64,000 nucleotides of DNA from Christensenellaceae bacterium. Its GTDB lineage: Bacteria > Bacillota > Clostridia > Christensenellales > Borkfalkiaceae. Under the pieces are notes generated by a model. The model searched no databases. It was not told the origin of the DNA and was given only the letters and a program-made list of their open reading frames with translations. Position 1 is the stretch's first letter. Each line of letters opens with the position of its first letter. Both the position numbers and the translations under genes were made by a program. The stretch is taken from positions 2,062 to 66,061 of the forward strand of contig JAZLMT010000025.1 in NCBI GenBank assembly GCA_045598745.1. The letters run 5' to 3'. This document shows, one piece after another, positions 1 through 64,000 of this stretch.

Positions 1-567
1 TTTGTTTTTATCAAAAGAAACGCCTGTTAAGACTGCTGTTTTTGCACCTAGTTCAGTTAATTCTTTTAAAGTGCTTTTAATATAATCTTCGCTATAACCT
101 TCTGCAATATAAGGTTTATTAAGCATAAAAGAAGCTTCGGTAAGGTTAGGAACGATAATATCGGCATTTTTACACATTTTTGCCATATTTAAAGCAAATT
201 CTTGTGTAAAACCGGTATAAAGTTTTCCGTTATCAGCCATAACCGGGTCAACTAAAATAAAATTATCTTTTGTTTTAAAGTCTTTAAAAATCTTTTCAAC
301 AAGTTTAAGTTGTTCAAAAGAACCTAAATAACCGGTATAAATGCTATCAAAGGCAATTTTTTCTCTTTTCCAGTGTTCTGTGATAGGTGTGATGTCACTT
401 GTTAAATCTCTAAACGTAAAACCTTCTTTAAATTGTGTATGCGTAGAAAGAACTGCGGTAGGTAATACTGCAGTTTCAATGCCCATAGCAGAAATAATAG
501 GAAGTGCAACGGTAAGAGAACATTTGCCAACGCACGAAATATCTTGAATTGTTAAAACTTTTTTCAT
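1..567 (-). CDS. pdxK: pyridoxal/pyridoxamine kinase (ribokinase fold), N-terminal 189 aa; 3' end runs off the window
   Basis: Absent from the ORF track because it is open at the window edge. Reverse complement from ATG (565-567) reads MKKVLTIQDISCVGKCSLTVALPIISAMGIETAVLPTAVLSTHT...VDPVMADNGKLY, the typical N-terminus of Firmicute PdxK. AAGGAG lies upstream. Confidence 0.7.
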   Translation of the reverse strand, partial: MKKVLTIQDISCVGKCSLTVALPIISAMGIETAVLPTAVLSTHTQFKEGFTFRDLTSDITPITEHWKREKIAFDSIYTGYLGSFEQLKLVEKIFKDFKTKDNFILVDPVMADNGKLYTGFTQEFALNMAKMCKNADIIVPNLTEASFMLNKPYIAEGYSEDYIKSTLKELTELGAKTAVLTGVSFDKNK

Positions 568-704
568 ACTTCGATATTCTCCTTTTTTTACTAAAAAAAT
601 TTTATCACAAATGAAAAAAGATAGCAATTAAAATAAATATTATATTAAAAAATATTCTTGAAAAAAAAGCTAAAATATGTTAAAATAAATAAAAGGAATT
701 TATT

Positions 705-2945
705 ATGGACATCAAAGATATTTTAGCAAAACTTAATGAAGAGCAGATTAAACCTGTTATGGATACCGAAGGTGCAGTTTTGGTTATTGCGGGTGCAGGA
801 AGCGGAAAAACAAGGGTTCTGGTTAGCAGAATTCTTTATTTAATTATGGAAAAAAATATCGCTCCAAAAAACATTATGGCAATTACTTTTACGAACAAAG
901 CTGCCGAAGAAATGAAAGAGCGTTTAAAATCTTATTGCGGTGATTTGGGTGATATGTGGGTATCAACGATTCATAGTATGTGCGTTAAGATTTTAAGGCG
1001 TGATATAGATAAGTTGGGCTATGATAGAAATTTTAATATCTATGATGAGCAAGATAGAGATAGGGCAATTAAAAGGGCGTTTGAAGAACTTGATTTAGAT
1101 CAAGAAAAATTATTCAAAATTGCTAGAAATATGATAAGTGATGCGAAGAACGAGTGTTTGAATCCCGAAGAATTTAGAAAAGCGCAAAATAGCCTGCATT
1201 TTATTGACGATATTTATAACGTTTATGTTAGATATAATGCTATTTTAGAGCGTTCAAATGCACTTGATTTTGATGATTTATTATATAAAACGTATCAACT
1301 GTTTTGTGAATTCCCCGAAATAGCAGATTACTACGCAAACAAATTTCAGTATATCCATATTGACGAGTTTCAGGATACGAATAAGGTTCAATTTGCCATA
1401 GCGCAAAGACTATCGGTTACACACGGGAACATATTTGTCGTTGGTGATGACGATCAAAGTATTTACGGTTGGCGTGGTGCAAAAATAGAAAATATTTTGA
1501 ATTTTGATGATATTTATAGGGGCGCAAAAGTATATAAACTAGAGAGAAATTACCGTTCTACTAAAAAGATTTTATCACTTGCAAATTGTATTATCAAAAA
1601 TAATACGGGTAGAAGAGAAAAAGAACTTTGGACTGATAACGATGAAGGTGTTAAAATAGAAACTTTTGTCGGTGGTGATGAAAACAGTGAAGCATCATAT
1701 ATAGCAACGTCAATAAAAAATCTTATTGCCTTTTCAGGATATTCTTATAAAGATTTTGCTGTTTTTATGAGAGTCAATGCAATATCACGTGCAATAGAAC
1801 AAGAATTTACGAAGTATGCTATACCATATAAAATTTACGGCGGTTTTAAGTTCTTTGAAAGAAAAGAAATTAAAGACGTTTTATCTTATTTAAAAATTGT
1901 CAATAACACTTTAGATGACGAGGCGTTTTTAAGATGTATTTCATCGCCAAGGCGTGGAATAGGCGAAAAAACGCTTCAAGAATTAAAGGAATATGCAACT
2001 TTAAGATCTTTATCAATATATGATGCTATTGACTGGATAGATTCTACTTCAATTTCTTCGGGTGCTAAAACCAAACTTCATAATTTTAAGTCTTTATTAG
2101 AAAGTTTTATTGCTTTTTCAAAAACGTCTTCCGTTCCCGATCTTTTAGAACATATTATAGAAAAAACTTCTTTTTTAGAGCAGTTTAGCGAAAAAAGTGA
2201 AGAAAACGAAAGCAAAATAATGAACGTTAACGAACTAAAAAACTCTTGTTTAGAGTTTTCAAAGGTAAATATAGGTTCTGGTTTAGCAGATTATTTAAAT
2301 TCGGTAACGTTAAGTTCCGATACCGATGCTATAAACGACGGCGATGCCGTAACGGTCGCTACGATTCACTCGGCAAAGGGGCTTGAATATCCCGTTGTTT
2401 TTATAATGGGGTGTGAAGAGAAAATTCTTCCTATTCAAAGAAGTTACGGTGATGAAGACGAAATGGAAGAAGAAAGAAGGCTTATGTATGTTGCGATAAC
2501 TCGTGCAATGCAAAGGTTGTATATAACAAGGGCAATAAGCCGTTATATGTATGGTGGGCGTGAAAATATGCTTCCTTCCAGGTTTATCAAGGAAGGGCAA
2601 ACTATTTTGAATCCTAACGCAATGCTTAAGCAAGAGAATAATACTTATCAAGAGAGAAGGATTTATAATAATTATAGCGATTTTAGTGAAGAAAGAGATA
2701 TTTCTAATCCAACGGGTTATTCTTCGTCTTATGCAAAAACAATGTTAAACGACAATAAACCAAAGGAGCAAGCAAATAATTGTATTTTTAAGGCAAATAT
2801 GAAGGTTAAACATGCTAAATTCGGTGAAGGTATGGTTATTTTAGTTAAAGGTAGTGGAGATTCAACTGTGGTTGACGTAGCTTTTAAGAGTGTTGGAATA
2901 AAATCACTTGCGGTAAAATATGCACCATTGGAGATTATAAAATAA
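705..2945 (+). CDS. pcrA: ATP-dependent DNA helicase PcrA (UvrD/Rep superfamily 1)
   Basis: Walker A AGAGSGKT, DEFQDT, VGDDDQSIYGWRGA, YRST and TIHSAKGLEYPVVF motifs. C-terminal Tudor-like tail KHAKFGEGMV. Conserved pcrA-ligA pairing. Confidence 0.9.
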   Translation: MDIKDILAKLNEEQIKPVMDTEGAVLVIAGAGSGKTRVLVSRILYLIMEKNIAPKNIMAITFTNKAAEEMKERLKSYCGDLGDMWVSTIHSMCVKILRRDIDKLGYDRNFNIYDEQDRDRAIKRAFEELDLDQEKLFKIARNMISDAKNECLNPEEFRKAQNSLHFIDDIYNVYVRYNAILERSNALDFDDLLYKTYQLFCEFPEIADYYANKFQYIHIDEFQDTNKVQFAIAQRLSVTHGNIFVVGDDDQSIYGWRGAKIENILNFDDIYRGAKVYKLERNYRSTKKILSLANCIIKNNTGRREKELWTDNDEGVKIETFVGGDENSEASYIATSIKNLIAFSGYSYKDFAVFMRVNAISRAIEQEFTKYAIPYKIYGGFKFFERKEIKDVLSYLKIVNNTLDDEAFLRCISSPRRGIGEKTLQELKEYATLRSLSIYDAIDWIDSTSISSGAKTKLHNFKSLLESFIAFSKTSSVPDLLEHIIEKTSFLEQFSEKSEENESKIMNVNELKNSCLEFSKVNIGSGLADYLNSVTLSSDTDAINDGDAVTVATIHSAKGLEYPVVFIMGCEEKILPIQRSYGDEDEMEEERRLMYVAITRAMQRLYITRAISRYMYGGRENMLPSRFIKEGQTILNPNAMLKQENNTYQERRIYNNYSDFSEERDISNPTGYSSSYAKTMLNDNKPKEQANNCIFKANMKVKHAKFGEGMVILVKGSGDSTVVDVAFKSVGIKSLAVKYAPLEIIK

Positions 2946-4888
2946 TGGAAGACAGAATGAAATATTTGGTTGATACGTTGAATAGGTATGCCAAAGAATA
3001 TTATGTTTTAGATAATCCATCGGTTTCCGATATAGAATACGATAGGCTTTATGACGAATTGAAGAAATTAGAGAAGGAAACAGGTGTAGTTTTATTTGAT
3101 TCTCCAACAAAAAGGGTTGGTGGAGAGCCTATATCTTCATTTTCAAAACATGAACATATAAAGAAGTTATATAGTCTTGATAAAGCGACAACGGAAGAAG
3201 AATTAATTGCATTTGATAACAGAATCAGGAAGATAACACCCGACGCAGTATACACGATTGAATATAAGTTTGACGGGTTAACTATATGCTTGACGTATAA
3301 CGACGGTAAATTTGAAAGAGCAACTACACGTGGAAACGGTGTTGTCGGGGAAGACGTTACTGCCCAGGTTTTAACGATAAAAAGTTTTCCGCTTACTATT
3401 GAATATAGGGGGAGAGTAGAGGTTCAAGGTGAAGCGATAATTCGCCTTTCCGTTTTAGAAGAATATAATAAAACGGCAACAGAAATTTTGAAGAACGCAA
3501 GAAATGCCGTTGCCGGTGCTATAAGGAATTTGGACCCGAAAGTTACCGAATCAAGAAAGCCTGAAATTATGTTTTATAACGTAAATTATATGGAAAACGA
3601 AACAGTTTTTTCCCAAAGAGATTGTGTTAGGTTTTTGCGTGAAAACGGTTTTAAAGTTCATCCGTTTTTAAGGGTAGAGAAAGATTTGAACGGTGTTTTG
3701 TCTGCCATAAAAGAAATAGAAAACACTAGAAAAAATATGGATATTTTAACTGACGGTGCAGTTATAAAGGTTGATGATTTTAAGACGAGGGAAATTTTGG
3801 GCGCAACAGATAAATTTCCTCGTTGGGCAATCGCTTTTAAGTTTGAAGCCGAAGAAATTACTACGATTTTAAAAGAAGTTTTTTGGCAAGTCGGAAGAAC
3901 GGGAAAACTTACTCCGCTTGGCGCTTTAGAGCCTGTAGATTTAGCAGGTGCAACGGTTAAGAAAGCAACTCTAAATAACTATGGTGATATCATAAGAAAG
4001 AAGGTTAAAAACAATTCAAGGGTTTTAGTCAGAAGGTCAAACGAAGTAATACCTGAAATTTTGGGTGCAACAGAATATTTTGAAGATTCTTTTGATGTTG
4101 TTAAACCTACCGTTTGCCCTGATTGCGGAACAACTTTAATTGAAGTTGGTGCAAATCTTTTTTGCCCGAATATTCACTGTAGATCAAGGGTTGTTGCAAA
4201 ACTCACAAATTTCGCTTCAAAAAACGGCATGAATATTGACGGGTTTTCCGAAATGACTGTTGCAACATTATTTGATAAATTCGGTGTTGAAAACTTTAGT
4301 GATTTATATAGGCTAAACAGGGAAGAAATAATTGCACTTGAAGGGTTTAAAGATGCAAAAACAGATAACGTTTTAGCATCAATAGAAATATCAAAAGACG
4401 TTGACTTTAATAATTTTATTTATGCACTCGGAATAGAAAACGTTGGTAAAAAAACTGCAAAAGATTTGGCAAATTATTATAAGACGGTTGATGCATTATT
4501 GAATTGCACCGAAGAAGAACTTAAAAATATACCGGACGTCGGTGAAGTTATGGCAAAAGGAATATTTGATTATTTTCAAAACGAGCAAAACGTTAAAGAA
4601 ATAACAGACCTTTTGTTAGTTGGTGTTTGTCCGAAAGAAGTAGAACAAGCAAAAGGCGATATTTTTAAGGGTGAAAAGGTCGTTTTAACGGGAACTTTAA
4701 TGAATTTTAAGCGTGACGAAGCACAAAAAATCATTGAAAGTTTGGGTGGACAGGTTGTAGGAAGCGTATCAAAAAACACAACTCTTGTTTTAGCCGGTGA
4801 AAATGCCGGTTCAAAATTAGATAAGGCAAGAGAGTTAAATATAAAAATAATTGATGAAGAAATATTTATTTCTATGATAAAAAGTTGA
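2945..4888 (+). CDS. ligA: NAD-dependent DNA ligase
   Basis: Adenylation motif EYKFDG, Zn finger CPDCGTTL...CPNIHC, HhH region and C-terminal BRCT (KVVLTGTL...). Start overlaps the pcrA stop. Confidence 0.95.
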   Translation: MEDRMKYLVDTLNRYAKEYYVLDNPSVSDIEYDRLYDELKKLEKETGVVLFDSPTKRVGGEPISSFSKHEHIKKLYSLDKATTEEELIAFDNRIRKITPDAVYTIEYKFDGLTICLTYNDGKFERATTRGNGVVGEDVTAQVLTIKSFPLTIEYRGRVEVQGEAIIRLSVLEEYNKTATEILKNARNAVAGAIRNLDPKVTESRKPEIMFYNVNYMENETVFSQRDCVRFLRENGFKVHPFLRVEKDLNGVLSAIKEIENTRKNMDILTDGAVIKVDDFKTREILGATDKFPRWAIAFKFEAEEITTILKEVFWQVGRTGKLTPLGALEPVDLAGATVKKATLNNYGDIIRKKVKNNSRVLVRRSNEVIPEILGATEYFEDSFDVVKPTVCPDCGTTLIEVGANLFCPNIHCRSRVVAKLTNFASKNGMNIDGFSEMTVATLFDKFGVENFSDLYRLNREEIIALEGFKDAKTDNVLASIEISKDVDFNNFIYALGIENVGKKTAKDLANYYKTVDALLNCTEEELKNIPDVGEVMAKGIFDYFQNEQNVKEITDLLLVGVCPKEVEQAKGDIFKGEKVVLTGTLMNFKRDEAQKIIESLGGQVVGSVSKNTTLVLAGENAGSKLDKARELNIKIIDEEIFISMIKS

Positions 4889-4942
4889 AATATTTTATTT
4901 TATATGATAAAATAATATATAATTTTTCGGAGGTAGTTGTTT

Positions 4943-5812
4943 ATGTCTAGTATGACAGGCTATGGAAAGGCAGAATATTGTGAAAACGGGCTTACTTTGA
5001 TTGTAGAGATGAAGACGGTAAACAACCGCACTTTAGATTTAAATACAAAAGTTCCACGTTCTTTTATTGCTTATGAAGATTTGATAAGGAAAACCGTTTC
5101 CGAATACGTTAAACGTGGTAGGGTTGATTTATTTATAACTTTCATAGATAACAGGGAAAAAGAGAGCCAACTTGACGTTGATTTTGAAAAGGCAGAAAGT
5201 TATTATAAAGCATCAAATCAAATTGCAGAAAAACTCGGGTTAAATAACGATATAACCGTTTCTTCAATAATGCGCCTTCCGGACGTTGTTACCGACAATA
5301 CTCTTACAGACGTTTCAGATATTGAAAGTATTTTGAAAGAAACTTTGATAAATTGCCTGAATAAACTTAACGAAATGCGTAAAATTGAAGGTGAAAAGCT
5401 TGTTTGTGATATGCTTAAGCGTATAGAAACGATTAAAGATTTAAGGCAAAAAATTGTTTTAAGGGCACCGTTAGTTGTCAGTGATTATAAAGCAAAACTA
5501 AAGGAAAGGATTTTGGAAGCTTTAAACGGCGTTGAATTAGACGAAGCAAGGCTACTTAACGAGGTTGCTTTTTATACCGATAAAGTTAATATTGACGAGG
5601 AATTGACAAGGCTCAATTCACATATCAATCAATTTACCGAAATTGTTAAGCAAGAAGGTTCCGGGAAAAAATTAGACTTTTTAATGCAAGAATTTAATCG
5701 TGAAACAAACACAATTTGTTCAAAATCAAACGATATAGAAGTTACAAATTATGCACTTTCACTTAAAAACGAGATAGAAAAAATAAGAGAGCAGGTTCAG
5801 AATTTAGAGTAA
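4943..5812 (+). CDS. YicC/YloC family stress-induced protein (endoribonuclease family)
   Basis: MTGYGKAE N-terminus and C-terminal LDFLMQEFNRETNTICSKS motif typical of the YicC family. ATG at 4943 sits 9 nt after GGAGG, so it is preferred over the track's TTG at 4937. Confidence 0.8.
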   Translation: MSSMTGYGKAEYCENGLTLIVEMKTVNNRTLDLNTKVPRSFIAYEDLIRKTVSEYVKRGRVDLFITFIDNREKESQLDVDFEKAESYYKASNQIAEKLGLNNDITVSSIMRLPDVVTDNTLTDVSDIESILKETLINCLNKLNEMRKIEGEKLVCDMLKRIETIKDLRQKIVLRAPLVVSDYKAKLKERILEALNGVELDEARLLNEVAFYTDKVNIDEELTRLNSHINQFTEIVKQEGSGKKLDFLMQEFNRETNTICSKSNDIEVTNYALSLKNEIEKIREQVQNLE

Positions 5813-6369
5813 TGAAAAACTTATTGGTTGTTTTATCCGGTCCGTCAGGCGTTGGAAAGGGAACAATAGCAAAACTTCTTGTTGATAGAGATAATTTTGC
5901 ATTAAGTATTTCTTGCACTACAAGAAGCCCAAGAGAAAACGAACAAGACGGAAGAGAATATTTTTTCATAAAAAAGCAAGATTTTATTGATAGAATCAAT
6001 AATAAAGGATTTTTAGAATATTCCGAACATTTTGAAAATTATTACGGAACTCCTAAAGATTTCGTTTTGGAAAAATTAAAAGGGCAAGACGTTTTGCTTG
6101 AAATTGACGTGAACGGCGGGCTACAAGTTAAAAAGAATTATCCCGAAGCGGTTTTGATTATGATTGCACCGCCATCAAAAGAAGAAGTTAAAAGAAGGTT
6201 AATTAATAGAAATACCGAAAGCCTTGAAAAAATAGAAGAAAGATTATCAAGAATTGATTACGAGCTTGGAAAATCAAGTGAATACGATTATACGGTAATA
6301 AACGGAAATCTTACGGCGTGTGTTTGTGAGATTGAAGAAATTATAAATAAAGAAAAATTATCTAGGTAA
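5812..6369 (+). CDS. gmk: guanylate kinase
   Basis: P-loop SGPSGVGKGT, TTRSPRENEQDGREYFF and YYGTP motifs. Conserved yicC-gmk-rpoZ order. Confidence 0.9.
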   Translation: MKNLLVVLSGPSGVGKGTIAKLLVDRDNFALSISCTTRSPRENEQDGREYFFIKKQDFIDRINNKGFLEYSEHFENYYGTPKDFVLEKLKGQDVLLEIDVNGGLQVKKNYPEAVLIMIAPPSKEEVKRRLINRNTESLEKIEERLSRIDYELGKSSEYDYTVINGNLTACVCEIEEIINKEKLSR

Positions 6370-6383
6370 AAGGAGAATAGAAT

Positions 6384-6587
6384 ATGATACATCAACCACC
6401 GATTGACGATTTGGCAAAAAAAGTAGGTTCAAAATACGCATTATGCGTAGTTGCAAGTAAAAGAGCAAGACAAATAATGGAAACGACCATGAATCAAGGT
6501 TTAACAGATCTTCCAAACGGTGAAAAACCATTGTCAATTGCAGCAAAAGAAATACAAGACGGCAAGTTAGTTGCTACAAACGACTAA
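6384..6587 (+). CDS. rpoZ: DNA-directed RNA polymerase subunit omega
   Basis: 67 aa. Contains SKYALCVVASKRARQI, the typical RpoZ core. Sits directly after gmk. Confidence 0.85.
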   Translation: MIHQPPIDDLAKKVGSKYALCVVASKRARQIMETTMNQGLTDLPNGEKPLSIAAKEIQDGKLVATND

Positions 6588-6591
6588 TTAA

Positions 6592-6620
6592 AAGCCCATC
6601 TTTTTGATGGGCTTTTTCTT
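6592..6620 (+). terminator. rho-independent terminator after rpoZ
   Basis: AAGCCCATC-TTTTT-GATGGGCTT followed by a T-run. Confidence 0.7.
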
Positions 6621-6639
6621 TAATTTTTACTTTTTACAA

Positions 6640-8838
6640 ATGTTTGCAGACGTCATAGTAGATATAACGAACGCCAACGTAGATAAGGTGTTTGAATATT
6701 ATTTTTCCGACTCACAAATAACTTTAGGTAGTCGGGTTATAGTGCCTTTTGGTAAAACTTACATAGAAGGCATTGTTATTGGCGTTAAAGAAAAAAGTGA
6801 ATATGATAAAAGCAAAATAAAACCGATATCAAGGCTTATAGAAGATACACCGGCTTTGACGAAAGAGATGGTATCTCTTATGCAATATATGTGTGATAGT
6901 TATTATATAACTAAAGCGCAAGCCTTGCGTTTGTTTTTGCCTAGCGAAATGCGAAAGGGTAAGGTTAAAGAAAAATTAAAAAAATATATAAATTTAACTG
7001 AAAATATCACGTTAGAAATTGCTTTAGAAGGCATAAGAAAATCTGCAATAAAGCAAATTGAACTTATAAACTTTATTTTTGAAAATAAAAAATGCAAAGT
7101 TTCCGAAGCGAACGAAAAGTTTTCTAACAGTGCTGTTAAATCAATTATAGATAAAGGTATAGTCTACGTAACGGAAGAACAAGAATTGCGTTCTCCTTAT
7201 AAAGATTTGCCGGTTTTAGAAAAAGACGTAACGTTAACTGAAAAACAAAAATTTGCAGTAAACAGCGTTAAGTCAACAGATAAACAAATAACTCTTTTAT
7301 ACGGCGTTACCGGTAGCGGAAAGACGGAAGTATATTTGAATTTAATAAGCGATACGATAAAAAGCGGTAAAACGGCAATAATGCTTGTCCCAGAAATTTC
7401 GTTAACACCGCAAATGCTTCGTCAATTACGTTCAAGGTTTGGAACGCTTGCCGCAATATTACACAGCGGGCTATCAAGTGGCGAACGCTTTGACGAGTGG
7501 TGGAGGCTTCGCAACGGTGAAGCGAAAATCGCAATCGGTGCAAGAAGTGCTATTTTTGCTCCGCTTGAAAATGTGGGTATAATTATAATTGACGAAGAGC
7601 ATGACGGAAGTTATACGAGTGAAACCAATCCCAGATATAATACGATAGACGTTGCAACTTTTCGTGCAAACCACTGTTCTTCAAAAATTGTTATAGGCAG
7701 TGCAACACCGCAAATCGGTAGTTTTTATAATGCGCAAAACGGATTGTATAATTTAATAACTCTTCCTGAAAGAATAAATAAAAAACCGTTGCCTGAAATA
7801 GAAATAGCAGATATGAGAAAGGAAGTAAGGCGTGGCAATAATTCTCCGTTTTCTTCAGCTTTAAAAGAAGAAATACAAAACTGTTTAGATAACGGAAATC
7901 AAGCAATAATATTCTTAAATCAACGTGGCTATTCAAAGACCGTTATCTGCACGGAATGTGGGCACGTTCAAAAATGTTCCGCCTGTGACGTTTCACTAAC
8001 GTATCACATGGAAGAAGATGCTCTTTTATGCCATTATTGTGGCGCAAAATATAAGATGATTGACGCTTGTACCGAGTGTGGTAGCACTTTTTTGCAATAC
8101 GGCGGTTTTGGAACCGAAAGGGTTGTTCACGAATTAAAAAAGCTTTTTCCAACGGCAAAAATTTTAAGAATGGATAGAGATACCACCCAAAATAAAGAAG
8201 GGCATTTTAAGATTTTAAATGATTTTTCTGAAAAAAAAGCGGATATTTTGGTTGGAACACAAATGATAGCGAAGGGGCATGATTTTCCTTCGGTAACACT
8301 TGTCGGAATTTTAGATGCTGATATGAGTTTGCACTTTTCCGATTACCGAAGCGGAGAGAGAACTTTCCAACTTTTAACACAGGTTGCGGGAAGATGCGGT
8401 AGAGCCGAAAAGAGTGGAAAGGTTGTGCTTCAAACGTATTCGCCTGATAATTTAGTGCTAAATTTGGCGATAAGGTATGATTACGAGGGCTTTTATAATC
8501 ACGAAGTTTCGGTAAGAAAAGCGACGGGTTTTCCGCCTTTTGCCGATATTGTTCGTATTTTGGTTAAAAGCTTAAACGAAGAAAAGGCAATAGAATGCAC
8601 TAAATCAATTTTTAATGAAGTTAGTGAAATTTTTAATAGAGAAAAAGGTAAATTTAAGTTTTTCGGGTGCATGAAAGCACCGCTTAAAAAGATAGAAAAT
8701 CAATTTAGATTTCAAGTTTTAATGAGAATTGATAGCGGAAACAAAAAGCTTATTGACGAAATTTATTATAAATCAATAAAATACAATTTCGGTCAAATCA
8801 GTTTATCATTTGAAATGAATCCAAATAATTTAACATAG
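6640..8838 (+). CDS. priA: primosomal protein N' (replication restart helicase PriA)
   Basis: Walker A GVTGSGKT, DEEHD box, Cys-rich Zn region CTECGHVQKCSACDVSLTYH...CHYCG...CTECG. Start moved to ATG 6640 because the track's upstream extension runs through the rpoZ terminator. Confidence 0.9.
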   Translation: MFADVIVDITNANVDKVFEYYFSDSQITLGSRVIVPFGKTYIEGIVIGVKEKSEYDKSKIKPISRLIEDTPALTKEMVSLMQYMCDSYYITKAQALRLFLPSEMRKGKVKEKLKKYINLTENITLEIALEGIRKSAIKQIELINFIFENKKCKVSEANEKFSNSAVKSIIDKGIVYVTEEQELRSPYKDLPVLEKDVTLTEKQKFAVNSVKSTDKQITLLYGVTGSGKTEVYLNLISDTIKSGKTAIMLVPEISLTPQMLRQLRSRFGTLAAILHSGLSSGERFDEWWRLRNGEAKIAIGARSAIFAPLENVGIIIIDEEHDGSYTSETNPRYNTIDVATFRANHCSSKIVIGSATPQIGSFYNAQNGLYNLITLPERINKKPLPEIEIADMRKEVRRGNNSPFSSALKEEIQNCLDNGNQAIIFLNQRGYSKTVICTECGHVQKCSACDVSLTYHMEEDALLCHYCGAKYKMIDACTECGSTFLQYGGFGTERVVHELKKLFPTAKILRMDRDTTQNKEGHFKILNDFSEKKADILVGTQMIAKGHDFPSVTLVGILDADMSLHFSDYRSGERTFQLLTQVAGRCGRAEKSGKVVLQTYSPDNLVLNLAIRYDYEGFYNHEVSVRKATGFPPFADIVRILVKSLNEEKAIECTKSIFNEVSEIFNREKGKFKFFGCMKAPLKKIENQFRFQVLMRIDSGNKKLIDEIYYKSIKYNFGQISLSFEMNPNNLT

Positions 8839-8845
8839 GTGAAAA

Positions 8846-9298
8846 ATGGCTATAAGAAATGTTATTCAAGTTGGCGATCCAACGTTAAGAAAAAAATCTT
8901 TTGAAGTTACAGATTTCGGTGAAAGAACTAAACAACTTTTAGACGATATGAAGGAAACTTTAATGCATGAAAACGGCGCAGGGCTTGCTGCTCCGCAAGT
9001 TGGTATTTTAAGAAGAATTTTCGTTGTTTACGTAGATGACAAATATTACGAATGTATAAATCCGCAAATAATAAAAACGAGTGGTAAACAAGTCGGCGAA
9101 GAAGGTTGTTTATCCGTAAAGGGAAAGTGTGGCGTCGTTGAAAGGCCGAATAAAGTTACGGTTATTGCTTTTGACAGAAACGGAAAGAAATTTAAAGTTA
9201 ATGCCGAAGGATTTATGGCAAGGGCTTTTTTACATGAAAACGACCATTTGGACGGAATTTTATATATAGATAAAGCGAGTAGCATAAAGGAGGGATAA
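8846..9298 (+). CDS. def: peptide deformylase
   Basis: GAGLAAPQVG, EGCLS and HENDHLDG metal-binding motifs. Confidence 0.9.
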   Translation: MAIRNVIQVGDPTLRKKSFEVTDFGERTKQLLDDMKETLMHENGAGLAAPQVGILRRIFVVYVDDKYYECINPQIIKTSGKQVGEEGCLSVKGKCGVVERPNKVTVIAFDRNGKKFKVNAEGFMARAFLHENDHLDGILYIDKASSIKEG

Positions 9299-10222
9299 AT
9301 GAGGATTGTTTATTTAGGGACGCCTGATTTTGCAGTAAAACCGCTTGAAAAATTGATAGAAAACGCTGAAAATATCGTTGCAGTTATAACAAACAACGAT
9401 AAACCTGTTGGAAGAAAACAGGTTATTACCGCATGTCCCGTTAAACAATACGCACTTTCAAAAGGTATTCCTGTATATTCTTATGATAAAATTAGAATAG
9501 AAGGCGTTTCAGATCTAAAATCGTTAAAGCCCGATTTGATGATAACGTGTGCTTTCGGGCAAATTTTATCTCAAGAGATTTTGGATATTCCTTCACTTTA
9601 TACGTTAAATATTCACGCTTCGCTTTTACCTAAATATAGGGGCGCATCACCGATTCATTTTGCTATTTTAAACGGCGAGACAAAAACGGGCGTTACGATA
9701 ATGAAGACTGATGCCGGTATTGATACAGGCGATATGCTTATTTCAAAAGAAGTTGATATAAAAGATAACGAAACAATGGGCGAGTTGTTTGAAAAACTGT
9801 CTAATATCGGGGCAGATTTGATTATTGATGCGCTTAAACTTGTAAAAGAAGGAAAAACAAACTTTATAAAACAAGATGAAAAAGTGGCAACCTTTTCTAA
9901 AATAATAAAGAAAGAAATGGCTAAAATTGACTGGTCAAAAAAGAATTACGAAATTGTAAATCAAATTCGTGCTTTTAACCCTTCACCGATAGCGTATACC
10001 TTTTTAGGTGGCGAACCTTTTAAGATATATTCTGCTGTTTGTGATGACAGGTGCGGTAAAATAGGTGAAGTTATAGAAAACGAAAAAGAACTTGTTATAG
10101 CAACGGGCTTTAATAGTATATCTCTTAAAAAGGTGCAAAAATCAGGTGGTAAACCACTTGATATAGGTGATTTTTTAAGGGGAAACAAAATAGAAAAAGG
10201 TTTTATTTTTAACAATGATTAA
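9299..10222 (+). CDS. fmt: methionyl-tRNA formyltransferase
   Basis: NIHASLLPKYRGASPI motif. def-fmt adjacency. Confidence 0.9.
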   Translation: MRIVYLGTPDFAVKPLEKLIENAENIVAVITNNDKPVGRKQVITACPVKQYALSKGIPVYSYDKIRIEGVSDLKSLKPDLMITCAFGQILSQEILDIPSLYTLNIHASLLPKYRGASPIHFAILNGETKTGVTIMKTDAGIDTGDMLISKEVDIKDNETMGELFEKLSNIGADLIIDALKLVKEGKTNFIKQDEKVATFSKIIKKEMAKIDWSKKNYEIVNQIRAFNPSPIAYTFLGGEPFKIYSAVCDDRCGKIGEVIENEKELVIATGFNSISLKKVQKSGGKPLDIGDFLRGNKIEKGFIFNND

Positions 10223-11459
10223 CTATTTTTACGATTGCTATATGATTTTAAATAAAGTTTATAGTGATAAAACTTTTTTAAAGCAAGCAATACTTAAAAC
10301 ACCGATAGAAGAAAAGAATAGAGCGTTAACGATAAAAACATGTTACGGTGTTTTAGATACCGATATAGAATTATCGTATTATATAAAAGAACTTGCGGAG
10401 AAATCGCCTAAACTTGTTATAAGAAGTATTCTTAAGATTTCAATGTATGCTATAAAGTATTTAGAAAAGCACGATTATGCAGTTATAAAAAATGCAGTTG
10501 AACTTACTAAAAAACTTGGAAAAGGTGGAACAGCCGGTTTTGTAAATGCTTTTTTAAGAAAATTCGTTACGTATAAGTTTGAATTTCCGAAAAATGAAGA
10601 CGAATATCTGTCTATAAAATATTCATTTCCGCTTTTTGCCGTTAGAGAACTTCTTAAAAAATACAGTAAAGAAAGGGTTGAAAGTATTCTTTCTGTAAAC
10701 AACGAAAAATCAACGCTTGTTTTTTACGATATAGACGGTGAAGAATATTTAAAGAGTAAAGGTGTGGAATATGAAAAAACGCCTTACGATAACGTATATT
10801 TCGTAAAAAACTTTACAAGAAACGAAGATTTTGATAAGGGACTATATACTTTTCAAAGTATAGGTTCGGTTGCAATATGTGATGCTGTTCCGAATTGTGA
10901 AAATTTGCTTGATTGTTGTTCTGCTCCGGGCGGAAAAAGCGTAAGACTTTCTTATAGAATAAAAAACGTTTTATCGCTTGATATTCACGAACATAGGGTA
11001 GAACTTATAAAAGATTATTATACCCGTATGAAAAGGAATAATATTACGGCTTTAGTTGAAGATGCAAAAGTGTATAATAACGAATATAAAGAATTATTTG
11101 ACGTTGTTTTATGTGACGTTCCTTGTAGTGGGCTTGGCGTAACTACGGATAACCCCGATATTAAACTTTTTAGGGAAGAAAAGGATTATTTGGAGCTATA
11201 TAAAGAGCAGTTATCTATTTTGAAAAACTGTTCTAAATACGTTAAATTAGGTGGTTATCTAATTTATTCAACCTGTTCAATTTTTGATAGAGAAAATATA
11301 GCGATTATTAAATCATTTATGTCTGAAATAAAAGGTTTTGAAATAGAAAAAATCAATTCAAAACTTAAATGTGAAGTAGAGAATAACACAAATTATTATT
11401 TACCTGATATTTCTTTTGGTGCAGGTTTTTTCGTTTGTAAATTAAAGAGGATAAAGTGA
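10215..11459 (+). CDS. rsmB: 16S rRNA (cytosine-C5) methyltransferase, RsmB/Sun type
   Basis: N-terminal NusB-like region. SAM fold DCCSAPGGKS, DVPCSGLG and YSTCS catalytic Cys motifs. Position after fmt. Confidence 0.8.
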   Translation: MINYFYDCYMILNKVYSDKTFLKQAILKTPIEEKNRALTIKTCYGVLDTDIELSYYIKELAEKSPKLVIRSILKISMYAIKYLEKHDYAVIKNAVELTKKLGKGGTAGFVNAFLRKFVTYKFEFPKNEDEYLSIKYSFPLFAVRELLKKYSKERVESILSVNNEKSTLVFYDIDGEEYLKSKGVEYEKTPYDNVYFVKNFTRNEDFDKGLYTFQSIGSVAICDAVPNCENLLDCCSAPGGKSVRLSYRIKNVLSLDIHEHRVELIKDYYTRMKRNNITALVEDAKVYNNEYKELFDVVLCDVPCSGLGVTTDNPDIKLFREEKDYLELYKEQLSILKNCSKYVKLGGYLIYSTCSIFDRENIAIIKSFMSEIKGFEIEKINSKLKCEVENNTNYYLPDISFGAGFFVCKLKRIK

Positions 11460-12496
11460 GAATTTTAGAGGATTTTTCTTTAGAAGAAATTGAAAACTAT
11501 ATAAAAGAAATCGGTGAAAAATCTTTTCGTGCTAAACAGATTTTCAAATCGCTTCACCGTGGGCTTTCTATTGAAGAAATGACGGATATTTCACTCTCTT
11601 TAAGGGAAAAACTAAAACAAGAGTTTACCTATCCGATAGAGATAATAAAAACACTTAAATCAAAAGACGGAACGGAAAAGTTTTTATATAAGTTGTTTGA
11701 CGGAAACGTTATTGAAGGTGTTTTGATGAAATATAAATACGGCTATACTTTATGCGTTTCAACGCAAGTCGGGTGCCGTATGGGGTGCAAATTTTGTGCA
11801 TCAACACTAAACGGGCTTATTCGTAATCTGTCTTGCGGTGAGATTTTAGGGCAAGTTTTAGCCGTAAACAGAAAACTCGGCGGTGGACTTAAAGACGATA
11901 GAAAGATTATAAACGTTGTTTTAATGGGAAGTGGTGAACCGCTTGACAACTACGATAACGTCGTTAAGTTTTTATCTTTAGTAAGTCATCCCGAAGGAAT
12001 AAATTTCAGCACGAGAAATATAAGCGTTTCAACGTCCGGTTTAGTAGATAAAATGATTAAAATTGCCGATGAAGGATTTTCTTTTAACTTAACCGTATCA
12101 CTTCACTCGCCGTTTGATGAAGAAAGAGAAAAAATAATGCCTGTTGCAAGGACATATAAAATAAAGGATATAATTTCTGCATGTGAGCATTATTTTGAAG
12201 TGACAAAAAGAAGATATATTTTTGAATACGTTTTAATTAAAGGCGAAAATGATACAAATAGGCATGCAAATGCGTTAATAGAACTACTAAAAGGTAAACC
12301 GTGCCACATAAATTTAATTAGGCTTAACGGAGTTAAGGAAAGAGATCTTATGGCTTCAACAGATAAAGAAGCATATAGATTTTTGGGGTTACTTGTTAAA
12401 GGCGGGCTCTCTGCAACCTTGCGTAGAAAAATGGGCGAAGATATTGACGGGGCTTGTGGACAACTTCGCCAAAGATATTTAGAAGAATTAAATTAA
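11456..12496 (+). CDS. rlmN: 23S rRNA/tRNA adenine-C2 methyltransferase (radical SAM) RlmN
   Basis: Radical SAM cluster GCRMGCKFCAS, GSGEPLDN, and C-terminal DIDGACGQL. Confidence 0.9.
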   Translation: MRILEDFSLEEIENYIKEIGEKSFRAKQIFKSLHRGLSIEEMTDISLSLREKLKQEFTYPIEIIKTLKSKDGTEKFLYKLFDGNVIEGVLMKYKYGYTLCVSTQVGCRMGCKFCASTLNGLIRNLSCGEILGQVLAVNRKLGGGLKDDRKIINVVLMGSGEPLDNYDNVVKFLSLVSHPEGINFSTRNISVSTSGLVDKMIKIADEGFSFNLTVSLHSPFDEEREKIMPVARTYKIKDIISACEHYFEVTKRRYIFEYVLIKGENDTNRHANALIELLKGKPCHINLIRLNGVKERDLMASTDKEAYRFLGLLVKGGLSATLRRKMGEDIDGACGQLRQRYLEELN

Positions 12497-12521
12497 AAAA
12501 ATAAAGGAATAAAGGACAAAA

Positions 12522-13178
12522 ATGAAAGACATTAAAATTGCACCATCACTTTTATCAAGTGATTTTTCTATTGAAAAAGAAGAAATTATAAATACGGATA
12601 AGGCAGGGGCAGACTTTATGCACCTTGACGTTATGGACGGGGTTTTTGTAAAAAACATAACTTTCGGGCCAAAATTTATTAAAGATATAAGGCCGTATAC
12701 AAAAAAAGTTTTTGATTCGCATTTGATGATCGTTGAACCTTGGAAGTATATTGAAAAATTTGCGGAAGCCGGTTCGGATTATATAACAGTTCATTACGAA
12801 GCATGTAAAGACAGGTTAAAAGATACTTTAAAAGCAATAAAATCACTAGGCGTTAAATGTGGTGCCGTTATAAATCCGGATACGCCTGTTTCAGTTTTAA
12901 AAGAAGTTGTTGAAGAGTGTGATATGATACTTTTAATGAGTGTTTTTCCCGGATTCGGGGGGCAAAAATTTATACCTGAAGTATTGCCGAAATTAGAAGA
13001 AGCATCAAAACTTATAAAAGCAACCAAAAAGGATATTTTGCTTGAAATTGACGGTGGAATAAATAAAGAAAACGTTAAATCTGTTAAGGATGCAGGTGCA
13101 AACGTTATAGTTGCGGGAAACACTATTTTTAAGGAATCTGATAGAGCAAAGATAATAAAGGAATTAAGAGAACTGTAA
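12522..13178 (+). CDS. rpe: ribulose-phosphate 3-epimerase
   Basis: IAPSLLS, HLDVMDG, HLM, FPGFGGQKF and IDGGIN motifs. Confidence 0.9.
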   Translation: MKDIKIAPSLLSSDFSIEKEEIINTDKAGADFMHLDVMDGVFVKNITFGPKFIKDIRPYTKKVFDSHLMIVEPWKYIEKFAEAGSDYITVHYEACKDRLKDTLKAIKSLGVKCGAVINPDTPVSVLKEVVEECDMILLMSVFPGFGGQKFIPEVLPKLEEASKLIKATKKDILLEIDGGINKENVKSVKDAGANVIVAGNTIFKESDRAKIIKELREL

Positions 13179-13231
13179 TTTTTGTTATATTTTGTATATT
13201 TTGCTCATAAAATTGTTTTAGGGGTGAATAT

Positions 13232-13321
13232 ATGAAGATAATATGTTTTAAGATTCCTGAATTTTTCGGGAGAATTATTAGGTTTTTTTTAAGATTAAAA
13301 AAGAAGAATAAACAGGAATAG
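13232..13321 (+). CDS. possible 29-aa basic micropeptide (MKIICFKIPEFFGRIIRFFLRLKKKNKQE)
   Basis: ATG preceded by AGGGGTG at suitable spacing and followed within 15 nt by a strong terminator. No recognisable family. Confidence 0.2.
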   Translation: MKIICFKIPEFFGRIIRFFLRLKKKNKQE

Positions 13322-13333
13322 AAGAATTAAAAA

Positions 13334-13359
13334 AGAGCCAACCGTTTTCGGTTGGCTCT
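13334..13359. terminator. bidirectional rho-independent terminator between convergent genes
   Basis: AGAGCCAACCG-TTTT-CGGTTGGCTCT, flanked by an A-run on the left and a T-rich tract on the right. Confidence 0.7.
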
Positions 13360-13378
13360 TTATCATTTTAACAATATA

Positions 13379-14386
13379 TTAAACATTTTCTACGATAATT
13401 TCAGTAAATTTATATTCTTTTGATGCTTTTATCATTGCGTCGCTTATATCGGAATATTTAATTTTTTCAATTTTTAGGTTAGAAGTATTAACGGCTTTAT
13501 TAACCAAAAGGTTTATACTTGTAGGTGTGTTTTTTGCAACGTTATTTATGCAATAAATTTGAAGTTGCTTTTTAATTGCTTGGTTAAACGAAAAAGAAGT
13601 TATTCTGTTCGTAAATCCCGTAAAGGCAATTTTTGCACCGTAAGAGGCGAGAGAAAAAGCTTTTGTAACCGGTAAATCCATATCGCAAATATAAACAACT
13701 TTATCAGCCATCCTTCCGCCGGTAATAGTTGAAACTTCTTTCGTTAAATTATCTTCTTCCGTTAGGTTATAATAAACGCCGGATTTACTAGCTAATTCCT
13801 TACCTTTTTCGTTTTCGGAAATCATTATCGGAACAGCTTGATAATATATTAAAAGTTGGGCTAAAATTACAGAAAGATTGTTTGTTCCTACAATTGCAAC
13901 GTAATTGCCTTTTTCTATGTTTAACGTATCAATAATATTAACACAAACGGAAATATAATTGATAAATAAAGCGTCTTGGTCGGAAACACTGTCAGGCAAT
14001 TTATAAACTTCATCAATAGGGCAAGAAACGAAATCTCTTAAAAACCCGTCGTAATCTTCACCGGCAATAAGCGGTGAAAAACATTTGTCTTTGTTGCCGA
14101 TATTACAGTTATAACAATCGTTACAAGGTTTTTTTGATTCAATATATACACGGTCGCCCTTTTGAAGCCCAAGTAAAGTAGAAGGTTCTTCAGCCAAAAC
14201 ACCGATACCGTAACTACCAAGCACGGTATTTTCTTTAACTTCGTTATCACCGCTAAAAATATTAAAATCGTTTAGATTTAGCAACGTTTTAGTGATTTTA
14301 ACCTTAACGGATTGTTCTAAATCGTCATTATTTAATATTTCTTCTTCTAAAATTACATTAGGTTTCTTAAATTTCCAGCCTTTCAT
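13379..14386 (-). CDS. medium-chain dehydrogenase/reductase (zinc-ADH-like) family protein with degenerate catalytic-Zn and NAD(P) motifs
   Basis: GroES-like plus Rossmann layout. The structural Zn motif CNDCYNCNIGNKDKC is retained. GHE is replaced by GSY and GxGxxG by VGTNNLS. Start set at ATG 14384-14386 (MKGWKF) with GGAG upstream. Confidence 0.6.
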   Translation of the reverse strand: MKGWKFKKPNVILEEEILNNDDLEQSVKVKITKTLLNLNDFNIFSGDNEVKENTVLGSYGIGVLAEEPSTLLGLQKGDRVYIESKKPCNDCYNCNIGNKDKCFSPLIAGEDYDGFLRDFVSCPIDEVYKLPDSVSDQDALFINYISVCVNIIDTLNIEKGNYVAIVGTNNLSVILAQLLIYYQAVPIMISENEKGKELASKSGVYYNLTEEDNLTKEVSTITGGRMADKVVYICDMDLPVTKAFSLASYGAKIAFTGFTNRITSFSFNQAIKKQLQIYCINNVAKNTPTSINLLVNKAVNTSNLKIEKIKYSDISDAMIKASKEYKFTEIIVENV

Positions 14387-14512
14387 CAATATCTCCAAAT
14401 TTATTAAAAACGAAAATATTATAACTTGTTTTATAAAAAAAAGCAAGTAAAATAACCTATATAAAAAACCTAGAAAAAGTATAATAATTTTTAATAAAAT
14501 ACATTATTATAG

Positions 14513-14541
14513 TTGACTAAAGATTTAAAATAATATATAAT
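14513..14541 (+). promoter_or_regulatory. sigma-A type promoter for rpmE
   Basis: TTGACT (14513-14518), 17-nt spacer, TATAAT (14536-14541). Confidence 0.5.
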
Positions 14542-14572
14542 AACAACGAAATTTAGTTTAATGAGGTGCGAA

Positions 14573-14782
14573 ATGAAACAAGGTATTCATCCGAACTATC
14601 ATGAAGTAACGGTTGTTTGCGCATGTGGCGAAACATTTAAAACCGGTTCAACAAAAAATACAGACGTAATAAAGGTTGATATTTGTAGTAAATGCCATCC
14701 TTTCTTTACAGGTAAACAAAAATTAGTTGATACCGGTGGCCGTGTTGATAAGTTCAACAAGAGATATAGCAAAGAAAAATAA
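14573..14782 (+). CDS. rpmE: 50S ribosomal protein L31 (Zn-binding type A)
   Basis: [10 protein letters not shown]...CACGETF...[10 protein letters not shown]...[19 protein letters not shown]. Confidence 0.9.
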
Positions 14783-14793
14783 CAATGCTATGG

Positions 14794-14837
14794 TCGGCTT
14801 TAAGGGTATTATTTTACACTTAAAGCCGATTTTTTTA
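14794..14837 (+). terminator. rho-independent terminator after rpmE
   Basis: TCGGCTTTAAG...CTTAAAGCCGA stem followed by TTTTTTT. Confidence 0.7.
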
Positions 14838-14847
14838 TTTTAGGATA

Positions 14848-16665
14848 ATGAAAAAAGACAAACAAAAAACAACGTCAATAGGTGGCCAAGCAGTAATTGA
14901 AGGCGTTATGATGCGTGGCGAAAGCTCAATGGCTACTGCCGTTCGTGATGAAGACGAAATTATAAGAATAGAATCAAAGCGTATTACTCCTGTGAAGAAA
15001 AGGAAAAAAATATTAAGATTTCCTATTATTCGTGGCGTATATGCTTTTTTGCAGTCTTTTATCGGCGGAACGAAAGTTTTAATGAGATCTGCTGAAGTAT
15101 ACGGTGAAGGCGAACCGTCAAAATTTGAAAGGTGGCTATCAAAAAAATTCAAGATAGATATAATGAGCATCGTTATAACTATTTCTTTGATTTTGGGTAT
15201 AGGGCTTGCGGTTTTGCTTTTTATTGTTGCGCCGATATTCGTTAGAAAACTTTTAGAGTTTTTAATTACTGGTGATAGTAAATATATTGCATTATCTTAT
15301 AAAGAAACCTATTTTAATATTTGGGCAAAGAATTTTATTGAAGGCGGGTTGAAAATTTTAATTTTTATTTCATATATTTTGCTTTGTTCTTTGATAAAAG
15401 ACGTTAGAAGGACTTTTATGTATCACGGGGCAGAACATAAAACCATTTCTTGTTTTGAAAGGGGAATGGATTTAACCGTTGAAAATGCAAAGAAGTGTTC
15501 TCGTGTTCACAACCGTTGCGGAACGACGTTTATTGTTTTCGTTATGGTTATAGGTATTCTGTTATTTGCTGTTTTAGAAGCCGTTTTGGGAACTTCGGTT
15601 GAAGGGATATTAAGGGTTTTATGTAAAATAGCACTTTTGCCGTTAGTTGCTGGGCTTTCATACGAATTGCTTAAAGGTTTGGCAAAAACAGATTGTTTTA
15701 TCGTTTATCCGTTAAAAGTTCCGGGGCTACTTCTTCAAAGGTTGACTACGAAAGAACCGGACGAAAAGATGCTTGAAGTTGCTATAACCGCTTTTAACAC
15801 CGTTTTGGAAATGGATAAAGACGAAACTATTGAAGAAAAACAATTTATTACGCCGAAAAAATCAATTGATTTAGTTAAGGAAATAAAAGAAAAACTTTCA
15901 AAAAGCGGAATAAACGAAGATGCGGAAGCCGAGTGGATCGTTTCTATTACGGCAAATATTAAAAGGGACGAAGTTTATTCCGATAAAATGATAAAGGCAA
16001 AATTTGTTGATAAAATCAATAAAATTACCGAAGAACGTTGCACTCGCCGTCCACTTTGGTATTGTATAGGAAATGCTGATTTTTACGGATATACAATTAA
16101 AGTTGATGAAAGAGTTTTAATTCCACGTCCGGAAACCGAACTTTTGGTTTTGGAAGGGAAAAAGTATATAAAAGAGAATAGTAAGGTTTTAGACTTGTGC
16201 ACGGGAAGCGGTGCGATTGCAATTGCCGTTTCAAAAGAGTGCAAAATAAAAGTAACGGCAAGCGATATTTCCGATAAAGCACTAACTTTAGCAAAAGAAA
16301 ATGCAAATTTAAATAATGCAGATGTTGAATTTATAGAAAGTGATTTATTTGATAATATAGAAGAAAAGTTTGACGTTATATTAAGCAATCCGCCGTATAT
16401 AAAGAAAGACGATATAGAAGGTTTGGAAAAAGAAGTTAAAGATTTTGAACCGCATTTAGCGTTAGACGGCGGAATTGACGGATTAGATTTCTATAAAAAG
16501 ATAATACTTAAGGCAAAAGAACATTTGAATATAGAGGGTGTTTTGTTGTTAGAATGCGGAATAGGTCAAGCAGAACAAATAGTTCAAATGCTTGACGGAT
16601 ATAAAGAAGTAGAAATAATAAAAGATTTAGAGAAAATTGATAGAATAGTTAAGGCGGTATTTTAA
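14848..16665 (+). CDS. prmC: fusion protein: N-terminal DUF1385-like membrane domain plus C-terminal release-factor glutamine N5-methyltransferase PrmC/HemK
   Basis: First ~325 aa: IGGQAVIEGVMMRG, YHGAEHK, RCGT and several TM helices (DUF1385/YqhQ-like). Last ~280 aa: VLIPRPETE, DLCTGSGAIA and NPPY. prfA follows immediately. Confidence 0.8.
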   Translation: MKKDKQKTTSIGGQAVIEGVMMRGESSMATAVRDEDEIIRIESKRITPVKKRKKILRFPIIRGVYAFLQSFIGGTKVLMRSAEVYGEGEPSKFERWLSKKFKIDIMSIVITISLILGIGLAVLLFIVAPIFVRKLLEFLITGDSKYIALSYKETYFNIWAKNFIEGGLKILIFISYILLCSLIKDVRRTFMYHGAEHKTISCFERGMDLTVENAKKCSRVHNRCGTTFIVFVMVIGILLFAVLEAVLGTSVEGILRVLCKIALLPLVAGLSYELLKGLAKTDCFIVYPLKVPGLLLQRLTTKEPDEKMLEVAITAFNTVLEMDKDETIEEKQFITPKKSIDLVKEIKEKLSKSGINEDAEAEWIVSITANIKRDEVYSDKMIKAKFVDKINKITEERCTRRPLWYCIGNADFYGYTIKVDERVLIPRPETELLVLEGKKYIKENSKVLDLCTGSGAIAIAVSKECKIKVTASDISDKALTLAKENANLNNADVEFIESDLFDNIEEKFDVILSNPPYIKKDDIEGLEKEVKDFEPHLALDGGIDGLDFYKKIILKAKEHLNIEGVLLLECGIGQAEQIVQMLDGYKEVEIIKDLEKIDRIVKAVF

Positions 16666-17741
16666 TGTTTAAAAAACTTGATAAAATGCTAGAGAGATAT
16701 GAAAAACTTAACGAACTTGTTAGTGATCCTGAAGTCATAGCAAAAATGGATGAGTGGAAATCATACTCAAAAGAACTTGCTGACATGCAAGAAACAGTAG
16801 AAAAATACACCGAATATAAAAAAGTAGTTGCCGATCAAGAAGAAATAAAGAATATGCTAGCTATTGAAACCGATAAGGCAATGAAAGACTTTATGGAAGA
16901 AGAAATTCTTGAAAATAAGGATAAAATTGAAAAAATTTCAGAAGAATTGAGAATTTTGCTCCTTCCAAAAGATCCTAATGACGATAAGAACGTTATTATG
17001 GAAATAAGGGCAGGTGCCGGTGGAGAAGAAGCAAGCCTTTTTGCATACGAATTATACAGAATGTATGTAAAGTATGCAGAAAAGAACCGTTGGAAGACGG
17101 AAGAAATTGAAAACAATTCAACCGAACTCGGCGGTATAAAAGAAGTAACTTTTTCTATTGCGGGTAAATCTTGCTATAAAAAACTAAAGTTTGAAAGCGG
17201 TGTTCATAGAGTTCAACGTGTTCCAGAAACGGAATCGCAAGGTAGAGTTCATACTTCAACCGCAACCGTTGCCGTTTTACCGGAAGTTGAAGACGTAGAA
17301 GTTAATATTGATGAAAAAGACTTGAAAATTGATACTTTAAGAAGTAGTGGTGCAGGTGGACAGCATATCAATAAAACGGAATCTTGTATCCGTATGACAC
17401 ATATTCCGACAGGAATCGTAGTTTTATGTCAAGATGAACGTTCGCAAACAAAGAATCGTGAAAAGGCTATGAAGGTTTTAAAGAGTAGGCTTTACGATTA
17501 TTATCAATCGCAATACGATAAAGAATATTCTGAAAACCGTAGAAGTCAAGTTGGAACGGGTGATAGATCCGAAAGAATCAGAACGTATAACTTTCCACAA
17601 GGCAGAGTTACGGATCATAGAATAGGTTTAACACTTTATACAATAGAAAATTTTATGCTTGGCGATCTTGACGAGATGGTTGAAGCACTTGGAATAGCAG
17701 ATAGAGAAGCAAAACTTTCTGCGGGTATAGATGAAGAATAA
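16665..17741 (+). CDS. prfA: peptide chain release factor 1
   Basis: GGQ motif SGAGGQHINK, RVQRVPETESQGRVHTS (PxT tripeptide region), RIRTYNFPQGRVTDHR. Confidence 0.95.
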   Translation: MFKKLDKMLERYEKLNELVSDPEVIAKMDEWKSYSKELADMQETVEKYTEYKKVVADQEEIKNMLAIETDKAMKDFMEEEILENKDKIEKISEELRILLLPKDPNDDKNVIMEIRAGAGGEEASLFAYELYRMYVKYAEKNRWKTEEIENNSTELGGIKEVTFSIAGKSCYKKLKFESGVHRVQRVPETESQGRVHTSTATVAVLPEVEDVEVNIDEKDLKIDTLRSSGAGGQHINKTESCIRMTHIPTGIVVLCQDERSQTKNREKAMKVLKSRLYDYYQSQYDKEYSENRRSQVGTGDRSERIRTYNFPQGRVTDHRIGLTLYTIENFMLGDLDEMVEALGIADREAKLSAGIDEE

Positions 17742-17756
17742 ACATAGGAGAAAATT

Positions 17757-18953
17757 ATGAGTATTTCAAAAAGAGTTAGTAGCATTGCTCCGTCACTCAC
17801 ATTGGAGATAACGGCAAAAGCAAAGAAAATGAAGGCAGAAGGTATTTCCGTCATCGGTTTCGGTGCGGGCGAACCTGACTTTAATACACCGGATTTTATT
17901 ATTGAATCTTGCAAAAAAGCATTAGATATCGGATTTACTAAATATACACCGGCATCAGGAACCGTAGAATTAAAAAAGGCAATTTGTGAAAAGTTTTTAA
18001 AAGATAACGGCTTAACTTATGATATTTCAAATATAGTTATATCTTCTGGCGCAAAATCTTCGTTATTCCATGCAATAAGTGCAATAGTTAATGAAGGTGA
18101 TGAAGTTATTCTTCCTTCGCCTTACTGGTTAACATATCCCGAACTTATTAAACTTGCGGGCGGAAAAGTTGTGCTTGTTACCGCTAAAAAAGAAAATAAT
18201 TATAAGATGACGGCGGAACAGTTTGAAAAGGCAATAACACCTAAAACAAAAGCTTTAATTCTTAATTCTCCAAATAACCCGACGGGTTCTGTTTATAGTG
18301 AAAAAGAAATTAAAGAAATAGCAAAGATATGCGAAAAACATAATATTTACGTTGTTTCCGATGAAATTTACGAAAAACTTGTTTATGACGGCGAAAAGCA
18401 TTATTCAATAGCACAAGTTAGTGAAAATATGAAAAATCATACGGTAGTTATAAACGGTATGAGTAAATCGTATGCAATGACCGGTTGGAGAATAGGTTAT
18501 CTTGCTGCACCAACAGATATTGCAAAAGCAATAGGTAGTATGCAAAGCCATACGGCAAGCAATCCGACTTCGTTTTGTCAATATGCTTCGGTAACGGCTT
18601 TAACCGATAAGAAAGGCGAAGAATTTATCGGTAAAATGCAAAAGATTTTTGATGAAAGAAGAATATATATGTATAACACTCTTAAGTCAATGGATAAATT
18701 AGAACCTATTTGTCCGAAGGGTGCTTTCTACGTATTCGTAAATATTAAAAATTACATAGGCAAATCTTATAACGGAGAAGTTATAACAGGTTCGTTAAAG
18801 TTTGCAGATTTAGCGCTTAAATGTGGGGTTGCTCTTATTCCGGGCGTTGCCTTTGGTGATGATGAAAGTATAAGGCTTTCTTATGCAATTTCACTTGAAG
18901 ATATTAAAGAAGGTTTAGAAAGACTTTCAAAATTTGTTAAGGAGGTAAAGTAA
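17757..18953 (+). CDS. class I PLP-dependent aminotransferase (aspartate aminotransferase-like)
   Basis: GEPDF, NSPNNPTG, SDEIY, and NGMSKSYAMTGWRIGY (PLP lysine). Confidence 0.8.
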   Translation: MSISKRVSSIAPSLTLEITAKAKKMKAEGISVIGFGAGEPDFNTPDFIIESCKKALDIGFTKYTPASGTVELKKAICEKFLKDNGLTYDISNIVISSGAKSSLFHAISAIVNEGDEVILPSPYWLTYPELIKLAGGKVVLVTAKKENNYKMTAEQFEKAITPKTKALILNSPNNPTGSVYSEKEIKEIAKICEKHNIYVVSDEIYEKLVYDGEKHYSIAQVSENMKNHTVVINGMSKSYAMTGWRIGYLAAPTDIAKAIGSMQSHTASNPTSFCQYASVTALTDKKGEEFIGKMQKIFDERRIYMYNTLKSMDKLEPICPKGAFYVFVNIKNYIGKSYNGEVITGSLKFADLALKCGVALIPGVAFGDDESIRLSYAISLEDIKEGLERLSKFVKEVK

Positions 18954-18954
18954 G

Positions 18955-20346
18955 ATGATTTATTTAAATGATAAAACGAATTTGCTTGAAGAAGATGATT
19001 ATCACTATACACTTCAAAACGTAGAAGAACCACAACTATATCGTGAAATATTTGATTATGAACACGTTCCGAAAATAGTATTCAATAATCGCCGTGTTCC
19101 TATGAATATGCCGGAAGAAATTTGGATAACGGATACAACTTTCCGTGACGGGCAACAATCAACATCGCCTTTTACCGTTGAACAAATTGTTGAACTCTTT
19201 AAGATGATGTCTAAACTCGGTGGGAAAAAGGGAATTGTCAGACAATCAGAATTTTTCCTTTATTCAGATAAAGATAGGCGTGCCGCACAAGAATGTATGA
19301 ATCTCGGCTTAAAGTTTCCGGAAGTTACAAGTTGGATTAGAGCAAATAAAAACGATTTTCAACTTGTTAAAGAAATGGGAATGCAAGAAACAGGCGTTTT
19401 GGTAAGTTGTTCCGATTATCATATCTTTAAGAAAATGAATTTAAACAGGGCTCAAGCACTTGAAAAATATTTGGGTATTGTTAAAGACGCTTTATCTGCA
19501 GGGATAAAGCCAAGATGCCACTTTGAAGATATAACAAGAGCGGATTTTTACGGTTTTGTAGTCCCGTTTGCAAGTGAACTTATGAAACTTTCAAAGGAAA
19601 GCGGAATTCCTATAAAAGTTAGGGCTTGTGATACTATGGGATTTGGCGTAAACTTTGTCGGTGCATCACTTCCGAGAAGTGTTCCGGGAATAATTTACGG
19701 ATTAAACCATTATGCAGGTGTTCCTAGCGAAATGCTTGAGTGGCACGGTCATAACGACTTTTATAAGGTTGTTTCAAATGCAACTTCTGCTTGGCTTTAC
19801 GGTTGTGCTTCAGTTAACTGTTCACTTTTGGGTATAGGCGAAAGAACCGGAAACTGTCCGCTTGAAGCAATGGCAATAGAATATGCTTCACTTAAAGGCA
19901 CTTCAGACGGTATGGATTATACGGTAATTACTGATATAGCAAACTATTTTGAAAGAGAAATAGGCTACGTTATTCCTTCAAGAACACCGTTTGTCGGTAG
20001 AAGTTTTAACTCAACGAGAGCAGGTATTCATGCAGACGGAATGCTTAAAGACGAAGAAATTTACAATATATTTGATACGGCAAAATTACTTAATAGGCCA
20101 ATGAACGTTTCAATAAATAATACAAGTGGTTTAGCAGGCATTGCTTACTGGATAAATCAATACTATGAACTTTCCGATGAGCATAAGATAGAAAAATCAC
20201 ATCCTATTGTTTCAAAAATTAAAGAACTTATTGATAAAGAATATGAAGACGGTAGATGTAGCGTTATGGGTGATGATGAACTTGACGCAATGTTAATGGC
20301 TTGTGATAAAGATTTTCATAAAAAATTGTTAATATTAGCGGAATAA
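18955..20346 (+). CDS. homocitrate/isopropylmalate synthase-family enzyme with an intact active site, possibly Re-citrate synthase-like
   Basis: DTTFRDGQQS, HGHNDF (HxH) and GIGERTGNCPLE are intact. No LeuA-type C-terminal regulatory domain. Long N-terminal lead-in before the barrel. Confidence 0.6.
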   Translation: MIYLNDKTNLLEEDDYHYTLQNVEEPQLYREIFDYEHVPKIVFNNRRVPMNMPEEIWITDTTFRDGQQSTSPFTVEQIVELFKMMSKLGGKKGIVRQSEFFLYSDKDRRAAQECMNLGLKFPEVTSWIRANKNDFQLVKEMGMQETGVLVSCSDYHIFKKMNLNRAQALEKYLGIVKDALSAGIKPRCHFEDITRADFYGFVVPFASELMKLSKESGIPIKVRACDTMGFGVNFVGASLPRSVPGIIYGLNHYAGVPSEMLEWHGHNDFYKVVSNATSAWLYGCASVNCSLLGIGERTGNCPLEAMAIEYASLKGTSDGMDYTVITDIANYFEREIGYVIPSRTPFVGRSFNSTRAGIHADGMLKDEEIYNIFDTAKLLNRPMNVSINNTSGLAGIAYWINQYYELSDEHKIEKSHPIVSKIKELIDKEYEDGRCSVMGDDELDAMLMACDKDFHKKLLILAE

Positions 20347-20420
20347 TTTTTAAAACCCTATTGTATTTTTTTAAAATATGTTATAAAATATAAGTAGCAA
20401 AGATAGGAGGAACGATTTGC

Positions 20421-20825
20421 ATGAAGATAATTTATGGGCCAAAGGGTTCTGGAAAAACAAAAGCAATCATTGCTGGAGCTAATGAAACTTTAAAAAATGC
20501 TAAAGGTGATATTGTTTACATAACTGATAGCAGTAAAAATTCTATTGAGATTGACCGTAAAATCAGATTTTTAGACGTATCAAAGTTTATGATATGTAAT
20601 AAAGACGGGTTAAGGGGCTTTTTGAAAGGTATTGTTGCTGCAAACGGTGATATTGAATACGTATATTTAGATGGTATTGCCAGAATTGCCAAAGAAGATC
20701 TTAAAGAATTAAAAGATATTTTTGTAGCAATTGAAAACTTGGAAAATGATTTTGGTGTTAATTTTGTTTTAACTGTAAGTTCAGCTAAAGAAGATTTGCC
20801 TGACTTTGTAGTTAAATACGTTTAA
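20421..20825 (+). CDS. small stand-alone P-loop NTPase-like protein (134 aa), function unknown
   Basis: Walker A GPKGSGKT at residues 6-13 and Walker B-like YVYLDG. Own AGGAGG RBS and own terminator. Confidence 0.5.
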   Translation: MKIIYGPKGSGKTKAIIAGANETLKNAKGDIVYITDSSKNSIEIDRKIRFLDVSKFMICNKDGLRGFLKGIVAANGDIEYVYLDGIARIAKEDLKELKDIFVAIENLENDFGVNFVLTVSSAKEDLPDFVVKYV

Positions 20826-20857
20826 TACTTGTTTTTTTAAGTAAAATAGTGTAAAAT

Positions 20858-20889
20858 AAGAGTTGGATATATATCCAACTCTTTTTTTG
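20858..20889 (+). terminator. rho-independent terminator
   Basis: AAGAGTTGGATAT/ATATCCAACTCTT perfect palindrome followed by TTTTT. Confidence 0.6.
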
Positions 20890-20898
20890 GAGAAAATT

Positions 20899-22380
20899 AT
20901 GAAGTTTATTAGCACTAGAGGAAATTGTTCTTTTCAAAACGCTTCAATGGCAATAGTAAAAGGATTGGCTGACGACGGTGGTTTATGTGTTCCTGAAACT
21001 TTTCCATCTCTTAAAGATAATATCGTAGATATGCTTAATATGGATTATGCAGAAAGGGCAGCTTTTGTTTTAAGTAAATTTCTTGAAGAATATGATTATG
21101 ACGGATTACTTAAAGCTTGTAAAAGTGCTTATTCAAAGTTTGACGATAATGATCCTGCACCACTTGTTAAAATAGACGATAAGACTTTTATTATGGAATT
21201 ATTTCACGGGCCAACACTCGCTTTTAAAGACGTGGCTTTAACAATACTTCCGTATTTGCTTACCGAAGGTGCAAAACATATAGGCATTAAAGAAGAAATT
21301 CTTATTTTGGTTGCTACAAGCGGTGATACGGGTAAGGCAGCGCTTGAAGGATTCAAAGATCAAAAATGTATAAAAATAAACGTTTTTTTCCCGAGTGAAG
21401 GCGTTTCCGATATGCAAAAGATGCAAATGTGCACTCAAGAAGGTGAAAACGTTAACGTTGTTGCTGTTAACGGTAATTTTGACGATTGTCAAACTGCAGT
21501 AAAAAAGATTTTCGGAAGCAGTGATTATAGTAAACAATTAAAAGAAAAAAATATTATTTTATCAAGTGCAAATTCTATCAATTTCGGAAGGTTGGCACCG
21601 CAGATAGTATATTATTTTTCCGCTTATTGTGATTTAGTTAATAATGAAACCGTAAAGATGGGCGATAAGATTGATTTTGTTGTTCCAACAGGTAATTTCG
21701 GCAATATTTTAGCGGGATATTATGCAAAACAAATGGGTTTACCTATAAATAAACTTATTTGTGCATCAAATTCAAATAACGTTTTAACGGAGTTTATTTC
21801 TTGCGGTAATTACGATGCTAATCGTGAATTTTTAAAAACCATGTCTCCGTCAATGGATATTTTAATTTCTTCTAATCTTGAAAGGCTTGTTTTTGAACTT
21901 TCAAATAGAGATGCGAATCTCACCAAAAAGAGAATGGAAGAACTTAAAAAGACGGGTAATTATCAAATAACCGAAAATGAGCTTAAAAAGATGCAAAAAG
22001 ATTTTTCTGCGGATTATTCGGAAGAAGAAGATTGTTTATATACAATTTATAATATATTTGATGAATATGGCTACGTTTTAGATCCGCATACGTCTGTTGC
22101 TATGAATGCTGCACTGTATTATAAACAACAAAACGGCGATAAAAACAATATGGTTATTTTGTCAACTGCAAGCCCGTATAAGTTTACGCAATCAGTTTTG
22201 AAGGCTTTGACTGAAAAGACGGAAAAAGATGCGTTTAAGGCTTCAAATAAACTATATAACGAAACGGCGATGGAAATTCCAAAGCAAATTTCGGAATTAA
22301 AGAATAAAGAAATAAGATTTACTAAAGTTGTAGATAAAGATAAAACTTTTGAAGCAGTTTTAGATTACATAAATAAATAG
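20899..22380 (+). CDS. thrC: threonine synthase (long form)
   Basis: MKFISTRG...GLADDGGLCVPE, and PTLAFKD (PLP lysine). Start moved to ATG 20899 because the track extension overlaps the upstream terminator. Confidence 0.85.
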   Translation: MKFISTRGNCSFQNASMAIVKGLADDGGLCVPETFPSLKDNIVDMLNMDYAERAAFVLSKFLEEYDYDGLLKACKSAYSKFDDNDPAPLVKIDDKTFIMELFHGPTLAFKDVALTILPYLLTEGAKHIGIKEEILILVATSGDTGKAALEGFKDQKCIKINVFFPSEGVSDMQKMQMCTQEGENVNVVAVNGNFDDCQTAVKKIFGSSDYSKQLKEKNIILSSANSINFGRLAPQIVYYFSAYCDLVNNETVKMGDKIDFVVPTGNFGNILAGYYAKQMGLPINKLICASNSNNVLTEFISCGNYDANREFLKTMSPSMDILISSNLERLVFELSNRDANLTKKRMEELKKTGNYQITENELKKMQKDFSADYSEEEDCLYTIYNIFDEYGYVLDPHTSVAMNAALYYKQQNGDKNNMVILSTASPYKFTQSVLKALTEKTEKDAFKASNKLYNETAMEIPKQISELKNKEIRFTKVVDKDKTFEAVLDYINK

Positions 22381-22393
22381 TGGGTAAAATAAA

Positions 22394-23395
22394 ATGGAAG
22401 AGAAGAAAAGGCTTTTTTCGGCAATACAACCGAGTGGAATATTGACTATAGGCAATTATTTGGGTGCTTTAAGGCATTTTAAAAATTTGCAAGACGATTA
22501 TAACGGAATTTTTGCTTTAGCAGATTTGCATACGTTAACGGTAAAACAAGATCCGGCAACATTAAGAAAAAATTCCTATGAACTTGCCGCATTATTCCTT
22601 GCTTGTGGTCTTGATCCGGAAAAATCAATTATTTTTGCACAATCTCACGTTTCGGCACATGCAGAACTGACTTGGATACTTAATACGATAACTTATCCGG
22701 GTGAACTTTCAAGAATGACACAGTTTAAGGATAAAAGCCAAAAGCACGAAGATAATATCAATATGGGTTTAATGGATTATCCTGTTTTAATGGCTGCCGA
22801 TATTTTATTGTATCAAGCCGATTTGGTTCCTATCGGGGCAGATCAAAAGCAACACTTAGAACTTGCAAGGGATATTGCAATAAGGTTTAACAATAGATAC
22901 AGTGATACTTTTGTTGTTCCTGAAGGATATTTCGGGAAAACTTGCACGAGAGTTATGAGTTTGGCTGAACCTGACAGAAAAATGAGTAAATCCGATGCAA
23001 ATTTAAATGGATTTATTTCAATGGATGATGACTACGATACTATTATAAAGAAATTCAAAAGGGCAGTTACCGATAGTGATAATAAGATTATTGCTTCGCC
23101 TGAAAAACCTGGTATAACAAATCTTTTATCAATTTATTCTACTATAACTAATAAAACGGTGGAAGATGCTGAAAAAGAATTCGTTAATTGCGGTTACGGT
23201 GACTTTAAAATCAAAGTCGGTGAAGCAGTTGCCGACGTTATTGATCCTATCAGAAAGGAAAAGAACAGAATTTTAGAAGATAAAGACTATATTGATACCG
23301 TTTTAAGTAATGGCGCGGAAAAGGCTGAAAGAATCGCTTATAAAACGCTTAATAAAGTTTATAAGAAAGTAGGCCTCGTTTTAAGGAAAAGATAA
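22394..23395 (+). CDS. trpS: tryptophanyl-tRNA synthetase
   Basis: Class I signatures: QPSGILTIGNYLG (HIGH region), GADQKQH and KMSKS. Confidence 0.95.
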   Translation: MEEKKRLFSAIQPSGILTIGNYLGALRHFKNLQDDYNGIFALADLHTLTVKQDPATLRKNSYELAALFLACGLDPEKSIIFAQSHVSAHAELTWILNTITYPGELSRMTQFKDKSQKHEDNINMGLMDYPVLMAADILLYQADLVPIGADQKQHLELARDIAIRFNNRYSDTFVVPEGYFGKTCTRVMSLAEPDRKMSKSDANLNGFISMDDDYDTIIKKFKRAVTDSDNKIIASPEKPGITNLLSIYSTITNKTVEDAEKEFVNCGYGDFKIKVGEAVADVIDPIRKEKNRILEDKDYIDTVLSNGAEKAERIAYKTLNKVYKKVGLVLRKR

Positions 23396-24234
23396 TGTTT
23401 GGATACGTTAAAACAGATAATCCAAATATGTATGTTAAAGATACAGTGCTATATAAGGCAATGTATTGTGGCTTATGTAAGTCAATAAGTGCTACTTGTG
23501 GTGAGAGAGCAAGGCTTTGCTTAAACTACGATTTAACGTTTCTTTCGGTTTTTTGCCATAATCTATTAAATATAGACGTAAATATAACTAAACAGCATTG
23601 TTGTATTCATTGGCTAAAGAAAAGAGATATTGCAAATGTTGACGATTTATCTAAAAGGGTTGCTTGCTTAAACGTGATTTTAGCTTATCATAAACTTAAT
23701 GATGATGGTATTGATGAAAATAGGGGTGGGCTAAAAAGAAGTTTTTTCAAAAAAGGTTATAAAAAAGCAAAAAAGTTAGAACCTGAATTTGATAGAGTAG
23801 TTTCAAAATATTATAACGAATTATTGAAACTGGAAAAAGAAAAGTGTGTAAGTTTTGATATTGTTGCCGATCCGTTTGGGAATATGATGAAAGAAATTGT
23901 TTCCATTATATTTAACGGAAAAACAACGGAAGATATTGATACGATTTCTTATTCTTTAGGAAAATGGATATATTTAATTGATGCTATTGACGATTATGAT
24001 AAGGATATATTGAATAAATCTTATAACGTTTTTGTTTTAAATGGTCAAAGTTTATCAAAAAAAGAATATATATCAAAAAACATTAGTGAATTACAAGTGA
24101 TTTTCGGTGCTATTTTGTCAGACATAAATGGTGCTTGTGATAAATTAAAGTTTAATTTTAATCATGATTTAATAGATAATATACTAAAAAACGGTATATT
24201 TAAGCAAACAAAAAAAATATTGGGAGAAAATTAA
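23395..24234 (+). CDS. conserved hypothetical protein, DUF5685-like (Cys-rich N-terminus)
   Basis: MFGYVKTDNPNMYVKD...YKAMYCGLCKSI resembles the N-terminus I associate with DUF5685. Start overlaps the trpS stop (TAATG). Confidence 0.5.
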   Translation: MFGYVKTDNPNMYVKDTVLYKAMYCGLCKSISATCGERARLCLNYDLTFLSVFCHNLLNIDVNITKQHCCIHWLKKRDIANVDDLSKRVACLNVILAYHKLNDDGIDENRGGLKRSFFKKGYKKAKKLEPEFDRVVSKYYNELLKLEKEKCVSFDIVADPFGNMMKEIVSIIFNGKTTEDIDTISYSLGKWIYLIDAIDDYDKDILNKSYNVFVLNGQSLSKKEYISKNISELQVIFGAILSDINGACDKLKFNFNHDLIDNILKNGIFKQTKKILGEN

Positions 24235-24839
24235 TGAAAGAGAATTTTGAAGCTTTAGGTTTAGATGAAACAGCAACTAAAGAAGATGTTGAAAAGGCAT
24301 ATTTAAAGTTAAAAACCAAATATTCAAGGGATAGGTTTTTAGAAGGCGAAGAAGGAAATCTTGCCGCAAAAAATTTAACGAAAGTAGAAAATGCTTATGC
24401 TGAATTAAAAGAATATTTTTCCGAACAAGTATCGGAAGACACTTTTGAAAGCGCAAGTTTTATTGACGTTGAAAATAAGATTAAAGAGGGTGATTTAGGC
24501 ACTGCACAAACTCTTCTTGATTCTATTCAAGATAGGAACGCAGAGTGGCACTATCTTCAATCCGTAGTATTTTATAAAAAGAATTGGGTTAACGAAAGTA
24601 AAAAACAACTTGAAATAGCGTTAAGTTTAGATCCTAATAATCCAAAATATAATGATTCTTATGAAAAACTTCGTAGAAAAGTAGAAACAAATAATGCACG
24701 TTTTTCAAATAACGGGGCATATAACGGCAACTATAACAATAGCAATAATAGACAAATGGGTGGAACGGATATGGGCGATTGTTGTGATTGTTGTGCTATG
24801 TGGTGCTGTATGAATTCGTTATGTGGTGGTTGTAGATAA
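24234..24839 (+). CDS. J-domain-like protein lacking HPD, with a TPR-like middle region and a C-terminal cysteine string
   Basis: ALGLDETATKEDVEKAYLKLKTKYSRDRF aligns to J-domain helices I-II, but HPD is SRD. N/G/Y-rich linker. Tail is GDCCDCCAMWCCMNSLCGGCR. Confidence 0.6.
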   Translation: MKENFEALGLDETATKEDVEKAYLKLKTKYSRDRFLEGEEGNLAAKNLTKVENAYAELKEYFSEQVSEDTFESASFIDVENKIKEGDLGTAQTLLDSIQDRNAEWHYLQSVVFYKKNWVNESKKQLEIALSLDPNNPKYNDSYEKLRRKVETNNARFSNNGAYNGNYNNSNNRQMGGTDMGDCCDCCAMWCCMNSLCGGCR

Positions 24840-25372
24840 TGAAAAGCAAATTTATTGCAATTTCTGCAATTTCTGCAAGTTTTGTTGCAATAGTGTTAAT
24901 TATTGGCGCATATATATCCTTTTTTGATGTTTATGCGCTTTTATTATCTTCGGTATTTGTTATTTTACCGCTTTATTTTAATACATATAAAGGTTGCTTT
25001 TTGTGCTATCTTGTAGGTGGCGTTGTTGCACTTCTTTGTGGTTTGGGTAATATAACTTCAATAGTTTATCCGGGATATTTTGCATTTTTCGGGCTGTATC
25101 CGATAGTAAAGTTTATTGCTTCAAATAAAAAATTTAATAAAATTGTTTTTATGTTTTTGGGGCTACTTTGGTGTGTTGCATGTGCATACGGATTGTTTTT
25201 TTATTATACTGAATTTTTAGGCTTGGAATTAAATGATTTTCCGGAATTTATTTCTAACAATATTTTGTATTTTGTTGGGGCTTTTGCTATAGTTTTTTAT
25301 TTTTTATATGATAAAACGATATATTTTGTTAAAATTATAGAAGATAGGTATCTACAAAGGATTATACGTTGA
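24839..25372 (+). CDS. polytopic membrane protein (about 5 TM), function unknown
   Basis: Hydrophobic segments throughout. Translationally coupled on both sides (TAATG, TGATGG). Confidence 0.5.
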   Translation: MKSKFIAISAISASFVAIVLIIGAYISFFDVYALLLSSVFVILPLYFNTYKGCFLCYLVGGVVALLCGLGNITSIVYPGYFAFFGLYPIVKFIASNKKFNKIVFMFLGLLWCVACAYGLFFYYTEFLGLELNDFPEFISNNILYFVGAFAIVFYFLYDKTIYFVKIIEDRYLQRIIR

Positions 25373-26781
25373 TGGTAGAAAAAAACGGCGAATATATAGG
25401 GAAAGTTGTTAATATCGGTTCAAACGGTGAAGGTATCGTAAATTATAACGGCGATACTGTTTTTGCGCCGTATTGCTTGCCTTGTGAAGAAATTAAATTT
25501 AAGGTTCTAAAGGTATCGTCAAAAGCAATTTTCGGAAAGGTTGTTGATATTATTAAACCGTCGCCATACAGAATAGAGCCAAAATGCAAATTCTTTTATA
25601 AATGCGGTGGTTGTCAACTTCAACACATAGAATACCAAAAGCAACTTGAATTTAAAAAAGATAATATTAAAAATTGTTTTAAAAAAATTGCTAATCTTGA
25701 TGTTGACGTTTTTGATGCCGTTTTCGGTAGTAAAACATTTTACTACCGAAATAAACTTCAACTTCCCGTTCAATTTGACGGTGAAAAGAATATCATAGGT
25801 TTTTATTCTGAAAACAGCCATAGAGTTATAGATATTGACGATTGTATAATCAACCCGAATTGGACGAAAAAGATTATTTCAATTTTTAGAGTATTTTTGG
25901 ATAAATATAATCTAAAGGGATTAAATCAAAGTGATTTTTCAGGCGATATAAGGGAAATAACGGTTAAAGAAATTGGTAAAAACTTAATTATAACGGTTGT
26001 TGGATTAAAAAAACAATTAAAAAACAAAGAACAACTTATTGACCTTTTGAAGAAAAATTTTTGTGATAATTTTTCTCTTTTTTATAACTTCAATAATTCA
26101 ACTTCTAACGTTATTTTCAGTGACGATTTTAGTCTTTTATACGGTAAAGAAAATTATTTATCAAATATGAACGGAATAGAATACGGAACAGGCGTAAGAA
26201 GTTTTTCACAAGTTAATACGGGAGTTTGTTCGCTTCTATATGATAGAGTTGTTAAAGAACTTCAATGCGATGGGAATACTACTGTTTTTGATGCTTATAG
26301 CGGTGCAGGGCTTATGACGGCATTGATTGCAAAATCAGCAAAAAAAGTTGTAGGTATTGAAATTGTTCCCGAAGCCGTTAAAATAGCAAATCAACTTATG
26401 ATTGATAACAATTTATCAGATAAAATTAAAAATTATTGTGGTAAATGTGAAGAATTGCTTCCGGATTTAATAAAAAAAGAAAGGGAAGTTTCTTCAAAAA
26501 TTTCAGTTGTTTTGGATCCGCCGAGAAAGGGCTGTGATCAAAAGGTTTTAGAAGCCATAATAAAAAGTGATATTGACAGAATTGTTTACGTTTCTTGTAT
26601 GCCACAATCTTTATCAAGAGACGTTGGAATTTTAATAGGTTCACTTGAAGTTAAAAATGGTGAAGTTATTAGAGCGAAAGAGTATAAAGCAAGATATAAT
26701 ATAGAAAAAGTTATTCCTTTTGAAATGTTTCCGAACACGAAACATATTGAAACGTTATGTGTTTTAGATAAGTGTAGATAA
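25369..26781 (+). CDS. rlmD: 23S rRNA (uracil-C5) methyltransferase, RumA/RlmD type with TRAM domain and Fe-S cluster
   Basis: N-terminal TRAM-like beta region, Cys cluster CKFFYKCGGCQLQH, SAM motif DAYSGAGL, DPPRKG, and VYVSC catalytic Cys. Confidence 0.8.
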   Translation: MMVEKNGEYIGKVVNIGSNGEGIVNYNGDTVFAPYCLPCEEIKFKVLKVSSKAIFGKVVDIIKPSPYRIEPKCKFFYKCGGCQLQHIEYQKQLEFKKDNIKNCFKKIANLDVDVFDAVFGSKTFYYRNKLQLPVQFDGEKNIIGFYSENSHRVIDIDDCIINPNWTKKIISIFRVFLDKYNLKGLNQSDFSGDIREITVKEIGKNLIITVVGLKKQLKNKEQLIDLLKKNFCDNFSLFYNFNNSTSNVIFSDDFSLLYGKENYLSNMNGIEYGTGVRSFSQVNTGVCSLLYDRVVKELQCDGNTTVFDAYSGAGLMTALIAKSAKKVVGIEIVPEAVKIANQLMIDNNLSDKIKNYCGKCEELLPDLIKKEREVSSKISVVLDPPRKGCDQKVLEAIIKSDIDRIVYVSCMPQSLSRDVGILIGSLEVKNGEVIRAKEYKARYNIEKVIPFEMFPNTKHIETLCVLDKCR

Positions 26782-26823
26782 AAAAGTTAAAAAAGTAACA
26801 AAAAATATAAATTTAAAATAGTA

Positions 26824-26852
26824 TTGAATTTATTTTTTTATTGTGATATAAT
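26824..26852 (+). promoter_or_regulatory. sigma-A promoter with extended -10
   Basis: TTGAAT (26824-26829), 17-nt spacer, TGaTATAAT (TATAAT at 26847-26852). Confidence 0.45.
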
Positions 26853-26880
26853 TAAAAAAAAAATAAAAAAATGGTGCAAG

Positions 26881-27990
26881 ATGAATTTTTATAATTTTGA
26901 AAAGATTTTTTCTAAATTTGATATAGATGCAAGATTTTTTGGCGCAAAGCCGTTTGGAATGGGGCATATAAACGAAACTTTTTTGATTACGTGTATTGAT
27001 AAAGATAATAAAGAGTTAAAGATAATTCTTCAAAAAATCAATTCAAAACTATTTGACGTTGAAAAGTTAATGAGCAATATTGGTTTGGTTAGCGACTATA
27101 TTGTGCAAAAATTGGTTTTAGAGAATAAGGATCCGAATAGATATACTTTGAGATTATTTTTCACGAAAGATAAAAAGCCTTATTATTATGATAGTGATTC
27201 AAGGGGATATTTTAGAGCGTTTAATTATATAGAGAATTCTACTGCCTATGAAATTATTGATTCACCTTTGGTTTTTAATCAAGCGGGCCATGCATTTGGT
27301 GACTTTGCAAAAACCTTATCTGGTTTTGATGCCGAAAAGTTATATGAAATTCTTCCGAATTTTCATAATACTAAAAAAAGATATAAAAATTTTGAAAATT
27401 CACTAAATTCAGATAGATTCAACAGAGCAAAAGAAGTTTTTGATGAGATAAACTTCGTTGCTGAAAGAAAAAAATATTGTTCTAGGATCGTTAAACTTTT
27501 AGATGAACATAAAATGCCTTTAAGAGTTACGCATAACGATACTAAACTTAACAACATTTTGTTTGATAAGGATAGTGGTGAATATTTAACGGTAATTGAC
27601 TTTGATACGATAATGTCGGGTTCTATTTGTTATGATTTCGGTGATGCAATAAGATCAGGTTGTAATACAAGTTACGAAGATGAACAAGATTTATCAAAAG
27701 TTCATTTTGATATGAAGTTGTTTGAAGAATTTACAAAAGGTTATTTGTCATCACTTGGCGATTCTTTAACGGAAATTGAAAAAGATAATTTGGCATTTAG
27801 TGCGATTTTGATGACTTATGAATGCGGAATGCGTTTTTTGACAGACTATTTGGAAGGTGATTCTTATTTTAGGACTACAAGAGATAAACAAAACCTTGAT
27901 AGAGCGAGAACGCAATTTAAATTGATAACCGAGATGGAACAAAATTACGACAAAATGTGTAAAATCGTTAATAAATATTTTAAGAAATAA
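26881..27990 (+). CDS. APH-family phosphotransferase, N-acetylhexosamine-1-kinase-like
   Basis: Catalytic loop VTHNDTKLNNILFD and IDFDT (DxD) of the aminoglycoside/choline-kinase fold. ATG 26881 chosen because the track extension covers the promoter. Confidence 0.6.
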   Translation: MNFYNFEKIFSKFDIDARFFGAKPFGMGHINETFLITCIDKDNKELKIILQKINSKLFDVEKLMSNIGLVSDYIVQKLVLENKDPNRYTLRLFFTKDKKPYYYDSDSRGYFRAFNYIENSTAYEIIDSPLVFNQAGHAFGDFAKTLSGFDAEKLYEILPNFHNTKKRYKNFENSLNSDRFNRAKEVFDEINFVAERKKYCSRIVKLLDEHKMPLRVTHNDTKLNNILFDKDSGEYLTVIDFDTIMSGSICYDFGDAIRSGCNTSYEDEQDLSKVHFDMKLFEEFTKGYLSSLGDSLTEIEKDNLAFSAILMTYECGMRFLTDYLEGDSYFRTTRDKQNLDRARTQFKLITEMEQNYDKMCKIVNKYFKK

Positions 27991-27995
27991 TTAAA

Positions 27996-28030
27996 AGGTC
28001 ACAACTTAAGGTTGTGGCTTTTTTTTATAA
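27996..28030 (+). terminator. rho-independent terminator
   Basis: GTCACAAC-TTAAG-GTTGTGGC followed by TTTTTTTT. Confidence 0.6.
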
Positions 28031-28103
28031 ATTTTAACAAAAAAATAAAGAAAATATTATAGACTATTTTTCTTTTTAATGTTACAATATTATAGGTATA
28101 TTT

Positions 28104-28775
28104 ATGAGGATGAGAAGGAAAAAACATTTAGAAGAAAGAATAAATAATATAAAAGATTTTCTAATTGTTGCCGAAAGGGATATTTCTAACGTTAACGAAG
28201 CAATTTTGGATAAAAAGATTGTTAATTTTAATAGTGTGTTTGCAAATTCAAATCCTGTTGAATTGGAAATCGGATGTGGTAAGGGTGGATTTATCACAAA
28301 ACTTTCCGAAAAATATCCAAAAAAGAATTATATTGCTGTTGAAATGATGGAAAATATCGTTTTATTAGCGTGTGAAAATGCTAAAAAACTTGATATAAAG
28401 AACGTTAAATTTATGAATACCGGGGCAGAATATCTTCCTAGATATTTAGAAGAAAAATCAATAGAAAATATATACTTGAATTTTTCACCGCCTTATCCGA
28501 ATAAACCATACGAAAACAGAAGACTTACAAACGATAGATTTATTGGTATTTATAAATATTTATTAAAGGAAAGCGGTAACGTTTATCAAAAAACCGACGA
28601 TAAAGATTTTTTTGAATATTCAAAGCAAAAGTTTATAGACAACGGATTTATTGTGGAAGATATTTCAAAAAAACTGCAAAATAGCGAAATAGATAATATT
28701 AGAACGGAATACGAACAAAAATTTTTAGATTTAGGGCTACCGATTTACGGATTGATAGCAAAAAAAGGAAAGTAA
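28104..28775 (+). CDS. trmB: tRNA (guanine46-N7) methyltransferase
   Basis: ELEIGCGKGGF SAM motif and NFSPPYP. Size is typical of Firmicute TrmB. Confidence 0.85.
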   Translation: MRMRRKKHLEERINNIKDFLIVAERDISNVNEAILDKKIVNFNSVFANSNPVELEIGCGKGGFITKLSEKYPKKNYIAVEMMENIVLLACENAKKLDIKNVKFMNTGAEYLPRYLEEKSIENIYLNFSPPYPNKPYENRRLTNDRFIGIYKYLLKESGNVYQKTDDKDFFEYSKQKFIDNGFIVEDISKKLQNSEIDNIRTEYEQKFLDLGLPIYGLIAKKGK

Positions 28776-29855
28776 ATGAAATTTATTCATACAGCAGATT
28801 TACATCTTGATTCTAAAATTAATTCTTTAACACAAGAAAAAGCTAAAATCAGAAGAGAAGAGATTTTAACAACGTTTGAAAAATTGTGTGATTATGCCGA
28901 AAATAACAATGTTACGGCTGTTATTATTTCAGGCGATATGTTTGATTCTGCAAAAGTAACGAATAAAACGTTTTTAAGAGTGATAAATGCTATAAAAAAG
29001 GCAAAAGATACTGATTTTTTATGTTTAAGCGGGAATCATGATGAAGAAAACGTTTTTTATAATGCTGAAAATTTACCTATAAATTTAAAGTTTTTTTTAA
29101 ACGAGTGGACAAAATTCACGTATAATAACGTTGAAATACACGGTATTTCTTTTTCAAATAAAAATATTTCTACTTATGCGGATACTTTGCTATTAGATAA
29201 AGATAAAATAAATATTGTGGCGCTACATGGCCAAATTGCAGGATATAACAGTAAAGATGATGTAGAAGTTATTTCACTGCCAAAGCTAAAAAATAAGAAT
29301 ATTGATTATTTGGCTTTAGGGCATATTCACTCTTATGATTTAGGAGAATTAGATATTAGGGGAAAGTATTGTTATTCGGGTTGTTTAGATGCACGTGGCT
29401 TTGATGAGCTTGATAAAAAAGGGTTTGTTCTTCTTGAAGATGAGCAAAATAAGTTAATATCCACATTTATTCCGTTTTCTTCCAGAGAATATTGCGAGTT
29501 AGATTTTAATATTGATAATCGTAAGAATTTTTATGACGAATTAGACGCTTTTATGTCAGACATAAAAGCAAAAATCAATAGTAAAAATATAGTTAAAGTT
29601 AATATTAAGGGTGAAATAACGCCAAATTATAATATTGACTTTGATTTAATAAATTCAAGGCTAAACGACTATTTCTTTTATTCAAAAATCAAGGATAAAA
29701 CTACGCTTAAAATTTCAATAGAAGATTATAAAAATGACAAATCAATCGTAGGTGAATTTGTTAGAACGGTTTTATCAAGCAATTTAGAAAAAGAGTATTT
29801 AGACAAGATTTTGCTTTGTGGTTTAAATGCACTTAACAAGAAGGAGATGGAATAA
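28776..29855 (+). CDS. Mre11/SbcD-family metallophosphoesterase (YhaO-like DNA repair exonuclease)
   Basis: All five calcineurin-fold motifs are present: HTADLHLD, SGDMFD, GNHDE, ALHGQ and GHIHS. Starts 1 nt after the trmB stop. Confidence 0.75.
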   Translation: MKFIHTADLHLDSKINSLTQEKAKIRREEILTTFEKLCDYAENNNVTAVIISGDMFDSAKVTNKTFLRVINAIKKAKDTDFLCLSGNHDEENVFYNAENLPINLKFFLNEWTKFTYNNVEIHGISFSNKNISTYADTLLLDKDKINIVALHGQIAGYNSKDDVEVISLPKLKNKNIDYLALGHIHSYDLGELDIRGKYCYSGCLDARGFDELDKKGFVLLEDEQNKLISTFIPFSSREYCELDFNIDNRKNFYDELDAFMSDIKAKINSKNIVKVNIKGEITPNYNIDFDLINSRLNDYFFYSKIKDKTTLKISIEDYKNDKSIVGEFVRTVLSSNLEKEYLDKILLCGLNALNKKEME

Positions 29856-31771
29856 TGGTTATAACAAAAATTCACGTTTCTAGTTTTGGTGCGTTAAATA
29901 ATGTTGATTTTGATTTTAAAAACGGTATAAACACTATAAAAGAAGATAATGGCTTTGGTAAGACCACTTTATCGGTTTTTATTAAGGCTATGTTTTACGG
30001 TTTTAATAAAAAGGGGCGCACGGTAAAAACCGACGAAAGAAAGCAATATACTCCTTGGGGTAGTAATTCTCTATTCGGTGGCTATATTGAATTTGATTTT
30101 AAGGGTAAAAACTATAGAATTGAAAGATTTTTCGGGCAAAAAGAGAGTGACGATACTATAAAATTATACGATACTGCTACAATGACCGAATATAAAGGGC
30201 AAGATAATCTTGGTGAAAGGCTTTTCGGTATAGACGAAGCCGGTTTCGTTTCAACTTGTTTTTTATCGCAAAATAATTATGAAAATTCTTACGTTAGCAT
30301 AATTTCTAAATTTGAAGATATAGCAAAAACAAATAATGCAAATACTTTTATTGATGCAAAAAACATTTTGGAAAACGATATTAAGGACTTGAAACAACGG
30401 GGGGAAAAAGGTAAAATTCCAAATACCCAAAGAGAGATTAACGCAATAAATTTAGAACTTGAAAAAAAACAATCTATAGAACAATATCTTATAACTTTAG
30501 ATAAAAAGATTAAAGAAAATGAAGAAAAAATAAAGGTTTTAGATAAAGAAATTGAGTTTTTAGATGGTAAATCTCAAGTTGTAGCAAAAACGGATACGAT
30601 AAAATATAAGAAAGAGGATTATAAAAAACTGCTTGATGATAAAAATGAAATGCTTTCAAAAAAAGATAAACTTTATAATCTTATAAACGGTCAAACGATA
30701 TATGACGAAGAATATCAGCAATATTTTGATAAACACACAGAATATTTGAAGAATAAAGACGCTATTGTTAAACCTCAAAAACAAACTTCTACAGGCGTAA
30801 TGATTCCATTTTTTATTTTTTCGTTTATATCGCTTATTGTAAGTGTGGTAGGTTTATTTATACTTCCGCTTTTATTTTATATTTGTTTTCCTCTAACGTT
30901 TGCTTTCGTTGTATTCGGGCTGATATTCGTTAAAATATATAATAAAAATAAAAAGCCTGAACAAATTTTATCAAACGATTATAAAAATGATTTGATTGAA
31001 TTTTTAAGAAAATACGGATATTCCGAAAATGAATTAAATGATTTTTTGAAAATATTAAATAACATTAAAGACGTTTCAAAAGATCTGATTTATATAAAAG
31101 AACAGCTTAAAAATATTGAAATCAAGATTAAAGATAAAGAAAATGATGCGGATATTTTTAAAGAAATTTCTTTTGATGTTGATTATCAATCGTTAAATAG
31201 GGAATTAAACGAAAAAAGAGTTCATTGTAACGCTTTAAGGGAAGAAAACGCAACGAATAAAAACAATATTGTTCATTACGAAGAACAACTTTCCAACTTA
31301 AAGGATTTGGAAAGTAAGAAAGACGAGCTTGAAGAATCGTTAAAGGAATATAACGAAAGATTTGACATATTATCAAAAACTGTAGAGTTTTTAGATTGTG
31401 CTAACGAAAATTTAAAGGTAAAATACAGAAAACCGCTTGAGGACGCATTAAACAAATATTTATCTTTAATCGTAATAGAAAAGAAAATTTCAGCAAAAAT
31501 TGATACCGACTTAAATATTTTTATTGAAGAGAACGGAGTGCTTAAAGAAGCCGATTATTATAGCAAAGGGTTTCAGGATTTATTCAGAATTTGTAAAAGT
31601 TTTGCGCTTTGTGACGTGCTTTTTACTAATGAAAAACCGTTTGTAGTTTTAGATGACGTTTTTACAAATTTAGATGATAATAAACTAAAAGAAGCATTAA
31701 ACAGCGTTAAAGAACTTTCAAGTGAATATCAAATTTTATATTTTGTTTGCCATGAAAGTAGGAGAGTATAG
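29855..31771 (+). CDS. SbcC/Rad50-like (YhaN-like) ATPase with coiled coils and a central transmembrane hairpin
   Basis: N-terminal Walker A NGFGKTT. Long K/E-rich heptad regions. Hydrophobic stretch GVMIPFFIFSFISLIVSVVGLFILPLLFYICFPLTFAFVVFGLIFV. C-terminal Walker B FVVLDDVFTNLDD. Overlaps the upstream stop (TAATG). Confidence 0.65.
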   Translation: MVITKIHVSSFGALNNVDFDFKNGINTIKEDNGFGKTTLSVFIKAMFYGFNKKGRTVKTDERKQYTPWGSNSLFGGYIEFDFKGKNYRIERFFGQKESDDTIKLYDTATMTEYKGQDNLGERLFGIDEAGFVSTCFLSQNNYENSYVSIISKFEDIAKTNNANTFIDAKNILENDIKDLKQRGEKGKIPNTQREINAINLELEKKQSIEQYLITLDKKIKENEEKIKVLDKEIEFLDGKSQVVAKTDTIKYKKEDYKKLLDDKNEMLSKKDKLYNLINGQTIYDEEYQQYFDKHTEYLKNKDAIVKPQKQTSTGVMIPFFIFSFISLIVSVVGLFILPLLFYICFPLTFAFVVFGLIFVKIYNKNKKPEQILSNDYKNDLIEFLRKYGYSENELNDFLKILNNIKDVSKDLIYIKEQLKNIEIKIKDKENDADIFKEISFDVDYQSLNRELNEKRVHCNALREENATNKNNIVHYEEQLSNLKDLESKKDELEESLKEYNERFDILSKTVEFLDCANENLKVKYRKPLEDALNKYLSLIVIEKKISAKIDTDLNIFIEENGVLKEADYYSKGFQDLFRICKSFALCDVLFTNEKPFVVLDDVFTNLDDNKLKEALNSVKELSSEYQILYFVCHESRRV

Positions 31772-31773
31772 AT

Positions 31774-32217
31774 TTGGTAGAAAGAATTAAGTTTGAACTT
31801 GTTCCGAGTGGCTGTATGGGAATAAGTTTAAAGAACGGATTAGACAAAAAAGTTTGGCAAAAATTACGCTTAATTGCGCTTAAAAAATGCGGTAATAAGT
31901 GTTTTTGTTGCGGAAAACCTTTAACTAAATTTGAAGCGCATGAAGTTTGGAGTTATAATAAAGAAAAAGCGACAAGAAAACTTGAGAATATAATAGCAGT
32001 TTGCTCTGATTGTCACAAAGCGATTCATATGAATAGGACGTATCTTTTAGAAGATTACGAAAAAATAGAAGATCACTACTTAAAAGTTAATAACGCAAGT
32101 TACAGTGAGATGAAAAATGCGCTTAAAACAGCAAACGAAAAACAAAAAGAATTGAACGAAATATACGACTGGAAACTTGATTTAAGTTTTTTAGAAGATT
32201 TTATTAAGAAGGACTGA
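31774..32217 (+). CDS. small HNH-type nuclease-like protein
   Basis: CFCCG...AHEVW...VCSDCHKAIH fits a CxxC...H...CxxCH zinc-HNH pattern. TTG start 2 nt after the upstream stop. Confidence 0.55.
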   Translation: MVERIKFELVPSGCMGISLKNGLDKKVWQKLRLIALKKCGNKCFCCGKPLTKFEAHEVWSYNKEKATRKLENIIAVCSDCHKAIHMNRTYLLEDYEKIEDHYLKVNNASYSEMKNALKTANEKQKELNEIYDWKLDLSFLEDFIKKD

Positions 32218-32218
32218 T

Positions 32219-33019
32219 ATGGAAATTTTTGATTCACACGCACACATTTATCCGGAAAAAATAGCAGAAAAAGCGACTAAAGCTATAGGCGACTTTTATA
32301 ATTTAAAAATGGAAGAAGATAAAGGAACGCCGTCAAGGCTTATAGAAGTTGGTAAGTATGCAGGAATAAGTAAATACTTGGTGCATTCTTGTGCAACGAA
32401 AAGTAGCCAAGTTCATGCAATAAACGAATTTATTTTGCAAGAAATTACGGTTCATAAAGAATTTATCGGGTTTATGACGCTTCATCAAGACTTGACGATT
32501 GAAGAAATGAAAGAAGAAATACTGTTTTGTAAAGCAAACGGGTTCAAAGGGATAAAACTTCATCCTGACTTTCAAAAATTTGATATTGACTGTGAAGATG
32601 CAGAAAAAATTTATAAAGCCGTTGTTGAAACAAATTGTAATTTTCCGATACTTTTACACATGGGAGATAATAGGTTTGATTTCTCTAAACCGGAAAAACT
32701 TTGCGCTATGGCAAAAAAATATCCAAGCATTACGTTTATCGGGGCTCATTTCGGTGGATATAGATGCTGGGATAATCTTGAGCAGTATAAGGGAATAAAT
32801 AATATTTACTTTGATACAAGTTCGTCTTTGGATTTTATAGGAAGTAAAAGGGCGAAAGAATTAATTGAATTTTTTGGTGTAGATAAATTTTTCTTTGGAA
32901 CGGATTTTCCTATGTGGTCACCGAAAGATGAATTAAAAAGATTTTTTGATATCGGTTTAACAAACGAAGAAAACGAAAAGATACTATCAAAAAACCTTAA
33001 AAAATTACTGAATATTTAA
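32219..33019 (+). CDS. amidohydrolase-2 / TIM-barrel metal-dependent hydrolase family protein
   Basis: DSHAH N-terminal metal motif, KLHP, LLHMG, GAHFGG and GTDFPMW. Confidence 0.65.
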   Translation: MEIFDSHAHIYPEKIAEKATKAIGDFYNLKMEEDKGTPSRLIEVGKYAGISKYLVHSCATKSSQVHAINEFILQEITVHKEFIGFMTLHQDLTIEEMKEEILFCKANGFKGIKLHPDFQKFDIDCEDAEKIYKAVVETNCNFPILLHMGDNRFDFSKPEKLCAMAKKYPSITFIGAHFGGYRCWDNLEQYKGINNIYFDTSSSLDFIGSKRAKELIEFFGVDKFFFGTDFPMWSPKDELKRFFDIGLTNEENEKILSKNLKKLLNI

Positions 33020-33041
33020 TTAAAAAATAGTTATAAAAAAG

Positions 33042-33070
33042 TTGACAAAATTTTAGTCTTTTAGTATAAT
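33042..33070 (+). promoter_or_regulatory. consensus sigma-A promoter of the T-box operon
   Basis: TTGACA (33042-33047), 17-nt spacer, TATAAT (33065-33070). Confidence 0.7.
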
Positions 33071-33077
33071 ATACTAA

Positions 33078-33303
33078 AGACTGTGAAGGAAATAAGTTGT
33101 CAACCTTTTTTATTAAGAGAGTCGGTGGTTGGTGTGAACTGATTAAAAAATGATAACGCGCTCGTTCCGGAGTTGATTTGGTGAACTTTAGTAGCTGAAT
33201 TCGGGTAATTCCGTTAAAGATTTTGAGTGATTGCCTTTTGGCAATAATACGGGTGGTACCGCGGTTAATTCGTCCCTAAATAATTTTTTAGGGATTTTTT
33301 TGT
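33078..33303 (+). promoter_or_regulatory. T-box leader (tRNA-sensing transcription attenuator), probable Leu CUC specifier
   Basis: AGAGAG (33116-33121); distal-loop GGTGGTTGGTGTGAA; candidate specifier CTC followed by G (33161-33164); AGTAG; F-box CCGTTA (33211-33216); stem III ATTGCC-TTTT-GGCAAT (33230-33245); T-box AATACGGGTGGTACCGCGG (33246-33264); terminator TCCCTAAA-N6-TTTAGGGA plus T-run (33273-33303). Confidence 0.85.
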
Positions 33304-33320
33304 TTTTATTAGGAGTTTTT

Positions 33321-34712
33321 ATGAAAAACATCAAGATAATTGACGTATCTTTAAGGGAAATTCAATCTTCAAACGAATCGTTAAGTTTTAAGGAAAAGTT
33401 GGAAATAGCCAAAAAACTTGACGAATTAAACGTAGACGTTATTGAATTCGGTAATATTTGTGAAAAGGCTGATGAAGTTTTAATTAAGACTTTATCAACT
33501 TGTTTGACAAAATCAACGTTAGGATTAGTTGTAGACGGGAAGGTGAAAGACTTAAAGAAGTCCTATTCACTTGTTTCGCTTGCCAAAAAGAAAAAACTTA
33601 TAATAAAAATGCCGGTTTCTCCGATAAATATGGAATATTCTTTTCACTTAAAGCCGGCAGTTATATTAAAGAATTTTGAAGAACTTATAAAAAACGCTGT
33701 TTTAATTTGTGAAGACGTTGAAGTTCATTTTGAAGATTCTACCAGGGCAGAAAACGAATTTTTAATAAATGCAATAAAAACCGTTTTAAGTTTAGGGGTT
33801 AAATCAATAACGCTTTCCGATCAAACGGGGACAATGGAACCAAACGAGTTCAAAGAATTTATAGAGAATATTATTACTTTGGTTCCTGAAATAAAAAGCG
33901 TTGATTTGTTTGTTGAATGTTGTGATTTATTCAGAATGGCAACTTCGTCTATTATCAATGTTTTACCGAGTATTTCCGGTGTAAAGCTTTCAGCACTTAA
34001 TACATGTTGTTTGCCGGATTTTGAACATTTCTTTTCGGCACTTAACTATATCGGCGAAAAGAAAGGGTATTCTTCTAAAATAAATAAAACTTGCATTTCA
34101 AGGGTTGTTGGGCAAATATTGAATATTTCTTCTTCAAAAGCACAATCCGTTAACGATCAAGAAGAAACAGTAGAAAATATTTCAAAGAAGATAACGCTTA
34201 ATGCACTCACGAAACTTCTAAAAAAACGGGGGTATGATTTAACGGGAGAAGATATTTCTAAAATTTATGAAGAAATTTTAAGAATAGGCGAAAAGAAAGA
34301 TTTAACTACAAAAGAGCTTGATTCTATAGTTGCCGTAACGGCACTTCAAGTTCCGGCTACTTACGAGCTAAAAAATTATGCCGTTCACTCAAGCAACGTT
34401 TTATCTTCAACGGCAAACGTAACTTTAATAAAAAATAAAAATAGCGAAATAAACGGAATTGCGTTTGGAAACGGTTCGGTTGATTCTGCGTTTTTGGCAA
34501 TAGAAAATGCTCTTGGCCGTCATTTTGATCTTGATGAATTTTCACTTAACAGTGTTACCGAAGGTAAAGAAGCAATGGGTGAAACTATAATCAAGTTAAG
34601 AAATAACGGAAAGATTTATTCAGGTAGGGGTGTTTCTACCGATATTGTCGGTGCAAGTATAAAGGCTTATATAAACGCTTTAAACAAAATTGTATACGAG
34701 GAAAAAGAATAA
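33321..34712 (+). CDS. divergent 2-isopropylmalate synthase (LeuA) paralogue: catalytic motifs degenerate, C-terminal LeuA regulatory domain conserved
   Basis: IDVSLREIQSS replaces DTTLRDGEQS. VECCDLF replaces HxHND. GIGERAGN is absent. The C-terminus GNGSVDSAF...GKEAMGETIIKL...GKIYSGRGVSTDIVGASIKAYINALNKI matches the LeuA allosteric domain closely. AGGAG RBS plus ATG at 33321. Confidence 0.7.
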   Translation: MKNIKIIDVSLREIQSSNESLSFKEKLEIAKKLDELNVDVIEFGNICEKADEVLIKTLSTCLTKSTLGLVVDGKVKDLKKSYSLVSLAKKKKLIIKMPVSPINMEYSFHLKPAVILKNFEELIKNAVLICEDVEVHFEDSTRAENEFLINAIKTVLSLGVKSITLSDQTGTMEPNEFKEFIENIITLVPEIKSVDLFVECCDLFRMATSSIINVLPSISGVKLSALNTCCLPDFEHFFSALNYIGEKKGYSSKINKTCISRVVGQILNISSSKAQSVNDQEETVENISKKITLNALTKLLKKRGYDLTGEDISKIYEEILRIGEKKDLTTKELDSIVAVTALQVPATYELKNYAVHSSNVLSSTANVTLIKNKNSEINGIAFGNGSVDSAFLAIENALGRHFDLDEFSLNSVTEGKEAMGETIIKLRNNGKIYSGRGVSTDIVGASIKAYINALNKIVYEEKE

Positions 34713-37219
34713 TGCAATTATCATTTTCAACAAATGGTTGGAATTTAGATTTTAACAACTTAATAAAATTGTGCGTTGAAAATAAGATTTGCGGTCTTGA
34801 AATTCACGATATAAATGCCGATTGTTTTAATAACGGTAATCCTTTTATCAGGGAAAATATTAACAAAACAAAAAAGGCACTTTTTGAAAATAATATTTCA
34901 ATTTCTTGCTTTGATTTGAAAACGAATTTTGCTACTGTTTGTGAAAACGATTGTATCGTTAAAGAAATTGAAAATCTTATTTCGGTTGCAAACGAAATAA
35001 ATTGTAAATATATTCGTTTGCATGCTTTTGAATATGAAAAATATAACGAAAAGGTTTTTTATAAAAAAGCAAATGAATATTTAACCGGCTTAATAGAATA
35101 CGCAAAGAAGAAAAACGTTACCATTTTGTTTGAAACTATGGGTATTTTTTCTGACACGAAGGTTTTAGGGGATTTTCTAGGCAGTTTTGCAGACGATAAC
35201 CTTTCTTCTGTTTGGGACGTGCATAATACTTTCAGATTTGCAAACGAAAATCCAAACGTAACTGTTCAAAATTTAGGTAAAAATATAAAGCATATTCATA
35301 TAAAGGACAGTTTGATTGTAAACGGCAAAGTAAATTATTGTTTTTTGGGTGAAGGAGATTTGCCTGTAAAAGAAATAATAAAATCACTTATGTCTATCAA
35401 CTATGAAGGATATATTTCTTTGGAAGTTATTCCAGATTGGCTAGGTTCTTTAGGTGATGAAAATATTGTTTTACCACAATTTTCAAGTTATATGTCTTCG
35501 TTTGATATGGCACCGGCTTGGCAAAAGAAATTGTTTTTAAATAAATCGGGAACAGGTAAATTTATTTGGGCAAAAGATATTTTAATAGAAAAAACTTGCT
35601 CTCAAGTTTTAGATAGAGTTGCTTTAGATTTTCCTGATCAAGTTGCGTTTAAATATACGACTTTGGATTACACGAGAACTTATAAAGAATTTAGAGATGA
35701 AGTTGACGTTGTAGCAAGGGCATTGATGAGCGTTGGCGTTAGATCTGGTGATCACGTTGCCGTTTGGGCAACTAACGTTCCGGAATGGTTTTTGGTTTTC
35801 TGGGCAACGACAAAAATCGGGGCAGTTTTGGTTTCTGTTAATACTGCTTATAAATCACATGAAATAGAGTATCTTTTAAGACAATCTGATACGCATACTT
35901 TATTTATTATTGACGGATATAGGGATAGCAATTATGCTGAAATAATCAATGAATTATGTCCTGAACTTAAGAAAAATAAAAAAGGAAGTCCACTTCACGC
36001 AAAGCGTCTTCCTTTCCTTCGCAACGTTATAACAATCGGTTTTTCTCAAAGTGGTTCGCTTAATTTCAGTGAGTTTATGAATATGGCGAAACTTGTTTCG
36101 TATGAAGAAATGAAAGCCGTTGCTAACAGTGTAAAGATAAATGACGTTTGTAATATGCAATATACTTCGGGAACGACAGGTTTTCCAAAAGGGGTAATGC
36201 TCACACATTATAACATTATGAACAACGGTAAGTGCATAGGTGACAGAATGGATTTGTCAACGGCGGATAGAATGATGATTCAAGTTCCTATGTTCCATTG
36301 TTTCGGTATGGTTTTATCTATGATTGCGGCAATCACGCACGGCGTAACGATTTGTCCGCTTCCGTATTTTTCACCGAAGCCTGCACTTCAATGTATTAAT
36401 CAAGAGAGAATAACTTGTTTTCATGGCGTTCCTACAATGTTTATTGCGCTTTTATCTCACGCTGATTTTGCAAAAACGGATTTTTCATTTATGAGAACGG
36501 GAATAATGGCGGGAAGCCCTTGTCCTGTTTCCGTTATGCAAGACGTTTTGAATAAAATGAATATGAAAGAAATAACTATCGTTTACGGTCAAACGGAAGC
36601 TTCGCCTGGTTGCACAATGAGTTCAACTACCGATAGTGTGGACGTTAGAGTTAATACTGTTGGCGGTCCGCTTCCAAACGTAGAGTGCAAGATAGTTAAT
36701 CCGGAAACTAATGAAGAATTGCCGATAAACACCGTTGGTGAATTTGTTGCACGTGGCTATAACGTTATGAAAGGTTATTACAAAATGCCTATTGAAACTG
36801 CTAAAACCATTGATGAAGACGGTTGGCTTCATACGGGCGACCTTGCGTTAAAGACGGAAGAAGGCAATTTTAGAATTACGGGTAGATTGAAAGATATGAT
36901 TATCCGTGGCGGTGAAAACTTATATCCTAAAGAGATAGAAGATTTCTTATATACGCACCCGAAAATATCAGACGTTCAAGTTGTTGGTGTTCCTGATGAA
37001 AAATATGGTGAAGAAGCGTATGCTTTCATTATATTAAAGGAAAATCAAACGTTAACGGAAGAAGAATTAAGAAAATATTGTAACGAAAGAATAGCAAAAC
37101 ATAAAGTTCCGAGATATTTTGATTTTGTGGATAGTTTTCCTATGAACGTTGCAGGAAAAATTCTCAAATATAAAATGAGAGAAGATGCAGAAAATAAAAT
37201 AAAAAGCAATAGGAAATAA
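34712..37219 (+). CDS. fusion protein: xylose-isomerase-like TIM barrel (sugar-phosphate isomerase/epimerase family) plus AMP-forming acyl-CoA ligase
   Basis: N-terminal ~270 aa carry LFET, WDVHN, HIHIKD and SLEV, as in AP-endonuclease-2/xylose-isomerase-like barrels. The C-terminus has YTSGTTGFPKGVMLTH, YGQTE, WLHTGD, GRLKDMIIRGGENLYP and the terminal GKILK lysine motif. Confidence 0.75.
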   Translation: MQLSFSTNGWNLDFNNLIKLCVENKICGLEIHDINADCFNNGNPFIRENINKTKKALFENNISISCFDLKTNFATVCENDCIVKEIENLISVANEINCKYIRLHAFEYEKYNEKVFYKKANEYLTGLIEYAKKKNVTILFETMGIFSDTKVLGDFLGSFADDNLSSVWDVHNTFRFANENPNVTVQNLGKNIKHIHIKDSLIVNGKVNYCFLGEGDLPVKEIIKSLMSINYEGYISLEVIPDWLGSLGDENIVLPQFSSYMSSFDMAPAWQKKLFLNKSGTGKFIWAKDILIEKTCSQVLDRVALDFPDQVAFKYTTLDYTRTYKEFRDEVDVVARALMSVGVRSGDHVAVWATNVPEWFLVFWATTKIGAVLVSVNTAYKSHEIEYLLRQSDTHTLFIIDGYRDSNYAEIINELCPELKKNKKGSPLHAKRLPFLRNVITIGFSQSGSLNFSEFMNMAKLVSYEEMKAVANSVKINDVCNMQYTSGTTGFPKGVMLTHYNIMNNGKCIGDRMDLSTADRMMIQVPMFHCFGMVLSMIAAITHGVTICPLPYFSPKPALQCINQERITCFHGVPTMFIALLSHADFAKTDFSFMRTGIMAGSPCPVSVMQDVLNKMNMKEITIVYGQTEASPGCTMSSTTDSVDVRVNTVGGPLPNVECKIVNPETNEELPINTVGEFVARGYNVMKGYYKMPIETAKTIDEDGWLHTGDLALKTEEGNFRITGRLKDMIIRGGENLYPKEIEDFLYTHPKISDVQVVGVPDEKYGEEAYAFIILKENQTLTEEELRKYCNERIAKHKVPRYFDFVDSFPMNVAGKILKYKMREDAENKIKSNRK

Positions 37220-37223
37220 AGAT

Positions 37224-37799
37224 ATGGATACTGCTTTATTGGTTTGTTTAATAACATCATCGTTGTCTATTTTAACTTTTGTCGTTACTTTCATTTTTAA
37301 TTTATCATCGAATAAAAGTAATAACACTAAAGATATTATTGTAAAACAGAGAGTGAAAACTTTAGATAATTACAGATGTTCTTGTAAGGATTTTTTAGCT
37401 TTGATTAAGCCTGAAGTTATAGATGATTTCAAGAAAAACAAAGAAAAAAAAATGATATATACTTTGGAATTATCAAAAGCAAAATCTTCACTTGATTTGA
37501 TTTTAAAACCTTTTTTCGAGACTGAAGAAAAAATAAATAATTTAACTGATAAAATCGTAAAATTATGTTTTTTGTATTATAGTAATCCAAACGAAAAAAG
37601 CAAATTGGAAATTGAAGAATTGTCAAATGAGTTATTAGTTTTGTTTTCTTTGTATGATTGGGCATACTGGAGATTTATTCAAGAACAAAAAGACGGAATT
37701 TTAAAAGATGATAACGGTTCTTTCGATAAGAATTACAATGACGTTTTAGAGAGTGTTGTTAGTTTAGAAAAAAAATATATAAATTTAATAAAAAAATAG
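37224..37799 (+). CDS. hypothetical protein with N-terminal TM anchor and helical K/E-rich body (no recognisable family)
   Basis: MDTALLVCLITSSLSILTFVVTFIF anchor. Visibly more AT-rich than its neighbours. 4 nt after the upstream stop. Confidence 0.4.
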   Translation: MDTALLVCLITSSLSILTFVVTFIFNLSSNKSNNTKDIIVKQRVKTLDNYRCSCKDFLALIKPEVIDDFKKNKEKKMIYTLELSKAKSSLDLILKPFFETEEKINNLTDKIVKLCFLYYSNPNEKSKLEIEELSNELLVLFSLYDWAYWRFIQEQKDGILKDDNGSFDKNYNDVLESVVSLEKKYINLIKK

Positions 37800-37809
37800 A
37801 GGTATTATT

Positions 37810-38880
37810 ATGCAAGAGATTAAAATTACAAAGGCAAAAGTTTTGAAAGAAAAACCAGATTATTCAAAACTTGGTTTCGGCAAATATTTTACCGATCATA
37901 TGTTTATGATGGATTATACGCCAGAAAAGGGTTGGTATGATGCAAGGATTATTCCATACGGCAATCTTTCAATCAATCCGGCAACAACTGTTTTACACTA
38001 TGGCGTAGAAATTTTTGAAGGATTAAAAGCTTATAGAACAGAAGACGGTTATCAATTATTCCGTCCTTATGAAAACTTTAAGAGAATGAACGATTCTGCC
38101 GAGAGATTATCACTTCCACAAGTTGACGTTGATTTTTGTGTAGAAACATTAAAAACTTTGATAAATATTGATTACGATTGGATTCCGAAAGATTTAGGAA
38201 CTTCGCTTTATATTCGTCCGTTTATGTTCGGTAGTGACGAAGCTTTGGGTGTTCACGCAGTTAAAAATGCAACTTTCGTTATAATTTTATCACCTGTTGG
38301 CAGTTATTATGCCGGTGGTTTAGCACCTGTTAAAATCGGTATTGAAAGTCAAGACGTTAGGGCTGTTCGTGGCGGAACGGGTTATGCAAAATGCGGTGGA
38401 AATTACGCAGCATCTCTCCGTGCAGATAAAAAGGCATCGGCAAAAGGTTTTTCTCAAGTTTTATGGCTTGACGGCGTAGAAAGAAAGTATATTGAAGAAG
38501 TTGGCGCTATGAACGTTATGTTCAAAATAAAGGGTGAAATTATTACGCCGAAACTTATCGGCTCGGTTCTTCCTGGTATTACAAGAAAATCAATTCTTGA
38601 GATTTTGAAAGATTGGGGATATAAGGTTACCGAAAGATTGTTCTCTGTTGACGAATTAATAAAGGCTGCTAAAAAAGGCACGCTTGAAGAAGCTTGGGGA
38701 ACGGGAACGGCTGCAGTTGTTTCACCGATAGGCCTTCTTTCTTATCTTGATAAAGACTATACGATTTCTAATAATCAAATAGGTGAATTAACTCAAAAAC
38801 TTTATGATGAACTTACCGGAATTCAATGGGGTTTAAGAGAAGATACTCATAATTGGATCGTTAAAGTTAAGGTTAAATAA
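37810..38880 (+). CDS. ilvE: branched-chain amino acid aminotransferase (fold type IV)
   Basis: FGKYFTDHMF, VLHYGVEIFEGLKAYR, and GGTGYAKCGGNYAAS (PLP lysine region). Confidence 0.9.
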   Translation: MQEIKITKAKVLKEKPDYSKLGFGKYFTDHMFMMDYTPEKGWYDARIIPYGNLSINPATTVLHYGVEIFEGLKAYRTEDGYQLFRPYENFKRMNDSAERLSLPQVDVDFCVETLKTLINIDYDWIPKDLGTSLYIRPFMFGSDEALGVHAVKNATFVIILSPVGSYYAGGLAPVKIGIESQDVRAVRGGTGYAKCGGNYAASLRADKKASAKGFSQVLWLDGVERKYIEEVGAMNVMFKIKGEIITPKLIGSVLPGITRKSILEILKDWGYKVTERLFSVDELIKAAKKGTLEEAWGTGTAAVVSPIGLLSYLDKDYTISNNQIGELTQKLYDELTGIQWGLREDTHNWIVKVKVK

Positions 38881-39542
38881 TGGAGCATAAAAGGGTTACT
38901 ATATTTTCGGGGCATTACGGAAGCGGAAAGACAAACGTTTCGGTAAATTATGCAAAGGAACTGAAAAGATTAGGTAAACAAGTCAGTATTTTTGATTTAG
39001 ATATTGTTAATCCGTATTTTAGAACGGTTGACGCCAAAGCCGATTTGGAAAGTAACGGAATAGAACTTATTGTTTCGCCTTATGCGGAAACGAACGTAGA
39101 TATTCCGGCGATGAACGCAATGTCGTATAAAATCAATGATGATAAAAGTAAATTTGCCGTTATTGATTTGGGTGGTGATGACAGAGGCGCTTTGGCACTC
39201 GGTAGATTTTCTCAAAAAATACTTGAAGAAAACAACTATGAATTTGTTTACGTTGTAAATACTTTTAGGCCGGAAACAAGAAATATTGAAGGTTTAGAAG
39301 AAATTAAAGAAGAAATTGAAAGTGTTGCTAAAATGAAATTTACCGCAATCGTCAACAACACGAATCTTTCAACCGAAACGACTTTAGAAGATATAGAGAA
39401 CAGTTTTAAGTTAGTAACGGAATTTAGTAAAAAATATAATCTTCCTATACTTTTTACATCAGTTAGGCGAGATTTATATAATAAAGAACAAAAAAAAGAA
39501 AAATATCTTCCCCTTGATTTAATAAAATACGGGGAATGGTAG
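38880..39542 (+). CDS. SIMIBI-class (MinD/ParA/CobQ-like) P-loop ATPase, function unknown
   Basis: Walker A GHYGSGKT and Walker B AVIDLGGDD. The start codon shares one base with the ilvE stop. Confidence 0.55.
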   Translation: MEHKRVTIFSGHYGSGKTNVSVNYAKELKRLGKQVSIFDLDIVNPYFRTVDAKADLESNGIELIVSPYAETNVDIPAMNAMSYKINDDKSKFAVIDLGGDDRGALALGRFSQKILEENNYEFVYVVNTFRPETRNIEGLEEIKEEIESVAKMKFTAIVNNTNLSTETTLEDIENSFKLVTEFSKKYNLPILFTSVRRDLYNKEQKKEKYLPLDLIKYGEW

Positions 39543-39552
39543 AGGAGAAATA

Positions 39553-39759
39553 ATGGCAAAAGTAACTTTTGACGTAGATCGTTGCAAGGGTTGTGGCTTA
39601 TGCGTAAGCGTTTGCCCAAAAAAAATTATAAGACTAGCAAAAGAAAAAATTAACAAAAAAGGGTATCATCCTGCAGAAATGACAGATCAAGCAAGTTGTA
39701 TTGCTTGTGCATTTTGCGCAACTATGTGCCCGGATACAGTTATCACTGTAGAGAAATAG
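39553..39759 (+). CDS. 2-oxoacid:ferredoxin oxidoreductase delta subunit (2x[4Fe-4S] ferredoxin)
   Basis: CKGCGLCVSVCP and CIACAFCATMCP motifs. 68 aa. Confidence 0.8.
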   Translation: MAKVTFDVDRCKGCGLCVSVCPKKIIRLAKEKINKKGYHPAEMTDQASCIACAFCATMCPDTVITVEK

Positions 39760-39768
39760 GAGGAGATT

Positions 39769-40839
39769 ATGGCTGAAAAAGTTTTAATGAAAGGTAACGA
39801 AGCTTTGGCTGAAGCTGCTATAATGGCAGGTTGCAGACATTATTTCGGTTATCCTATCACACCACAAACGGAAGTTGCCGCATATATGAGTAAGCGTATG
39901 CCTAAAATCGGCGGTGTATTCCTTCAAGCTGAATCTGAAGTTGCCGCTATCAATATGGTTATCGGTGTATCGGCTTGCGGAAAGAGAGTAATGACAAGTA
40001 GTAGTAGCCCTGGAATTTCACTAAAGAGCGAAGGTATTTCATACCTTGCAGGTTGTGAACTTCCTGCGCTAATCGTAAACGTTCAAAGGGGTGGCCCTGG
40101 TCTTGGTGGTATTCAACCTTCACAATCAGACTACTTTCAAGCAACGAAGGGTGGTGGACACGGCGACTATAAGTTGTTGGTTTTAGCACCTGCATCAGTT
40201 CAAGAAATGGTTGATTTAACGGTTAAAGGTTTTGACCTTGCCGATAAATACAGAATGCAAACTATGTTGTTGGCTGACGGAACAATGGGACAAATGATGG
40301 AACCTGTTTCGTTAGAAGTCCCAACGCAAAAGGTTTACGATAAGCCTTGGGCAACAACGGGAACTGCTAATCACGAAGGTAGAAACATTATAAATTCTTT
40401 AAGTTTAACACCTGCACAACTTGAACAATGGAATATTTCAAGATTTGAAAGATATAAAATTGTTGAAGAAAACGAAGTTATGTATGAAGAATTTATGATG
40501 GATGATGCAGATATTTGTATCGTTGCATTCGGTATTGCTTCAAGAGTTTCTAAAAATGCAATTTTAGAAGCTAGAAAACAAGGAATTAAAGTCGGATTGC
40601 TTCGTCCTATTACGTTATGGCCTTTCCCAAAGAAAGCATTAAAAGAAGCAAGTAAAAAGGTTAAATCTTTCCTTTCAGTTGAACTCAATATGGGGCAAAT
40701 GATTGATGACGTTAAACTTGCAATTGATTGCAGTAAACCTGTTTACTTGTGTAATAGAACCGGTGGCGTTATTATGTCAACGGATGAAGTATTAAATAAA
40801 ATTATTGAAATAACAAAAGGGGAGGCAAAGGCATGGTAG
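39769..40839 (+). CDS. 2-oxoacid:ferredoxin oxidoreductase alpha subunit
   Basis: MKGNEALAEAAIMAGCRHYFGYPITPQTE and the downstream layout typical of Kor/Vor alpha subunits. Confidence 0.85.
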   Translation: MAEKVLMKGNEALAEAAIMAGCRHYFGYPITPQTEVAAYMSKRMPKIGGVFLQAESEVAAINMVIGVSACGKRVMTSSSSPGISLKSEGISYLAGCELPALIVNVQRGGPGLGGIQPSQSDYFQATKGGGHGDYKLLVLAPASVQEMVDLTVKGFDLADKYRMQTMLLADGTMGQMMEPVSLEVPTQKVYDKPWATTGTANHEGRNIINSLSLTPAQLEQWNISRFERYKIVEENEVMYEEFMMDDADICIVAFGIASRVSKNAILEARKQGIKVGLLRPITLWPFPKKALKEASKKVKSFLSVELNMGQMIDDVKLAIDCSKPVYLCNRTGGVIMSTDEVLNKIIEITKGEAKAW

Positions 40840-41579
40840 TTTTTGAAAAGACTAAGGGCTTAACGGATAATGAACTTCATTATTGCCCGGGTTGTACACA
40901 TGGTATAATTCATAGATTAGTTGCAGAATGCCTTGAAGAATTGGGCGTTTTAGACAGAACGGTTGGCGTTGCTTCGGTTGGTTGTTCGGTTTTCTCGTAT
41001 AACTATTTCAATTGTGATATGATTCAAGCAGCGCACGGTAGAGCACCTGCAGTTGCAACGGGCGCTAAAAGAGCAAACCCGAATAATATCGTATTTACGT
41101 ATCAAGGTGACGGTGACCTTGCTGCTATCGGAACGGCTGAAACAGTTCACTCTGCCGGTCGTGGTGAAAATATCACGGTAATATTTGTAAACAATGCTAT
41201 TTACGGTATGACCGGTGGTCAAATGGCACCTACAACACTTCCAAATCAAGTAACACAAACTTCACCTTACGGTAGAGACGTTACCGTTGTTGGTTATCCG
41301 ATTAAAGTATGTGAAATGCTTTCTCAAGTAGACGGCGCAGGATATCTTGAAAGGGTTGCAGTTAATAACGTTAAGAACATTAAAAATGCAAAAAAGGCAA
41401 TTATGCATGCGTTTAAGAACCAGATTGAAGGCAAAGGATTTTCTCTTATAGAAGTTCTTTCAACTTGCCCGACAAACTGGGGCTTAGCACCACAAGATGC
41501 AATTAAGTGGCTTGATGAAAATATGGAAACATATTATCCTTTAGGTGTTTATAAAGATAAATACAAGGAGGAAAAATAA
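40833..41579 (+). CDS. 2-oxoacid:ferredoxin oxidoreductase beta subunit (TPP-binding)
   Basis: YCPGCTHG, GDGDLAAIG and NNAIYGMTGGQ TPP motifs. Confidence 0.85.
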   Translation: MVVFEKTKGLTDNELHYCPGCTHGIIHRLVAECLEELGVLDRTVGVASVGCSVFSYNYFNCDMIQAAHGRAPAVATGAKRANPNNIVFTYQGDGDLAAIGTAETVHSAGRGENITVIFVNNAIYGMTGGQMAPTTLPNQVTQTSPYGRDVTVVGYPIKVCEMLSQVDGAGYLERVAVNNVKNIKNAKKAIMHAFKNQIEGKGFSLIEVLSTCPTNWGLAPQDAIKWLDENMETYYPLGVYKDKYKEEK

Positions 41580-41580
41580 T

Positions 41581-42120
41581 ATGACAGAAGCAAAAATGTT
41601 AATAGCTGGCTTTGGTGGACAAGGTATTTTGTTCACCGGAAAGGCTATTGCTTATACAGGCTTAAAAATCGGCAAAGAAGTAAGTTGGTTACCTTCTTAC
41701 GGACCGGAAATGAGAGGCGGAACGGCAAATTGTTCAGTAACGATTTCCGATACGCCGATAGGTTCTCCAATCGTAGAAAAACCGAATATACTTATTGCTA
41801 TGAACCTACCATCTTTAGAAAAGTATTATAACGATACCGAAAAGGGTGGATATATAATATATGACAGTTCACTCATTAGCAAGCAGGATACCAGAGATGA
41901 TGTTACCACCATTGGTATTCCTGCGACAAAACTTGCAAGTGATAACGAACTTGGTGGACTGGCAAATATGATTATCTTGGGTAAAGTATTACAAGCAACA
42001 AAAATACTTACACTAGATCAAGTTAAGAGCAGTCTATCGCAAATGATTCCTGCAAAACGTGCAGAAATGTTAGAAAAAAATATTAAGGCGATAGAATTGG
42101 GCTTTGAGTTCAAGGAGTAA
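41581..42120 (+). CDS. 2-oxoacid:ferredoxin oxidoreductase gamma subunit
   Basis: [10 protein letters not shown] and [10 protein letters not shown] motifs. ATG 41581 follows a GGAGG-type RBS. Confidence 0.85.
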
Positions 42121-42124
42121 AATA

Positions 42125-42676
42125 ATGAAAGAACAGTTAATAGAAATGGGGCTTCGTCTTGCTGACTTAAGAGAAACAAAAGATGTTTCGCAAGAAGAAA
42201 TTGCTGAAAGACTTAATATTCCACTTGAAGAATATCAAGCATACGAAAACGGTGAAAGAGATTTTTCTTTCAGTTTTATGTATAATGTAGCAACAATTTT
42301 GGAAGTTGACGTTTTTAATTTACTTTCAGGAACTTCTCCTAAACTAAACGACTGTGCAGTTGTTAGGCGTGGGCACGAATTTTATATAAAAAAAGAAGGT
42401 GCCTACGACTATAAACATCTTGCATACACGTTCAAAAATAAAAAAGCAGAACCTTTCTTTGTAAGTTGTGAACCGGGTGAAGAGGATAAAGAACTTCATA
42501 GCCACGAAGGTCAAGAATTTAACTTTATTCTTTCGGGTAAAATGTTATTTAAGATCGGTTCAATGTCTTATGAACTTAATAAGGGTGATAGCGTATATTT
42601 TAATTCAAAAATTCCACACGGAATTAAAGTTTTAGGCGATACACCGGTTAAGTTTCTTGCTTTTGTAATGAAATAA
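42125..42676 (+). CDS. XRE-family HTH transcriptional regulator with C-terminal cupin domain
   Basis: N-terminal HTH_3 pattern LRLADLRETKDVSQEEIAERLNIPLEEYQAYENGE. C-terminal cupin HSHEGQEFNFILSG...GDSVYF...PH. Confidence 0.8.
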   Translation: MKEQLIEMGLRLADLRETKDVSQEEIAERLNIPLEEYQAYENGERDFSFSFMYNVATILEVDVFNLLSGTSPKLNDCAVVRRGHEFYIKKEGAYDYKHLAYTFKNKKAEPFFVSCEPGEEDKELHSHEGQEFNFILSGKMLFKIGSMSYELNKGDSVYFNSKIPHGIKVLGDTPVKFLAFVMK

Positions 42677-42701
42677 TTCTATAAGCCTATTTGGAGAAAA
42701 T

Positions 42702-44423
42702 ATGGTAATTTACGAAAAGTTTATCGGTAGAACAAGAGATTCTTTTACCGATTTAAACGACTTAAGACAAAATTTTAAAATTGAATATCCAAATAATTTC
42801 AACTTTGCGTATGACGTAATTGATGAATTAGGCAAAACAAAACCAAAAAAGCTTGCTATGATTTGGCTTTCTAAAACCATGGAAGAAAAGAGATTTACTT
42901 TTTCCGATATGATGATTTGGTCAAATAAGGCTGCAAATTATTTTAAAAGTGAAGGTATTAAAAAAGGCGACAGAGTTTTACTTGTCCTTAAGAGAAGTTA
43001 TTTATTCTGGTTTGCTATGCTTGGGCTTCATAAGATAGGTGCGATTCCTGTTCAAGCAACTAATATGCTTGTAGGGCATGACTTTACCTACCGTTGCAAT
43101 AAAGGTGCAATTAAAGCTGTTATAATGACTGGTGATGATGACGTTACGGAACATTTTGATGACGTTTGGGCAAAATGTCCAACCGTTACAAAGAAATACG
43201 TAACTAAACATAAAAAGCCTGTCGGTGGCTGTTGGATTGATTTTGAAGAAGGTTTAGAAAAGGCTAGTGAAGATTGGGTGCGCCCTACAGGTGAAGACGC
43301 AACGACTGTTAACGACGTAATGCTTATGGCGTTTACTTCGGGAACGACAGGATATCCAAAGATGATTAAACATGATTTTAGATATCCTTTAGGTCATATT
43401 ATGACTGGCGTTTTTTGGCATAGAGTTGTCAACGGAGGCTTACATTTCACCATTTCTGATACGGGCTGGCTTAAATCTTTATGGGGCAAATTCTATGGCC
43501 AATGGTTTGGTGAATCTGCCGTTTTGGTTTACGACTTTGATAAGTTTGATGCTAAAGAAATACTTGAAATTCTAGAAAAATATAAGGTAACTACTTTCTG
43601 TGTTCCACCAACAATGTATAGATTTATTCTTCAACAAGACGTTGCAAAATATAATCTTTCAAGTCTAACAAACTGCTGTTCTGCAGGTGAAGCCTTAAAT
43701 GCAGATATTTATAACAAGTGGAAACAATTTACGGGTTTAGATATTTATGAAGGTTTTGGGCAAACGGAAACAACTCTTTGTTTAGGCACGCTAAAAGGTT
43801 TTGCAACGCCGATTTCAGGTTTTATAGGAACGCCTATTCCGGGTTATGAAATTTCTATCAAAAATGCTGAAGGGGTAGATTGTTTACCTGGTGAAGAAGG
43901 CGAAATTTGTATTAAAGGCACTTTGGCAAATAAGCCTTGCGGTGTTTCATGCGGATATCACGATGATGAAGAAAGTATGGCTAAATCATGGAAAGACGGA
44001 TATTTTCACACAGGTGATACGGCTTATTTTGATGAACACGGGCTTATTAAATATATAGGAAGAAATGATGACGTTATAAAGTCGTCAGGATACCGTATAG
44101 GGCCTTTTGAAGTTGAAAGCGTTTTAATGGAACATCCTGCCGTTTTAGAAGTTGCGGTAACCGGCTATCCTGATGCAAAACGTGGTTTTTGTGTTAAAGC
44201 AACAATCGTATTAAAAAAAGGATATATTCCGAGTGACGAGCTTAAATTAGAGCTTCAAACGTTTGTAAAACATAATACAGCACCTTATAAATATCCAAGA
44301 ATTATTGAGTTTGTTGATTCTCTTCCAAAAACCATTAGCGGTAAAATAAAGAGAACGGAAATTCGTGATAGAGATATTGAGAATTATAAAAAACTTTTAG
44401 AAATAAAAACTATAACTGAATAA
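42702..44423 (+). CDS. AMP-forming acyl-CoA synthetase, medium-chain (ACSM/MACS-like) type
   Basis: FTSGTTGYPKMIKH, YEGFGQTE, YFHTGD, GRNDDVIKSSGYRIGP and SGKIKR. Confidence 0.8.
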   Translation: MVIYEKFIGRTRDSFTDLNDLRQNFKIEYPNNFNFAYDVIDELGKTKPKKLAMIWLSKTMEEKRFTFSDMMIWSNKAANYFKSEGIKKGDRVLLVLKRSYLFWFAMLGLHKIGAIPVQATNMLVGHDFTYRCNKGAIKAVIMTGDDDVTEHFDDVWAKCPTVTKKYVTKHKKPVGGCWIDFEEGLEKASEDWVRPTGEDATTVNDVMLMAFTSGTTGYPKMIKHDFRYPLGHIMTGVFWHRVVNGGLHFTISDTGWLKSLWGKFYGQWFGESAVLVYDFDKFDAKEILEILEKYKVTTFCVPPTMYRFILQQDVAKYNLSSLTNCCSAGEALNADIYNKWKQFTGLDIYEGFGQTETTLCLGTLKGFATPISGFIGTPIPGYEISIKNAEGVDCLPGEEGEICIKGTLANKPCGVSCGYHDDEESMAKSWKDGYFHTGDTAYFDEHGLIKYIGRNDDVIKSSGYRIGPFEVESVLMEHPAVLEVAVTGYPDAKRGFCVKATIVLKKGYIPSDELKLELQTFVKHNTAPYKYPRIIEFVDSLPKTISGKIKRTEIRDRDIENYKKLLEIKTITE

Positions 44424-44440
44424 AAAAATCAGAAAAAAGA

Positions 44441-44467
44441 AAGCCTTTTTATAGAAGGCTTTTTTTG
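44441..44467 (+). terminator. rho-independent terminator ending the 11-kb operon
   Basis: AAGCCTT-N7-AAGGCTT followed by TTTTTT. Confidence 0.6.
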
Positions 44468-44480
44468 TTTAGTAAAAACA

Positions 44481-44509
44481 TTGACAAACATTTGTTCGTG
44501 TTGTAAAAT
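44481..44509 (+). promoter_or_regulatory. sigma-A promoter of the Y-family polymerase gene
   Basis: TTGACA (44481-44486), 17-nt spacer, TAAAAT (44504-44509). Confidence 0.55.
44485..44498 (+). promoter_or_regulatory. candidate LexA (Cheo/SOS) box overlapping the promoter spacer
   Basis: CAAACATTTGTTCG compared with the Firmicute consensus CGAAC-N4-GTTCG. One mismatch in the left half-site. Confidence 0.5.
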
Positions 44510-44527
44510 ATATTAAAAGGAGTGGTT

Positions 44528-45790
44528 ATGATAAAAGAGCGCATTTATATGGTTATTGATATGAAATGTTTTTTTGCATCGGTTGAATGCGCTGAAAGAG
44601 GTTTAAATCCTTTTTTAACAAATCTTGTCGTAACAGATGCTTCAAGAGGAAGTGGCGCAATATGTTTGGCAATTTCACCAAAGATGAAGGAACTAGGCGT
44701 TAAAAACAGATGCAGAATTTTTGAAATACCTAAAAATATTGAATATATATCGGCTCTACCGAGAATGAAAAAATATATTGAATATGCTTCAAATATCTAT
44801 GAAATATACCTTCAATATATAGATAAAAACGATATACACGTTTATTCAATTGACGAAAGTTTTATTGATGTTACAGATTACTTAAAAATATATAATAAAA
44901 CTCCGAAAGAGTTCGCAAAAATGTTAATCGGAGAGATTGCTCAAAAGCTTAAAATACCTGCAACTTGCGGTATCGGAACAAATATGTATCTTGCAAAAAT
45001 AGCACTTGATATAACGGCAAAAAAGTCAGAAGATCACATAAGTTTTTTAGATGAAGAGCTATATAAAGAACAGCTATGGCACCACAAACCGTTGACGGAT
45101 TTTTGGCAAATCGGAGCAGGTATTGAAAGAAGATTAAACAGGCGTGGTATAATGGATATGTATGATTTGGCACATTATCCCGAAGAATATTTATATAAAG
45201 AATTCGGTATAAATGCCGAGCTTATAATAGATCATGCTTGGGGCAGAGAAAGTTGCCTCATGAAAGATATAAAAAATTATAAAGGGCAAGAAAAATCAGT
45301 TTCCACTTCACAAATATTATTTCACGATTATGAATACGAAAGTGCTAAACTTGTTATTGAAGAAATGGTTAGAAATTGTTCGTTAGATTTAATCAAACGT
45401 GGGCTTGTGAGTGATAATATAAATATTTTAGTCGGATACGCAGGTGAACTTGGTATTAATGTTAAAGGTCATATTAAAATGACTGCTAAAACAAACGTAG
45501 CAAATATTATGATACCATACGTTGATAAAAAGTTTTATGAAATAGTAGATAAAGATAAAAAAATCAAACGGCTGGGAATTGAATTTTCTAACGTTGTAGA
45601 TAAGTCTTTGGAGAGTTACGATTTGTTTACCGATTATGAAAAAGTAAAAAGACAAGTTAGTTTGGGAGAGATTTCAAACAAAATCAAAAGTAAATTTGGT
45701 AAAAATGCAATAATAATGGGAGCAGATTTACAAGAAGACGCAACAACAATTATACGAAATAAACTTATAGGTGGGCACAATAGTGAATAG
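44528..45790 (+). CDS. Y-family (translesion) DNA polymerase, UvrX/YqjW-like
   Basis: IDMKCFFASVECAERGLNPF, SIDESFIDVT, and little-finger region. AAGGAG RBS before ATG 44528. Confidence 0.85.
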   Translation: MIKERIYMVIDMKCFFASVECAERGLNPFLTNLVVTDASRGSGAICLAISPKMKELGVKNRCRIFEIPKNIEYISALPRMKKYIEYASNIYEIYLQYIDKNDIHVYSIDESFIDVTDYLKIYNKTPKEFAKMLIGEIAQKLKIPATCGIGTNMYLAKIALDITAKKSEDHISFLDEELYKEQLWHHKPLTDFWQIGAGIERRLNRRGIMDMYDLAHYPEEYLYKEFGINAELIIDHAWGRESCLMKDIKNYKGQEKSVSTSQILFHDYEYESAKLVIEEMVRNCSLDLIKRGLVSDNINILVGYAGELGINVKGHIKMTAKTNVANIMIPYVDKKFYEIVDKDKKIKRLGIEFSNVVDKSLESYDLFTDYEKVKRQVSLGEISNKIKSKFGKNAIIMGADLQEDATTIIRNKLIGGHNSE

Positions 45791-46097
45791 AGAAGACAGA
45801 GCAAAACAATTTGCCCCGTTTGAAGCGTTAACGGGTTTAAGAGAGGCGTTAAGAGAAAAAGAGATAAAGCACGATAGGGAAAACAGAAAAGAAATAACGG
45901 AAGAAAAAACGCTTTCAATAACGAAGGTGATTTTATCTTTGGAAAAGGGTGATAAGGTTAAAATAGACTGTTTTGAAAGTGGGTATTATATAACTGTTAT
46001 TGATAAAATAAACAAGATTGATTTAATAAATAAATTTATAGTAGTTGGGGAGGGGAAAGTTTTTTTTGATGATATTTATGAAATAGAAAAACTTTAA
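45771..46097 (+). CDS. YolD-like protein (accessory partner of UvrX/YqjW-type polymerases)
   Basis: RAKQFAPFEALTGLREAL motif, small size, and overlap with the polymerase gene. GTG start is uncertain (45771 or 45783). Confidence 0.6.
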   Translation: MGTIVNREDRAKQFAPFEALTGLREALREKEIKHDRENRKEITEEKTLSITKVILSLEKGDKVKIDCFESGYYITVIDKINKIDLINKFIVVGEGKVFFDDIYEIEKL

Positions 46098-46111
46098 TAA
46101 CATATATAAAA

Positions 46112-46181
46112 AATCCACCGTTTTTGATGTGCGCCCCAAAAGTTAGACACTTTTGGAGGTGCACATCAAAATCGGTGGATT
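46112..46181. terminator. very long imperfect hairpin (about 30 bp stem), probable bidirectional terminator
   Basis: AATCCACCG-T-TTTTGATGTGC-GCC-CCAAAAGT / TAGAC loop / ACTTTTGG-AGGT-GCACATCAAAA-T-CGGTGGATT. A T-run follows on the minus strand. Confidence 0.6.
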
Positions 46182-46195
46182 AAATTTTACTTAAA

Positions 46196-46762
46196 TTAAA
46201 ACTTAAAAGGTTGTTTGAACCATCTACATTGTTTAGCACCAATAATTAAGCCAAATACAAACATACCAAGAGCAAATAGAATACCTGTATTATTTAACAA
46301 ATCGCCAATTGTTTCCCAAGCTGAACCGCTTGCCATAAATATTGATACTGCATAAACAAGGAACAAAACAGCGATAAGAATTAAACAAATACCAAAGATA
46401 ACAGAAACAACTCTGCAAACTTTTCTAACGATTTTGCTTTGTGTAAGCATTAAAACAATAGAAGCGAAAATATTAACAAAAATGATAATGAAATAACCAT
46501 CAATTGCATATTCAAAAACAAGGCTAATTAATTCTTCAAAATCTTCAAGCATAGGGATTGCTGTTATCAATCCGTCTGCATTAACACTATTAATTGTTGT
46601 CATAATGTTTGATTCTTCGTTTGCTAACAAAGGAAGTGTTTCAAAAGATAACGTCATAGGATCAAGCGAAAATGGAATAACTGCAACTAAACAACAAATA
46701 AGTGAGCAGAGAATTATTCCAAAACATTCAGCGATTGAAACGTTTTTCCAATTTCTATTCAT
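46196..46762 (-). CDS. polytopic membrane protein, function unknown
   Basis: About 5 hydrophobic helices. No recognisable family motif. Confidence 0.5.
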   Translation of the reverse strand: MNRNWKNVSIAECFGIILCSLICCLVAVIPFSLDPMTLSFETLPLLANEESNIMTTINSVNADGLITAIPMLEDFEELISLVFEYAIDGYFIIIFVNIFASIVLMLTQSKIVRKVCRVVSVIFGICLILIAVLFLVYAVSIFMASGSAWETIGDLLNNTGILFALGMFVFGLIIGAKQCRWFKQPFKF

Positions 46763-46888
46763 AAATACTCCTAAAAAACTACTTTCTTATATATTTATAT
46801 TATATATATTATATAATAACCCAAAAAGAAAATATTTGCAATGGTTTTTTTAAAATTTATTAAAAAAAACAAAAAAAATTTAATTATT

Positions 46889-47539
46889 TTATAGTAGAGA
46901 TATAATTTCTATAATTTTTTTATAAAATCCGGAGCAAATTGCAAGTTTGTTTTGATAGTAACTATTGCTTTCGCTTCCGAAAATATCAGTAACACCCTTT
47001 AATATAATAAGGGGAACGTTATTTGATATGCAAACTTGTGCAATTGCACCACCTTCCATATCTCTTAATTTAGCACCTGATTTTTTTATTATATCAATAT
47101 ATTTTTCATCGTTTGTAAATTTATCGGCAGAGGCTAATGATAGCACTTTTAATGAGTTGTTTTTCGGAATAAACGTATCAAAAAAAACTCTGTCATATTC
47201 TTGAATATAGCCGATAGGAACTTGGTCGATTTCCGTAACGTCAAAATCCAATTGGCAGGCTTTATCAATGAGATAATAATCTTTGACGCAAACGGAAGTA
47301 TCAATACCGCCACATGTTCCAAAATTGAATATTAAAGACGGATTAAACTTGTCTATTATAATTTGTGTTGTCAAAGCACTGCTAACTTTTCCGATACCGG
47401 AAATGGCAATAATAACATCTTTATCTTTAATTTTACCACAAAAACAAGGCTTATCTATAAGCTTTATTTCTTTTTTATTATTCAATTGATCTAAAAGACA
47501 TTTTGCTTCATCGTAAAGCGCTACAATAAATGCTATCAT
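46889..47539 (-). CDS. mtnN: 5'-methylthioadenosine/S-adenosylhomocysteine nucleosidase family (PNP_UDP_1)
   Basis: SGIGKVSSA, FGTCGG and DMEGGAIAQVC motifs. Start set at MIAFIVALYDEA (ATG 47537-47539). Confidence 0.75.
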   Translation of the reverse strand: MIAFIVALYDEAKCLLDQLNNKKEIKLIDKPCFCGKIKDKDVIIAISGIGKVSSALTTQIIIDKFNPSLIFNFGTCGGIDTSVCVKDYYLIDKACQLDFDVTEIDQVPIGYIQEYDRVFFDTFIPKNNSLKVLSLASADKFTNDEKYIDIIKKSGAKLRDMEGGAIAQVCISNNVPLIILKGVTDIFGSESNSYYQNKLAICSGFYKKIIEIISLL

Positions 47540-47682
47540 ATATAAAAAATTATAACATAATATATAGGGCATGTCAATATAAAACCGAATTCCAAACATA
47601 AATTAAATATAATCCGTTAAGTAAATATAAAAATATTTACAAAAAAAAATAAATATGTTAAAATAGTAAAAATGAGGTTATT

Positions 47683-49128
47683 ATGAGCGAAAGAAATTTA
47701 ACTTTACTTACGGATTTTTATCAGTTGACAATGATGAACGGCTACCTTCAGGAGAATAGGCGTGATGAAATTGCTGTTTTTGACGTGTTTTTTAGGCAAA
47801 ACGGCATAATAACTTATTCACTTGCTTGTGGTTTGGAACAGGTTGTTGATTATATTTTAAAGATAAATTTTGGGCCGGAAGAAATAGAATATCTTAAAAG
47901 CCTTGATATTTTTTGTGATGATTTCATAGAATACTTAAAGGGGTTTAAGTTTACGGGTGACGTTTATGCCGTTCCGGAAGGAACAGTCGTATTCCCGGGT
48001 GAACCGATTTTAACGGTTAAAGCACCGATAATGCAAGCTCAACTCATTGAAACGGCAATATTAAATATAATAAATCATCAAACGCTTATTGCTTCAAAAT
48101 CGGCTAAAATATGTTATGCTTCAAAGGGTGGATCAATTTTAGAATTCGGTTTACGCCGTGCGCAAGCACCAGACGCAGGAATTTATGGGGCAAGAGCGGC
48201 GGTTATCGGCGGTTGTAATTCAACTTCTAACGTTCTTGCGGGGAAAATGTTTGATATTCCCGTTGCCGGGACGCATGCACATAGTTGGGTTATGAATTTT
48301 CCTGATGAATTAACGGCTTTTAAGGCTTATGCAGACGTTTATCCTGATAAAACTATGCTTTTGGTTGATACGTATAATACCTTAAAAAGTGGTGTTCCAA
48401 ATGCAATAAAGACTTTTGATTATTTAAGAGAAAAAGGATATAAACCTTTTGGAATAAGATTAGATAGTGGTGATTTGGCGTATTTATCAAAGAAAGCAAG
48501 GCAAATGCTTGATGATGCCGGATATCCCGATGCAAAAATTTGCGCTTCCGGTGATTTGGATGAACAATCAATAGATTCACTCTTGAATCAAGGTGCAAAA
48601 ATTGATATTTGGGGTGTCGGAACAAAACTTATTACAAGTTCTGATATGCCGGCACTTGGCGGTGTTTATAAACTTGCTGCAATTTATGATGATAACGGTA
48701 AAGAAATTCCGAAAATAAAACTTTCAGATAATACAGCAAAGATAACAAACCCAGGATTTAAGAATATTTGTAGGGTTTATGATAATAAAACAGGGAAGGC
48801 TGAAGCCGATTTCATTTGTTTAAGAAGCGAGAAAGATATTGACACAAGTAAGCCACTTGTTTTAACGCATCAAACGGAAAGGTGGAAAAAAATAACTTTT
48901 ACCGATTATACGGTTAAAAAACTTCACGTTGACGTAATAAAGAACGGTAAATTAGTGTATAACTTACCAAAGTTAAAAGAAATCAAAGAATATGCACAAA
49001 AAGAATTAGAAACTTTTTGGGACGAATATAAGAGGCTTGATAGCCCTCATTTGTTTAAGGTTGACTTATCTGATGAATTATATGAATTAAAACGCAGTAT
49101 GCTTGTAGAGATTAGGGGTAAAGAATAA
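47683..49128 (+). CDS. pncB: nicotinate phosphoribosyltransferase
   Basis: LLTDFYQLTMMNGY, EFGLRRAQ, GTHAHSW and RLDSGDL motifs. Confidence 0.9.
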   Translation: MSERNLTLLTDFYQLTMMNGYLQENRRDEIAVFDVFFRQNGIITYSLACGLEQVVDYILKINFGPEEIEYLKSLDIFCDDFIEYLKGFKFTGDVYAVPEGTVVFPGEPILTVKAPIMQAQLIETAILNIINHQTLIASKSAKICYASKGGSILEFGLRRAQAPDAGIYGARAAVIGGCNSTSNVLAGKMFDIPVAGTHAHSWVMNFPDELTAFKAYADVYPDKTMLLVDTYNTLKSGVPNAIKTFDYLREKGYKPFGIRLDSGDLAYLSKKARQMLDDAGYPDAKICASGDLDEQSIDSLLNQGAKIDIWGVGTKLITSSDMPALGGVYKLAAIYDDNGKEIPKIKLSDNTAKITNPGFKNICRVYDNKTGKAEADFICLRSEKDIDTSKPLVLTHQTERWKKITFTDYTVKKLHVDVIKNGKLVYNLPKLKEIKEYAQKELETFWDEYKRLDSPHLFKVDLSDELYELKRSMLVEIRGKE

Positions 49129-49144
49129 TTTAGGAGTTAAAACT

Positions 49145-49726
49145 TTGGAATTAAAAAAAAATAGGTTTAAAAAAGAAGAAGTTGAACTTTTGATAAATAA
49201 GGTTAATCTTCATTATAATAATAAGTTATCGGAGTGTTATGCTTTAATAAACGAATTAAAGGAAGAAAACAGAAAACTTTCTTCTGAAGTTGAAAAGTAT
49301 AAAAACGATAACGAGATTATATCGTCTTCAATAATTGAGGCAAAGAAGAAGTCAAAGGAAGTTATGGGGCTTGCGGATAAGAAATATAATCTGGAAATCC
49401 TTGAACTTACACAATTTCACGAAAAATGGACGGGGTATTTTAATTATTTATTTCAAAAATATCCACTATATCCAGAAATAGAAGAAATGAAGAAATTATC
49501 TAACGAAATTGCCACTATTTTGGTCACACATAATGATAGTAAAAAGAAAGTGGAAAAGATAGATAGGTTAATTTCAAACAAAAAAGTTCCTTTTAACCCG
49601 AAAAAGAAGATTGAAAATTACGTTTTGGCTACAAGCGACAATGGTTTTAACTTGGATGAAGTTTTAAACCCGGGCGAATTAAAATTAGAGGATTTATGCA
49701 AAGAGTTAGGTTTAATAGACGAATAG
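49145..49726 (+). CDS. DivIVA-domain coiled-coil protein
   Basis: N-terminal FKKEEVELLINKV resembles the DivIVA lipid-binding domain, followed by a coiled coil. TTG start after AGGAG. Confidence 0.5.
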   Translation: MELKKNRFKKEEVELLINKVNLHYNNKLSECYALINELKEENRKLSSEVEKYKNDNEIISSSIIEAKKKSKEVMGLADKKYNLEILELTQFHEKWTGYFNYLFQKYPLYPEIEEMKKLSNEIATILVTHNDSKKKVEKIDRLISNKKVPFNPKKKIENYVLATSDNGFNLDEVLNPGELKLEDLCKELGLIDE

Positions 49727-50244
49727 TTTTTATTATTATTTCAATACTTGTTTTTGCCCTTGCGATTTTATTTGACCAACTGACGAAACTTTATTTTAGA
49801 AATAACTATATTGTTGGGGAAAGAAAGACAGTTATACCGTCATTTTTTTATTTTGAATTGACAAACGGTAATTCAGGCGCAGCGTTCGGATTATTTTCAG
49901 ATAAAGCGTGGGCGCAAACATTTTTTAAGATTTTAACAGGTGTTGCTTTAATCGTTTTGGTTTTTGCATATACGTATGCAATTAAAAGAAATTATAAAAC
50001 GCTTACAATATCAATTTGTTTAATAGCGGGTGGAACGATAGGTAATTTTATAGATAGACTGTTTTTTTCAAAGGTTACTGACTTTTTAACGATAGATATT
50101 AATGGATTTTGCCCGTTCGCAGTGTTTAATATTGCAGATGCTTGTTTATCGATAGGAATTGTTTTGGTGATTATTCATCTATTCTTTTTGGATAAAAACG
50201 CTATATTTAAGAAAAATGGAAAAAATAAAGTTAAAGACAACTGA
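49696..50244 (+). CDS. lspA: lipoprotein signal peptidase (signal peptidase II)
   Basis: NSGAAFG, GGTIGNFIDR and FNIADACLSIG motifs. Confidence 0.85.
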   Translation: MQRVRFNRRIVFIIISILVFALAILFDQLTKLYFRNNYIVGERKTVIPSFFYFELTNGNSGAAFGLFSDKAWAQTFFKILTGVALIVLVFAYTYAIKRNYKTLTISICLIAGGTIGNFIDRLFFSKVTDFLTIDINGFCPFAVFNIADACLSIGIVLVIIHLFFLDKNAIFKKNGKNKVKDN

Positions 50245-51118
50245 AAAAGACGTAAATAAAAGGCTTGATGTTTTTTTGAGCGAAAAGATAGAAAAAACAC
50301 GTTCGCATATTAAAAAAATATGCGAAGAAGGCTGTGTTTTTCTTTGTGATAAAAAAGTAAAAGCCAATAAGATAGTAAAAAATAACGAAGAATATACGGT
50401 TATCATAAACGATTTAGTGAATTTAGATTTAGAACCGGAAAATATTCCACTTGATATTATATATCAAGATGACGATTTGGCTGTCATAAATAAGCCACAA
50501 GGTATGACTGTTCATGCAGGAAACGGCACTAACGGTTCAACACTTGTCAACGCTCTTTTATACCATTTAGATAAACTTTCCGGTATAAACGGTGTGATAA
50601 GGCCGGGAATTGTTCATAGAATAGATAAAAACACTTCAGGCTTACTTGTAGTCGCTAAAAACGATAAAGCGCACGTAAAACTTGCGAAACAACTTGAAGA
50701 TAAAACTTGCCATAGAGTATACACGGCACTTTTAGAAGGTGTTATTAAAGACGATAGTGGACACATTGAAACATTTATTTCAAGAAATCCAAAGGATAGA
50801 ACGAAAATGGCAGTTTCTTCAAGCGGAAGACTTGCGATAACAGATTATAAAGTTATTAAAAGATATAATGAGTATACTTTATGTGAATTTTCTCTGAAAA
50901 CGGGAAGGACGCATCAAATAAGAGTTCATGCAAAGTATATGGGGCATCCGATAGTCGGTGATCCGGAATACGGATATAAAAATCAAAAATTTAAATTAAA
51001 CGGTCAATTGCTTCATGCTGGTAAGTTAGAGTTTGTTCATCCAAAAACAAATAAATTATGTTCGTTTAATTGTGATTTGCCTGAATATTTTAGTGAAATA
51101 TTAAAGAAAATAAGATAA
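50216..51118 (+). CDS. rluD: RluA-family 23S rRNA pseudouridine synthase (RluD-like) with S4 domain
   Basis: S4-like N-terminus, HRIDKNTSGLLVVAK catalytic Asp motif, GRTHQIRVH. lspA-rluD pairing. Confidence 0.85.
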   Translation: MEKIKLKTTEKDVNKRLDVFLSEKIEKTRSHIKKICEEGCVFLCDKKVKANKIVKNNEEYTVIINDLVNLDLEPENIPLDIIYQDDDLAVINKPQGMTVHAGNGTNGSTLVNALLYHLDKLSGINGVIRPGIVHRIDKNTSGLLVVAKNDKAHVKLAKQLEDKTCHRVYTALLEGVIKDDSGHIETFISRNPKDRTKMAVSSSGRLAITDYKVIKRYNEYTLCEFSLKTGRTHQIRVHAKYMGHPIVGDPEYGYKNQKFKLNGQLLHAGKLEFVHPKTNKLCSFNCDLPEYFSEILKKIR

Positions 51119-51131
51119 AAGGAGAAATAAT

Positions 51132-51413
51132 ATGAAACAATCAAATGGTAATTTTTTAAACTTTCTTTGCTTTGTTGTATTAGTTTTATCAGCAGTATTA
51201 ATTTTTGTTTGCAAACTTCTACCTATAGTTGGGTTGGAAGTAGGTGGCTCATTAATTAATATTTTAGAAACAGTAAGGGATTGTTTGATTCTGTTATTTA
51301 TAGCTTTAAGCGCATTGAATTTTGTTAAAGGAAAAGGAAAAGTAACGAAAATTATTTTTGCAATATCAATTTGTATTTTTATTGCAGGTATAGTTTTAAT
51401 TTGGTTTGCTTAA
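51132..51413 (+). CDS. small membrane protein (3 TM), unknown
   Basis: GGAG RBS. Hydrophobic throughout. Confidence 0.45.
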   Translation: MKQSNGNFLNFLCFVVLVLSAVLIFVCKLLPIVGLEVGGSLINILETVRDCLILLFIALSALNFVKGKGKVTKIIFAISICIFIAGIVLIWFA

Positions 51414-51428
51414 AAAAAGAGGTAATTT

Positions 51429-52748
51429 GTGGCTAAACCGCTTGTCGCAATAGTTGGGCGACCTAACGTAGGAAAATCTACTTTTTTCAATAAAGTAGTA
51501 GGTAAAAAAATATCAATTGTAGATAATTTCCCCGGTGTTACCAGGGATAGGCTTTATGCTGACGCAGAATGGTGCGGTCAGTATTTTACGCTTGTTGATA
51601 CCGGTGGATTGGAATTAAAATCTACAGATATAATGTGGAAACATATACAAAAGCAGGCTGAAATTGCAATAGAAACCGCAAACGTTATTATTTTATTTAC
51701 CGATGCAAAAACAGGGCTGACAACGGAAGATCAAGACGTTGCGATGAAACTTCGTAAAAGTGGAAAGCCTGTCGTTCTTGCAGTAAATAAATTAGACAAT
51801 TATTCACCAGATTCGCTTTATGAATTTTATAATTTGGGATTAGGCGAACCTTTCGGTATTTCTGCAGAACACGGAACAGGTATTGGTGATTTGCTTGATG
51901 AAGTTTGCAAGTATTTTAAAGATTTGGGTGAACTTGACGATAGCGAATATATTAAACTTGCGGTTGTTGGAAAACCAAATGCTGGAAAATCAAGTTTATG
52001 CAATAAGCTTTTGGGTTTTGACAGAACTATCGTTTCCGATATTGCCGGAACGACACGTGATGCGATAGATACTCCGTTTTTATATAACGATAAAAAATAT
52101 ATGCTTATTGATACGGCAGGAATAAGGAAAAAACATGCCGTTACCGAAGATTTGGAATACTATAGTGTTTTAAGGGCTTTGGGAGCAATAAGGCGTGCAG
52201 ACGTTTGCATTATAATGATTGATGCAGAACAAGGTATAACGGAACAGGACGTTAAGATTTGCGGATACGTTCACGAACAGGGTAAACCTTCAATTATCGT
52301 TATGAATAAATGGGATACGATAGAAAAAGATACGTATACCATAAATAAGTTTACCGATGACTTAAAGCTCAATCTAAAATTTATGGATTATTTTGTCCCT
52401 GTTTTCGTTTCTGCAAAAACGGGGCTTAGAACGGATAAAATTTTAGATTTAGCCGAAAATGTTTTAAAAAATTCTCAAAGGAGAATAACTACAGGTCAAT
52501 TAAACGATTTGATTTTAGATTGCGTTAGGGCAAACGAACCACCGTCGGTAAACGGGAAAAGGTTAAAAATAACTTATGCAACTCAAACGGGCATTAATCC
52601 ACCGGAAATCGTAATATTTTGTAATGAACAAAATCTTATGCATTTTTCATATAAGAGATATCTTGAAAATTGCATTAGAAATGCGTATGATTTTAGCGGA
52701 ACACCATTGAAAATTATTATTAGGGAAAAGAGTGAAGATGACAATTAA
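51429..52748 (+). CDS. der: ribosome-associated GTPase Der/EngA (tandem G domains plus KH-like domain)
   Basis: GRPNVGKST / DTGG and GKPNAGKSS / DTAG, plus two NKxD motifs (NKLD and NKWD). GTG start after AGAGG. Confidence 0.95.
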   Translation: MAKPLVAIVGRPNVGKSTFFNKVVGKKISIVDNFPGVTRDRLYADAEWCGQYFTLVDTGGLELKSTDIMWKHIQKQAEIAIETANVIILFTDAKTGLTTEDQDVAMKLRKSGKPVVLAVNKLDNYSPDSLYEFYNLGLGEPFGISAEHGTGIGDLLDEVCKYFKDLGELDDSEYIKLAVVGKPNAGKSSLCNKLLGFDRTIVSDIAGTTRDAIDTPFLYNDKKYMLIDTAGIRKKHAVTEDLEYYSVLRALGAIRRADVCIIMIDAEQGITEQDVKICGYVHEQGKPSIIVMNKWDTIEKDTYTINKFTDDLKLNLKFMDYFVPVFVSAKTGLRTDKILDLAENVLKNSQRRITTGQLNDLILDCVRANEPPSVNGKRLKITYATQTGINPPEIVIFCNEQNLMHFSYKRYLENCIRNAYDFSGTPLKIIIREKSEDDN

Positions 52749-53484
52749 TTATATATTACTTGGAATACTAGCTGTCTGCAGTTATTTTTTGGGAAATTTA
52801 AACTGGGCAATCATTATTTCAAAAACAAAAAAAGTTGATATAAGAACACTTGGAAGCGGTAACCCCGGCACCTTAAACATGGGAAGAAATTTTGGGTTAA
52901 AGGTCGGGCTTTCGGTTTTCTTTCTTGATATATTAAAAGGCGTTATACCGTGTTTAGTTGCTTTTTTTGTCTTTAAAGATAAGGGCTGTTTTTCGAATAC
53001 GAATTTTTTAATTAAAGATTTAGCTTTATATTTGTGTGGTTTAAGTGTAGTTTTAGGGCATATTTATCCGGTTATATTTAAGTTTAAGGGCGGAAAAGGA
53101 ATTGCTTCTTCAATAGGCGTTTTCTTATTCGTAGAGTGTTCTTACGGTATTGCTTGGGGACTAATAGTAATTATGGCAATCGTTGCGGCGATAGCTTTTA
53201 TTTATTTCACTGAATTCGGGGCAATGGCATCTTTTATAGCAATAACTCCTTCTGCAATAAGTGCTTTTATCAGAATAAATTTAACGTATGCAAAAGAAAT
53301 AAATTCTTGTTTATTATTCGTTATTTTAGTAAATTGCATATTGTTTTTAATTTGTTTCTTTACTTGGTTTGCTCATAGAAAGAATATTGAAAGAATGCTT
53401 TCCGGTGACGAGCATTCAACGTCAATAAAGGCGATGTTTGTAAAAATGAAATCAAAAAATAAGGAAACTGAAAAAAATAATTAA
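52732..53484 (+). CDS. plsY: acyl-phosphate:glycerol-3-phosphate acyltransferase PlsY
   Basis: GSGNPGTLN, FKGGKG and HRKNIERMLSGDE motifs. Somewhat longer than I recall for typical PlsY proteins. Confidence 0.85.
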   Translation: MKMTINYILLGILAVCSYFLGNLNWAIIISKTKKVDIRTLGSGNPGTLNMGRNFGLKVGLSVFFLDILKGVIPCLVAFFVFKDKGCFSNTNFLIKDLALYLCGLSVVLGHIYPVIFKFKGGKGIASSIGVFLFVECSYGIAWGLIVIMAIVAAIAFIYFTEFGAMASFIAITPSAISAFIRINLTYAKEINSCLLFVILVNCILFLICFFTWFAHRKNIERMLSGDEHSTSIKAMFVKMKSKNKETEKNN

Positions 53485-53499
53485 AAAATCGCTAAAATT

Positions 53500-53529
53500 T
53501 TCATAAAGAAGAATAACCTCTCATATATT
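53500..53529 (+). promoter_or_regulatory. possible sigma-E-type sporulation promoter for spoIVA
   Basis: TTCATAA ... CATATATT loosely resembles the sigma-E -35 (kCATATT-like) and -10 (CATACA-T) elements. Weak call. Confidence 0.25.
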
Positions 53530-53557
53530 AAAAGTGTAATGTATGGGAGGTTTTTTT

Positions 53558-55036
53558 ATGGTTAAATACGATATATATACTGATATATCTAAAAGAACTG
53601 GTGGCGATATTTATATAGGTGTTGTTGGACCTGTCAGAACGGGAAAATCAACGTTTATCAATAAAGTTATGCAAAATTTTGTTATTCCGAATATAAGCAA
53701 TAAACTACAAAAACAAATTGCGCTTGATGAAATGCCACAGTCGTCAAACGGAAAAACGATTATGACAACGCAACCGATGTTTGTTCCTTCAAATGCGGTA
53801 AAAGTAACTTTTAATAATAAAACAAGTGCAAATATCCGTTTGGTTGATTGCGTTGGTTATTACGTTGAAGGTGCAAGCGGAAATATGGAAGAAGGAAAGC
53901 CAAGGCTTGTTAAAACGCCGTGGAGCGATGAAGAAATGCCTTTTTCAGATGCTGCAAAGTTCGGCACTGATAAAGTTATAAACGAATATTCAACTATAGG
54001 TGTTTTAATAACGACAGACGGAAGTTTTACCGAAATAGATAGAAAGTATTACGAAAAGGCAGAAGAAAAAATCGTTAGGGAAATGCAGAGTATAAATAAG
54101 CCTTTTATAATAATTTATAATACGAATAACGTTTCAAGTGAAAACACGCTTAATACGGTAAACGATTTAGAAAGAAAGTATAACGTTCCCGTAGTTGCTT
54201 TTGACGTTGAACATTTAACGAGTGACGATATAACTTCTATATTTGAAAAGATACTTTTAGAGTTTCCTATGAACGGGTTTAACGTAGAAATACCCGATTA
54301 TTTATCCGTTATGGATAGAGATAATCCTTTTATCAGTGAAATAATAGAAGATATAAAAGAAAAGTCAACTAACGTGTGCAAAATGAAGGACTATTATTAC
54401 CTGAACGAAAGTTTTTTTGATAGTGAAAATTACGAGCCTATAGAACTTAAAGAATTGTGTTTGTCTAACGGTGAAGCGAATTTTAAGATAAACGGCAAAA
54501 AAGGTTTGTTTTATAAAGTGCTGTCAAGCATTTGTGATGAAAAGATTGAAGATAATTTTTCGCTTATGTCTTATATAAAAGATTTTTCAAAAGGGAAGAA
54601 ACAATATGATAAAATAAAAGATGCGTTAAGCGAAGCGTTAGACAACGGATACGGTGTGGTTATGCCGACTCCTGAAGAAATGAATTTTGAAGAACCCGTT
54701 TTAATAAAACAGGGCAATAAATACGGAGTAAAACTCAAGGCAAAAGCACCAAGTTTACATATTATGAAAGTTGACGTTGCAACCGAAGTTTCACCGATAG
54801 TCGGAAACGATAAACAGGGTGAAGAAATGGCAAATTCAATAATAGAAAAATACGATAATGATCCTAAAAAACTTTGGGATACGGAAATGCTTGGAAGGTC
54901 GCTTCAAGATCTTATCGCAGACGGGATAAATACAAAAATAAAAGAAATTCCGGAGTCCGTTCAAGGGAAACTTAGAAAAACAATGTGTAAAATCGTAAAT
55001 GAAAACAAAGGGGGAATCGTTTGTATTCTTCTATAA
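53558..55036 (+). CDS. spoIVA: stage IV sporulation protein A (spore coat morphogenetic ATPase)
   Basis: YDIYTDISKRTGGDIYIGVVGPVRTGKSTFI N-terminus and C-terminal GGIVCILL are characteristic of SpoIVA. Confidence 0.9.
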   Translation: MVKYDIYTDISKRTGGDIYIGVVGPVRTGKSTFINKVMQNFVIPNISNKLQKQIALDEMPQSSNGKTIMTTQPMFVPSNAVKVTFNNKTSANIRLVDCVGYYVEGASGNMEEGKPRLVKTPWSDEEMPFSDAAKFGTDKVINEYSTIGVLITTDGSFTEIDRKYYEKAEEKIVREMQSINKPFIIIYNTNNVSSENTLNTVNDLERKYNVPVVAFDVEHLTSDDITSIFEKILLEFPMNGFNVEIPDYLSVMDRDNPFISEIIEDIKEKSTNVCKMKDYYYLNESFFDSENYEPIELKELCLSNGEANFKINGKKGLFYKVLSSICDEKIEDNFSLMSYIKDFSKGKKQYDKIKDALSEALDNGYGVVMPTPEEMNFEEPVLIKQGNKYGVKLKAKAPSLHIMKVDVATEVSPIVGNDKQGEEMANSIIEKYDNDPKKLWDTEMLGRSLQDLIADGINTKIKEIPESVQGKLRKTMCKIVNENKGGIVCILL

Positions 55037-55040
55037 TAAA

Positions 55041-55066
55041 AAGCCCACCAAACGGTGGGCTTTTTA
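55041..55066. terminator. bidirectional terminator between spoIVA and the convergent ABC operon
   Basis: AAGCCCACC-AAAC-GGTGGGCTT with flanking A- and T-runs. Confidence 0.7.
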
Positions 55067-55864
55067 ACTGTGTTTAATTAGTATTTTTTCAAGTAAAACA
55101 ATCAGTGAATACATTAAAGATGCTAAAATACAAAGTATAATAGTTGATGCCATAATAAGGTCTAACTTAAATACTTGGCTTCCGTAAACTATAAGGTATC
55201 CAAGCCCTGCACGTGATACTAAATATTCACCCATAATCGAACCGATCCAAGAAAGTCCAACGCAAATTTTAAGCATACTTATAAATGTTGGGAAACTTCC
55301 GGGAATTACAAGTTTATTCATGATTTGAAATTTACTTGCGCCCATTGACTTAAGAAGTAATATTTTTTCTTTATCTGTTTCTAAAAAACCGTTCATCATG
55401 GTAATTGTCGCAACTATAACGGCAACCAAAAAAGTCATAAAAATTATTGACTTATTGCCACTTCCGAACCACACTATAATTATAGGTCCCATAGCAATTT
55501 TCGGAAGGCTGTTAAGAACGACTAAATAAGGCTCTAATATTTTTTTCAAACTATCGTTTAGCCATATAAGAAGTGCTAAAACGTATCCGACAATTACAGC
55601 TAAAATAAAGCCGAAAACCGTTTCGTAAAGCGTTATTCCGATATGGTAAAACAGATTGCTTTCAAGTATAAGTTTTTTCGTTGTTATGACAATTTTGCTG
55701 GGTGAACTTGTTATAAACGAATCAATAATTTCAAGCCTTGCAAAAAGTTCCCAAAAACCTAAAAGAATTAATAGAATAGCAAAACGCATTATCCAAACGA
55801 AAGTATTTTTCCTTTTTATTTCTTTAAGATATAGCAAATGTTCCTTTGAGTATTTTTTTATCAT
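55064..55864 (-). CDS. ABC transporter permease, NitT/TauT (SsuC/ThiX-like) family
   Basis: Six TM helices and an EAA-like loop (LLKSMGASKFQIMNKLVIPG). Confidence 0.8.
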   Translation of the reverse strand: MIKKYSKEHLLYLKEIKRKNTFVWIMRFAILLILLGFWELFARLEIIDSFITSSPSKIVITTKKLILESNLFYHIGITLYETVFGFILAVIVGYVLALLIWLNDSLKKILEPYLVVLNSLPKIAMGPIIIVWFGSGNKSIIFMTFLVAVIVATITMMNGFLETDKEKILLLKSMGASKFQIMNKLVIPGSFPTFISMLKICVGLSWIGSIMGEYLVSRAGLGYLIVYGSQVFKLDLIMASTIILCILASLMYSLIVLLEKILIKHS

Positions 55865-56601
55865 GAACGTAACTCCTTATAGATCTTTTCAAACAAAATA
55901 GAAAATTCGGGTTTTTCCCGTCTTTCTAACGGAGAAGATCCTTGTATCTTTGGTATAAATTCACTTTTTACCGTTGCAGGCCTTTTCGTTAAAACAATTA
56001 TTCTATCCGAAAGTGAAATTGCTTCTGAAATATCATGAGTAACTAAAATCGTTGTTTTGTTTTCGTTTTTAATTATTTTATAAACGTCATCACAAACTTC
56101 TAGCCTTGTTTGAGAATCAAGGGCAGAGAAGGGTTCGTCAAGCAAAAGTATTTCAGGCTTAAAAACAAGCGTTCTGATTAGTGCGACACGTTGTCTCATA
56201 CCGCCGGAAAGTTCGGAAGGGTAATTCTTTCTGAAATCGTAAAGCCCGTATTTTTTTAGAAGTTCCTCTGCGTATTGTTTATTTTCTTTAGTAAAATTCT
56301 TTTTTATTTCTAAAGGTAGATAAATGTTTTTCTCAATTGTTCTCCATGGAAAAAGTTGGTCTTTTTGTAGCATATAACCTAAATTTAGGTTTTTTGAAGT
56401 TGTATAAATTTTACCTTCCGTCGGGGTAATTAACCCCGAAATTAAAGATAAAATTGTTGTTTTTCCACACCCGGAAGGACCGATTATTGAAACGAATTCA
56501 CCTTTTTTTACCGAAAGGTTAAAATTATCCACAGCCAAAACTTCATCGGTTGGCGTTTGGTATTTATACTTAATTCTTTGCATTTGTAAAATTTTTTCCA
56601 T
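55861..56601 (-). CDS. ABC transporter ATP-binding protein, NitT/TauT family
   Basis: GPSGCGKTT, LSGGMRQRVA and LLLDEPFSALD. Confidence 0.85.
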   Translation of the reverse strand: MEKILQMQRIKYKYQTPTDEVLAVDNFNLSVKKGEFVSIIGPSGCGKTTILSLISGLITPTEGKIYTTSKNLNLGYMLQKDQLFPWRTIEKNIYLPLEIKKNFTKENKQYAEELLKKYGLYDFRKNYPSELSGGMRQRVALIRTLVFKPEILLLDEPFSALDSQTRLEVCDDVYKIIKNENKTTILVTHDISEAISLSDRIIVLTKRPATVKSEFIPKIQGSSPLERREKPEFSILFEKIYKELRS

Positions 56602-56631
56602 AGTTTTTTCCGCCGTATAAATTTTATTTTA

Positions 56632-57609
56632 TTACTTTAATATAGAAGTGTTTACGATTGACGAGAAAGAGAATTTGCTTTGTAATTCCTTTGAATAAAT
56701 CATTATGTTTTGTAGATTATCAAAACTGCTTTCGGTAGGAATAAAATCCTTTTTCCAAGCGTCAATGTTTTTATAACTTTTTATAGAAGTTTCTATAGAT
56801 TCAATCGTCGTTGAAGGGAATTGTTTTACTATAGAATTTGCAACTTCTCTTTCTGTTTTCGTATATAAAAATTCCATTGCTTTTTTTAGTGCGTTAATAA
56901 ACTTTTTAAGCGTTTCGCTATTATCGTTTATAAAACTGTTAAGGCATATAAAAGAAGTATACGGTATTTCTCCGCTTGCTTCACCAACACTTCCTACGAT
57001 ATGCCATTTGCCTTGTTTTTGATATTCGGAAGCGGTCGGTTCAAAGACAGTGCAGTAATCGGCTGTTCCTTCAATAAACGCACTGGTCATTAAATTAAAT
57101 TGAACGTCATAATTTAAGTTATAATCAACAGTATTTACCAAGCCTTTTTTGTATAAAAGATATTCAAACGACATTGCCGGAACACCACCACGGCGACCTG
57201 CTAAAATTTCTTTGTCTTTTAAGTTTTCCCACTTAAAATTCTTTTCTTCAGTTCTGGAAACCAAAAAAGCACCGTCTTTTTGTGTGAGTTGCGCAAATAC
57301 TTTCGGCGCATCTTTTTTGCCTTGGTTCAGTATATAAATAACAGTTTCAGGTCCCATTAAACCGATATCTGCCGAACCCGATAAAACGGCTGTCATAGAA
57401 TTATCCGCACCGCCACCGTTTGTCAGCTGTATCTTTAAGCCTTCTTCTTCAAAATATCCGTTTTCCATTGCAATATATAACGGGGCATAGAAGACAGAGT
57501 GAGTAACTTCGTTTAAGTTGATAACTTGTAAATCATCGTCTTTTTTGCAACTAGTTAAGGGAATAAGTAAAAAAATTAAAGTTAAAAAAATTGTTAATAT
57601 TTTTTTCAT
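56632..57609 (-). CDS. NMT1/THI5-like substrate-binding lipoprotein of the ABC transporter
   Basis: Signal peptide MKKILTIFLTLIFLLIPLTSC with lipobox LTSC. Start set at ATG 57607-57609 with GGAGAA upstream. Confidence 0.75.
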   Translation of the reverse strand: MKKILTIFLTLIFLLIPLTSCKKDDDLQVINLNEVTHSVFYAPLYIAMENGYFEEEGLKIQLTNGGGADNSMTAVLSGSADIGLMGPETVIYILNQGKKDAPKVFAQLTQKDGAFLVSRTEEKNFKWENLKDKEILAGRRGGVPAMSFEYLLYKKGLVNTVDYNLNYDVQFNLMTSAFIEGTADYCTVFEPTASEYQKQGKWHIVGSVGEASGEIPYTSFICLNSFINDNSETLKKFINALKKAMEFLYTKTEREVANSIVKQFPSTTIESIETSIKSYKNIDAWKKDFIPTESSFDNLQNIMIYSKELQSKFSFSSIVNTSILK

Positions 57610-57674
57610 AATTTCTCCATTATTATTTTTGATTTTTTTGTTTAATATTTTATTGTATGTTTTGACAATTATAA

Positions 57675-57703
57675 TTGACAATGTTTTACATATATTGTAT
57701 AAT
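57675..57703 (+). promoter_or_regulatory. sigma-A promoter of valS
   Basis: TTGACA (57675-57680), 17-nt spacer, TATAAT (57698-57703). A second TTGACAAT copy lies at 57662-57669. Confidence 0.55.
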
Positions 57704-57728
57704 TTTATGGATATAAAGGAGAAAAGTC

Positions 57729-60353
57729 ATGGACATGGAAAAAACCTATAATCCTTCGTCATTTGAGAAGGATATCTATAAAGAATGGGAAGAAAAAGGA
57801 TATTTTAAAGCAAAAGTAGATCCAAATAAATTACCGTTTACAATAGTTATTCCGCCACCGAATATTACGGGGCAATTACATATGGGGCATGCTCTTGACG
57901 AAACCCTTCAAGATACATTAATTAGATTCAAGCGTATGCAAGGTTATAGTGCATTATGGCTTCCGGGAACCGACCATGCTTCTATTGCAACCGAAGTTAA
58001 AATCGTTGATCAAATGAAGAAAGAAGGTTTGACAAAGAAAGACGTTGGCAGAGAAGGCTTTTTAAAACGTGCTTGGGCGTGGAAAGAGCAATACGGCGGA
58101 AGAATTGTTGAACAGTTAAAAACTTTGGGTTCTTCTTGTGATTGGTCTAGGCTTTCATTTACAATGGATGAAAAGTGTTCAAGGGCTGTTAAAGAAGTTT
58201 TTGTTAATTTATACAATAAAGGTTTAATTTATAGGGGCGATAGAATAATCAACTGGTGCCCTGATTGTAAGACGGCGCTTTCGGATGCCGAAGTTGAATA
58301 CGTAGAAGAAGATAGCCATTTATGGTATATCAAATATCCTATAAAGGATAGTGACGAGTATTTGACGGTTGCAACTTCACGTCCGGAAACTATGTTCGGT
58401 GATACAGCCGTTGCCGTTAATCCAAAAGATAAAAAATACGGTAAGTTAGTGGGTAAAACTTTAATTTTGCCTATTGTTAATAAAGAAATTCCTGTTGTTG
58501 CCGACGATTACGTTGAACTTGATTTCGGAACGGGTGCTGTTAAAATTACTCCGGCACACGACCCGAACGACTTTGAAGTTGGGCTTCGTCACAACCTAGA
58601 AGTTATTAGAGTTTTAAACGACGATGGCACAATGAACGAAAAAGCCGGAAAATATAACGGCATGAAGGCTTTAGAGTGCCGTGAAAAAGTCGTAGAAGAA
58701 TTAAAAGAATTAGATTTATTAGAAAAAATTGAGCCACTTCACCATAACGTTGGGCATTGTTATAGGTGTAATCATACGGTTGAACCTATCGTTTCAAAAC
58801 AATGGTTTGTTAAAATGGAACCTTTAGCAATACCGGCTATTGACGTTGTTAAGAAAAAGAGTGTTAAATTCGTTCCTGATAGATTTTCTAAAATCTACTT
58901 TAACTGGATGGAAAATATTAAAGACTGGTGTATTTCACGTCAACTTTGGTGGGGGCACAGAATCCCTGCATATTACTGCCAAGATTGTGGCGAAATGATG
59001 ATTTCTAAAGAAGACGTTCACGTTTGCACAAAATGCGGTAGTAAAAATATTAAGCAAGATGAAGACGTTTTGGATACTTGGTTTTCTTCAGCACTTTGGC
59101 CTTTCTCAACACTCGGTTATCCGGAAAAGACCGAAGATCTTGATTATTTCTATCCGACGGACGTTTTGGTTACAGGTTACGATATAATTTTCTTCTGGGT
59201 TGCCAGAATGATTTTCTCTGGGCTTGAACACATGAAACGTATTCCTTTTAAAGACGTTTTAATTCACGGACTTGTTCGTGATGCGCAAGGCAGAAAGATG
59301 AGCAAGTCTTTAGGGAACGGTATTGATCCAACTGTTATTATTGATAAATACGGCGCAGATACTTTGCGTTTCTCTTTAATAAACGGTGTTTCCGCCGGTA
59401 GCGATATGAGATTTTCCGACGAAAAGATTGAAGGCGCAAGAAACTTTATGAATAAGGTTTGGAACGCAAGCAGATTCGTTTTAATGAACGCCGAAGGCAA
59501 AAAGATTAAAGACATAAAAGACTGTAAATTAAATACGGCAGATAAGTGGATAATTTCAAAATTAAATAAAAAGATTAAAGACGTTACGCTCAATATGGAA
59601 AAATACGAAATGGGCGTTGCACTTGCAAATCTTTACGATTTTGTTTGGACTGATTTCTGCGATTGGTATATTGAACTCACTAAACCTGTTTTATACGGGG
59701 AAGATAGTGAAAAGTGTTTGGATACCGTTAGCGTTTTAGTTTACGTTTTGACGGAAATTCTAAAGTTATTGCATCCGTTTGTCCCGTTTATAACCGAAAA
59801 GATTTATAAAGATATTCCTAACGCTAAAGGAACGATAATGCTTCAAGAATTCCCAAGGTATAACACAAAACTTAATTATTCAACGGCAGTTAAAGAAATT
59901 GAACCTGTTAAAGAAATTATTAAGTCAATTAGAAATATTAAAGTAAGCGTTGCGGCAGCCCCTTCAAAGAAAGTATCTTTATTTGTAGTTACCGAAAATA
60001 AAAAAGTTGTTAAGGATTGCACTATATATATTCAAAAACTTGCCGGGGTAGATAAAATAGAATTTATCAATAATAAAGAAGAGTTGAAAGAAAAAACTAT
60101 TTCTCAAATTATTGACGGATACGAACTTTATATTCCGCTTGGCGAACTTGTTGACATAAGTGTTGAGATTGAAAGATTGAAAAAAGAACTTAATAATACC
60201 GAAGCAGAAATTAAACGTGCAAGCGGTAAACTTGCAAATAACGGCTTCCTTGATAAAGCTCCGAAAGAACTTGTTGATCAGGAAAGAGCAAAACTTGATA
60301 AATATTTAGAAATTAGAAAGAAACTTATTAGGGAAATAAGTGGATTAGAATAA
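57729..60353 (+). CDS. valS: valyl-tRNA synthetase
   Basis: PPPNITGQLHMGH (HIGH), CP1 editing domain, KMSKSLGN, and C-terminal coiled coil. Confidence 0.95.
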   Translation: MDMEKTYNPSSFEKDIYKEWEEKGYFKAKVDPNKLPFTIVIPPPNITGQLHMGHALDETLQDTLIRFKRMQGYSALWLPGTDHASIATEVKIVDQMKKEGLTKKDVGREGFLKRAWAWKEQYGGRIVEQLKTLGSSCDWSRLSFTMDEKCSRAVKEVFVNLYNKGLIYRGDRIINWCPDCKTALSDAEVEYVEEDSHLWYIKYPIKDSDEYLTVATSRPETMFGDTAVAVNPKDKKYGKLVGKTLILPIVNKEIPVVADDYVELDFGTGAVKITPAHDPNDFEVGLRHNLEVIRVLNDDGTMNEKAGKYNGMKALECREKVVEELKELDLLEKIEPLHHNVGHCYRCNHTVEPIVSKQWFVKMEPLAIPAIDVVKKKSVKFVPDRFSKIYFNWMENIKDWCISRQLWWGHRIPAYYCQDCGEMMISKEDVHVCTKCGSKNIKQDEDVLDTWFSSALWPFSTLGYPEKTEDLDYFYPTDVLVTGYDIIFFWVARMIFSGLEHMKRIPFKDVLIHGLVRDAQGRKMSKSLGNGIDPTVIIDKYGADTLRFSLINGVSAGSDMRFSDEKIEGARNFMNKVWNASRFVLMNAEGKKIKDIKDCKLNTADKWIISKLNKKIKDVTLNMEKYEMGVALANLYDFVWTDFCDWYIELTKPVLYGEDSEKCLDTVSVLVYVLTEILKLLHPFVPFITEKIYKDIPNAKGTIMLQEFPRYNTKLNYSTAVKEIEPVKEIIKSIRNIKVSVAAAPSKKVSLFVVTENKKVVKDCTIYIQKLAGVDKIEFINNKEELKEKTISQIIDGYELYIPLGELVDISVEIERLKKELNNTEAEIKRASGKLANNGFLDKAPKELVDQERAKLDKYLEIRKKLIREISGLE

Positions 60354-60359
60354 AATTTC

Positions 60360-60390
60360 ACCGCAGGATTTCCCTGCGGTCTTATTTTTT
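60360..60390 (+). terminator. rho-independent terminator after valS
   Basis: ACCGCAGG-ATTTC-CCTGCGGT followed by a T-rich tract. Confidence 0.7.
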
Positions 60391-61023
60391 ATGGCGAATT
60401 GTTATTTAACCATTGATGGTGTTTTTGAAAACTTAATAGTAATAGAAAAGTCTAAATTTATTTGCTATATTAAGGGCATTGAAAGTGAAGATGATGCTAA
60501 AGCGTTCGTTGAAGAAATCAAAAAAAAGAATTCTATGGCAACGCATAATTGTTATGCCTATATTGCCGACGAAAACGGTTTAATAAAAAAGTTTTCTGAT
60601 GACGGCGAACCACAGGGAACGGCAGGGCTTCCTATGTTAGAAGCGCTTTCAAACAATAACTTAAAGAAAGTTGTTTGTGTCGTAACCAGATATTTTGGCG
60701 GAATAAAACTTGGAACGGGTGGGCTTAACAGAGCATACGGCAACAGCGTTTCGGAATGCATAAAAATTGCAAATAAGGTTAACTACGAACTTTCCGTAAA
60801 TTGTGTTTTAAGGTGTAAATACGATATGCTCAAGCCTTTTCAAAAATTAATACAAAATAAAAAAATAGTGGTTTCAAATATTGATTACAGTGATAACGTT
60901 AAAGTTGAGTTCTATTTGCCTATAAACGATTTTGAAGTTTTTAATAATAATATTTTGGAATTATTCAACGGCGAAAAAGTTTTAGAAAAAATAAAAGAAT
61001 CTTATTCTATATATAGGTGTTAA
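60391..61023 (+). CDS. yigZ: YigZ/IMPACT-family protein (UPF0029)
   Basis: KSKFICY, ATHNCYAYI, DDGEPQGTAG and VVTRYFGGIKLG motifs. Confidence 0.8.
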   Translation: MANCYLTIDGVFENLIVIEKSKFICYIKGIESEDDAKAFVEEIKKKNSMATHNCYAYIADENGLIKKFSDDGEPQGTAGLPMLEALSNNNLKKVVCVVTRYFGGIKLGTGGLNRAYGNSVSECIKIANKVNYELSVNCVLRCKYDMLKPFQKLIQNKKIVVSNIDYSDNVKVEFYLPINDFEVFNNNILELFNGEKVLEKIKESYSIYRC

Positions 61024-61024
61024 A

Positions 61025-61657
61025 ATGGGTATAATAACAGAGATTAAGGTTCAAGAAAAAAGAAAGAACAGATGTAACGTTTATATTGATAATGAGTTTT
61101 CTTTTGGAATTTCAAACGAAAATGCTATAAAAAATCATTTAAAAAAAGATATGGTTTTAACTGAACAGGATATTGAAAGAATAAAGAATACCGATGAATA
61201 TGAAAATGCTCTTTCAAAAGCAGTTAATTTTATTTCCAAAACGCTAAAGACAAAAATGCAAGTCGTTAATTATTTAAGGAATAAAGGCTTTGAAGACGAA
61301 ATTGTTTTTAGGGTTGTTGATAAACTAAAAGAATATAAGTATATTGACGATATAGAATATGCAAAAAAATACCTTGAATTTTCTTCAAAAAAGCAAGGTG
61401 AAAAACTTTCAAACTACAAGTTGATGGCAAAAGGAATTAAAAAGGAAGATATAGAAAAGGCAAATAATGAAAGTGAAATAGTTTATGCTGTGGCTTGTGA
61501 AAACGTTTTGGAAAAATATTTAAGGAATAAAGAAAAAACAAAAGAGAATATAATTAAGGCCCAAAGATATTTATTGGGAAAAGGCTTTTCGTATGAAGAT
61601 ATAGAAAGTGCTATATCAAAAATTAAGGTGGATAATGGAGAGAATTTTAACAGTTGA
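61025..61657 (+). CDS. recX: RecA regulator RecX
   Basis: Three-repeat helical layout with YLRNKGF...VVDKLKEYKYIDD..YA and a repeated KGI/KGF segment. Confidence 0.75.
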   Translation: MGIITEIKVQEKRKNRCNVYIDNEFSFGISNENAIKNHLKKDMVLTEQDIERIKNTDEYENALSKAVNFISKTLKTKMQVVNYLRNKGFEDEIVFRVVDKLKEYKYIDDIEYAKKYLEFSSKKQGEKLSNYKLMAKGIKKEDIEKANNESEIVYAVACENVLEKYLRNKEKTKENIIKAQRYLLGKGFSYEDIESAISKIKVDNGENFNS

Positions 61658-63068
61658 ACAAATGCAGGAGAGCGATAAGTTCACGATAGAGCAACTTGGT
61701 ATTTCTAAAGAAGAACTTATTGAACGTGCCGGGCTTGCCGTTACAGAAGAAATAATAAAAAGATTTCCGGGTGGCAGGGTTTTGGTTTGCCTTGGAAACG
61801 GTAATAACGGAGAAGACGGTAGAATAGTTGCAAAATATCTTTCAAAAAGGCATGGTTTTACCGTTGCAACAATCAACGTTTTTAGAAGCTTCTATAAAAT
61901 GTTTGACAGAAAGTTTGATATTATAGTTGACTGTATATTCGGAACAGGGCTTAATAGAGAAGTTGAAGGGAAAGCTAAGGAAGCGATTGAAAATATAAAT
62001 AAAAGCGGTGCTTTCGTTATATCTTGTGATATTCCAAGCGGGTTAAACGGAAACACAGGTTTACCTATGGGCGTTGCTGTTAAAGCAAATTTAACTATTG
62101 CTATTCAAGAATATAAACTAGGGCATTTTTTAAATGACGGGCCTGATTATACCGGTCAAATAATATGTAAAGATATAGGAATAAGTATTTGGGGTGAAGA
62201 TTACGTTAATCGTATTTCTTCAAAAGAAGTTTCTAAATTTTTTGAAAAAAGGAATAGAAACGTCAATAAAGGTAATTTTGGGAAAGTTACTATTTTGGGT
62301 GGCTCTAAAGATTTTCCGGGTAGTGTTTTGCTTTCGTTAAACGGGCTTTCCGCTTTAAGGGTAGGAACGGGATATTCAAATCTTGCCGTTCCTGAATCCT
62401 TACTTTCGATTTACTCTTGTATTGTTCCAGAATGCACTATGACAGGAATAAAGGATAATAAAGGTTATTTAACTTTTGATAAAGAAAACATTGATAAATT
62501 ATTCAAGTATGACTGCATTGCCTTTGGTATGGGAATAGGGACGAATAAGGAAAACTATGATATTTTGAAATATATTTTAGAAAATTATAGTGGTGTTTTG
62601 ATTATTGATGCCGACGGAATAAACGTCTTATCAATTTATGGGTTAGAAATATTAAAAAATAAAAAATGCGAAGTTGTTTTAACTCCGCATATTAAAGAAT
62701 TTTCAAGGCTTGTTAAACAAGAAGTAGCTTTTATTCAAGAAAAATCACTTGCCTTTTGTAAATCGTTTGCAAAAGAATATAACGTCATAATGTTATTAAA
62801 GAGCGCCACTACCGTAATTTCAAACGGTGAAAAAATTTGTTTAAATACAGTTGGCTCAAGTGGTATGGCAAAAGGTGGTAGTGGGGACGTGCTTTCCGGT
62901 ATTATTGCGGGAATGATTTCTAAAAAGAAAGATATTTTTGATTCAGTTGTTGCTTCTTGCTACTTGTTTGGAAAAGCCGGTGAACTAACAGCTTCAAAAT
63001 TTAACGAATATTATATGAATCCTTCAGACGTTATAAAAAATCTAAACGAAGTAATGAATTCGCTTTAA
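61635..63068 (+). CDS. nnr: bifunctional NAD(P)H-hydrate repair enzyme Nnr (epimerase plus ADP-dependent dehydratase)
   Basis: YjeF_N part GNGNNGEDG and DCIFGTGL. C-terminal kinase-fold part KGNFGKV, GMGIG and GGSGDVLSG. ATG 61635 after GGTGGA. Confidence 0.85.
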   Translation: MERILTVEQMQESDKFTIEQLGISKEELIERAGLAVTEEIIKRFPGGRVLVCLGNGNNGEDGRIVAKYLSKRHGFTVATINVFRSFYKMFDRKFDIIVDCIFGTGLNREVEGKAKEAIENINKSGAFVISCDIPSGLNGNTGLPMGVAVKANLTIAIQEYKLGHFLNDGPDYTGQIICKDIGISIWGEDYVNRISSKEVSKFFEKRNRNVNKGNFGKVTILGGSKDFPGSVLLSLNGLSALRVGTGYSNLAVPESLLSIYSCIVPECTMTGIKDNKGYLTFDKENIDKLFKYDCIAFGMGIGTNKENYDILKYILENYSGVLIIDADGINVLSIYGLEILKNKKCEVVLTPHIKEFSRLVKQEVAFIQEKSLAFCKSFAKEYNVIMLLKSATTVISNGEKICLNTVGSSGMAKGGSGDVLSGIIAGMISKKKDIFDSVVASCYLFGKAGELTASKFNEYYMNPSDVIKNLNEVMNSL

Positions 63069-63370
63069 ACTATAACGCCAAGTCCATTTCGGTATAAAAG
63101 AATAAAAACATAAATGTTTAGGGCAATAAAAACGGGTATAAGCGTCATCATAAGTATACTTCTTAATCTATACTTAAAGATAAACATAAAAACATATATT
63201 CCTATAGCACCGCCTAAACCGGCAGTTAAAAAAAGTTTTGCATCTGTCACAACTTTTTGTTTTTCTTCTTTAATAAATCTTCCGTCTTTTTGAAATTTTA
63301 ACATTAATATTCCATAAAAATTTATTGCGATAATATAGACGGATATTAAAATATAAAAAATTGTTGGCAT
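63065..63370 (-). CDS. small membrane protein, DUF1294-like
   Basis: INFYGILMLKFQKD...LFLTAGLGGAIG...FKYRLRS resembles the DUF1294 pattern. Start set at ATG 63368-63370 to avoid running into the nrdR promoter and start. Confidence 0.45.
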   Translation of the reverse strand: MPTIFYILISVYIIAINFYGILMLKFQKDGRFIKEEKQKVVTDAKLFLTAGLGGAIGIYVFMFIFKYRLRSILMMTLIPVFIALNIYVFILLYRNGLGVIV

Positions 63371-63459
63371 ATAGAATATTTTGTGCTTTTTAACTTTTTT
63401 TATAATATATTTTGTATTTTTTTTGTTTTTATGATAGAATAAAGAAAAGGGGATAAAAA

Positions 63460-63918
63460 ATGAAGTGTAATTATTGTGGTTCAACTGAAAGCAAAGTTAT
63501 TGATTCAAGAGCTAGTGAAGACGGAACGTCTATTCGCCGTAGACGTGAATGTTTAGGGTGTGGTAAAAGATTTACAACATACGAAACTATTGAAACGACG
63601 CCTATTTTAGTCGTTAAGGCTAACGGCTCACGTCAGCCGTTTGATACAAATAAAATTAAAAACGGAATTATCAAGGCTTGCGAAAAACGTCCTGTTCCTA
63701 TGAGCAAGATTGATCAATTAGTTGAAGATATTCAGAAAAAAATATATAACTCGTTAAATCAAGAAATTCTAAGTAAAGAAATTGGCGAAATGGTTATGGA
63801 TGCATTAAAAGGGCTTGATGAAGTTGCCTACGTTAGATTTGCTTCCGTATATCGTTCTTTTACTGACGTTTCTTCTTTTATGTCTGAATTAAATAAAATG
63901 ATAAAGAGTAAAGGTTAA
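63460..63918 (+). CDS. nrdR: transcriptional repressor NrdR (Zn ribbon plus ATP-cone)
   Basis: MKCNYCGS...DSR...[18 protein letters not shown], then ATP-cone [10 protein letters not shown]. Confidence 0.95.
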
Positions 63919-63920
63919 TT

Positions 63921-64000
63921 ATGGATAAATGGGATTTGCGTTTTATGAGCCTTGCCGAAAACGTTGCCGAGTGGTCTAGTTGTTATCAACTAAATAGGCA
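63921..64000 (+). CDS. probable dCMP/cytidine deaminase-family protein, N-terminal fragment (continues beyond the window)
   Basis: MDKWDLRFMSLAENVAEWSSC resembles the ComEB/dCMP deaminase N-terminus (W..FM.LA..VA..S.C). Only 26 codons are visible. Confidence 0.45.
   Translation, partial: MDKWDLRFMSLAENVAEWSSCYQLNR

Follow-up and report, generated by a model that had tools for sequence, protein, structure and literature searches.

A leucine T-box operon conserved in rumen and gut Clostridia and its proposed role in the synthesis of branched-chain amino acids from branched short-chain fatty acids

The operon studied here lies on the + strand of a 64-kb window (the whole stretch of DNA that was analysed), where 11 tightly packed ORFs are found between a T-box leader and an end terminator. 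Its features are the following:

33042..33070, + strand: sigma-70-type promoter, TTGACA-17-TATAAT (consensus match 12/12)
33074..33280, + strand: T-box leader (RF00230, 136.9 bits; untruncated, covering model positions 1-219 of 219)
33272..33305, + strand: T-box terminator hairpin and T-run (hairpin 33272-33295, GUCCCUAAAUAAUUUUUUAGGGAU, then U-run)
33321..34712, + strand: g01, LeuA-like protein of 463 aa, predicted to be catalytically dead (HMGL-like TIM barrel and LeuA allosteric domain)
34712..37219, + strand: g02, xylose-isomerase-like TIM barrel fused to an AMP-forming acyl-CoA ligase (Pfam)
37224..37799, + strand: g03, ORFan of 191 aa, hydrophobic segment at the N terminus (no family match)
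37810..38880, + strand: g04, branched-chain amino acid aminotransferase IlvE, class IV (NCBIfam)
38880..39542, + strand: g05, SIMIBI-class P-loop NTPase lacking cysteine (weak Pfam matches to CbiA and ParA)
39553..39759, + strand: g06, OFOR delta, 2x[4Fe-4S] ferredoxin domain (Fer4 families; two CxxCxxCxxxCP motifs)
39769..40839, + strand: g07, OFOR alpha, VorB-type (NF005507; POR_N and PFOR_II domains)
40833..41579, + strand: g08, OFOR beta, TPP- and [4Fe-4S]-binding (TPP_enzyme_C; CPGC and GDG...NN motifs)
41581..42120, + strand: g09, OFOR gamma (Pfam POR, 5.3e-40)
42125..42676, + strand: g10, HTH(XRE)-cupin protein paired with the second ligase (HTH_3, Cupin_2)
42702..44423, + strand: g11, MACS/MbcS-type medium-chain acyl-CoA synthetase, AMP-forming (3ETC match)
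44441..44467, + strand: intrinsic terminator at the operon end (hairpin AAAGCCTTTTTATAGAAGGCTTT, then TTTTTGTTT)

The original prediction had counted 12 genes, but the ORF count is 11 and its own gene list also sums to 11; the domain identities it had assigned agree with our domain calls for every gene. The junctions from g01 to g11 measure -1, +4, +10, -1, +10, +9, -7, +1, +4, and +25 nt, consistent with the earlier description of gaps ranging from overlaps to 25 nt. The 11-gene operon architecture is confirmed. The window has three promoter sites that match the consensus at 12 of 12 positions, where 0.1 would be expected, and none of them lies within a gene; that of the operon is overlapped at its -10 box by an imperfect 12-nt inverted repeat (33052-33063/33067-33078), which could be an operator. 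A promoter-like site matching at 11 of 12 positions, a class of which approximately three are expected per 64-kb window by chance, is located at 39453-39482, within the 3'-terminal part of g05, the P-loop gene, and upstream of the OFOR genes. As had been claimed, no convincing internal terminator precedes the one at 44441-44467: the terminator scan yielded 9 matches in total (7.3 expected), and the three other + strand matches all fall within coding sequence and have poor T-tails. Past the end terminator, the next promoter-like site lies at 44481 and serves dinB. The reported lack of leuBCD and ilvBCD-type genes in the operon was also borne out and extends to the annotated flanking genes.

T-boxes turn genes on when an amino acid is lacking and the cognate tRNA is uncharged. 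The leader found here, the sole Rfam match in the window, aligns to RF00230 over the full length of the model and well above its gathering score of 93 bits. The consensus promoter and complete T-box leader of the original prediction both stand. The covariance-model alignment places the specifier codon CUC (Leu), i.e., a codon for a branched-chain amino acid (BCAA), at 33161-33163, followed by the purine G at 33164 and the closing helix UUCC at 33165-33168. The T-box core GGGUGGUACCGCG spans 33251-33263 and contains the UGGU bulge (33254-33257), and the terminator hairpin competes with the antiterminator.

The first two genes, g01 and g02, share one base here and lie next to each other in all related loci that reach past g01. 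The g01 protein resembles LeuA in its HMGL-like (2.3e-29) and LeuA_dimer (2e-31) domains, its near-invariant G-[D/N]-G-P loop, and its AF2 model (pLDDT 87.6), which superposes on the catalytic domains of IPMS with a TM score of 0.83-0.91 and for which the top Foldseek matches are IPMS, MAM synthase, and Mtb LeuA, including Leu-bound 3FIG. It differs from LeuA in that other residues stand in place of the metal-binding Asp, His, and His, and these positions are not conserved among 81 homologues; all LeuA equivalog models also remain far below cut-off (best 245.9 vs 532). Conservation is highest in the C-terminal, allosteric domain. The only names that NCBI gives to relatives are [quoted passage not shown] and “hypothetical.” The protein has thus lost the catalytic metal ligands and kept a highly conserved, predicted leucine-binding domain. 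We tentatively suggest that g01 may bind leucine through this domain and feedback-inhibit its partner ligase g02, although this is somewhat doubtful. In g02, a TIM barrel (residues 1-~285; AP_endonuc_2, 1.5e-24) precedes the ligase (residues ~290-835; AMP-binding, 5.4e-93, and AMP-binding_C), and the match to PRK12583 of NCBIfam (705 bits) is under the cut-off of 832. The TIM-barrel domain is probably catalytic, since its metal ligands E141, D169, H196, and E238 are retained in 55-61 of 66 homologues.

Of the enzymes that would act downstream, IlvE (g04) passes NF009897 (473.5 bits, cut-off 307) and TIGR01123 (387.4 bits, cut-off 250). The OFOR alpha subunit exceeds the cut-off of a single model, VorB (NF005507; 546.5 bits, cut-off 399), and falls below those of KorA (259.6 vs 579), PorA (100 vs 550), and the IOR models, which sets it outside the characterized 2-oxoglutarate and pyruvate enzymes by curated HMM thresholds; its nearest solved structures (1YD7, 8YS5, and 6N2N) are 2-oxoglutarate or generic 2-oxoacid enzymes. 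For the beta, gamma, and delta subunits no NCBIfam model scored above its curated cut-off. The g05 gene always lies immediately upstream of the delta subunit gene, and its protein has >8000 database relatives that are named “hypothetical” or “MinD-like ATPase.” Its AF2 model (pLDDT 84) is closest in fold to the ATPase-type HypB (TM 0.55) and next to SRP GTPases, and g05 perhaps has a role in OFOR maturation. In contrast to these conserved genes, g03 lacks a homologue in all related loci, in which g02 is directly followed by ilvE, and has no match in Pfam, NCBIfam, PHROG, or PADLOC; with the lowest GC content in the operon (25%), it can be taken as a lineage-specific insertion outside the conserved module.

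The second ligase, g11, matches MacsMa (PDB 3ETC) over its full length (E = 1.3e-192, 644 bits). MacsMa, from Methanosarcina acetivorans, prefers 2-methylbutyrate (PMC10455477). We propose that g11 is a CoA ligase for branched C4-C5 acids, namely 2-methylbutyrate and/or isobutyrate; among the NCBIfam models it scores best against the branched-acid ligase MbcS, with 407.7 bits, under the cut-off of 850. The adjacent g10 carries a triad, H127/E131/H165, that is invariant across 51 fused and unfused homologues, and gives a weak match to HppE (1ZZ6) spanning both domains. In many genomes the HTH-cupin protein is fused to the second ligase, as ORFs of 755-805 aa in the related loci, and it is a matter of speculation whether g10 has a sensing or regulatory role for g11 analogous to that of g01 for g02.

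The search for the same gene order in related genomes recovered the module in >80 rumen and gut Clostridia loci, most of them from rumen and gut metagenomes, with the order g01-g02-ilvE-P-loop-delta-alpha-beta-gamma-HTH/cupin-ligase kept in many. All 42 of the 42 resolved T-boxes preceding the LeuA-like/TIM-ligase pair have CUC as specifier at the same model position (resolved g01-type leaders: 40 genome loci, the window, and two gut-metagenome contigs, L081 and L082). These leaders span Lachnospiraceae, Acutalibacteraceae, Oscillospiraceae, and Christensenellales-like genomes, and their flanking bases vary. Many collinear Acutalibacteraceae loci have no T-box. In rearranged loci, the MACS-type ligase occurs in duplicate, and every copy is preceded by a T-box of its own; the specifier is AUC (Ile) 16 times and GUA or GUG (Val) 10 times, and the IlvE and OFOR genes then follow. 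This comparison shows that ligase type and T-box specificity, as read from the specifier codons, match one-to-one. What the sequence analysis itself shows is the T-box with its specifier codon, how the operon is built, which enzyme classes it encodes, and that the module is conserved.

The operon is therefore likely to be induced by leucine starvation and to make BCAAs from exogenous branched short-chain fatty acids. Uncharged tRNA-Leu(GAG) would pair with the CUC specifier and the UGGU bulge, stabilizing the antiterminator and allowing RNA polymerase to read through. The acids would then be activated by the two ligases, isovalerate by g02 and 2-methylbutyrate and/or isobutyrate by g11; both are AMP-forming and, therefore, acid activation is favored. 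The four-subunit VorB-type OFOR would reductively carboxylate the acyl-CoA with CO2 and reduced ferredoxin to the 2-oxoacid, which IlvE would transaminate to Leu, Ile, or Val. In this way a gut anaerobe would most likely make leucine from branched acids and CO2, and probably isoleucine and valine too. OFORs are reversible and their direction is not readable from sequence; the reductive direction, like the individual substrates, is what we infer. For g02, proposed to be an isovalerate-CoA ligase, the substrate is deduced only from the Leu T-box because no close characterized relative of its ligase domain was found. Since there is a single Leu T-box, starvation for Ile or Val would not induce the shared enzymes and g11 here, unless an internal promoter exists. 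The original prediction had likewise read the operon as one for BCAA synthesis, and the specifier, the VorB score, the absence of a convincing internal terminator, the >80 loci, the Leu, Ile, and Val T-boxes of the ligases, and the 3ETC homology all support it, so that a biosynthetic interpretation is strongly supported by the comparison.

The TIM barrel, with its conserved metal site, and the P-loop protein have no role in the proposed pathway and, therefore, some chemistry may be missing. It is conceivable, but unlikely, that the Leu branch involves something other than plain isovalerate activation: g01 and g02 might convert another precursor, such as a hydroxy acid, a keto acid, or an isomer, into an acyl-CoA or 2-oxoacid feeding leucine, or they might be regulatory or sensing, leaving only g11, OFOR, and IlvE as the salvage route. 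Besides the metal ligands and the isolated position of the g02 ligase domain, the Lachnospiraceae point this way: there a Leu T-box precedes g01 and g02 alone, and no OFOR is encoded within 10 kb. The simplest substrate, however, is isovalerate, given that the Ile and Val ligases form parallel modules and that the OFOR and IlvE genes are shared; a minority of g02 homologues has lost the TIM metal ligands (E141K, D169N, H196R) and yet retains the fusion, and the surroundings of stand-alone TIM homologues gave no contextual clue. It seems less plausible still, and indeed improbable, that the operon salvages primers for branched-chain membrane fatty acids, with the ligases and an oxidative IlvE and OFOR, which could turn BCAAs into acyl-CoA, both yielding branched acyl-CoA, and with T-box control reflecting a primer supply that drops when BCAAs are scarce. 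MbcS is a primer-salvage ligase, and plsY is present elsewhere in the window, but degrading leucine precisely when tRNA-Leu is uncharged would be counterproductive, separate ligases under Leu, Ile, and Val T-boxes fit the supply of the cognate amino acid rather than a common lipid need, the predicted leucine-binding partner has no role in lipid synthesis, and 80 loci contain no linked fab genes. IlvE and a VOR-type OFOR, both in the operon, are the first two enzymes of Stickland-type BCAA oxidation in Clostridia, and OFOR reversibility would permit such catabolism to branched acids for energy, but this is very improbable, as T-boxes activate genes on amino acid shortage, the thioester step is left to AMP-forming ligases that would waste rather than conserve ATP, and neither ptb/buk nor an ADP-forming synthetase is present according to Pfam and NCBIfam domain calls and in related loci.

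The proposed biosynthetic operon can be compared with known systems. The Bacillus subtilis ilv-leu operon (ilvBHC-leuABCD) is controlled by a transcription-attenuating Leu (CUC) T-box and is likewise a multi-gene operon for BCAA supply sensing uncharged tRNA-Leu. The operon described here, however, lacks acetolactate synthase, IlvC, IlvD, and LeuBCD, its sole LeuA relative is the predicted dead g01, and its carbon would come from preformed branched acids and CO2 instead of pyruvate. Allison and co-workers reportedly described, in the 1960s-1980s, the conversion of isovalerate, isobutyrate, and 2-methylbutyrate into BCAAs by rumen and gut anaerobes on the basis of physiology and labelling. The route proposed here, from acid via acyl-CoA and 2-oxoacid (with ferredoxin and CO2) to amino acid, is the same, as are the habitats; in contrast to that type of work (Prevotella, Bacteroides, Megasphaera), a gene cluster with its regulation is now proposed, in Clostridia, for a chemistry known since the 1960s. 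We found no paper in the literature assigning genes to this route and no published description of the module, and the reverse reaction was still termed unproven in Prevotella in 2020 (PMC7709123). The dead LeuA-like g01, the TIM-barrel-fused ligase g02, and the HTH-cupin protein paired or fused with the other ligase are new accessory parts. While g11 is related to MacsMa and MbcS, it differs from Staphylococcus aureus MbcS, which supplies lipid primers, in scoring under the cut-off, in its HTH-cupin partner, and in its amino-acid T-box control. The delta-alpha-beta-gamma set with TPP and Fe-S motifs resembles four-subunit OFORs (H. pylori OorDABC-type, archaeal VOR/KGOR), but the Pyrococcus-type VOR alpha model scores only 75 bits (cut-off 646), and the OFOR is here linked to a dedicated P-loop NTPase and ilvE.

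The operon opens with a sigma-70-type promoter that matches the consensus at 12 of 12 positions; sites of this quality occur three times in the 64-kb window against 0.1 expected, all three of them intergenic. Four bases past the promoter begins a T-box leader (RF00230, 33074-33280), the sole Rfam match of the window, which spans model positions 1-219 of 219 and scores 136.9 bits against a gathering threshold of 93 (E = 2.3e-30). The main elements of the transcript are as follows.

Sequence elements of the operon (window coordinates)
33042-33070, + strand: sigma-70-type promoter, TTGACA-17-TATAAT, 12/12 match
33161-33164, + strand: specifier codon CUC (33161-33163) followed by the purine G, from the covariance-model alignment
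33251-33263, + strand: T-box core sequence GGGUGGUACCGCG with UGGU bulge, the conserved UGGN being present
33272-33295, + strand: T-box terminator hairpin and U-run
37224-37799, + strand: g03, a 191-aa ORFan with an N-terminal hydrophobic segment, between g02 and ilvE
44441-44467, + strand: operon-closing hairpin and T-run, a clean terminator

Aligned to the covariance model, the Stem I specifier loop has ...ACGCG-CUC-G on its 3' side and is then closed by the helix UUCC; the specifier is therefore CUC, a leucine codon. With N = U, the UGGU bulge is expected to base-pair with an A73 discriminator, which fits tRNA-Leu without being diagnostic of it. GUCCC is common to the terminator hairpin and the 3' strand of the antiterminator, so that the two structures are predicted to be mutually exclusive. 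The original prediction of a consensus promoter and a complete T-box is thus borne out, as is its expectation of a specifier for a branched-chain amino acid (BCAA). It had counted 12 genes, but only eleven ORFs (g01-g11) are present, which is also the sum of its own gene list. Their junctions, from g01 to g11, measure -1, +4, +10, -1, +10, +9, -7, +1, +4 and +25 nt, in agreement with the overlaps to 25-nt gaps it described, and this spacing suggests that g01-g11 are co-transcribed. Equally, no convincing internal terminator precedes 44441-44467, in line with the original description: terminator-like matches number nine against 7.3 expected, i.e., chance level, and the internal ones lie within coding sequence and have poor T-tails.

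Two further elements were noted. A TTTACA-18-TATAAT site (11/12) at 39453-39482, in the 3' end of g05 and 70 nt upstream of the OFOR (2-oxoacid:ferredoxin oxidoreductase) delta gene, could provide leucine-independent expression of the OFOR, the HTH-cupin protein and the second ligase, or could be a chance occurrence, as a window of this size should contain approximately three 11/12 sites. At 33052-33078 an imperfect inverted repeat (TTTAGTCTTTTA / TAATATACTAAA) extends over the -10 box and the start of transcription and is a possible operator, e.g., for the HTH-cupin protein. A 14-nt inverted repeat (33035-33048 / 33097-33110) was rejected as a regulatory element because transcription starts only after its first arm.

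The strongest indication of the role of this operon comes from its relatives. A scan for relatives of g01, the LeuA-like protein, in one genome per species yielded 80 loci encoding relatives at 35-44% identity. Nearly all are in metagenome-assembled genomes of Clostridia, mostly from rumen, gut or faecal samples, and they include Acutalibacteraceae, Lachnospiraceae, Oscillospiraceae, unclassified Clostridia and one cultured rumen isolate, Lachnospiraceae bacterium G41. When these loci were compared with the window proteins by tblastn, g02 directly neighboured g01 wherever a locus was long enough to show it. Many loci and two gut-metagenome contigs (L081 and L082) have the full order g01-g02-ilvE-P-loop-delta-alpha-beta-gamma-HTH/cupin-ligase, so that the comparison of gene order suggested at the outset came out positively. 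Rfam alignments and a structure-anchored pattern search, the latter cross-checked against the former, gave the specifiers. All 42 resolved leaders before g01 homologues (40 genome loci, the window, L081 and L082) carry CUC, while the bases around it differ (GUCUCA, GUCUCG, GCGCUCG, GUCUCC, UGCUCU). Rearranged loci contain duplicated MACS-type ligase genes that are joined to the HTH-cupin domain in ORFs of 755-805 aa, and the leaders before these genes carry AUC (Ile; n = 16) or GUA or GUG (Val; n = 10). The usual layout is one Ile copy and one Val copy, followed by ilvE and the OFOR genes. In the window these shared enzymes stand under the single Leu T-box. Ligases wired to Leu, Ile and Val tRNAs and feeding a common OFOR and IlvE find little explanation other than as three points of entry to BCAA synthesis, one from each cognate acid.

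Tandem HTH-cupin-ligase paralogues have near-identical T-box leaders that differ in their specifier, AUC versus GUA, as in one related locus, L075 (13875-14114 and 16484-16728); the same pattern occurs in L062, L080, L021, L022, L030, L042 and L043. The ligase tree does not separate the Ile and Val copies into two monophyletic groups, which suggests repeated duplication with specifier switching. Many collinear Acutalibacteraceae loci have no T-box and instead carry a promoter and a leader of ~90 nt with a palindrome; at 9880-10000 of locus L004, and in other members of this family, a sigma-70-like promoter and such a leader, with the palindrome ACTTATAGTGCATAAGT, precede the same ten-gene operon. 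In these loci control is, therefore, probably protein-based. When 823 flanking ORFs from the 80 loci were clustered, none was shared by more than 10 loci, and leu, ilv, fab and transporter genes did not recur. Rfam matches in the flanks, a Gut-1 sRNA (RF01706, 75.7 bits; L062 1296-1371) and a TPP riboswitch (L059 14915-15011), are unrelated to the module.

The enzymes encoded in the window fit this picture. The transaminase g04 is a class IV IlvE (NF009897, 473.5 versus a cut-off of 307; TIGR01123, 387.4 versus 250). The four OFOR subunits (g06-g09) contain the POR_N, PFOR_II, TPP_enzyme_C, POR and Fer4 domains, with the Cys motifs visible in the translations, and the combination of a TPP-binding beta subunit with a 2x[4Fe-4S] delta subunit is that of a four-subunit VorB-type enzyme. 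The alpha subunit (g07) passes only one model, NF005507 VorB (546.5 versus a cut-off of 399), and falls below the cut-offs of the KorA, PorA, IOR and Pyrococcus-type VOR models, while beta, gamma and delta pass no specific curated model. Judged by HMM cut-offs, the alpha subunit is therefore not that of a 2-oxoglutarate or pyruvate enzyme, an assignment that the original prediction had named as counting against it. The predicted specificity for branched substrates is supported by this one curated model and by context, i.e., the linkage to ilvE and the Leu, Ile and Val T-boxes. The second ligase, g11, a medium-chain AMP-forming synthetase, aligns over its full length (residues 6-558) with MacsMa of Methanosarcina acetivorans (PDB 3ETC; 644 bits, E = 1.3e-192), an enzyme whose preferred substrate is 2-methylbutyrate (PMC10455477). 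Despite this close homology to a characterised branched-acid ligase, its best NCBIfam model, the branched-acid ligase MbcS, gives 407.7 bits against an equivalog cut-off of 850, and g11 is thus a relative rather than an orthologue of MbcS. In the ligase tree it belongs to an unfused clade from collinear operons, and it may serve both Ile and Val since this clade has no T-box of its own. In g02, the first ligase, an AMP-forming acyl-CoA ligase is joined to a TIM barrel of the xylose-isomerase-like kind; the Leu T-box points to isovalerate as its putative substrate. Domain and equivalog searches thus confirm that ligase, OFOR and IlvE, the three classes originally recognised, are combined in one operon under the control of a BCAA T-box.

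The first gene of the operon requires separate consideration. It combines an HMGL-like TIM barrel (Pfam, 2.3e-29) with a LeuA allosteric domain (2e-31), and its AF2 model (pLDDT 87.6) matches catalytic domains of isopropylmalate synthase (IPMS) with TM scores of 0.83-0.91 in Foldseek, the top matches including full-length Mtb LeuA, also in its leucine-bound form. However, g01 remains far below the cut-offs of all LeuA equivalog models (best 245.9 bits versus 532), and in alignment with the N. meningitidis IPMS its metal ligands are replaced: the Asp of LRDGEQ by Glu13 and the HxH pair by Glu199 and Cys201. Among 81 family members these three columns vary (E/Q/A/R/K; E/T/Q/S/A; the second His mostly S) and do so freely; the family is therefore not one of Claisen-condensing enzymes. 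With the fold and domain set of LeuA but without its catalytic ligands and equivalog score, g01 was not filed as LeuA, and functional LeuA or citramalate synthase activity was rejected on account of the lost metal ligands. Conservation is higher in the C-terminal allosteric domain (mean majority frequency 0.78) than in the barrel (0.59), and a C-terminal loop, G-[D/N]-G-P-[I/V]-x-A-A-F, is near-invariant. In LeuA the leucine site is lined by this loop, to which feedback-resistant mutations map. It is quite possible, if not yet probable, that g01 serves as a leucine-sensing subunit exerting feedback on the translationally coupled g02. Its database relatives, numbering thousands, are named "hypothetical" or regulatory-domain-containing protein.

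The TIM domain of g02 has kept the canonical xylose-isomerase-like metal ligands (E141, D169, H196 and E238) in 55-61 of 66 homologues and is, therefore, probably catalytic. Sequence searches of the PDB returned only weak matches to sugar epimerases, and the genes adjoining stand-alone TIM homologues, encoding MerR and flavodoxin proteins, suggest no reaction. The HTH(XRE)-cupin protein g10 shows a weak two-domain match to HppE, and H127, E131 and H165 are invariant in 51 fused and unfused members; since it is often fused to the ligase, it seems to act on or with this enzyme and not on DNA alone. The small P-loop NTPase g05 always directly precedes the OFOR delta gene in related loci, and a part in OFOR maturation would be a guess. 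Its AF2 model (pLDDT 84) loosely resembles ATPase-type HypB and SRP GTPases, but a TM score of ~0.55 is too weak to assign function; an ATP-driven electron activator of the NifH/HgdC type was rejected because g05 contains no cysteine. The ORFan g03 has the lowest GC content of the operon (25%), no family match in four libraries and no homologue in any related locus examined, and is probably a lineage-specific insertion carried in the transcript.

The ligase, OFOR and transaminase that would lead from branched acids to the BCAA are thus all encoded, and are predicted to be co-regulated by BCAA availability. The most serious rival is that the operon supplies lipid primers, but this would leave unexplained both why Leu, Ile and Val each have their cognate control and why IlvE and OFOR should be induced when leucine is short. 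Degradation is less plausible than synthesis because T-boxes induce on amino-acid shortage, because both thioester-forming enzymes are AMP-forming, with no phosphotransacylase and kinase or ADP-forming synthetase, because the ligases and not the OFOR carry the amino-acid-specific regulation, and because the Leu branch includes a predicted leucine-binding protein. For the synthesis of BCAA from branched acids we tentatively, and with considerable doubt as to the whole, suggest the following joint reading: the operon and its relatives may define the route genetically for the first time, as a modular system that is widespread in gut and rumen Clostridia and unusual in the logic of its control. 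Each of the Leu, Ile and Val branches would have a separate ligase with a cognate T-box, and each ligase a dedicated small-molecule-sensing partner. The Leu partner would be a pseudo-isopropylmalate synthase, kept only as the leucine-binding allosteric subunit of the TIM-fused isovalerate ligase; the Ile/Val partner, a ligase-fused HppE-like HTH-cupin domain bearing a 2-His-1-Glu site, may be a 2-oxoacid or amino-acid sensor or a BirA-like enzyme-repressor; and a SIMIBI NTPase would be dedicated to the OFOR.

The reductive-carboxylation route has been known for some sixty years from rumen labelling work of the 1960s to 1980s, and T-box operons are classical. In the openly accessible full-text literature we found no paper assigning genes to the route or describing the cluster, and the T-box surveys found there mention no OFOR or acyl-CoA genes; a match in the Geobacter literature concerned a canonical leuA T-box and not this operon. 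The chemistry is thus classical, while the gene assignment and the conserved cluster are apparently new in the literature searched. As late as 2020, the reverse (carboxylating) reaction was still called unproven in Prevotella (PMC7709123).

A conserved, T-box-marked cluster would allow the trait to be predicted from genomes and metagenomes, the unnamed members of the LeuA-like family and of the P-loop family running into thousands each. It could explain apparent BCAA auxotrophies or prototrophies in uncultured Clostridia, and would supply definite targets for knock-outs, heterologous expression and enzyme assays. The reach is also practical, in the microbiology of rumen and gut: many fibre-degrading rumen bacteria need branched-chain volatile fatty acids or are stimulated by them, dairy cattle receive these acids as 'isoacids', and protein fermentation in the human gut yields them as major products. 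Annotation would improve as well, since g01 could be mistaken for the leuA it resembles. Finally, the system offers a clean natural example of how T-box specifiers switch once a gene has been duplicated, and of a biosynthetic enzyme, LeuA, turned into a putative ligand-sensing pseudoenzyme.

The window has a GC content of 32% and includes spoIVA, der, plsY, valS and trpS; by its sequence, the source is a spore-forming member of the Bacillota. The closest named relative is Candidatus Caballimonas caccae (Christensenellaceae), with 84% identity in g05. The operon T-box is the only one in the 64 kb: valS (57729-60353) lacks one, its 12/12 promoter (57675-57703) ending just ~25 nt before the gene, and trpS (22394-23395) lacks one too. 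Directly upstream of the T-box promoter lies an Amidohydro_2 gene (266 aa; 32219-33019), of a family that includes reversible non-oxidative decarboxylases. Such a gene occurs near the module in four further loci of different lineages (L081 3872-4672, L082 360-1160, L075 8882-9667 and L044 ~13915-14643), a loose association. Upstream of the Amidohydro_2 gene, positions 28776-32217 hold genes of the sbcD/Mre11 and sbcC/Rad50 type and then a small HNH endonuclease ORF, and directly 3' of the operon dinB (DNA polymerase IV) and a yolD-like gene (44522-46097) have their own 11/12 promoter at 44481.

Follow-up and report, generated by a model that had tools for sequence, protein, structure and literature searches.

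A LeuA-like pseudoenzyme of gut and rumen Clostridia, a candidate leucine sensor, is genetically coupled to an acyl-CoA ligase fusion

Introduction

What does a paralogue of 2-isopropylmalate synthase (LeuA) do once the motifs that define the enzyme are gone? The window analyzed here, a 64,000-nucleotide stretch of contig JAZLMT010000025.1 of a Christensenellaceae bacterium (assembly GCA_045598745.1), holds such a gene at 33321..34712. The first-pass annotation, made from the letters alone, had described a barrel with degenerate catalytic motifs (LREIQSS, ECC, no GIGERAGN) joined to a strongly conserved leucine-regulatory domain, encoded by the first gene after a Leu-type T-box and overlapping the gene of a ligase fusion. 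It had suggested a leucine-responsive regulatory subunit or, alternatively, a barrel of altered metal or substrate chemistry.

Among the fibre-degrading anaerobes of rumen and gut, many depend on branched-chain volatile fatty acids and convert isovalerate to leucine. This conversion has been known for decades from labelling, and the carboxylation of isovalerate to leucine is established rumen physiology (PMC7356843); in our literature search, no publication tied it to a defined gene set with its own regulation. The same search returned no paper on the LeuA-like family or on LeuA pseudoenzymes of its kind, and none on a dedicated leucine-regulated isovalerate-to-leucine gene module, a LeuA-like subunit or an acyl-CoA ligase fused to a xylose-isomerase-like TIM barrel (XI-TIM).

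Results

The genes and leader elements of this locus are all encoded on the + strand. The LeuA-like frame opens with ATG at 33321 behind a ribosome-binding site (AGGAG, 33311-33315) and ends with the stop codon at 34710-34712, yielding a protein of 463 aa; a longer version starting from TTG 33231 was rejected, because this codon lies inside the T-box. Pfam detects an HMGL-like domain (PF00682, 103 bits) at aa 4-208, which covers only profile positions 2-202 of 260, and a full LeuA_dimer domain (PF08502, E 2e-31, profile positions 2-130 of 131) at aa 328-457. The fold comprises a degenerate DRE-TIM (HMGL-like) barrel (aa 1-280, 33321..34160), delimited by profile alignment, an AlphaFold (AF2) model and Foldseek, a linker reduced to the helical subdomain II (aa 281-327, 34161..34301), delimited by alignment to E. 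coli LeuA and the AF2 model, and the LeuA_dimer regulatory domain (34302..34691) with the motifs GNGSVDSAF, GKEAMGE and SGRGVSTDIVGASIKAY. Modelling of the barrel, which the first-pass annotation had proposed as a check, was performed on the single chain and returned a confident LeuA fold, with an overall pLDDT of 86.7, values of ~90 across the barrel and a complete set of eight barrel strands. The model superposes on LeuA barrels and on the full-length leucine-bound MtLeuA (3fig), Foldseek matches it to 3ewb at a TM of 0.91 and an rmsd of 1.9 A, and the family profile aligns aa 3-274 with residues 12-286 of 3rmj.

Within this fold, the active site has been lost. In alignments with solved LeuA structures, LREI-QSS stands at LRDGEQS, VECCDLFRMA at HCHxDLGLA and SDQTG at PDTVG, with EDATR retained as EDSTR, so that the Asp/His/His metal-ligand positions are occupied by E13, E199 and C201. 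Alignment with E. coli LeuA finds no GIGERAGN, variable residues and a gap being located at its site, and reveals that subdomain I, the “AFAHSSGIHQDG” region with the catalytic-His motif HxSGIHxDG, has been deleted. In canonical LeuA, the leucine signal reaches the active site via subdomain I (Tyr410 in MtIPMS). This route is deleted here, and any output of the LeuA-like protein therefore needs a new interface.

Pairwise, profile and structural alignments all place the substitutions at the catalytic positions themselves, for which reason we rejected motifs that are merely shifted and otherwise intact, and residue frequencies determined from 119 relatives extend the loss to the family. The D14 metal position is filled by Glu (35), Thr (22), Ala (10), Leu (9) and others, the H202 position by Gln (37), Gly (23), Ser (20) or Glu (13), and the H204 position by Ser (93), Asn (10) or Cys (6). 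At R13, the catalytic arginine of LRDG, Lys (52) and Arg (51) are found in nearly equal numbers, with Arg in this copy; in M. tuberculosis isopropylmalate synthase, R80K or R80A by itself abolishes activity (PMC10464499). Positions of the 2-oxoisovalerate pocket are likewise variable across the relatives, and the conserved Arg-Asp pair is missing. No LeuA equivalog model scores above 246 bits, where the cut-offs are 532-748; the best of them, NF002086, reaches 245.9 bits (cut-off 532) over two separate stretches. The residues D8, E42, E134, D139, R142 and D167 are invariant in the barrel and common with active LeuA; they may form a residual ligand site. It is close to certain that the LeuA-like protein is not an isopropylmalate synthase.

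A related protein encoded at 18955-20346 retains FRDGQQS, HGH and GIGERTGN and has no LeuA_dimer domain, and its best models are of the homocitrate or citramalate synthase type, all of them scoring under their cut-offs. The first-pass annotation had cited it as a paralogue with all motifs in place. Its catalytic set is indeed kept, but the protein reads RDGQQ rather than RDGEQ and is, judged by its sequence, a related Claisen synthase and not a second LeuA.

The regulatory domain, by contrast with the catalytic sites, is the most conserved part of the LeuA-like protein, in keeping with the strong conservation read from the single sequence. Mean pairwise identity amounts to 0.67 in this domain compared with 0.51 in the first and 0.34, the lowest value, in the second half of the barrel, and per-site conservation together with Pfam HMM alignment, the other check proposed at the outset, leaves the catalytic sites free to vary. 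The C-terminal half matches LeuA models and not citramalate synthase models. G420 corresponds in the alignment to E. coli G462, where the feedback-dysregulated allele leuA(G462D) carries its substitution (PMC6345581), and is Gly in 116/119 relatives; the mapping of LeuA feedback sites onto this domain is based on this one position. A sequence search of solved structures with the regulatory domain alone gave no match. Among gut and rumen Clostridia, the gene occurs in at least 591 species genomes, and full-length members are contained in ~115 clusters at 50% identity. It is under selection and not decaying, and this selection is, as conservation among the relatives indicates, centred on the regulatory domain. 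LeuA_dimer also occurs joined to MFS, TGT, receiver or Laminin_G domains; these proteins seem to be chimeras produced by assembly or gene calling and were left out.

Directly downstream, an 835-aa fusion protein (34712..37219; Pfam AP_endonuc_2, AMP-binding and AMP-binding_C) combines an XI-TIM domain (aa 1-265, 34712-35506), a disordered linker and an AMP-forming acyl-CoA ligase (aa 286-835), a layout given by Pfam and an AF2 model; its ligase scores 705 bits with PRK12583, under the cut-off of 832. The fusion start overlaps the LeuA-like stop codon (TAATG at 34712) as initially described, and the XI-TIM/ligase fusion is the next gene in 77/77 loci, all chosen via the LeuA-like gene. A reverse check starting from the fusion found the coupling in 2/2 cases. 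The two genes overlap by 4 nt (ATGA) in 34 loci and are separated by -1 to 7 nt in most others, coupling holds in members that are only 30% identical, and the pair is intact even in loci whose vor and ilvE genes have been rearranged or are missing (e.g. L092). One divergent LeuA-like member (P0362, L089) stands alone, and none of the best 150 representatives is a natural fusion of LeuA-like protein and partner.

Evolutionary distances of the LeuA-like barrel correlate most strongly with those of XI-TIM (r 0.77; partial correlation 0.63 when controlling for the ligase), above the figure for the barrel and its own regulatory domain (0.60). This is a weak sign of co-evolution, and it may be inflated, both domains being fast-evolving. 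XI-TIM metal ligands are retained in ~85% of copies. Stand-alone XI-TIM relatives were considered as a clue to function and proved uninformative, lying in unrelated MerR/flavodoxin contexts.

The LeuA-like gene is the first of its transcript. A sigma-70-type promoter (33042..33070) with TTGACA, a 17 nt spacer and TATAAT (12/12 matches) drives both leader and operon. The leader is a T-box RNA (33074..33280; Rfam RF00230, 136.9 bits against a gathering score of 93) with the leucine specifier CUC at 33161-33163, which agrees with the original Leu-type assignment, and the T-box/antiterminator sequence GGGUGGUACCGCG at 33251-33263, followed by an intrinsic terminator (33272..33305) with a 9-bp stem and a T-run. 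Leu-specifier T-boxes precede the LeuA-like gene in 63/84 loci, a total that includes three further variants beyond 59 aligned orthologous leaders; in the specifier column of the latter, CUC occurs 52 and CUG seven times (59/59 Leu). Rfam confirms the T-box in four other LeuA-like loci. Approximately one-quarter of the loci have no T-box, and the other leaders found there include a conserved palindrome.

The surrounding genes point to branched-chain amino acid metabolism. Downstream of the fusion, and after a 191-aa frame with a hydrophobic N-terminus (37224..37799), follow the branched-chain amino acid aminotransferase IlvE (37810..38880; NF009897, 473 bits, cut-off 307), a P-loop NTPase of the CbiA/ParA type (38880..39542; Pfam) that is conserved between ilvE and oxidoreductase genes in related loci, and a 2-oxoisovalerate-type 2-oxoacid:ferredoxin oxidoreductase (39553..42120; NF005507 VorB, 546 bits, cut-off 399; Pfam). 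The oxidoreductase is made up of a delta subunit (39553-39759; 68 aa with 2x[4Fe-4S]), the alpha subunit VorB (39769-40839), a beta subunit (40833-41579) and a gamma subunit (41545-42120). An HTH_3 plus cupin regulator (42104..42676; Pfam), always paired with the second ligase in related loci, and this second short-chain acyl-CoA ligase (42702..44423) come next, the latter matching best the methylbutyryl-CoA synthetase model MbcS (NF047394, 408 bits against a cut-off of 850). A palindromic hairpin at 44440..44462, with no strand assigned, likely marks the operon end. IlvE, the VorB-type oxidoreductase and the MbcS-like ligase are usually located near the LeuA-like/fusion pair in related loci. 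Upstream of the T-box lies a gene for an Amidohydro_2 protein (32219..33019; Pfam) whose HxH...D metal motif is intact, and such genes adjoin the pair in ~24 related loci, either upstream or downstream. No leuABCD genes were seen in the annotated part of the window (roughly 16.7-60 kb), and no leuBCD genes lie near the LeuA-like gene in that part or within the 10-kb flanks of the related loci. The 191-aa frame has no family match and no counterpart at this position in the related loci examined; it is therefore probably a lineage-specific insertion.

Discussion

We propose, on evidence that leaves the matter evenly poised, that the LeuA-like pseudoenzyme is the leucine-sensing regulatory partner of an isovalerate-activating ligase fusion in a reductive-carboxylation route to leucine. 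The fusion ligase would convert isovalerate to isovaleryl-CoA, the VorB-type ferredoxin oxidoreductase would carboxylate the latter reductively to 2-oxoisocaproate, and IlvE would transaminate this product to leucine. Control would operate at two levels. The Leu-specifier T-box would switch transcription on when tRNA-Leu is uncharged, whereas at the protein level plentiful leucine would bind to the regulatory domain and turn off the ligase reaction, the first and ATP-consuming step. The LeuA-like protein and the fusion would be made in matched amounts and probably assemble, the degenerate barrel most likely docking on the fused XI-TIM domain. Leucine binding is suggested by the conserved regulatory domain and physical contact by the gene coupling; inhibition of the ligase and isovalerate as its substrate are predicted from the same model. 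The operon encodes the enzyme types needed for the rumen isovalerate-to-leucine carboxylation (PMC7356843), namely an acyl-CoA ligase, a VorB-type oxidoreductase and IlvE, and its second ligase resembles MbcS-type synthetases, of which MbcS activates branched short acids (PMC10026030).

The family resembles the short bacterial LeuA proteins (E. coli; N. meningitidis, 3RMJ; Listeria, 3EWB) in domain order and fold, in the motifs SxKEKLxIA, EDxTR, xDxxG, GNGPxDA, GKxAxG and STDIxxxSxxAY and in the placement of its gene under a leucine-responsive leader. Unlike LeuA, it has no metal site, Arg-Asp pair, GIGERAGN or subdomain I, is ~50 aa shorter and fails the equivalog cut-offs, and its gene is never found beside leuBCD, an acyl-CoA ligase fusion adjoining it instead. 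The closest parallel in logic is HisZ, an inactive HisRS paralogue that serves as the regulatory subunit of the short-form ATP phosphoribosyltransferase HisG and makes it sensitive to histidine; complex formation and the histidine response have been demonstrated experimentally. As with HisZ, an active enzyme has here a paralogue that is devoid of catalytic residues and conserved under selection, and in the proposed logic a dead paralogue of an enzyme that binds the amino acid of the pathway would sense the end product as an allosteric subunit of the first committed, ATP-consuming enzyme. The two proteins are unrelated in fold and ancestry, and the complex and leucine response of the LeuA-like protein are predicted from gene coupling and conservation. 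We advance only tentatively, as somewhat short of probable, the wider view that the module of LeuA-like protein, XI-TIM-fused isovalerate-CoA ligase, VOR and IlvE constitutes the genetic basis of leucine formation from isovalerate, with the LeuA-derived pseudoenzyme as allosteric sensor and thus as a second, independent case of the HisZ principle.

A subunit with a purely structural task, in which the dead LeuA acts as a scaffold or assembly factor with no protein-level role for leucine, for example by dimerising the ligase fusion or tethering it to the oxidoreductase, would explain the invariant coupling with overlapping stop and start codons and the co-variation of the LeuA-like barrel with XI-TIM, PF08502 being also a dimerisation domain. 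We consider it unlikely, as conservation is strongest in the regulatory motifs, including the position of E. coli G462 (PMC6345581), and bare dimerisation needs no LeuA-specific motifs held at 67% identity amid a drifting barrel.

Rather than having lost its chemistry, the barrel might have acquired a different, possibly metal-independent active site that acts, together with XI-TIM and the Amidohydro_2 protein, on an intermediate feeding into leucine. The six invariant residues (D8, E42, E134, D139, R142 and D167) lie on the catalytic face of the barrel, Glu/Glu/Cys occupies the three metal positions of this copy, and putative enzymes for which the pathway has no step travel with the LeuA-like gene. 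Relatives do not, however, conserve the replacements at the metal and substrate-pocket positions or at that of the Arg, and we rejected Glu/Glu/Cys as a new metal site of the family for this reason, which also renders the altered-metal barrel of the first-pass annotation unlikely. The second barrel half is the least conserved (34% identity), the missing subdomain I is the part of LeuA that provides the catalytic His and seals the acetyl-CoA site, and the invariant residues are those conserved in all LeuAs, where they may be structural. New barrel chemistry is accordingly given only a small chance. XI-TIM and the Amidohydro_2 protein, as putative enzymes superfluous to the three-step pathway, nevertheless indicate that the chemistry of the module may go beyond it.

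We regard it as highly improbable that the LeuA-like protein regulates expression in response to leucine by binding the leader RNA, DNA or a transcription factor in place of the ligase. Its gene is the first behind a leucine-responsive leader, and one-quarter of the loci carry other leaders, including the conserved palindrome, but Pfam and curated models detect no nucleic-acid-binding domain in it, and its strict adjacency to and overlap with the ligase gene, whatever the leader type, argues for a protein partner. A genuine isopropylmalate synthase with shifted motifs or a decaying pseudogene can hardly be sustained: LeuA models rank first in the databases and some relatives are named “2-isopropylmalate synthase”, but the degenerate residues align exactly with catalytic positions, scores fall far under curated cut-offs with no leuBCD nearby, and hundreds of species conserve an intact frame.

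Under the leucine-sensing reading, a feedback-regulated enzyme would have been reduced to its regulatory half, which now serves an unrelated first-step enzyme. Plant methylthioalkylmalate synthase (MAM, 6E1J) is likewise derived from LeuA by loss of one functional module and is the mirror image of this family, having kept catalysis and lost the regulatory domain. The LeuA-like module offers a candidate gene set for isovalerate-to-leucine conversion in hundreds of uncultured species, complete with a leucine-starvation switch and a candidate leucine sensor. Hundreds of annotations in metagenome-assembled genomes that read “hypothetical protein” or “2-isopropylmalate synthase” could be corrected, and metabolic models in which the LeuA-like gene is entered as LeuA would falsely forecast leucine synthesis de novo.

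The isoleucine-binding CimA of Leptospira (3F6G/3F6H) has a homologous regulatory domain, and 3f6g is a weak profile match; unlike CimA, the LeuA-like protein fits LeuA models in its C-terminal half, and its RNA switch is specific for Leu and not for Ile. At locus L065, a T-box with a Val specifier (GUA) precedes the block of second ligase, vor and ilvE genes.

A conserved LeuA paralogue with degenerate catalytic motifs

The LeuA-like ORF (463 aa, + strand) extends from an ATG at 33321 to a stop codon at 34710-34712 and is preceded by an AGGAG ribosome-binding site at 33311-33315. A longer ORF starting at TTG 33231 is not credible, because this codon falls within the leader RNA. Pfam identifies a partial HMGL-like barrel (profile positions 2-202 of 260 only) and a complete LeuA_dimer regulatory domain (aa 328-457, E 2e-31), while all NCBIfam LeuA equivalog models match at less than half their cut-offs (best 246 bits versus 532) and in two separate stretches. 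In alignments to solved LeuA barrels, LRDGEQS reads LREI-QSS, HCHxDLGLA reads VECCDLFRMA and PDTVG reads SDQTG, with the EDATR motif retained. Alignment with E. coli LeuA further revealed the absence of GIGERAGN and the deletion of subdomain I, the 'AFAHSSGIHQDG' segment that provides the catalytic His in LeuA. Motif losses and domain matches therefore bear out the first-pass annotation, which had described LREIQSS for LRDGEQS, ECC for HxH, a missing GIGERAGN and a C-terminal match to the LeuA allosteric/dimerisation domain. Its motif-intact paralogue at 18955-20346 indeed encodes FRDGQQS, HGH and GIGERTGN, but lacks LeuA_dimer; rather than being a second LeuA, it is a relative of the homocitrate or citramalate synthase type. 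The product scores below the cut-off of every curated model, and its gene lies between those of an aminotransferase (17757-18953) and threonine synthase (20863-22380).

A protein search yielded >120 full-length relatives of ~465 aa (42-82% identity), nearly all from uncultured Clostridia and generically named ('hypothetical protein' or 'alpha-isopropylmalate synthase regulatory domain-containing protein'). Scanning one genome per species, we found relatives in at least 591 genomes, among them Oscillospiraceae, Acutalibacteraceae, Faecousia, Ruminococcus and Lachnospiraceae from rumen and gut. In an exhaustive representative search, ~115 clusters (50% identity) were matched over the full length in one stretch, scoring 350-673 bits; ordinary LeuAs (~500 aa) came next, at ≤332 bits and in two stretches. 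AlphaFold2 yields a confident model (pLDDT 86.7 on average) that superposes on LeuA catalytic domains (3ewb, TM 0.91, rmsd 1.9 Å) as well as on M. tuberculosis LeuA over its full length, the leucine-bound structure 3fig among the matches; apart from subdomain I, the LeuA architecture is thus preserved entire. The LeuA-like protein belongs to a conserved family and is not a decayed wreck.

Selection acts on the regulatory domain

Residue frequencies were determined for 119 relatives aligned with E. coli LeuA (E. coli numbering; residue followed by count). Catalytic positions are unconstrained: metal ligand D14 corresponds to E35/T22/A10/L9/N8/V8, H202 to Q37/G23/S20/E13, H204 to S93/N10/C6 and R13 to K52/R51; activity of the M. 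tuberculosis enzyme is abolished by R80K and by R80A (PMC10464499). Pocket positions H97, N167 and P169 vary too, and S139 is partly conserved (S in 70/119). Invariant residues (D8, E42, E134, D139, R142, D167 and G170) are those common to all LeuAs and belong to the barrel framework. Mean pairwise identity is 0.67 in the regulatory domain versus 0.51 and 0.34 in the first and last barrel parts, so the asymmetry first noted in a single sequence is real and family-wide. The glycine aligned to E. coli G462, whose exchange in leuA G462D is the standard feedback-dysregulated allele (PMC6345581), is kept in 116 of the 119.

Leucine-specific leaders precede the LeuA-like gene in most loci

In the window, a perfect promoter (33042-33070) is followed by a T-box leader (33074-33280, 136.9 bits); the specifier is CUC (33161-33163), and the leader has a terminator of its own at 33272-33295. 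No convincing + strand terminator was found between the latter and a hairpin at 44440-44462, the likely operon end, so that eleven genes may be under the control of this leader. First among them is the LeuA-like gene, its stop overlapping (TAATG) the start of the second gene, which encodes an 835-aa protein with a xylose-isomerase-like TIM barrel (XI-TIM) fused to an AMP-forming acyl-CoA ligase; both this overlap and the leading position behind a Leu-type T-box had been recognized at first reading. Between the fusion gene and ilvE, the fourth gene, whose product scores above the curated cut-off, lies a 191-aa ORF (37224-37799) whose product is hydrophobic at the N-terminus and matches no family; this ORF is missing at this position in related loci and is probably specific to this lineage. 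Genes six to nine encode four subunits of a 2-oxoacid:ferredoxin oxidoreductase (VOR; alpha passes the VorB cut-off, 546 versus 399 bits), gene ten an HTH-cupin regulator and gene eleven a second ligase (ligase2), best matching MbcS, the staphylococcal methylbutyryl-CoA synthetase. The fifth gene (38880-39542) encodes a CbiA/ParA-type P-loop protein; it and its orthologues consistently lie just upstream of the oxidoreductase delta subunit gene, and the product may be a maturation or accessory factor.

Across related loci, a strict T-box motif precedes the LeuA-like gene in 60/84. The specifier column of all 59 aligned leaders reads CTC (52) or CTG (7), both Leu codons, so that the substitution preserves meaning; slightly variant T-boxes with CTC or CTG occur at three further loci, and Rfam independently confirms four leaders as T-boxes. 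Locus L065 carries a second T-box (2318-2564) with a GUA (Val) specifier ahead of an HTH-cupin/ligase2/P-loop/vor/ilvE block, which suggests that a single cluster for assimilating branched-chain fatty acids has two separate arms, one responsive to Val and the other to Leu. From these specifiers, the cluster would respond to branched-chain amino acid starvation, and the LeuA-like/ligase pair specifically to leucine.

About a quarter of loci have other leaders. L039 and L048 lack a T-box. A short, Leu-rich leader ORF (e.g. MLKIKFFSLTSLLNAILLLSVVF*) lies ~200 nt ahead of their LeuA-like gene, which starts at locus coordinate 10001, and precedes a terminator-like hairpin, an arrangement that may work by leucine-responsive attenuation through a leader peptide. 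A further T-box-less group, mostly Acutalibacteraceae (L004, L007, L008, L016, L024, L031, L036, L047, L055, L060 and L061), has in common a promoter and, after it, the palindrome ACTTATAGTGCATAAGT and a conserved hairpin (GCATATTCCGTCAGGAAATGC), located ~100 nt before the gene; the arrangement is probably either an operator for a protein or an unknown leader.

The LeuA-like gene and the ligase fusion form an invariant pair

The strongest result of our analysis is the coupling to the XI-TIM/ligase fusion, which is the next gene in 77/77 loci chosen via the LeuA-like gene and with downstream DNA present. In 34 loci the two genes are spaced at -4 nt (ATGA); in most others the spacing is between -1 and 7 nt. 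Coupling is kept in members just 30% identical (L090, L091) and is also seen with the fusion protein as search start; the exception is a divergent member, P0362 (L089), which stands alone. Genes for ilvE, vor, P-loop, HTH-cupin/ligase2 and Amidohydro_2 are often nearby in variable order and orientation, and are sometimes absent, as in L092, where the pair is present. What stays invariant is thus the pair of two genes. In distance matrices from 70 loci, divergence of the degenerate barrel correlates with that of the XI-TIM domain (r 0.77; partial 0.63 controlling for the ligase domain) and at only r 0.60 with its own regulatory domain. As barrel and XI-TIM both evolve fast, which can inflate the correlation, this is only a hint that they may be in contact.

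The XI-TIM domain resembles barrels of the ketose 3-epimerase type, its nearest solved sequence being that of D-tagatose 3-epimerase (E 2e-5). Its four metal ligands are kept in most copies (E141 62/72, D169 60/72, H196 72/72, E238 66/72), and two of them are lost (E141K, D169N) in ~14% of the orthologues of the window's domain (34712-35506), making a catalytic role doubtful in at least some lineages.

A putative leucine-sensing subunit for isovalerate salvage

Control by leucine starvation fits an anabolic route in which the ligase would convert isovalerate to isovaleryl-CoA, VOR would reductively carboxylate this to 2-oxoisocaproate, and IlvE would yield leucine. Carboxylation of isovalerate to leucine is established rumen physiology (PMC7356843), and branched short acids are activated by MbcS-type ligases (PMC10026030, PMC11167679).

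In the most economical reading, the LeuA-like protein would be a pseudoenzyme whose regulatory domain still mediates dimerisation and leucine binding. Synthesized in proportion to the ligase fusion, it would form a complex with that protein and make the initial, ATP-consuming reaction of salvage subject to feedback by leucine: a fast protein-level brake on top of the slower T-box switch. HisZ with HisG is the closest precedent in logic. We put the chances of this sensor-subunit model at about even, because several observations fit it badly. The three-step pathway needs neither the XI-TIM domain nor Amidohydro_2, an intact protein adjoining the pair in ~24 loci; the module may include further chemistry, or these may be extra structural domains. 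In LeuA, the leucine signal normally reaches the active site via subdomain I, whereas this family has that route deleted, so that a new interface would be needed to pass on any signal. The leaders other than T-boxes also sit poorly with it.

That the LeuA-like protein is a scaffold only, a structural subunit that does not sense, seems unlikely. A barrel with new chemistry is less likely still: the altered metal site envisaged at first reading is not upheld, as Glu/Glu/Cys of the window's copy varies among the 119 relatives and is not a conserved alternative site. A role as regulator of gene expression is improbable, and we regard both a genuine IPMS and a pseudogene as practically ruled out.

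No paper was found on the LeuA-like family, any LeuA pseudoenzyme or the gene cluster. Dead paralogues as regulatory subunits and T-box-controlled amino-acid operons are already known in kind; this instance and its pathway context appear new, and the regulatory mechanism is a proposal.

Other LeuA lineages, represented by P0368 (L087, 8001-9536) and P0385 (L088), combine partly degenerate catalytic motifs (TLCDGEQ and IRAYNDLG; VCCRNDLG) with good regulatory domains, and P0368 is encoded behind a T-box and ahead of an aconitase-family (LeuC-like) gene; LeuA catalytic residues may have been lost more than once. Five proteins in which LeuA_dimer is apparently joined to a TGT fragment, receiver, MFS, MBOAT or Laminin_G (P0380, P0382, P0384, P0388 and P0397) are probably chimeric assemblies or gene calls.

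Follow-up and report, generated by a model that had tools for sequence, protein, structure and literature searches.

A single gene in a Christensenellaceae bacterium joins a xylose-isomerase-like TIM barrel to an AMP-forming acyl-CoA ligase (hereafter ACS1), and this fusion is a real, very widespread two-enzyme protein that many Clostridia of gut and rumen carry as a matter of course. It lies within the window (that is, the whole stretch of 64,000 nucleotides of contig JAZLMT010000025.1 that was analysed), and the strongest functional clue is the Leu (CUC) T-box that precedes the ACS1 family. We favour, with reasonable but not high confidence, a scenario in which ACS1 supplies isovaleryl-CoA that is then reductively carboxylated on the way to leucine, with a catalytic barrel and with a LeuA paralogue as sensor. 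The features of the operon and its surroundings are as follows:

32219–33019, + strand: PF04909 (ACMSD-type) amidohydrolase, just upstream of the operon promoter
33042–33070, + strand: operon promoter, sigma-70 type (TTGACA-17-TATAAT, 12/12 match)
33074–33295, + strand: T-box leader with CUC (Leu) specifier, terminator hairpin (33272–33295) and T-run
33321–34712, + strand: LeuA paralogue (HMGL-like + LeuA_dimer), stop overlapping the fusion start (TAATG)
34712–37219, + strand: fusion gene (barrel + ligase), open reading frame of 835 aa in a single frame
34712–35506, + strand: fusion aa 1–265, xylose-isomerase-like TIM barrel
35507–35578, + strand: fusion aa 266–289, linker of low model confidence with a conserved NKxxTGKFIW motif
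35579–37219, + strand: fusion aa 290–835, AMP-forming acyl-CoA ligase ACS1 (PF00501 + PF13193) with all core motifs
37224–37799, + strand: membrane-anchored ORF of 191 aa without family match
37810–38880, + strand: branched-chain amino acid aminotransferase (BCAT), IlvE type II (NF009897, 473.5 bits against 307)
38880–39542, + strand: CbiA/ParA-like P-loop NTPase, kept between BCAT and OFOR genes in relatives
39553–42120, + strand: 2-oxoacid:ferredoxin oxidoreductase (OFOR), four subunits
39553–39759, + strand: OFOR small 2x[4Fe-4S]-type subunit
39769–40839, + strand: OFOR alpha, VorB type (NF005507 VorB, 546.5 bits against a cut-off of 399)
40833–41579, + strand: OFOR beta
41578–42120, + strand: OFOR gamma
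42125–42676, + strand: XRE-HTH + cupin protein, elsewhere fused N-terminally to the next ligase
42702–44423, + strand: second acyl-CoA ligase (ACS2), MbcS/Macs type

The fusion reading frame is uninterrupted, and Pfam places both enzymes within it: PF01261 at aa 31–241 (E 1.5e-24, 87.5 bits against a gathering threshold of 31.1), PF00501 at aa 301–690 (E 5.4e-93, 312.3 bits against 29.9) and PF13193 at aa 741–816 (E 2.4e-19, 70.5 bits against 24.5). The same three domains recur in 92 protein clusters of approximately 820–843 aa, and barrel and ligase occupy one ORF in 80 loci, bar a few contig-end or frameshift-like cases; because the architecture recurs across so many genomes, an assembly or frameshift artefact at the junction is excluded. 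All motifs quoted in the original prediction were located, both in the barrel (LFET, aa 139–142; WDVHN, 168–172; HIHIKD, 194–199; SLEV, 236–239) and in the ligase (A3 P-loop YTSGTTGFPKG, 484–494; A5 YGQTE, 625–629; A7 WLHTGD, 705–710; A8 hinge GRLKDMIIRGGENLYP, 724–739; A10 GKILK with the catalytic Lys, 815–819), and with metal-site residues and ligase core motifs kept, both halves do look catalytically intact. The architecture had also been called unfamiliar, which holds in that it has no characterised member (our literature search found no description of a barrel–ligase fusion) but not in the sense of rarity, as approximately half of the sampled Clostridia genomes carry it. The idea of channelling between the halves fared worse: obligate channelling is unsupported because the linker is modelled at low confidence (aa ~266–290 in a full-length AlphaFold model with pTM 0.60) and split genes exist. 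No NCBIfam model reaches its cut-off on the fusion protein, for which the NCBI name is only 'AMP-binding protein'.

The C-terminal 546 aa are, as judged from their sequence, an ordinary AMP-forming acyl-CoA ligase of the ANL superfamily, with motifs A3, A5, A7, A8 and A10 invariant in 52 relatives. The best NCBIfam model is PRK12583 (NF009233; aa 290–832 against model positions 14–556 of 558), although both the fusion (705.4 bits) and an unfused orthologue (L098, 757.7 bits) fall below its cut-off of 832, and MbcS (NF047394, cut-off 850) is not among the best 25 models for the fusion. The nearest solved structures are feruloyl- and fatty-acyl-CoA synthetases, at only 253 bits. Regulation and gene context point to isovalerate as most likely the physiological substrate of ACS1.

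In the barrel, residues E141, D169, H196 and E238 occupy, by alignment, the positions of the four D-tagatose 3-epimerase metal ligands; they form a predicted Glu-Asp-His-Glu site for a divalent metal, placed where strands 5–8 end. All four are invariant in 90/90 full-length relatives and 12/12 stand-alone barrels, and E30, R102, E179, K198 and D199 are kept in fused and stand-alone forms alike. The AlphaFold model of the barrel (pLDDT 90.7) matches 3tva, UlaE, AsbF, IolI, DPEase and Art22 with a Foldseek probability of 1.00 and TM scores of 0.68–0.79, yet the barrel stays far below the cut-offs of the ketose 3-epimerase NCBIfam models scored (the FrlC, IolO, UlaE/SgbU and psicose 3-epimerase equivalogs), reaching 44.3, 34.6, 29.2, 25.5 and 24.4 bits against 200–317. 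Because the metal site is invariant, the barrel is probably catalytic; it would be an independently folding, metal-dependent enzyme outside all named families. As to AsbF-type 3-dehydroshikimate dehydratases, a profile alignment matches R102 and K198 with AsbF R102 and K200 and places Met143 at the position of AsbF His144 (which we take to be the catalytic general base), and this identity was rejected.

Barrels bearing these motifs are encoded in at least 588 species genomes, and fusion carriers are gut and rumen Clostridia, Ruminococcus MAGs among them. Among 150 evenly sampled Clostridia genomes, the architecture is fused in 65, and barrel and ligase are separate genes in 16, usually at different loci (in G017 and G030 the unfused halves are adjacent, in the order ACS then barrel). 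Both barrel and ACS1 occur in 79 of these genomes, the barrel only in 6 (4 with a truncated or stop-containing barrel) and ACS1 only in 1; of the 17 unfused ligases, 16 share their genome with a stand-alone barrel, and the barrel and ligase trees are congruent. The whole operon cassette is kept in relatives at 40–47% N-domain identity, and the barrel evolves much faster (35–59% identity among relatives) than the ligase (62–75% across Clostridia). Fused or encoded apart, the barrel is an obligate evolutionary partner of ACS1.

What ties this pair to leucine is the leader. A match to RF00230 at 33074–33280 (136.9 bits against a gathering threshold of 93) bears out the placement of the fusion in a T-box operon, and the specifier, read from the cmscan alignment as CUC followed by a purine, is predicted to pair with the tRNA-Leu class. 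A Stem-I model built for the survey found 65 leaders, 64 of them with a T-box core downstream, and gave a CUC specifier before the LeuA paralogue plus fusion (37 loci), before the fusion without LeuA paralogue (4 loci) and before the unfused ACS1 orthologue (11 loci); Rfam alignments gave an independent CUC reading for the window and 5 loci. The Leu (CUC) T-box thus stands ahead of the ACS1 family in every gene arrangement, and none was found at the stand-alone barrel genes. The link of the family to leucine rests on an RNA sensor and not on homology alone.

On these grounds, uncharged tRNA-Leu would open the T-box and switch the operon on, ACS1 would activate isovalerate to isovaleryl-CoA, the VorB-type OFOR would reductively carboxylate this to 4-methyl-2-oxopentanoate, and IlvE would aminate the product to leucine, with flux presumably running in this direction. 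BCAT and OFOR are co-transcribed with the ligase in approximately 35 of the 80 loci, and a VorB-type OFOR is encoded elsewhere in 5/5 genomes that have only the LeuA-paralogue/fusion pair. LeuB was not found above cut-off in the window's genome (77% complete) or its closest relative; true LeuB is present in 4/5 other carriers checked, and the route is therefore not simply a replacement of LeuABCD. The 191-aa ORF has no homologue at the same position in any related operon and is therefore a lineage-specific insert.

Activation of isovalerate needs no isomerase, epimerase or dehydratase, yet an obligate, intact barrel is present, often with a PF04909 partner, so the true substrate or the pathway may be more complex than plain isovalerate. 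One such possibility, which we regard as unlikely, is that the barrel, often with the amidohydrolase, first acts on an oxygenated or conjugated precursor to yield the acid for the ligase, much as AsbF does for AsbC in petrobactin synthesis; this would be a new multi-step salvage of the leucine skeleton, with an entry substrate other than free isovalerate. The complete metal site of the barrel, its Arg and Lys shared with AsbF and its co-inheritance with the ligase even where the two are unlinked all agree with this, as does the distribution of the amidohydrolase: 65 of the 80 genomes with ACS1 have an orthologue, compared with 10 of the 70 without ACS1, the gene directly adjoins either the fusion (at least 13 of the sampled genomes) or the stand-alone barrel (with the gene orders ACS–barrel–amidohydrolase in G030 and barrel–amidohydrolase in G132), and its profile fits the decarboxylase/hydratase branch of PF04909. 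Several points weigh against it, however. A redox enzyme is not consistently linked, and hydrolysis plus isomerisation alone would hardly turn hydroxy or keto precursors into a saturated isovaleryl skeleton. Isovalerate is plentiful in gut and rumen, Met replaces the AsbF histidine, stand-alone barrels lack T-box control and 15 of the 80 ACS1 genomes lack the amidohydrolase. In its fullest form, which we likewise hold to be unlikely, barrel, amidohydrolase and ligase would make up a new three-enzyme route from an oxygenated or conjugated gut metabolite to a leucine-skeleton acyl-CoA, with a catalytically dead LeuA as leucine-sensing allosteric subunit of the ligase in some species; if true, this would be an undescribed leucine salvage pathway with an undescribed feedback control of an ANL enzyme. 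The obligate barrel partner, fused or not, and the recurring amidohydrolase indicate that the route sketched above does not cover all of the chemistry.

The LeuA paralogue lacks the HxH metal motif in 72 orthologues (a VxCSN-like sequence stands in its place, and RD has become RE), and the leucine-regulatory LeuA_dimer domain is highly conserved in the same set. Identity as a 2-isopropylmalate synthase was rejected (best score 245.9 bits against a cut-off of 532; Asp/His/His site, LRDGEQ and HxH, lost). Because the catalytic metal site is lost and the leucine-binding regulatory domain kept, the paralogue is probably a leucine-sensing accessory in part of the family, and it may be a former biosynthetic enzyme now reused to sense an effector. 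That the barrel is itself non-catalytic, regulating the ligase as a ligand- or protein-binding module (for example, as an allosteric sensor or as the place where the LeuA paralogue docks), seems to us markedly unlikely: the paralogue does lie directly upstream of fused genes only (32/32 cases, never before an unfused one), with overlapping stop and start, and the barrel does diverge faster than the ligase, but the paralogue is absent from every split genome and from 33 of the 65 fused ones, stand-alone barrel genes often lie away from the ligase gene, and invariance of four metal ligands and five polar active-site residues would be unusual for a pseudoenzyme.

Isovaleryl-CoA could just as well prime iso-branched fatty acids, which counts against a leucine-only reading. 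It is nevertheless highly unlikely that the ligase mainly supplies iso-odd primers when leucine, their normal source, is scarce, as MbcS does for other primers in Staphylococcus aureus, for although a Leu T-box would fit this too, many carriers have intact LeuB and MbcS sets a precedent for passing scavenged branched acids to FabH (PMC10026030), the co-transcription with BCAT and OFOR, the lack of linked fab genes and a type of control typical of amino-acid supply genes argue for leucine.

The second ligase of the operon, ACS2 (644.5 bits to PDB 3etc; 407.7 bits to NCBIfam MbcS, below the cut-off of 850), most likely acts on isobutyrate and 2-methylbutyrate, both of them alpha-branched. In relatives, XRE–cupin–ACS2 genes have T-boxes of their own, six with GUA (Val) and one with AUC (Ile) specifiers, five of the six GUA readings resting on a one-base re-registration of the model alignment. 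Apparent CUC/CUG leaders precede a few ACS2-type genes (L079, L068 and L043), so a picture of one ligase for one amino acid is not perfectly clean. Purified MbcS uses 2-methylbutyrate and isobutyrate, with isovalerate a poor substrate (PMC10026030); it feeds lipid and not amino-acid synthesis. This poor use of isovalerate would give a reason for a separate Leu-linked ligase, and together the Leu leaders on ACS1 and the Val/Ile leaders of MbcS-type genes in relatives suggest that branched-acid ligases split the work among themselves, which would aid metabolic models of gut and rumen communities that cross-feed branched short-chain acids.

Among known systems, MbcS (Staphylococcus aureus) and Macs (Methanosarcina acetivorans, PDB 3etc) are AMP-forming enzymes that scavenge short branched acids as CoA esters, as ACS2 would; the ligase half of the fusion differs from them in its ANL subfamily (PRK12583), its N-terminal barrel and its Leu T-box. 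The PRK12583/ACSF2-YngI 'fatty acid CoA ligase family' (NF009233), which gives the best model across the ligase half, is modelled without a barrel, and we know of no member described as carrying a Leu T-box or accompanied by a LeuA paralogue. With the ketose 3-epimerases, UlaE, FrlC, IolI, AsbF and Art22, the barrel shares fold and E-D-H-E ligands (and with AsbF also a strand bearing HxHxK(D) and a beta-4 Arg), at identities of at most 19% and NCBIfam scores of 16–44 bits against cut-offs of 200–353; no enzyme of this set is known to be joined to an acyl-CoA ligase or inherited together with one. For a functional pairing of the two folds, petrobactin synthesis offers the closest precedent: there AsbF, a TIM-barrel dehydratase, makes a carboxylic acid that the adenylating AsbC then activates; however, these are separate proteins of a siderophore pathway, with an aromatic substrate that is loaded onto a carrier protein and not CoA, and without a link to leucine.

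Isovalerate-dependent leucine synthesis in rumen bacteria has been known physiologically for some sixty years; Allison and co-workers reportedly described in the 1960s how rumen anaerobes form leucine from isovalerate by reductive carboxylation, with no genes identified, and our literature search found no acid-activating gene assigned to the route. The ACS1 family, present in roughly half of the sampled Clostridia genomes, is a concrete candidate for that gene. The operon in the window encodes the acid activation, OFOR and transaminase of this classical route, and with them a barrel domain and a LeuA-like accessory, neither of which the route predicts.

The fusion is a single uninterrupted ORF of 835 aa (window 34712–37219) whose ATG start shares bases with the stop codon of the preceding gene (a TAATG overlap), and all motifs quoted in the original prediction were confirmed in it at their assigned positions. 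Its domains and principal neighbours in the window are as follows.

32219–33019 (+): PF04909 amidohydrolase (ACMSD/LigW-type), just outside the operon
33074–33280: T-box (Rfam, 136.9 bits against a gathering threshold of 93)
33321–34712 (+): LeuA paralogue
34712–37219 (+): fusion, with a xylose-isomerase-like TIM barrel, PF01261, at aa 31–241 (Pfam, E 1.5e-24), AMP-binding, PF00501, at aa 301–690 (Pfam, E 5.4e-93) and AMP-binding_C, PF13193, at aa 741–816 (Pfam)
42702–44423: ACS2, the second acyl-CoA ligase of the operon

The T-box follows a perfect TTGACA-17-TATAAT promoter, ends in a terminator hairpin and, in the cmscan alignment, presents the specifier CUC followed by a purine; we read this leader as a leucine T-box. 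As originally proposed, the fusion lies within a T-box operon, headed by this promoter and T-box and running in the order LeuA paralogue, fusion, 191-aa membrane ORF, branched-chain amino acid aminotransferase (IlvE), P-loop NTPase, small ferredoxin-type subunit, alpha, beta and gamma subunits of a 2-oxoacid:ferredoxin oxidoreductase (OFOR), XRE-cupin and ACS2, which places both ligases (that is, ACS2 and the ligase half of the fusion, ACS1) under one leucine T-box. IlvE (473.5 bits) and the VorB-type OFOR alpha subunit (546.5 bits) exceed their respective cut-offs. The 191-aa membrane-anchored ORF (37224–37799) between the fusion and ilvE matches no family and has no homologue in 80 related loci, where ilvE lies directly 3′ of the fusion; this suggests an insertion specific to the lineage. 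The CbiA/ParA-like P-loop NTPase (38880–39542) occupies a conserved place between ilvE and OFOR in nearly all full cassettes and is possibly a maturation or Fe–S delivery factor for OFOR.

The cassette (LeuA paralogue–fusion–IlvE–P-loop–ferredoxin–OFOR alpha/beta/gamma–XRE-cupin–ACS2) is kept in relatives with an N-domain identity of only 40–47% and is complete or nearly so in approximately 35 of the 80 loci; where the T-box precedes the paralogue/fusion pair only, a VorB-type OFOR (58–78% identical) is encoded elsewhere in the genome (five of five cases). The explanation towards which we lean is an isovalerate–CoA ligase under leucine T-box control that supplies OFOR and IlvE and is accompanied by an obligate barrel enzyme to which we assign no named reaction. 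The leucine T-box would switch on ACS1, and the product of this ligase would pass to OFOR and then to IlvE. LeuB above cut-off was found neither in the genome of the window (a MAG of 1.11 Mb, 77% complete) nor in its closest relative, and its presence in four of five other carriers checked suggests that the route is a salvage option and not merely a substitute for LeuABCD. A second LeuA/homocitrate-synthase-like gene (window 18955–20346) keeps its catalytic motifs and has no LeuA_dimer domain; as no LeuB above cut-off and only one gene of the aconitase family were found in the genome, this gene may have a role other than leucine synthesis.

The pathway may also be more complex than plain isovalerate activation, mainly because barrel, ligase and PF04909 amidohydrolase form a recurrent trio. 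Amidohydrolase orthologues occur in 65 of the 80 sampled genomes with ACS1 versus 10 of the 70 without it, share the phylogenetic distribution of the fusion and stand-alone barrel, and are direct neighbours of the fusion in no fewer than 13 of the genomes sampled; in two genomes the gene lies 3′ of a stand-alone barrel.

G030:C55:64913–65692: amidohydrolase
G132:C94:238–1005: amidohydrolase

Compared with the PDB, its profile is a distant match to the decarboxylase/hydratase branch of PF04909, near only the uncharacterised BB4693 and the LigW/ACMSD decarboxylases.

The leucine-controlled ligase reading extends to related loci. A Stem-I covariance model built from six leaders and run on 100 loci identified 65 leaders, of which 64 have a T-box core 80–135 nt downstream. 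The CUC specifier stands ahead of the LeuA paralogue and fusion in 37 loci (CUA in one more), ahead of four fusions without the paralogue (L064, L072, L080 and L087) and ahead of 11 unfused ACS1 genes. The Rfam alignments also show CUC, both in five of these loci and, separately, in the leader of the window, and the reading is thus independent of the Stem-I model. Leucine control is, as judged from these leaders, a predicted property of the ACS1 ligase family. No T-box was found ahead of the stand-alone barrels or the split pair of L098, nor ahead of the divergent fusions of L102 and L103 or at loci L066, L082 and L086. In the last of these, from Anaerobacterium chartisolvens, the fusion stands alone behind a 950-bp region in which no T-box was detected, and a ZMP/ZTP riboswitch (L086:5877–5988, −) lies approximately 4 kb upstream. 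Elsewhere (L006:2221–8247, −), another AMP-binding ligase lies behind a T-box whose specifier is apparently UAC (Tyr), and downstream of it come an indolepyruvate-type OFOR, a PaaK-like ligase and an ACT protein. This operon may represent the aromatic equivalent of the operon for branched-chain salvage.

ACS2 belongs to the MbcS/Macs type, with scores of 644.5 bits against PDB 3etc and 407.7 bits against the MbcS model. The purified MbcS enzyme takes 2-methylbutyrate and isobutyrate as substrates and uses isovalerate poorly (PMC10026030). Most simply, the two kinds of ligase divide the work: ACS1 would serve isovalerate, and thereby leucine, and ACS2-type ligases alpha-branched acids, hence valine and isoleucine. 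In several relatives the XRE-HTH/cupin is fused to the N terminus of the MbcS/Macs-type ligase, in proteins of approximately 760–800 aa, each with a T-box for its gene.

L033:2468–7752 (−): XRE-HTH/cupin–ligase fusion
L051:16228–18832: the same fusion
L058:15573–18197: the same fusion
L074:1343–3930: the same fusion
L089:7147–9781: the same fusion
L022:1216–3819: the same fusion

On the basis of these fusions, the XRE-cupin 'regulator' looks like a ligase domain rather than an ordinary transcription factor. The T-boxes of the fused genes were read as GUA (Val) in six cases and AUC (Ile) in one, with three further leaders less clear (CUG/CUC); five of the six GUA readings depend on shifting the model alignment by one base, so that codon, purine and 4-nt stem again follow one another, and the sixth (L051) is direct. 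Rfam missed these T-boxes at its gathering threshold, and we accept them only because a T-box core was found 84–133 nt downstream.

The barrel and ligase are inherited together. We searched 150 evenly drawn Clostridia genomes with the barrel profile (presence at ≥150 bits), the ligase half (ACS1 orthologue at E 1e-120 or better), the amidohydrolase and the LeuA paralogue; as these genomes share kinship, the counts are descriptive and not a statistical test. The barrel occurred in 85 genomes, ACS1 in 80 and both together in 79, which leaves one genome with ACS1 only and six with the barrel only (two being fusions truncated at the end of a contig and two containing in-frame stops). The gene is fused in 65 genomes and split in 16 into a barrel of approximately 270 aa and a ligase of approximately 555 aa (52–58% identical to the ligase of the window); the split genes are adjacent, ligase then barrel, in G030 and in G017, a genome from the same taxonomic order as the organism of the window, and occupy different loci in the others. 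Stand-alone barrels form one clade beside the fusions without the LeuA paralogue, 15 of the 16 unfused ligases also form one clade with internal branching that matches that of the barrels, and the trees mark G146 as one additional, recent fission. Given this co-occurrence, the split genes and the matching trees, the barrel is an independently folding partner of the ACS1-type ligase and not a gene-calling accident. Some sister-clade stand-alone barrels belong to a conserved row of genes (L105:5979–12194, L099:5967–12276 and L094:6611–10281) that also encodes a TRZ/ATZ-type deaminase, a class IV aminotransferase-like protein, a FadD-like ligase and a 6-phosphogluconate dehydrogenase; no coherent pathway emerged from the genes around stand-alone barrels (deaminase, class IV aminotransferase, FadD-like ligase, gnd and purL).

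The LeuA paralogue retains an almost unchanged leucine-regulatory LeuA_dimer domain, no longer has the HxH metal motif, carries RE in place of RD (72 orthologues) and scores far under the IPMS cut-offs; from these features it is plausibly a putative leucine-sensing accessory. It occurs in 32 of the 150 genomes, in each with the fused gene directly downstream. That the barrel is a mere docking site for this paralogue is weakened by its presence in only 32 of the 65 fused genomes and in none of the split ones checked. The channelling between barrel and ligase that had originally been proposed is not indicated: the full-length AlphaFold model (pTM 0.60, with a poorly defined linker) predicts no fixed interface or tunnel between the halves, and this model and the split genes speak against obligate channelling, which is unsupported.

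An assembly or frameshift artefact is ruled out by the conservation of the architecture in hundreds of genomes, and the fusion is genuine, as first claimed. A search with just the N-terminal 290 aa matched 92 protein clusters, all 820–843 aa long bar two shorter ones and nearly all with the same three domains (N-domain identity 37–59% among full-length matches); those that their sources name at all are called only 'AMP-binding protein' or 'fatty-acyl-CoA synthase'; the 90%-identity cluster of the window's protein includes one from Candidatus Caballimonas caccae (order Christensenellales). The few close 'stand-alone' matches among short proteins proved to be contig-end partials or frameshift-broken copies, and in the 80 fetched loci one ORF holds both barrel and ligase, bar contig-end or frameshift-like cases. 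Profile A1, built from 28 barrels, detected relatives in at least 588 genomes at species level, carried by Clostridia MAGs from animal and human gut and by the cultured Anaerobacterium chartisolvens DSM 27016. The architecture, thought unusual, is common but uncharacterised; neither the fusion nor a leucine T-box ligase is described in the literature that we searched. The original observation is confirmed and its interpretation partly supported.

The barrel is likely to be a catalytically active metalloenzyme and to form a new subfamily, a prediction made because its metal-site residues are kept, its modelled fold is confident (AlphaFold, pLDDT 90.7) and no named family fits. It is far less conserved than the ligase half (35–59% versus 62–75% identity), and all NCBIfam models score well below their cut-offs (the best, FrlC, at 44 bits versus 305). 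E141, D169, H196 and E238 align with the metal ligands of epimerases and, with E30, R102, E179, K198 and D199, are kept in fused and stand-alone barrels alike. Profile-to-PDB matches are to Art22 (best, 3.6e-16; our literature search on it found nothing), MJ1311, AsbF and IolI. The model superposes on many structures of the family at an identity of no more than 19%, sharing its fold with UlaE, AsbF, IolI, the psicose/tagatose epimerases and Art22 (TM 0.68–0.79); R102 and K198 match AsbF residues R102 and K200 in the alignment, whereas the position of AsbF His144 is occupied by Met.
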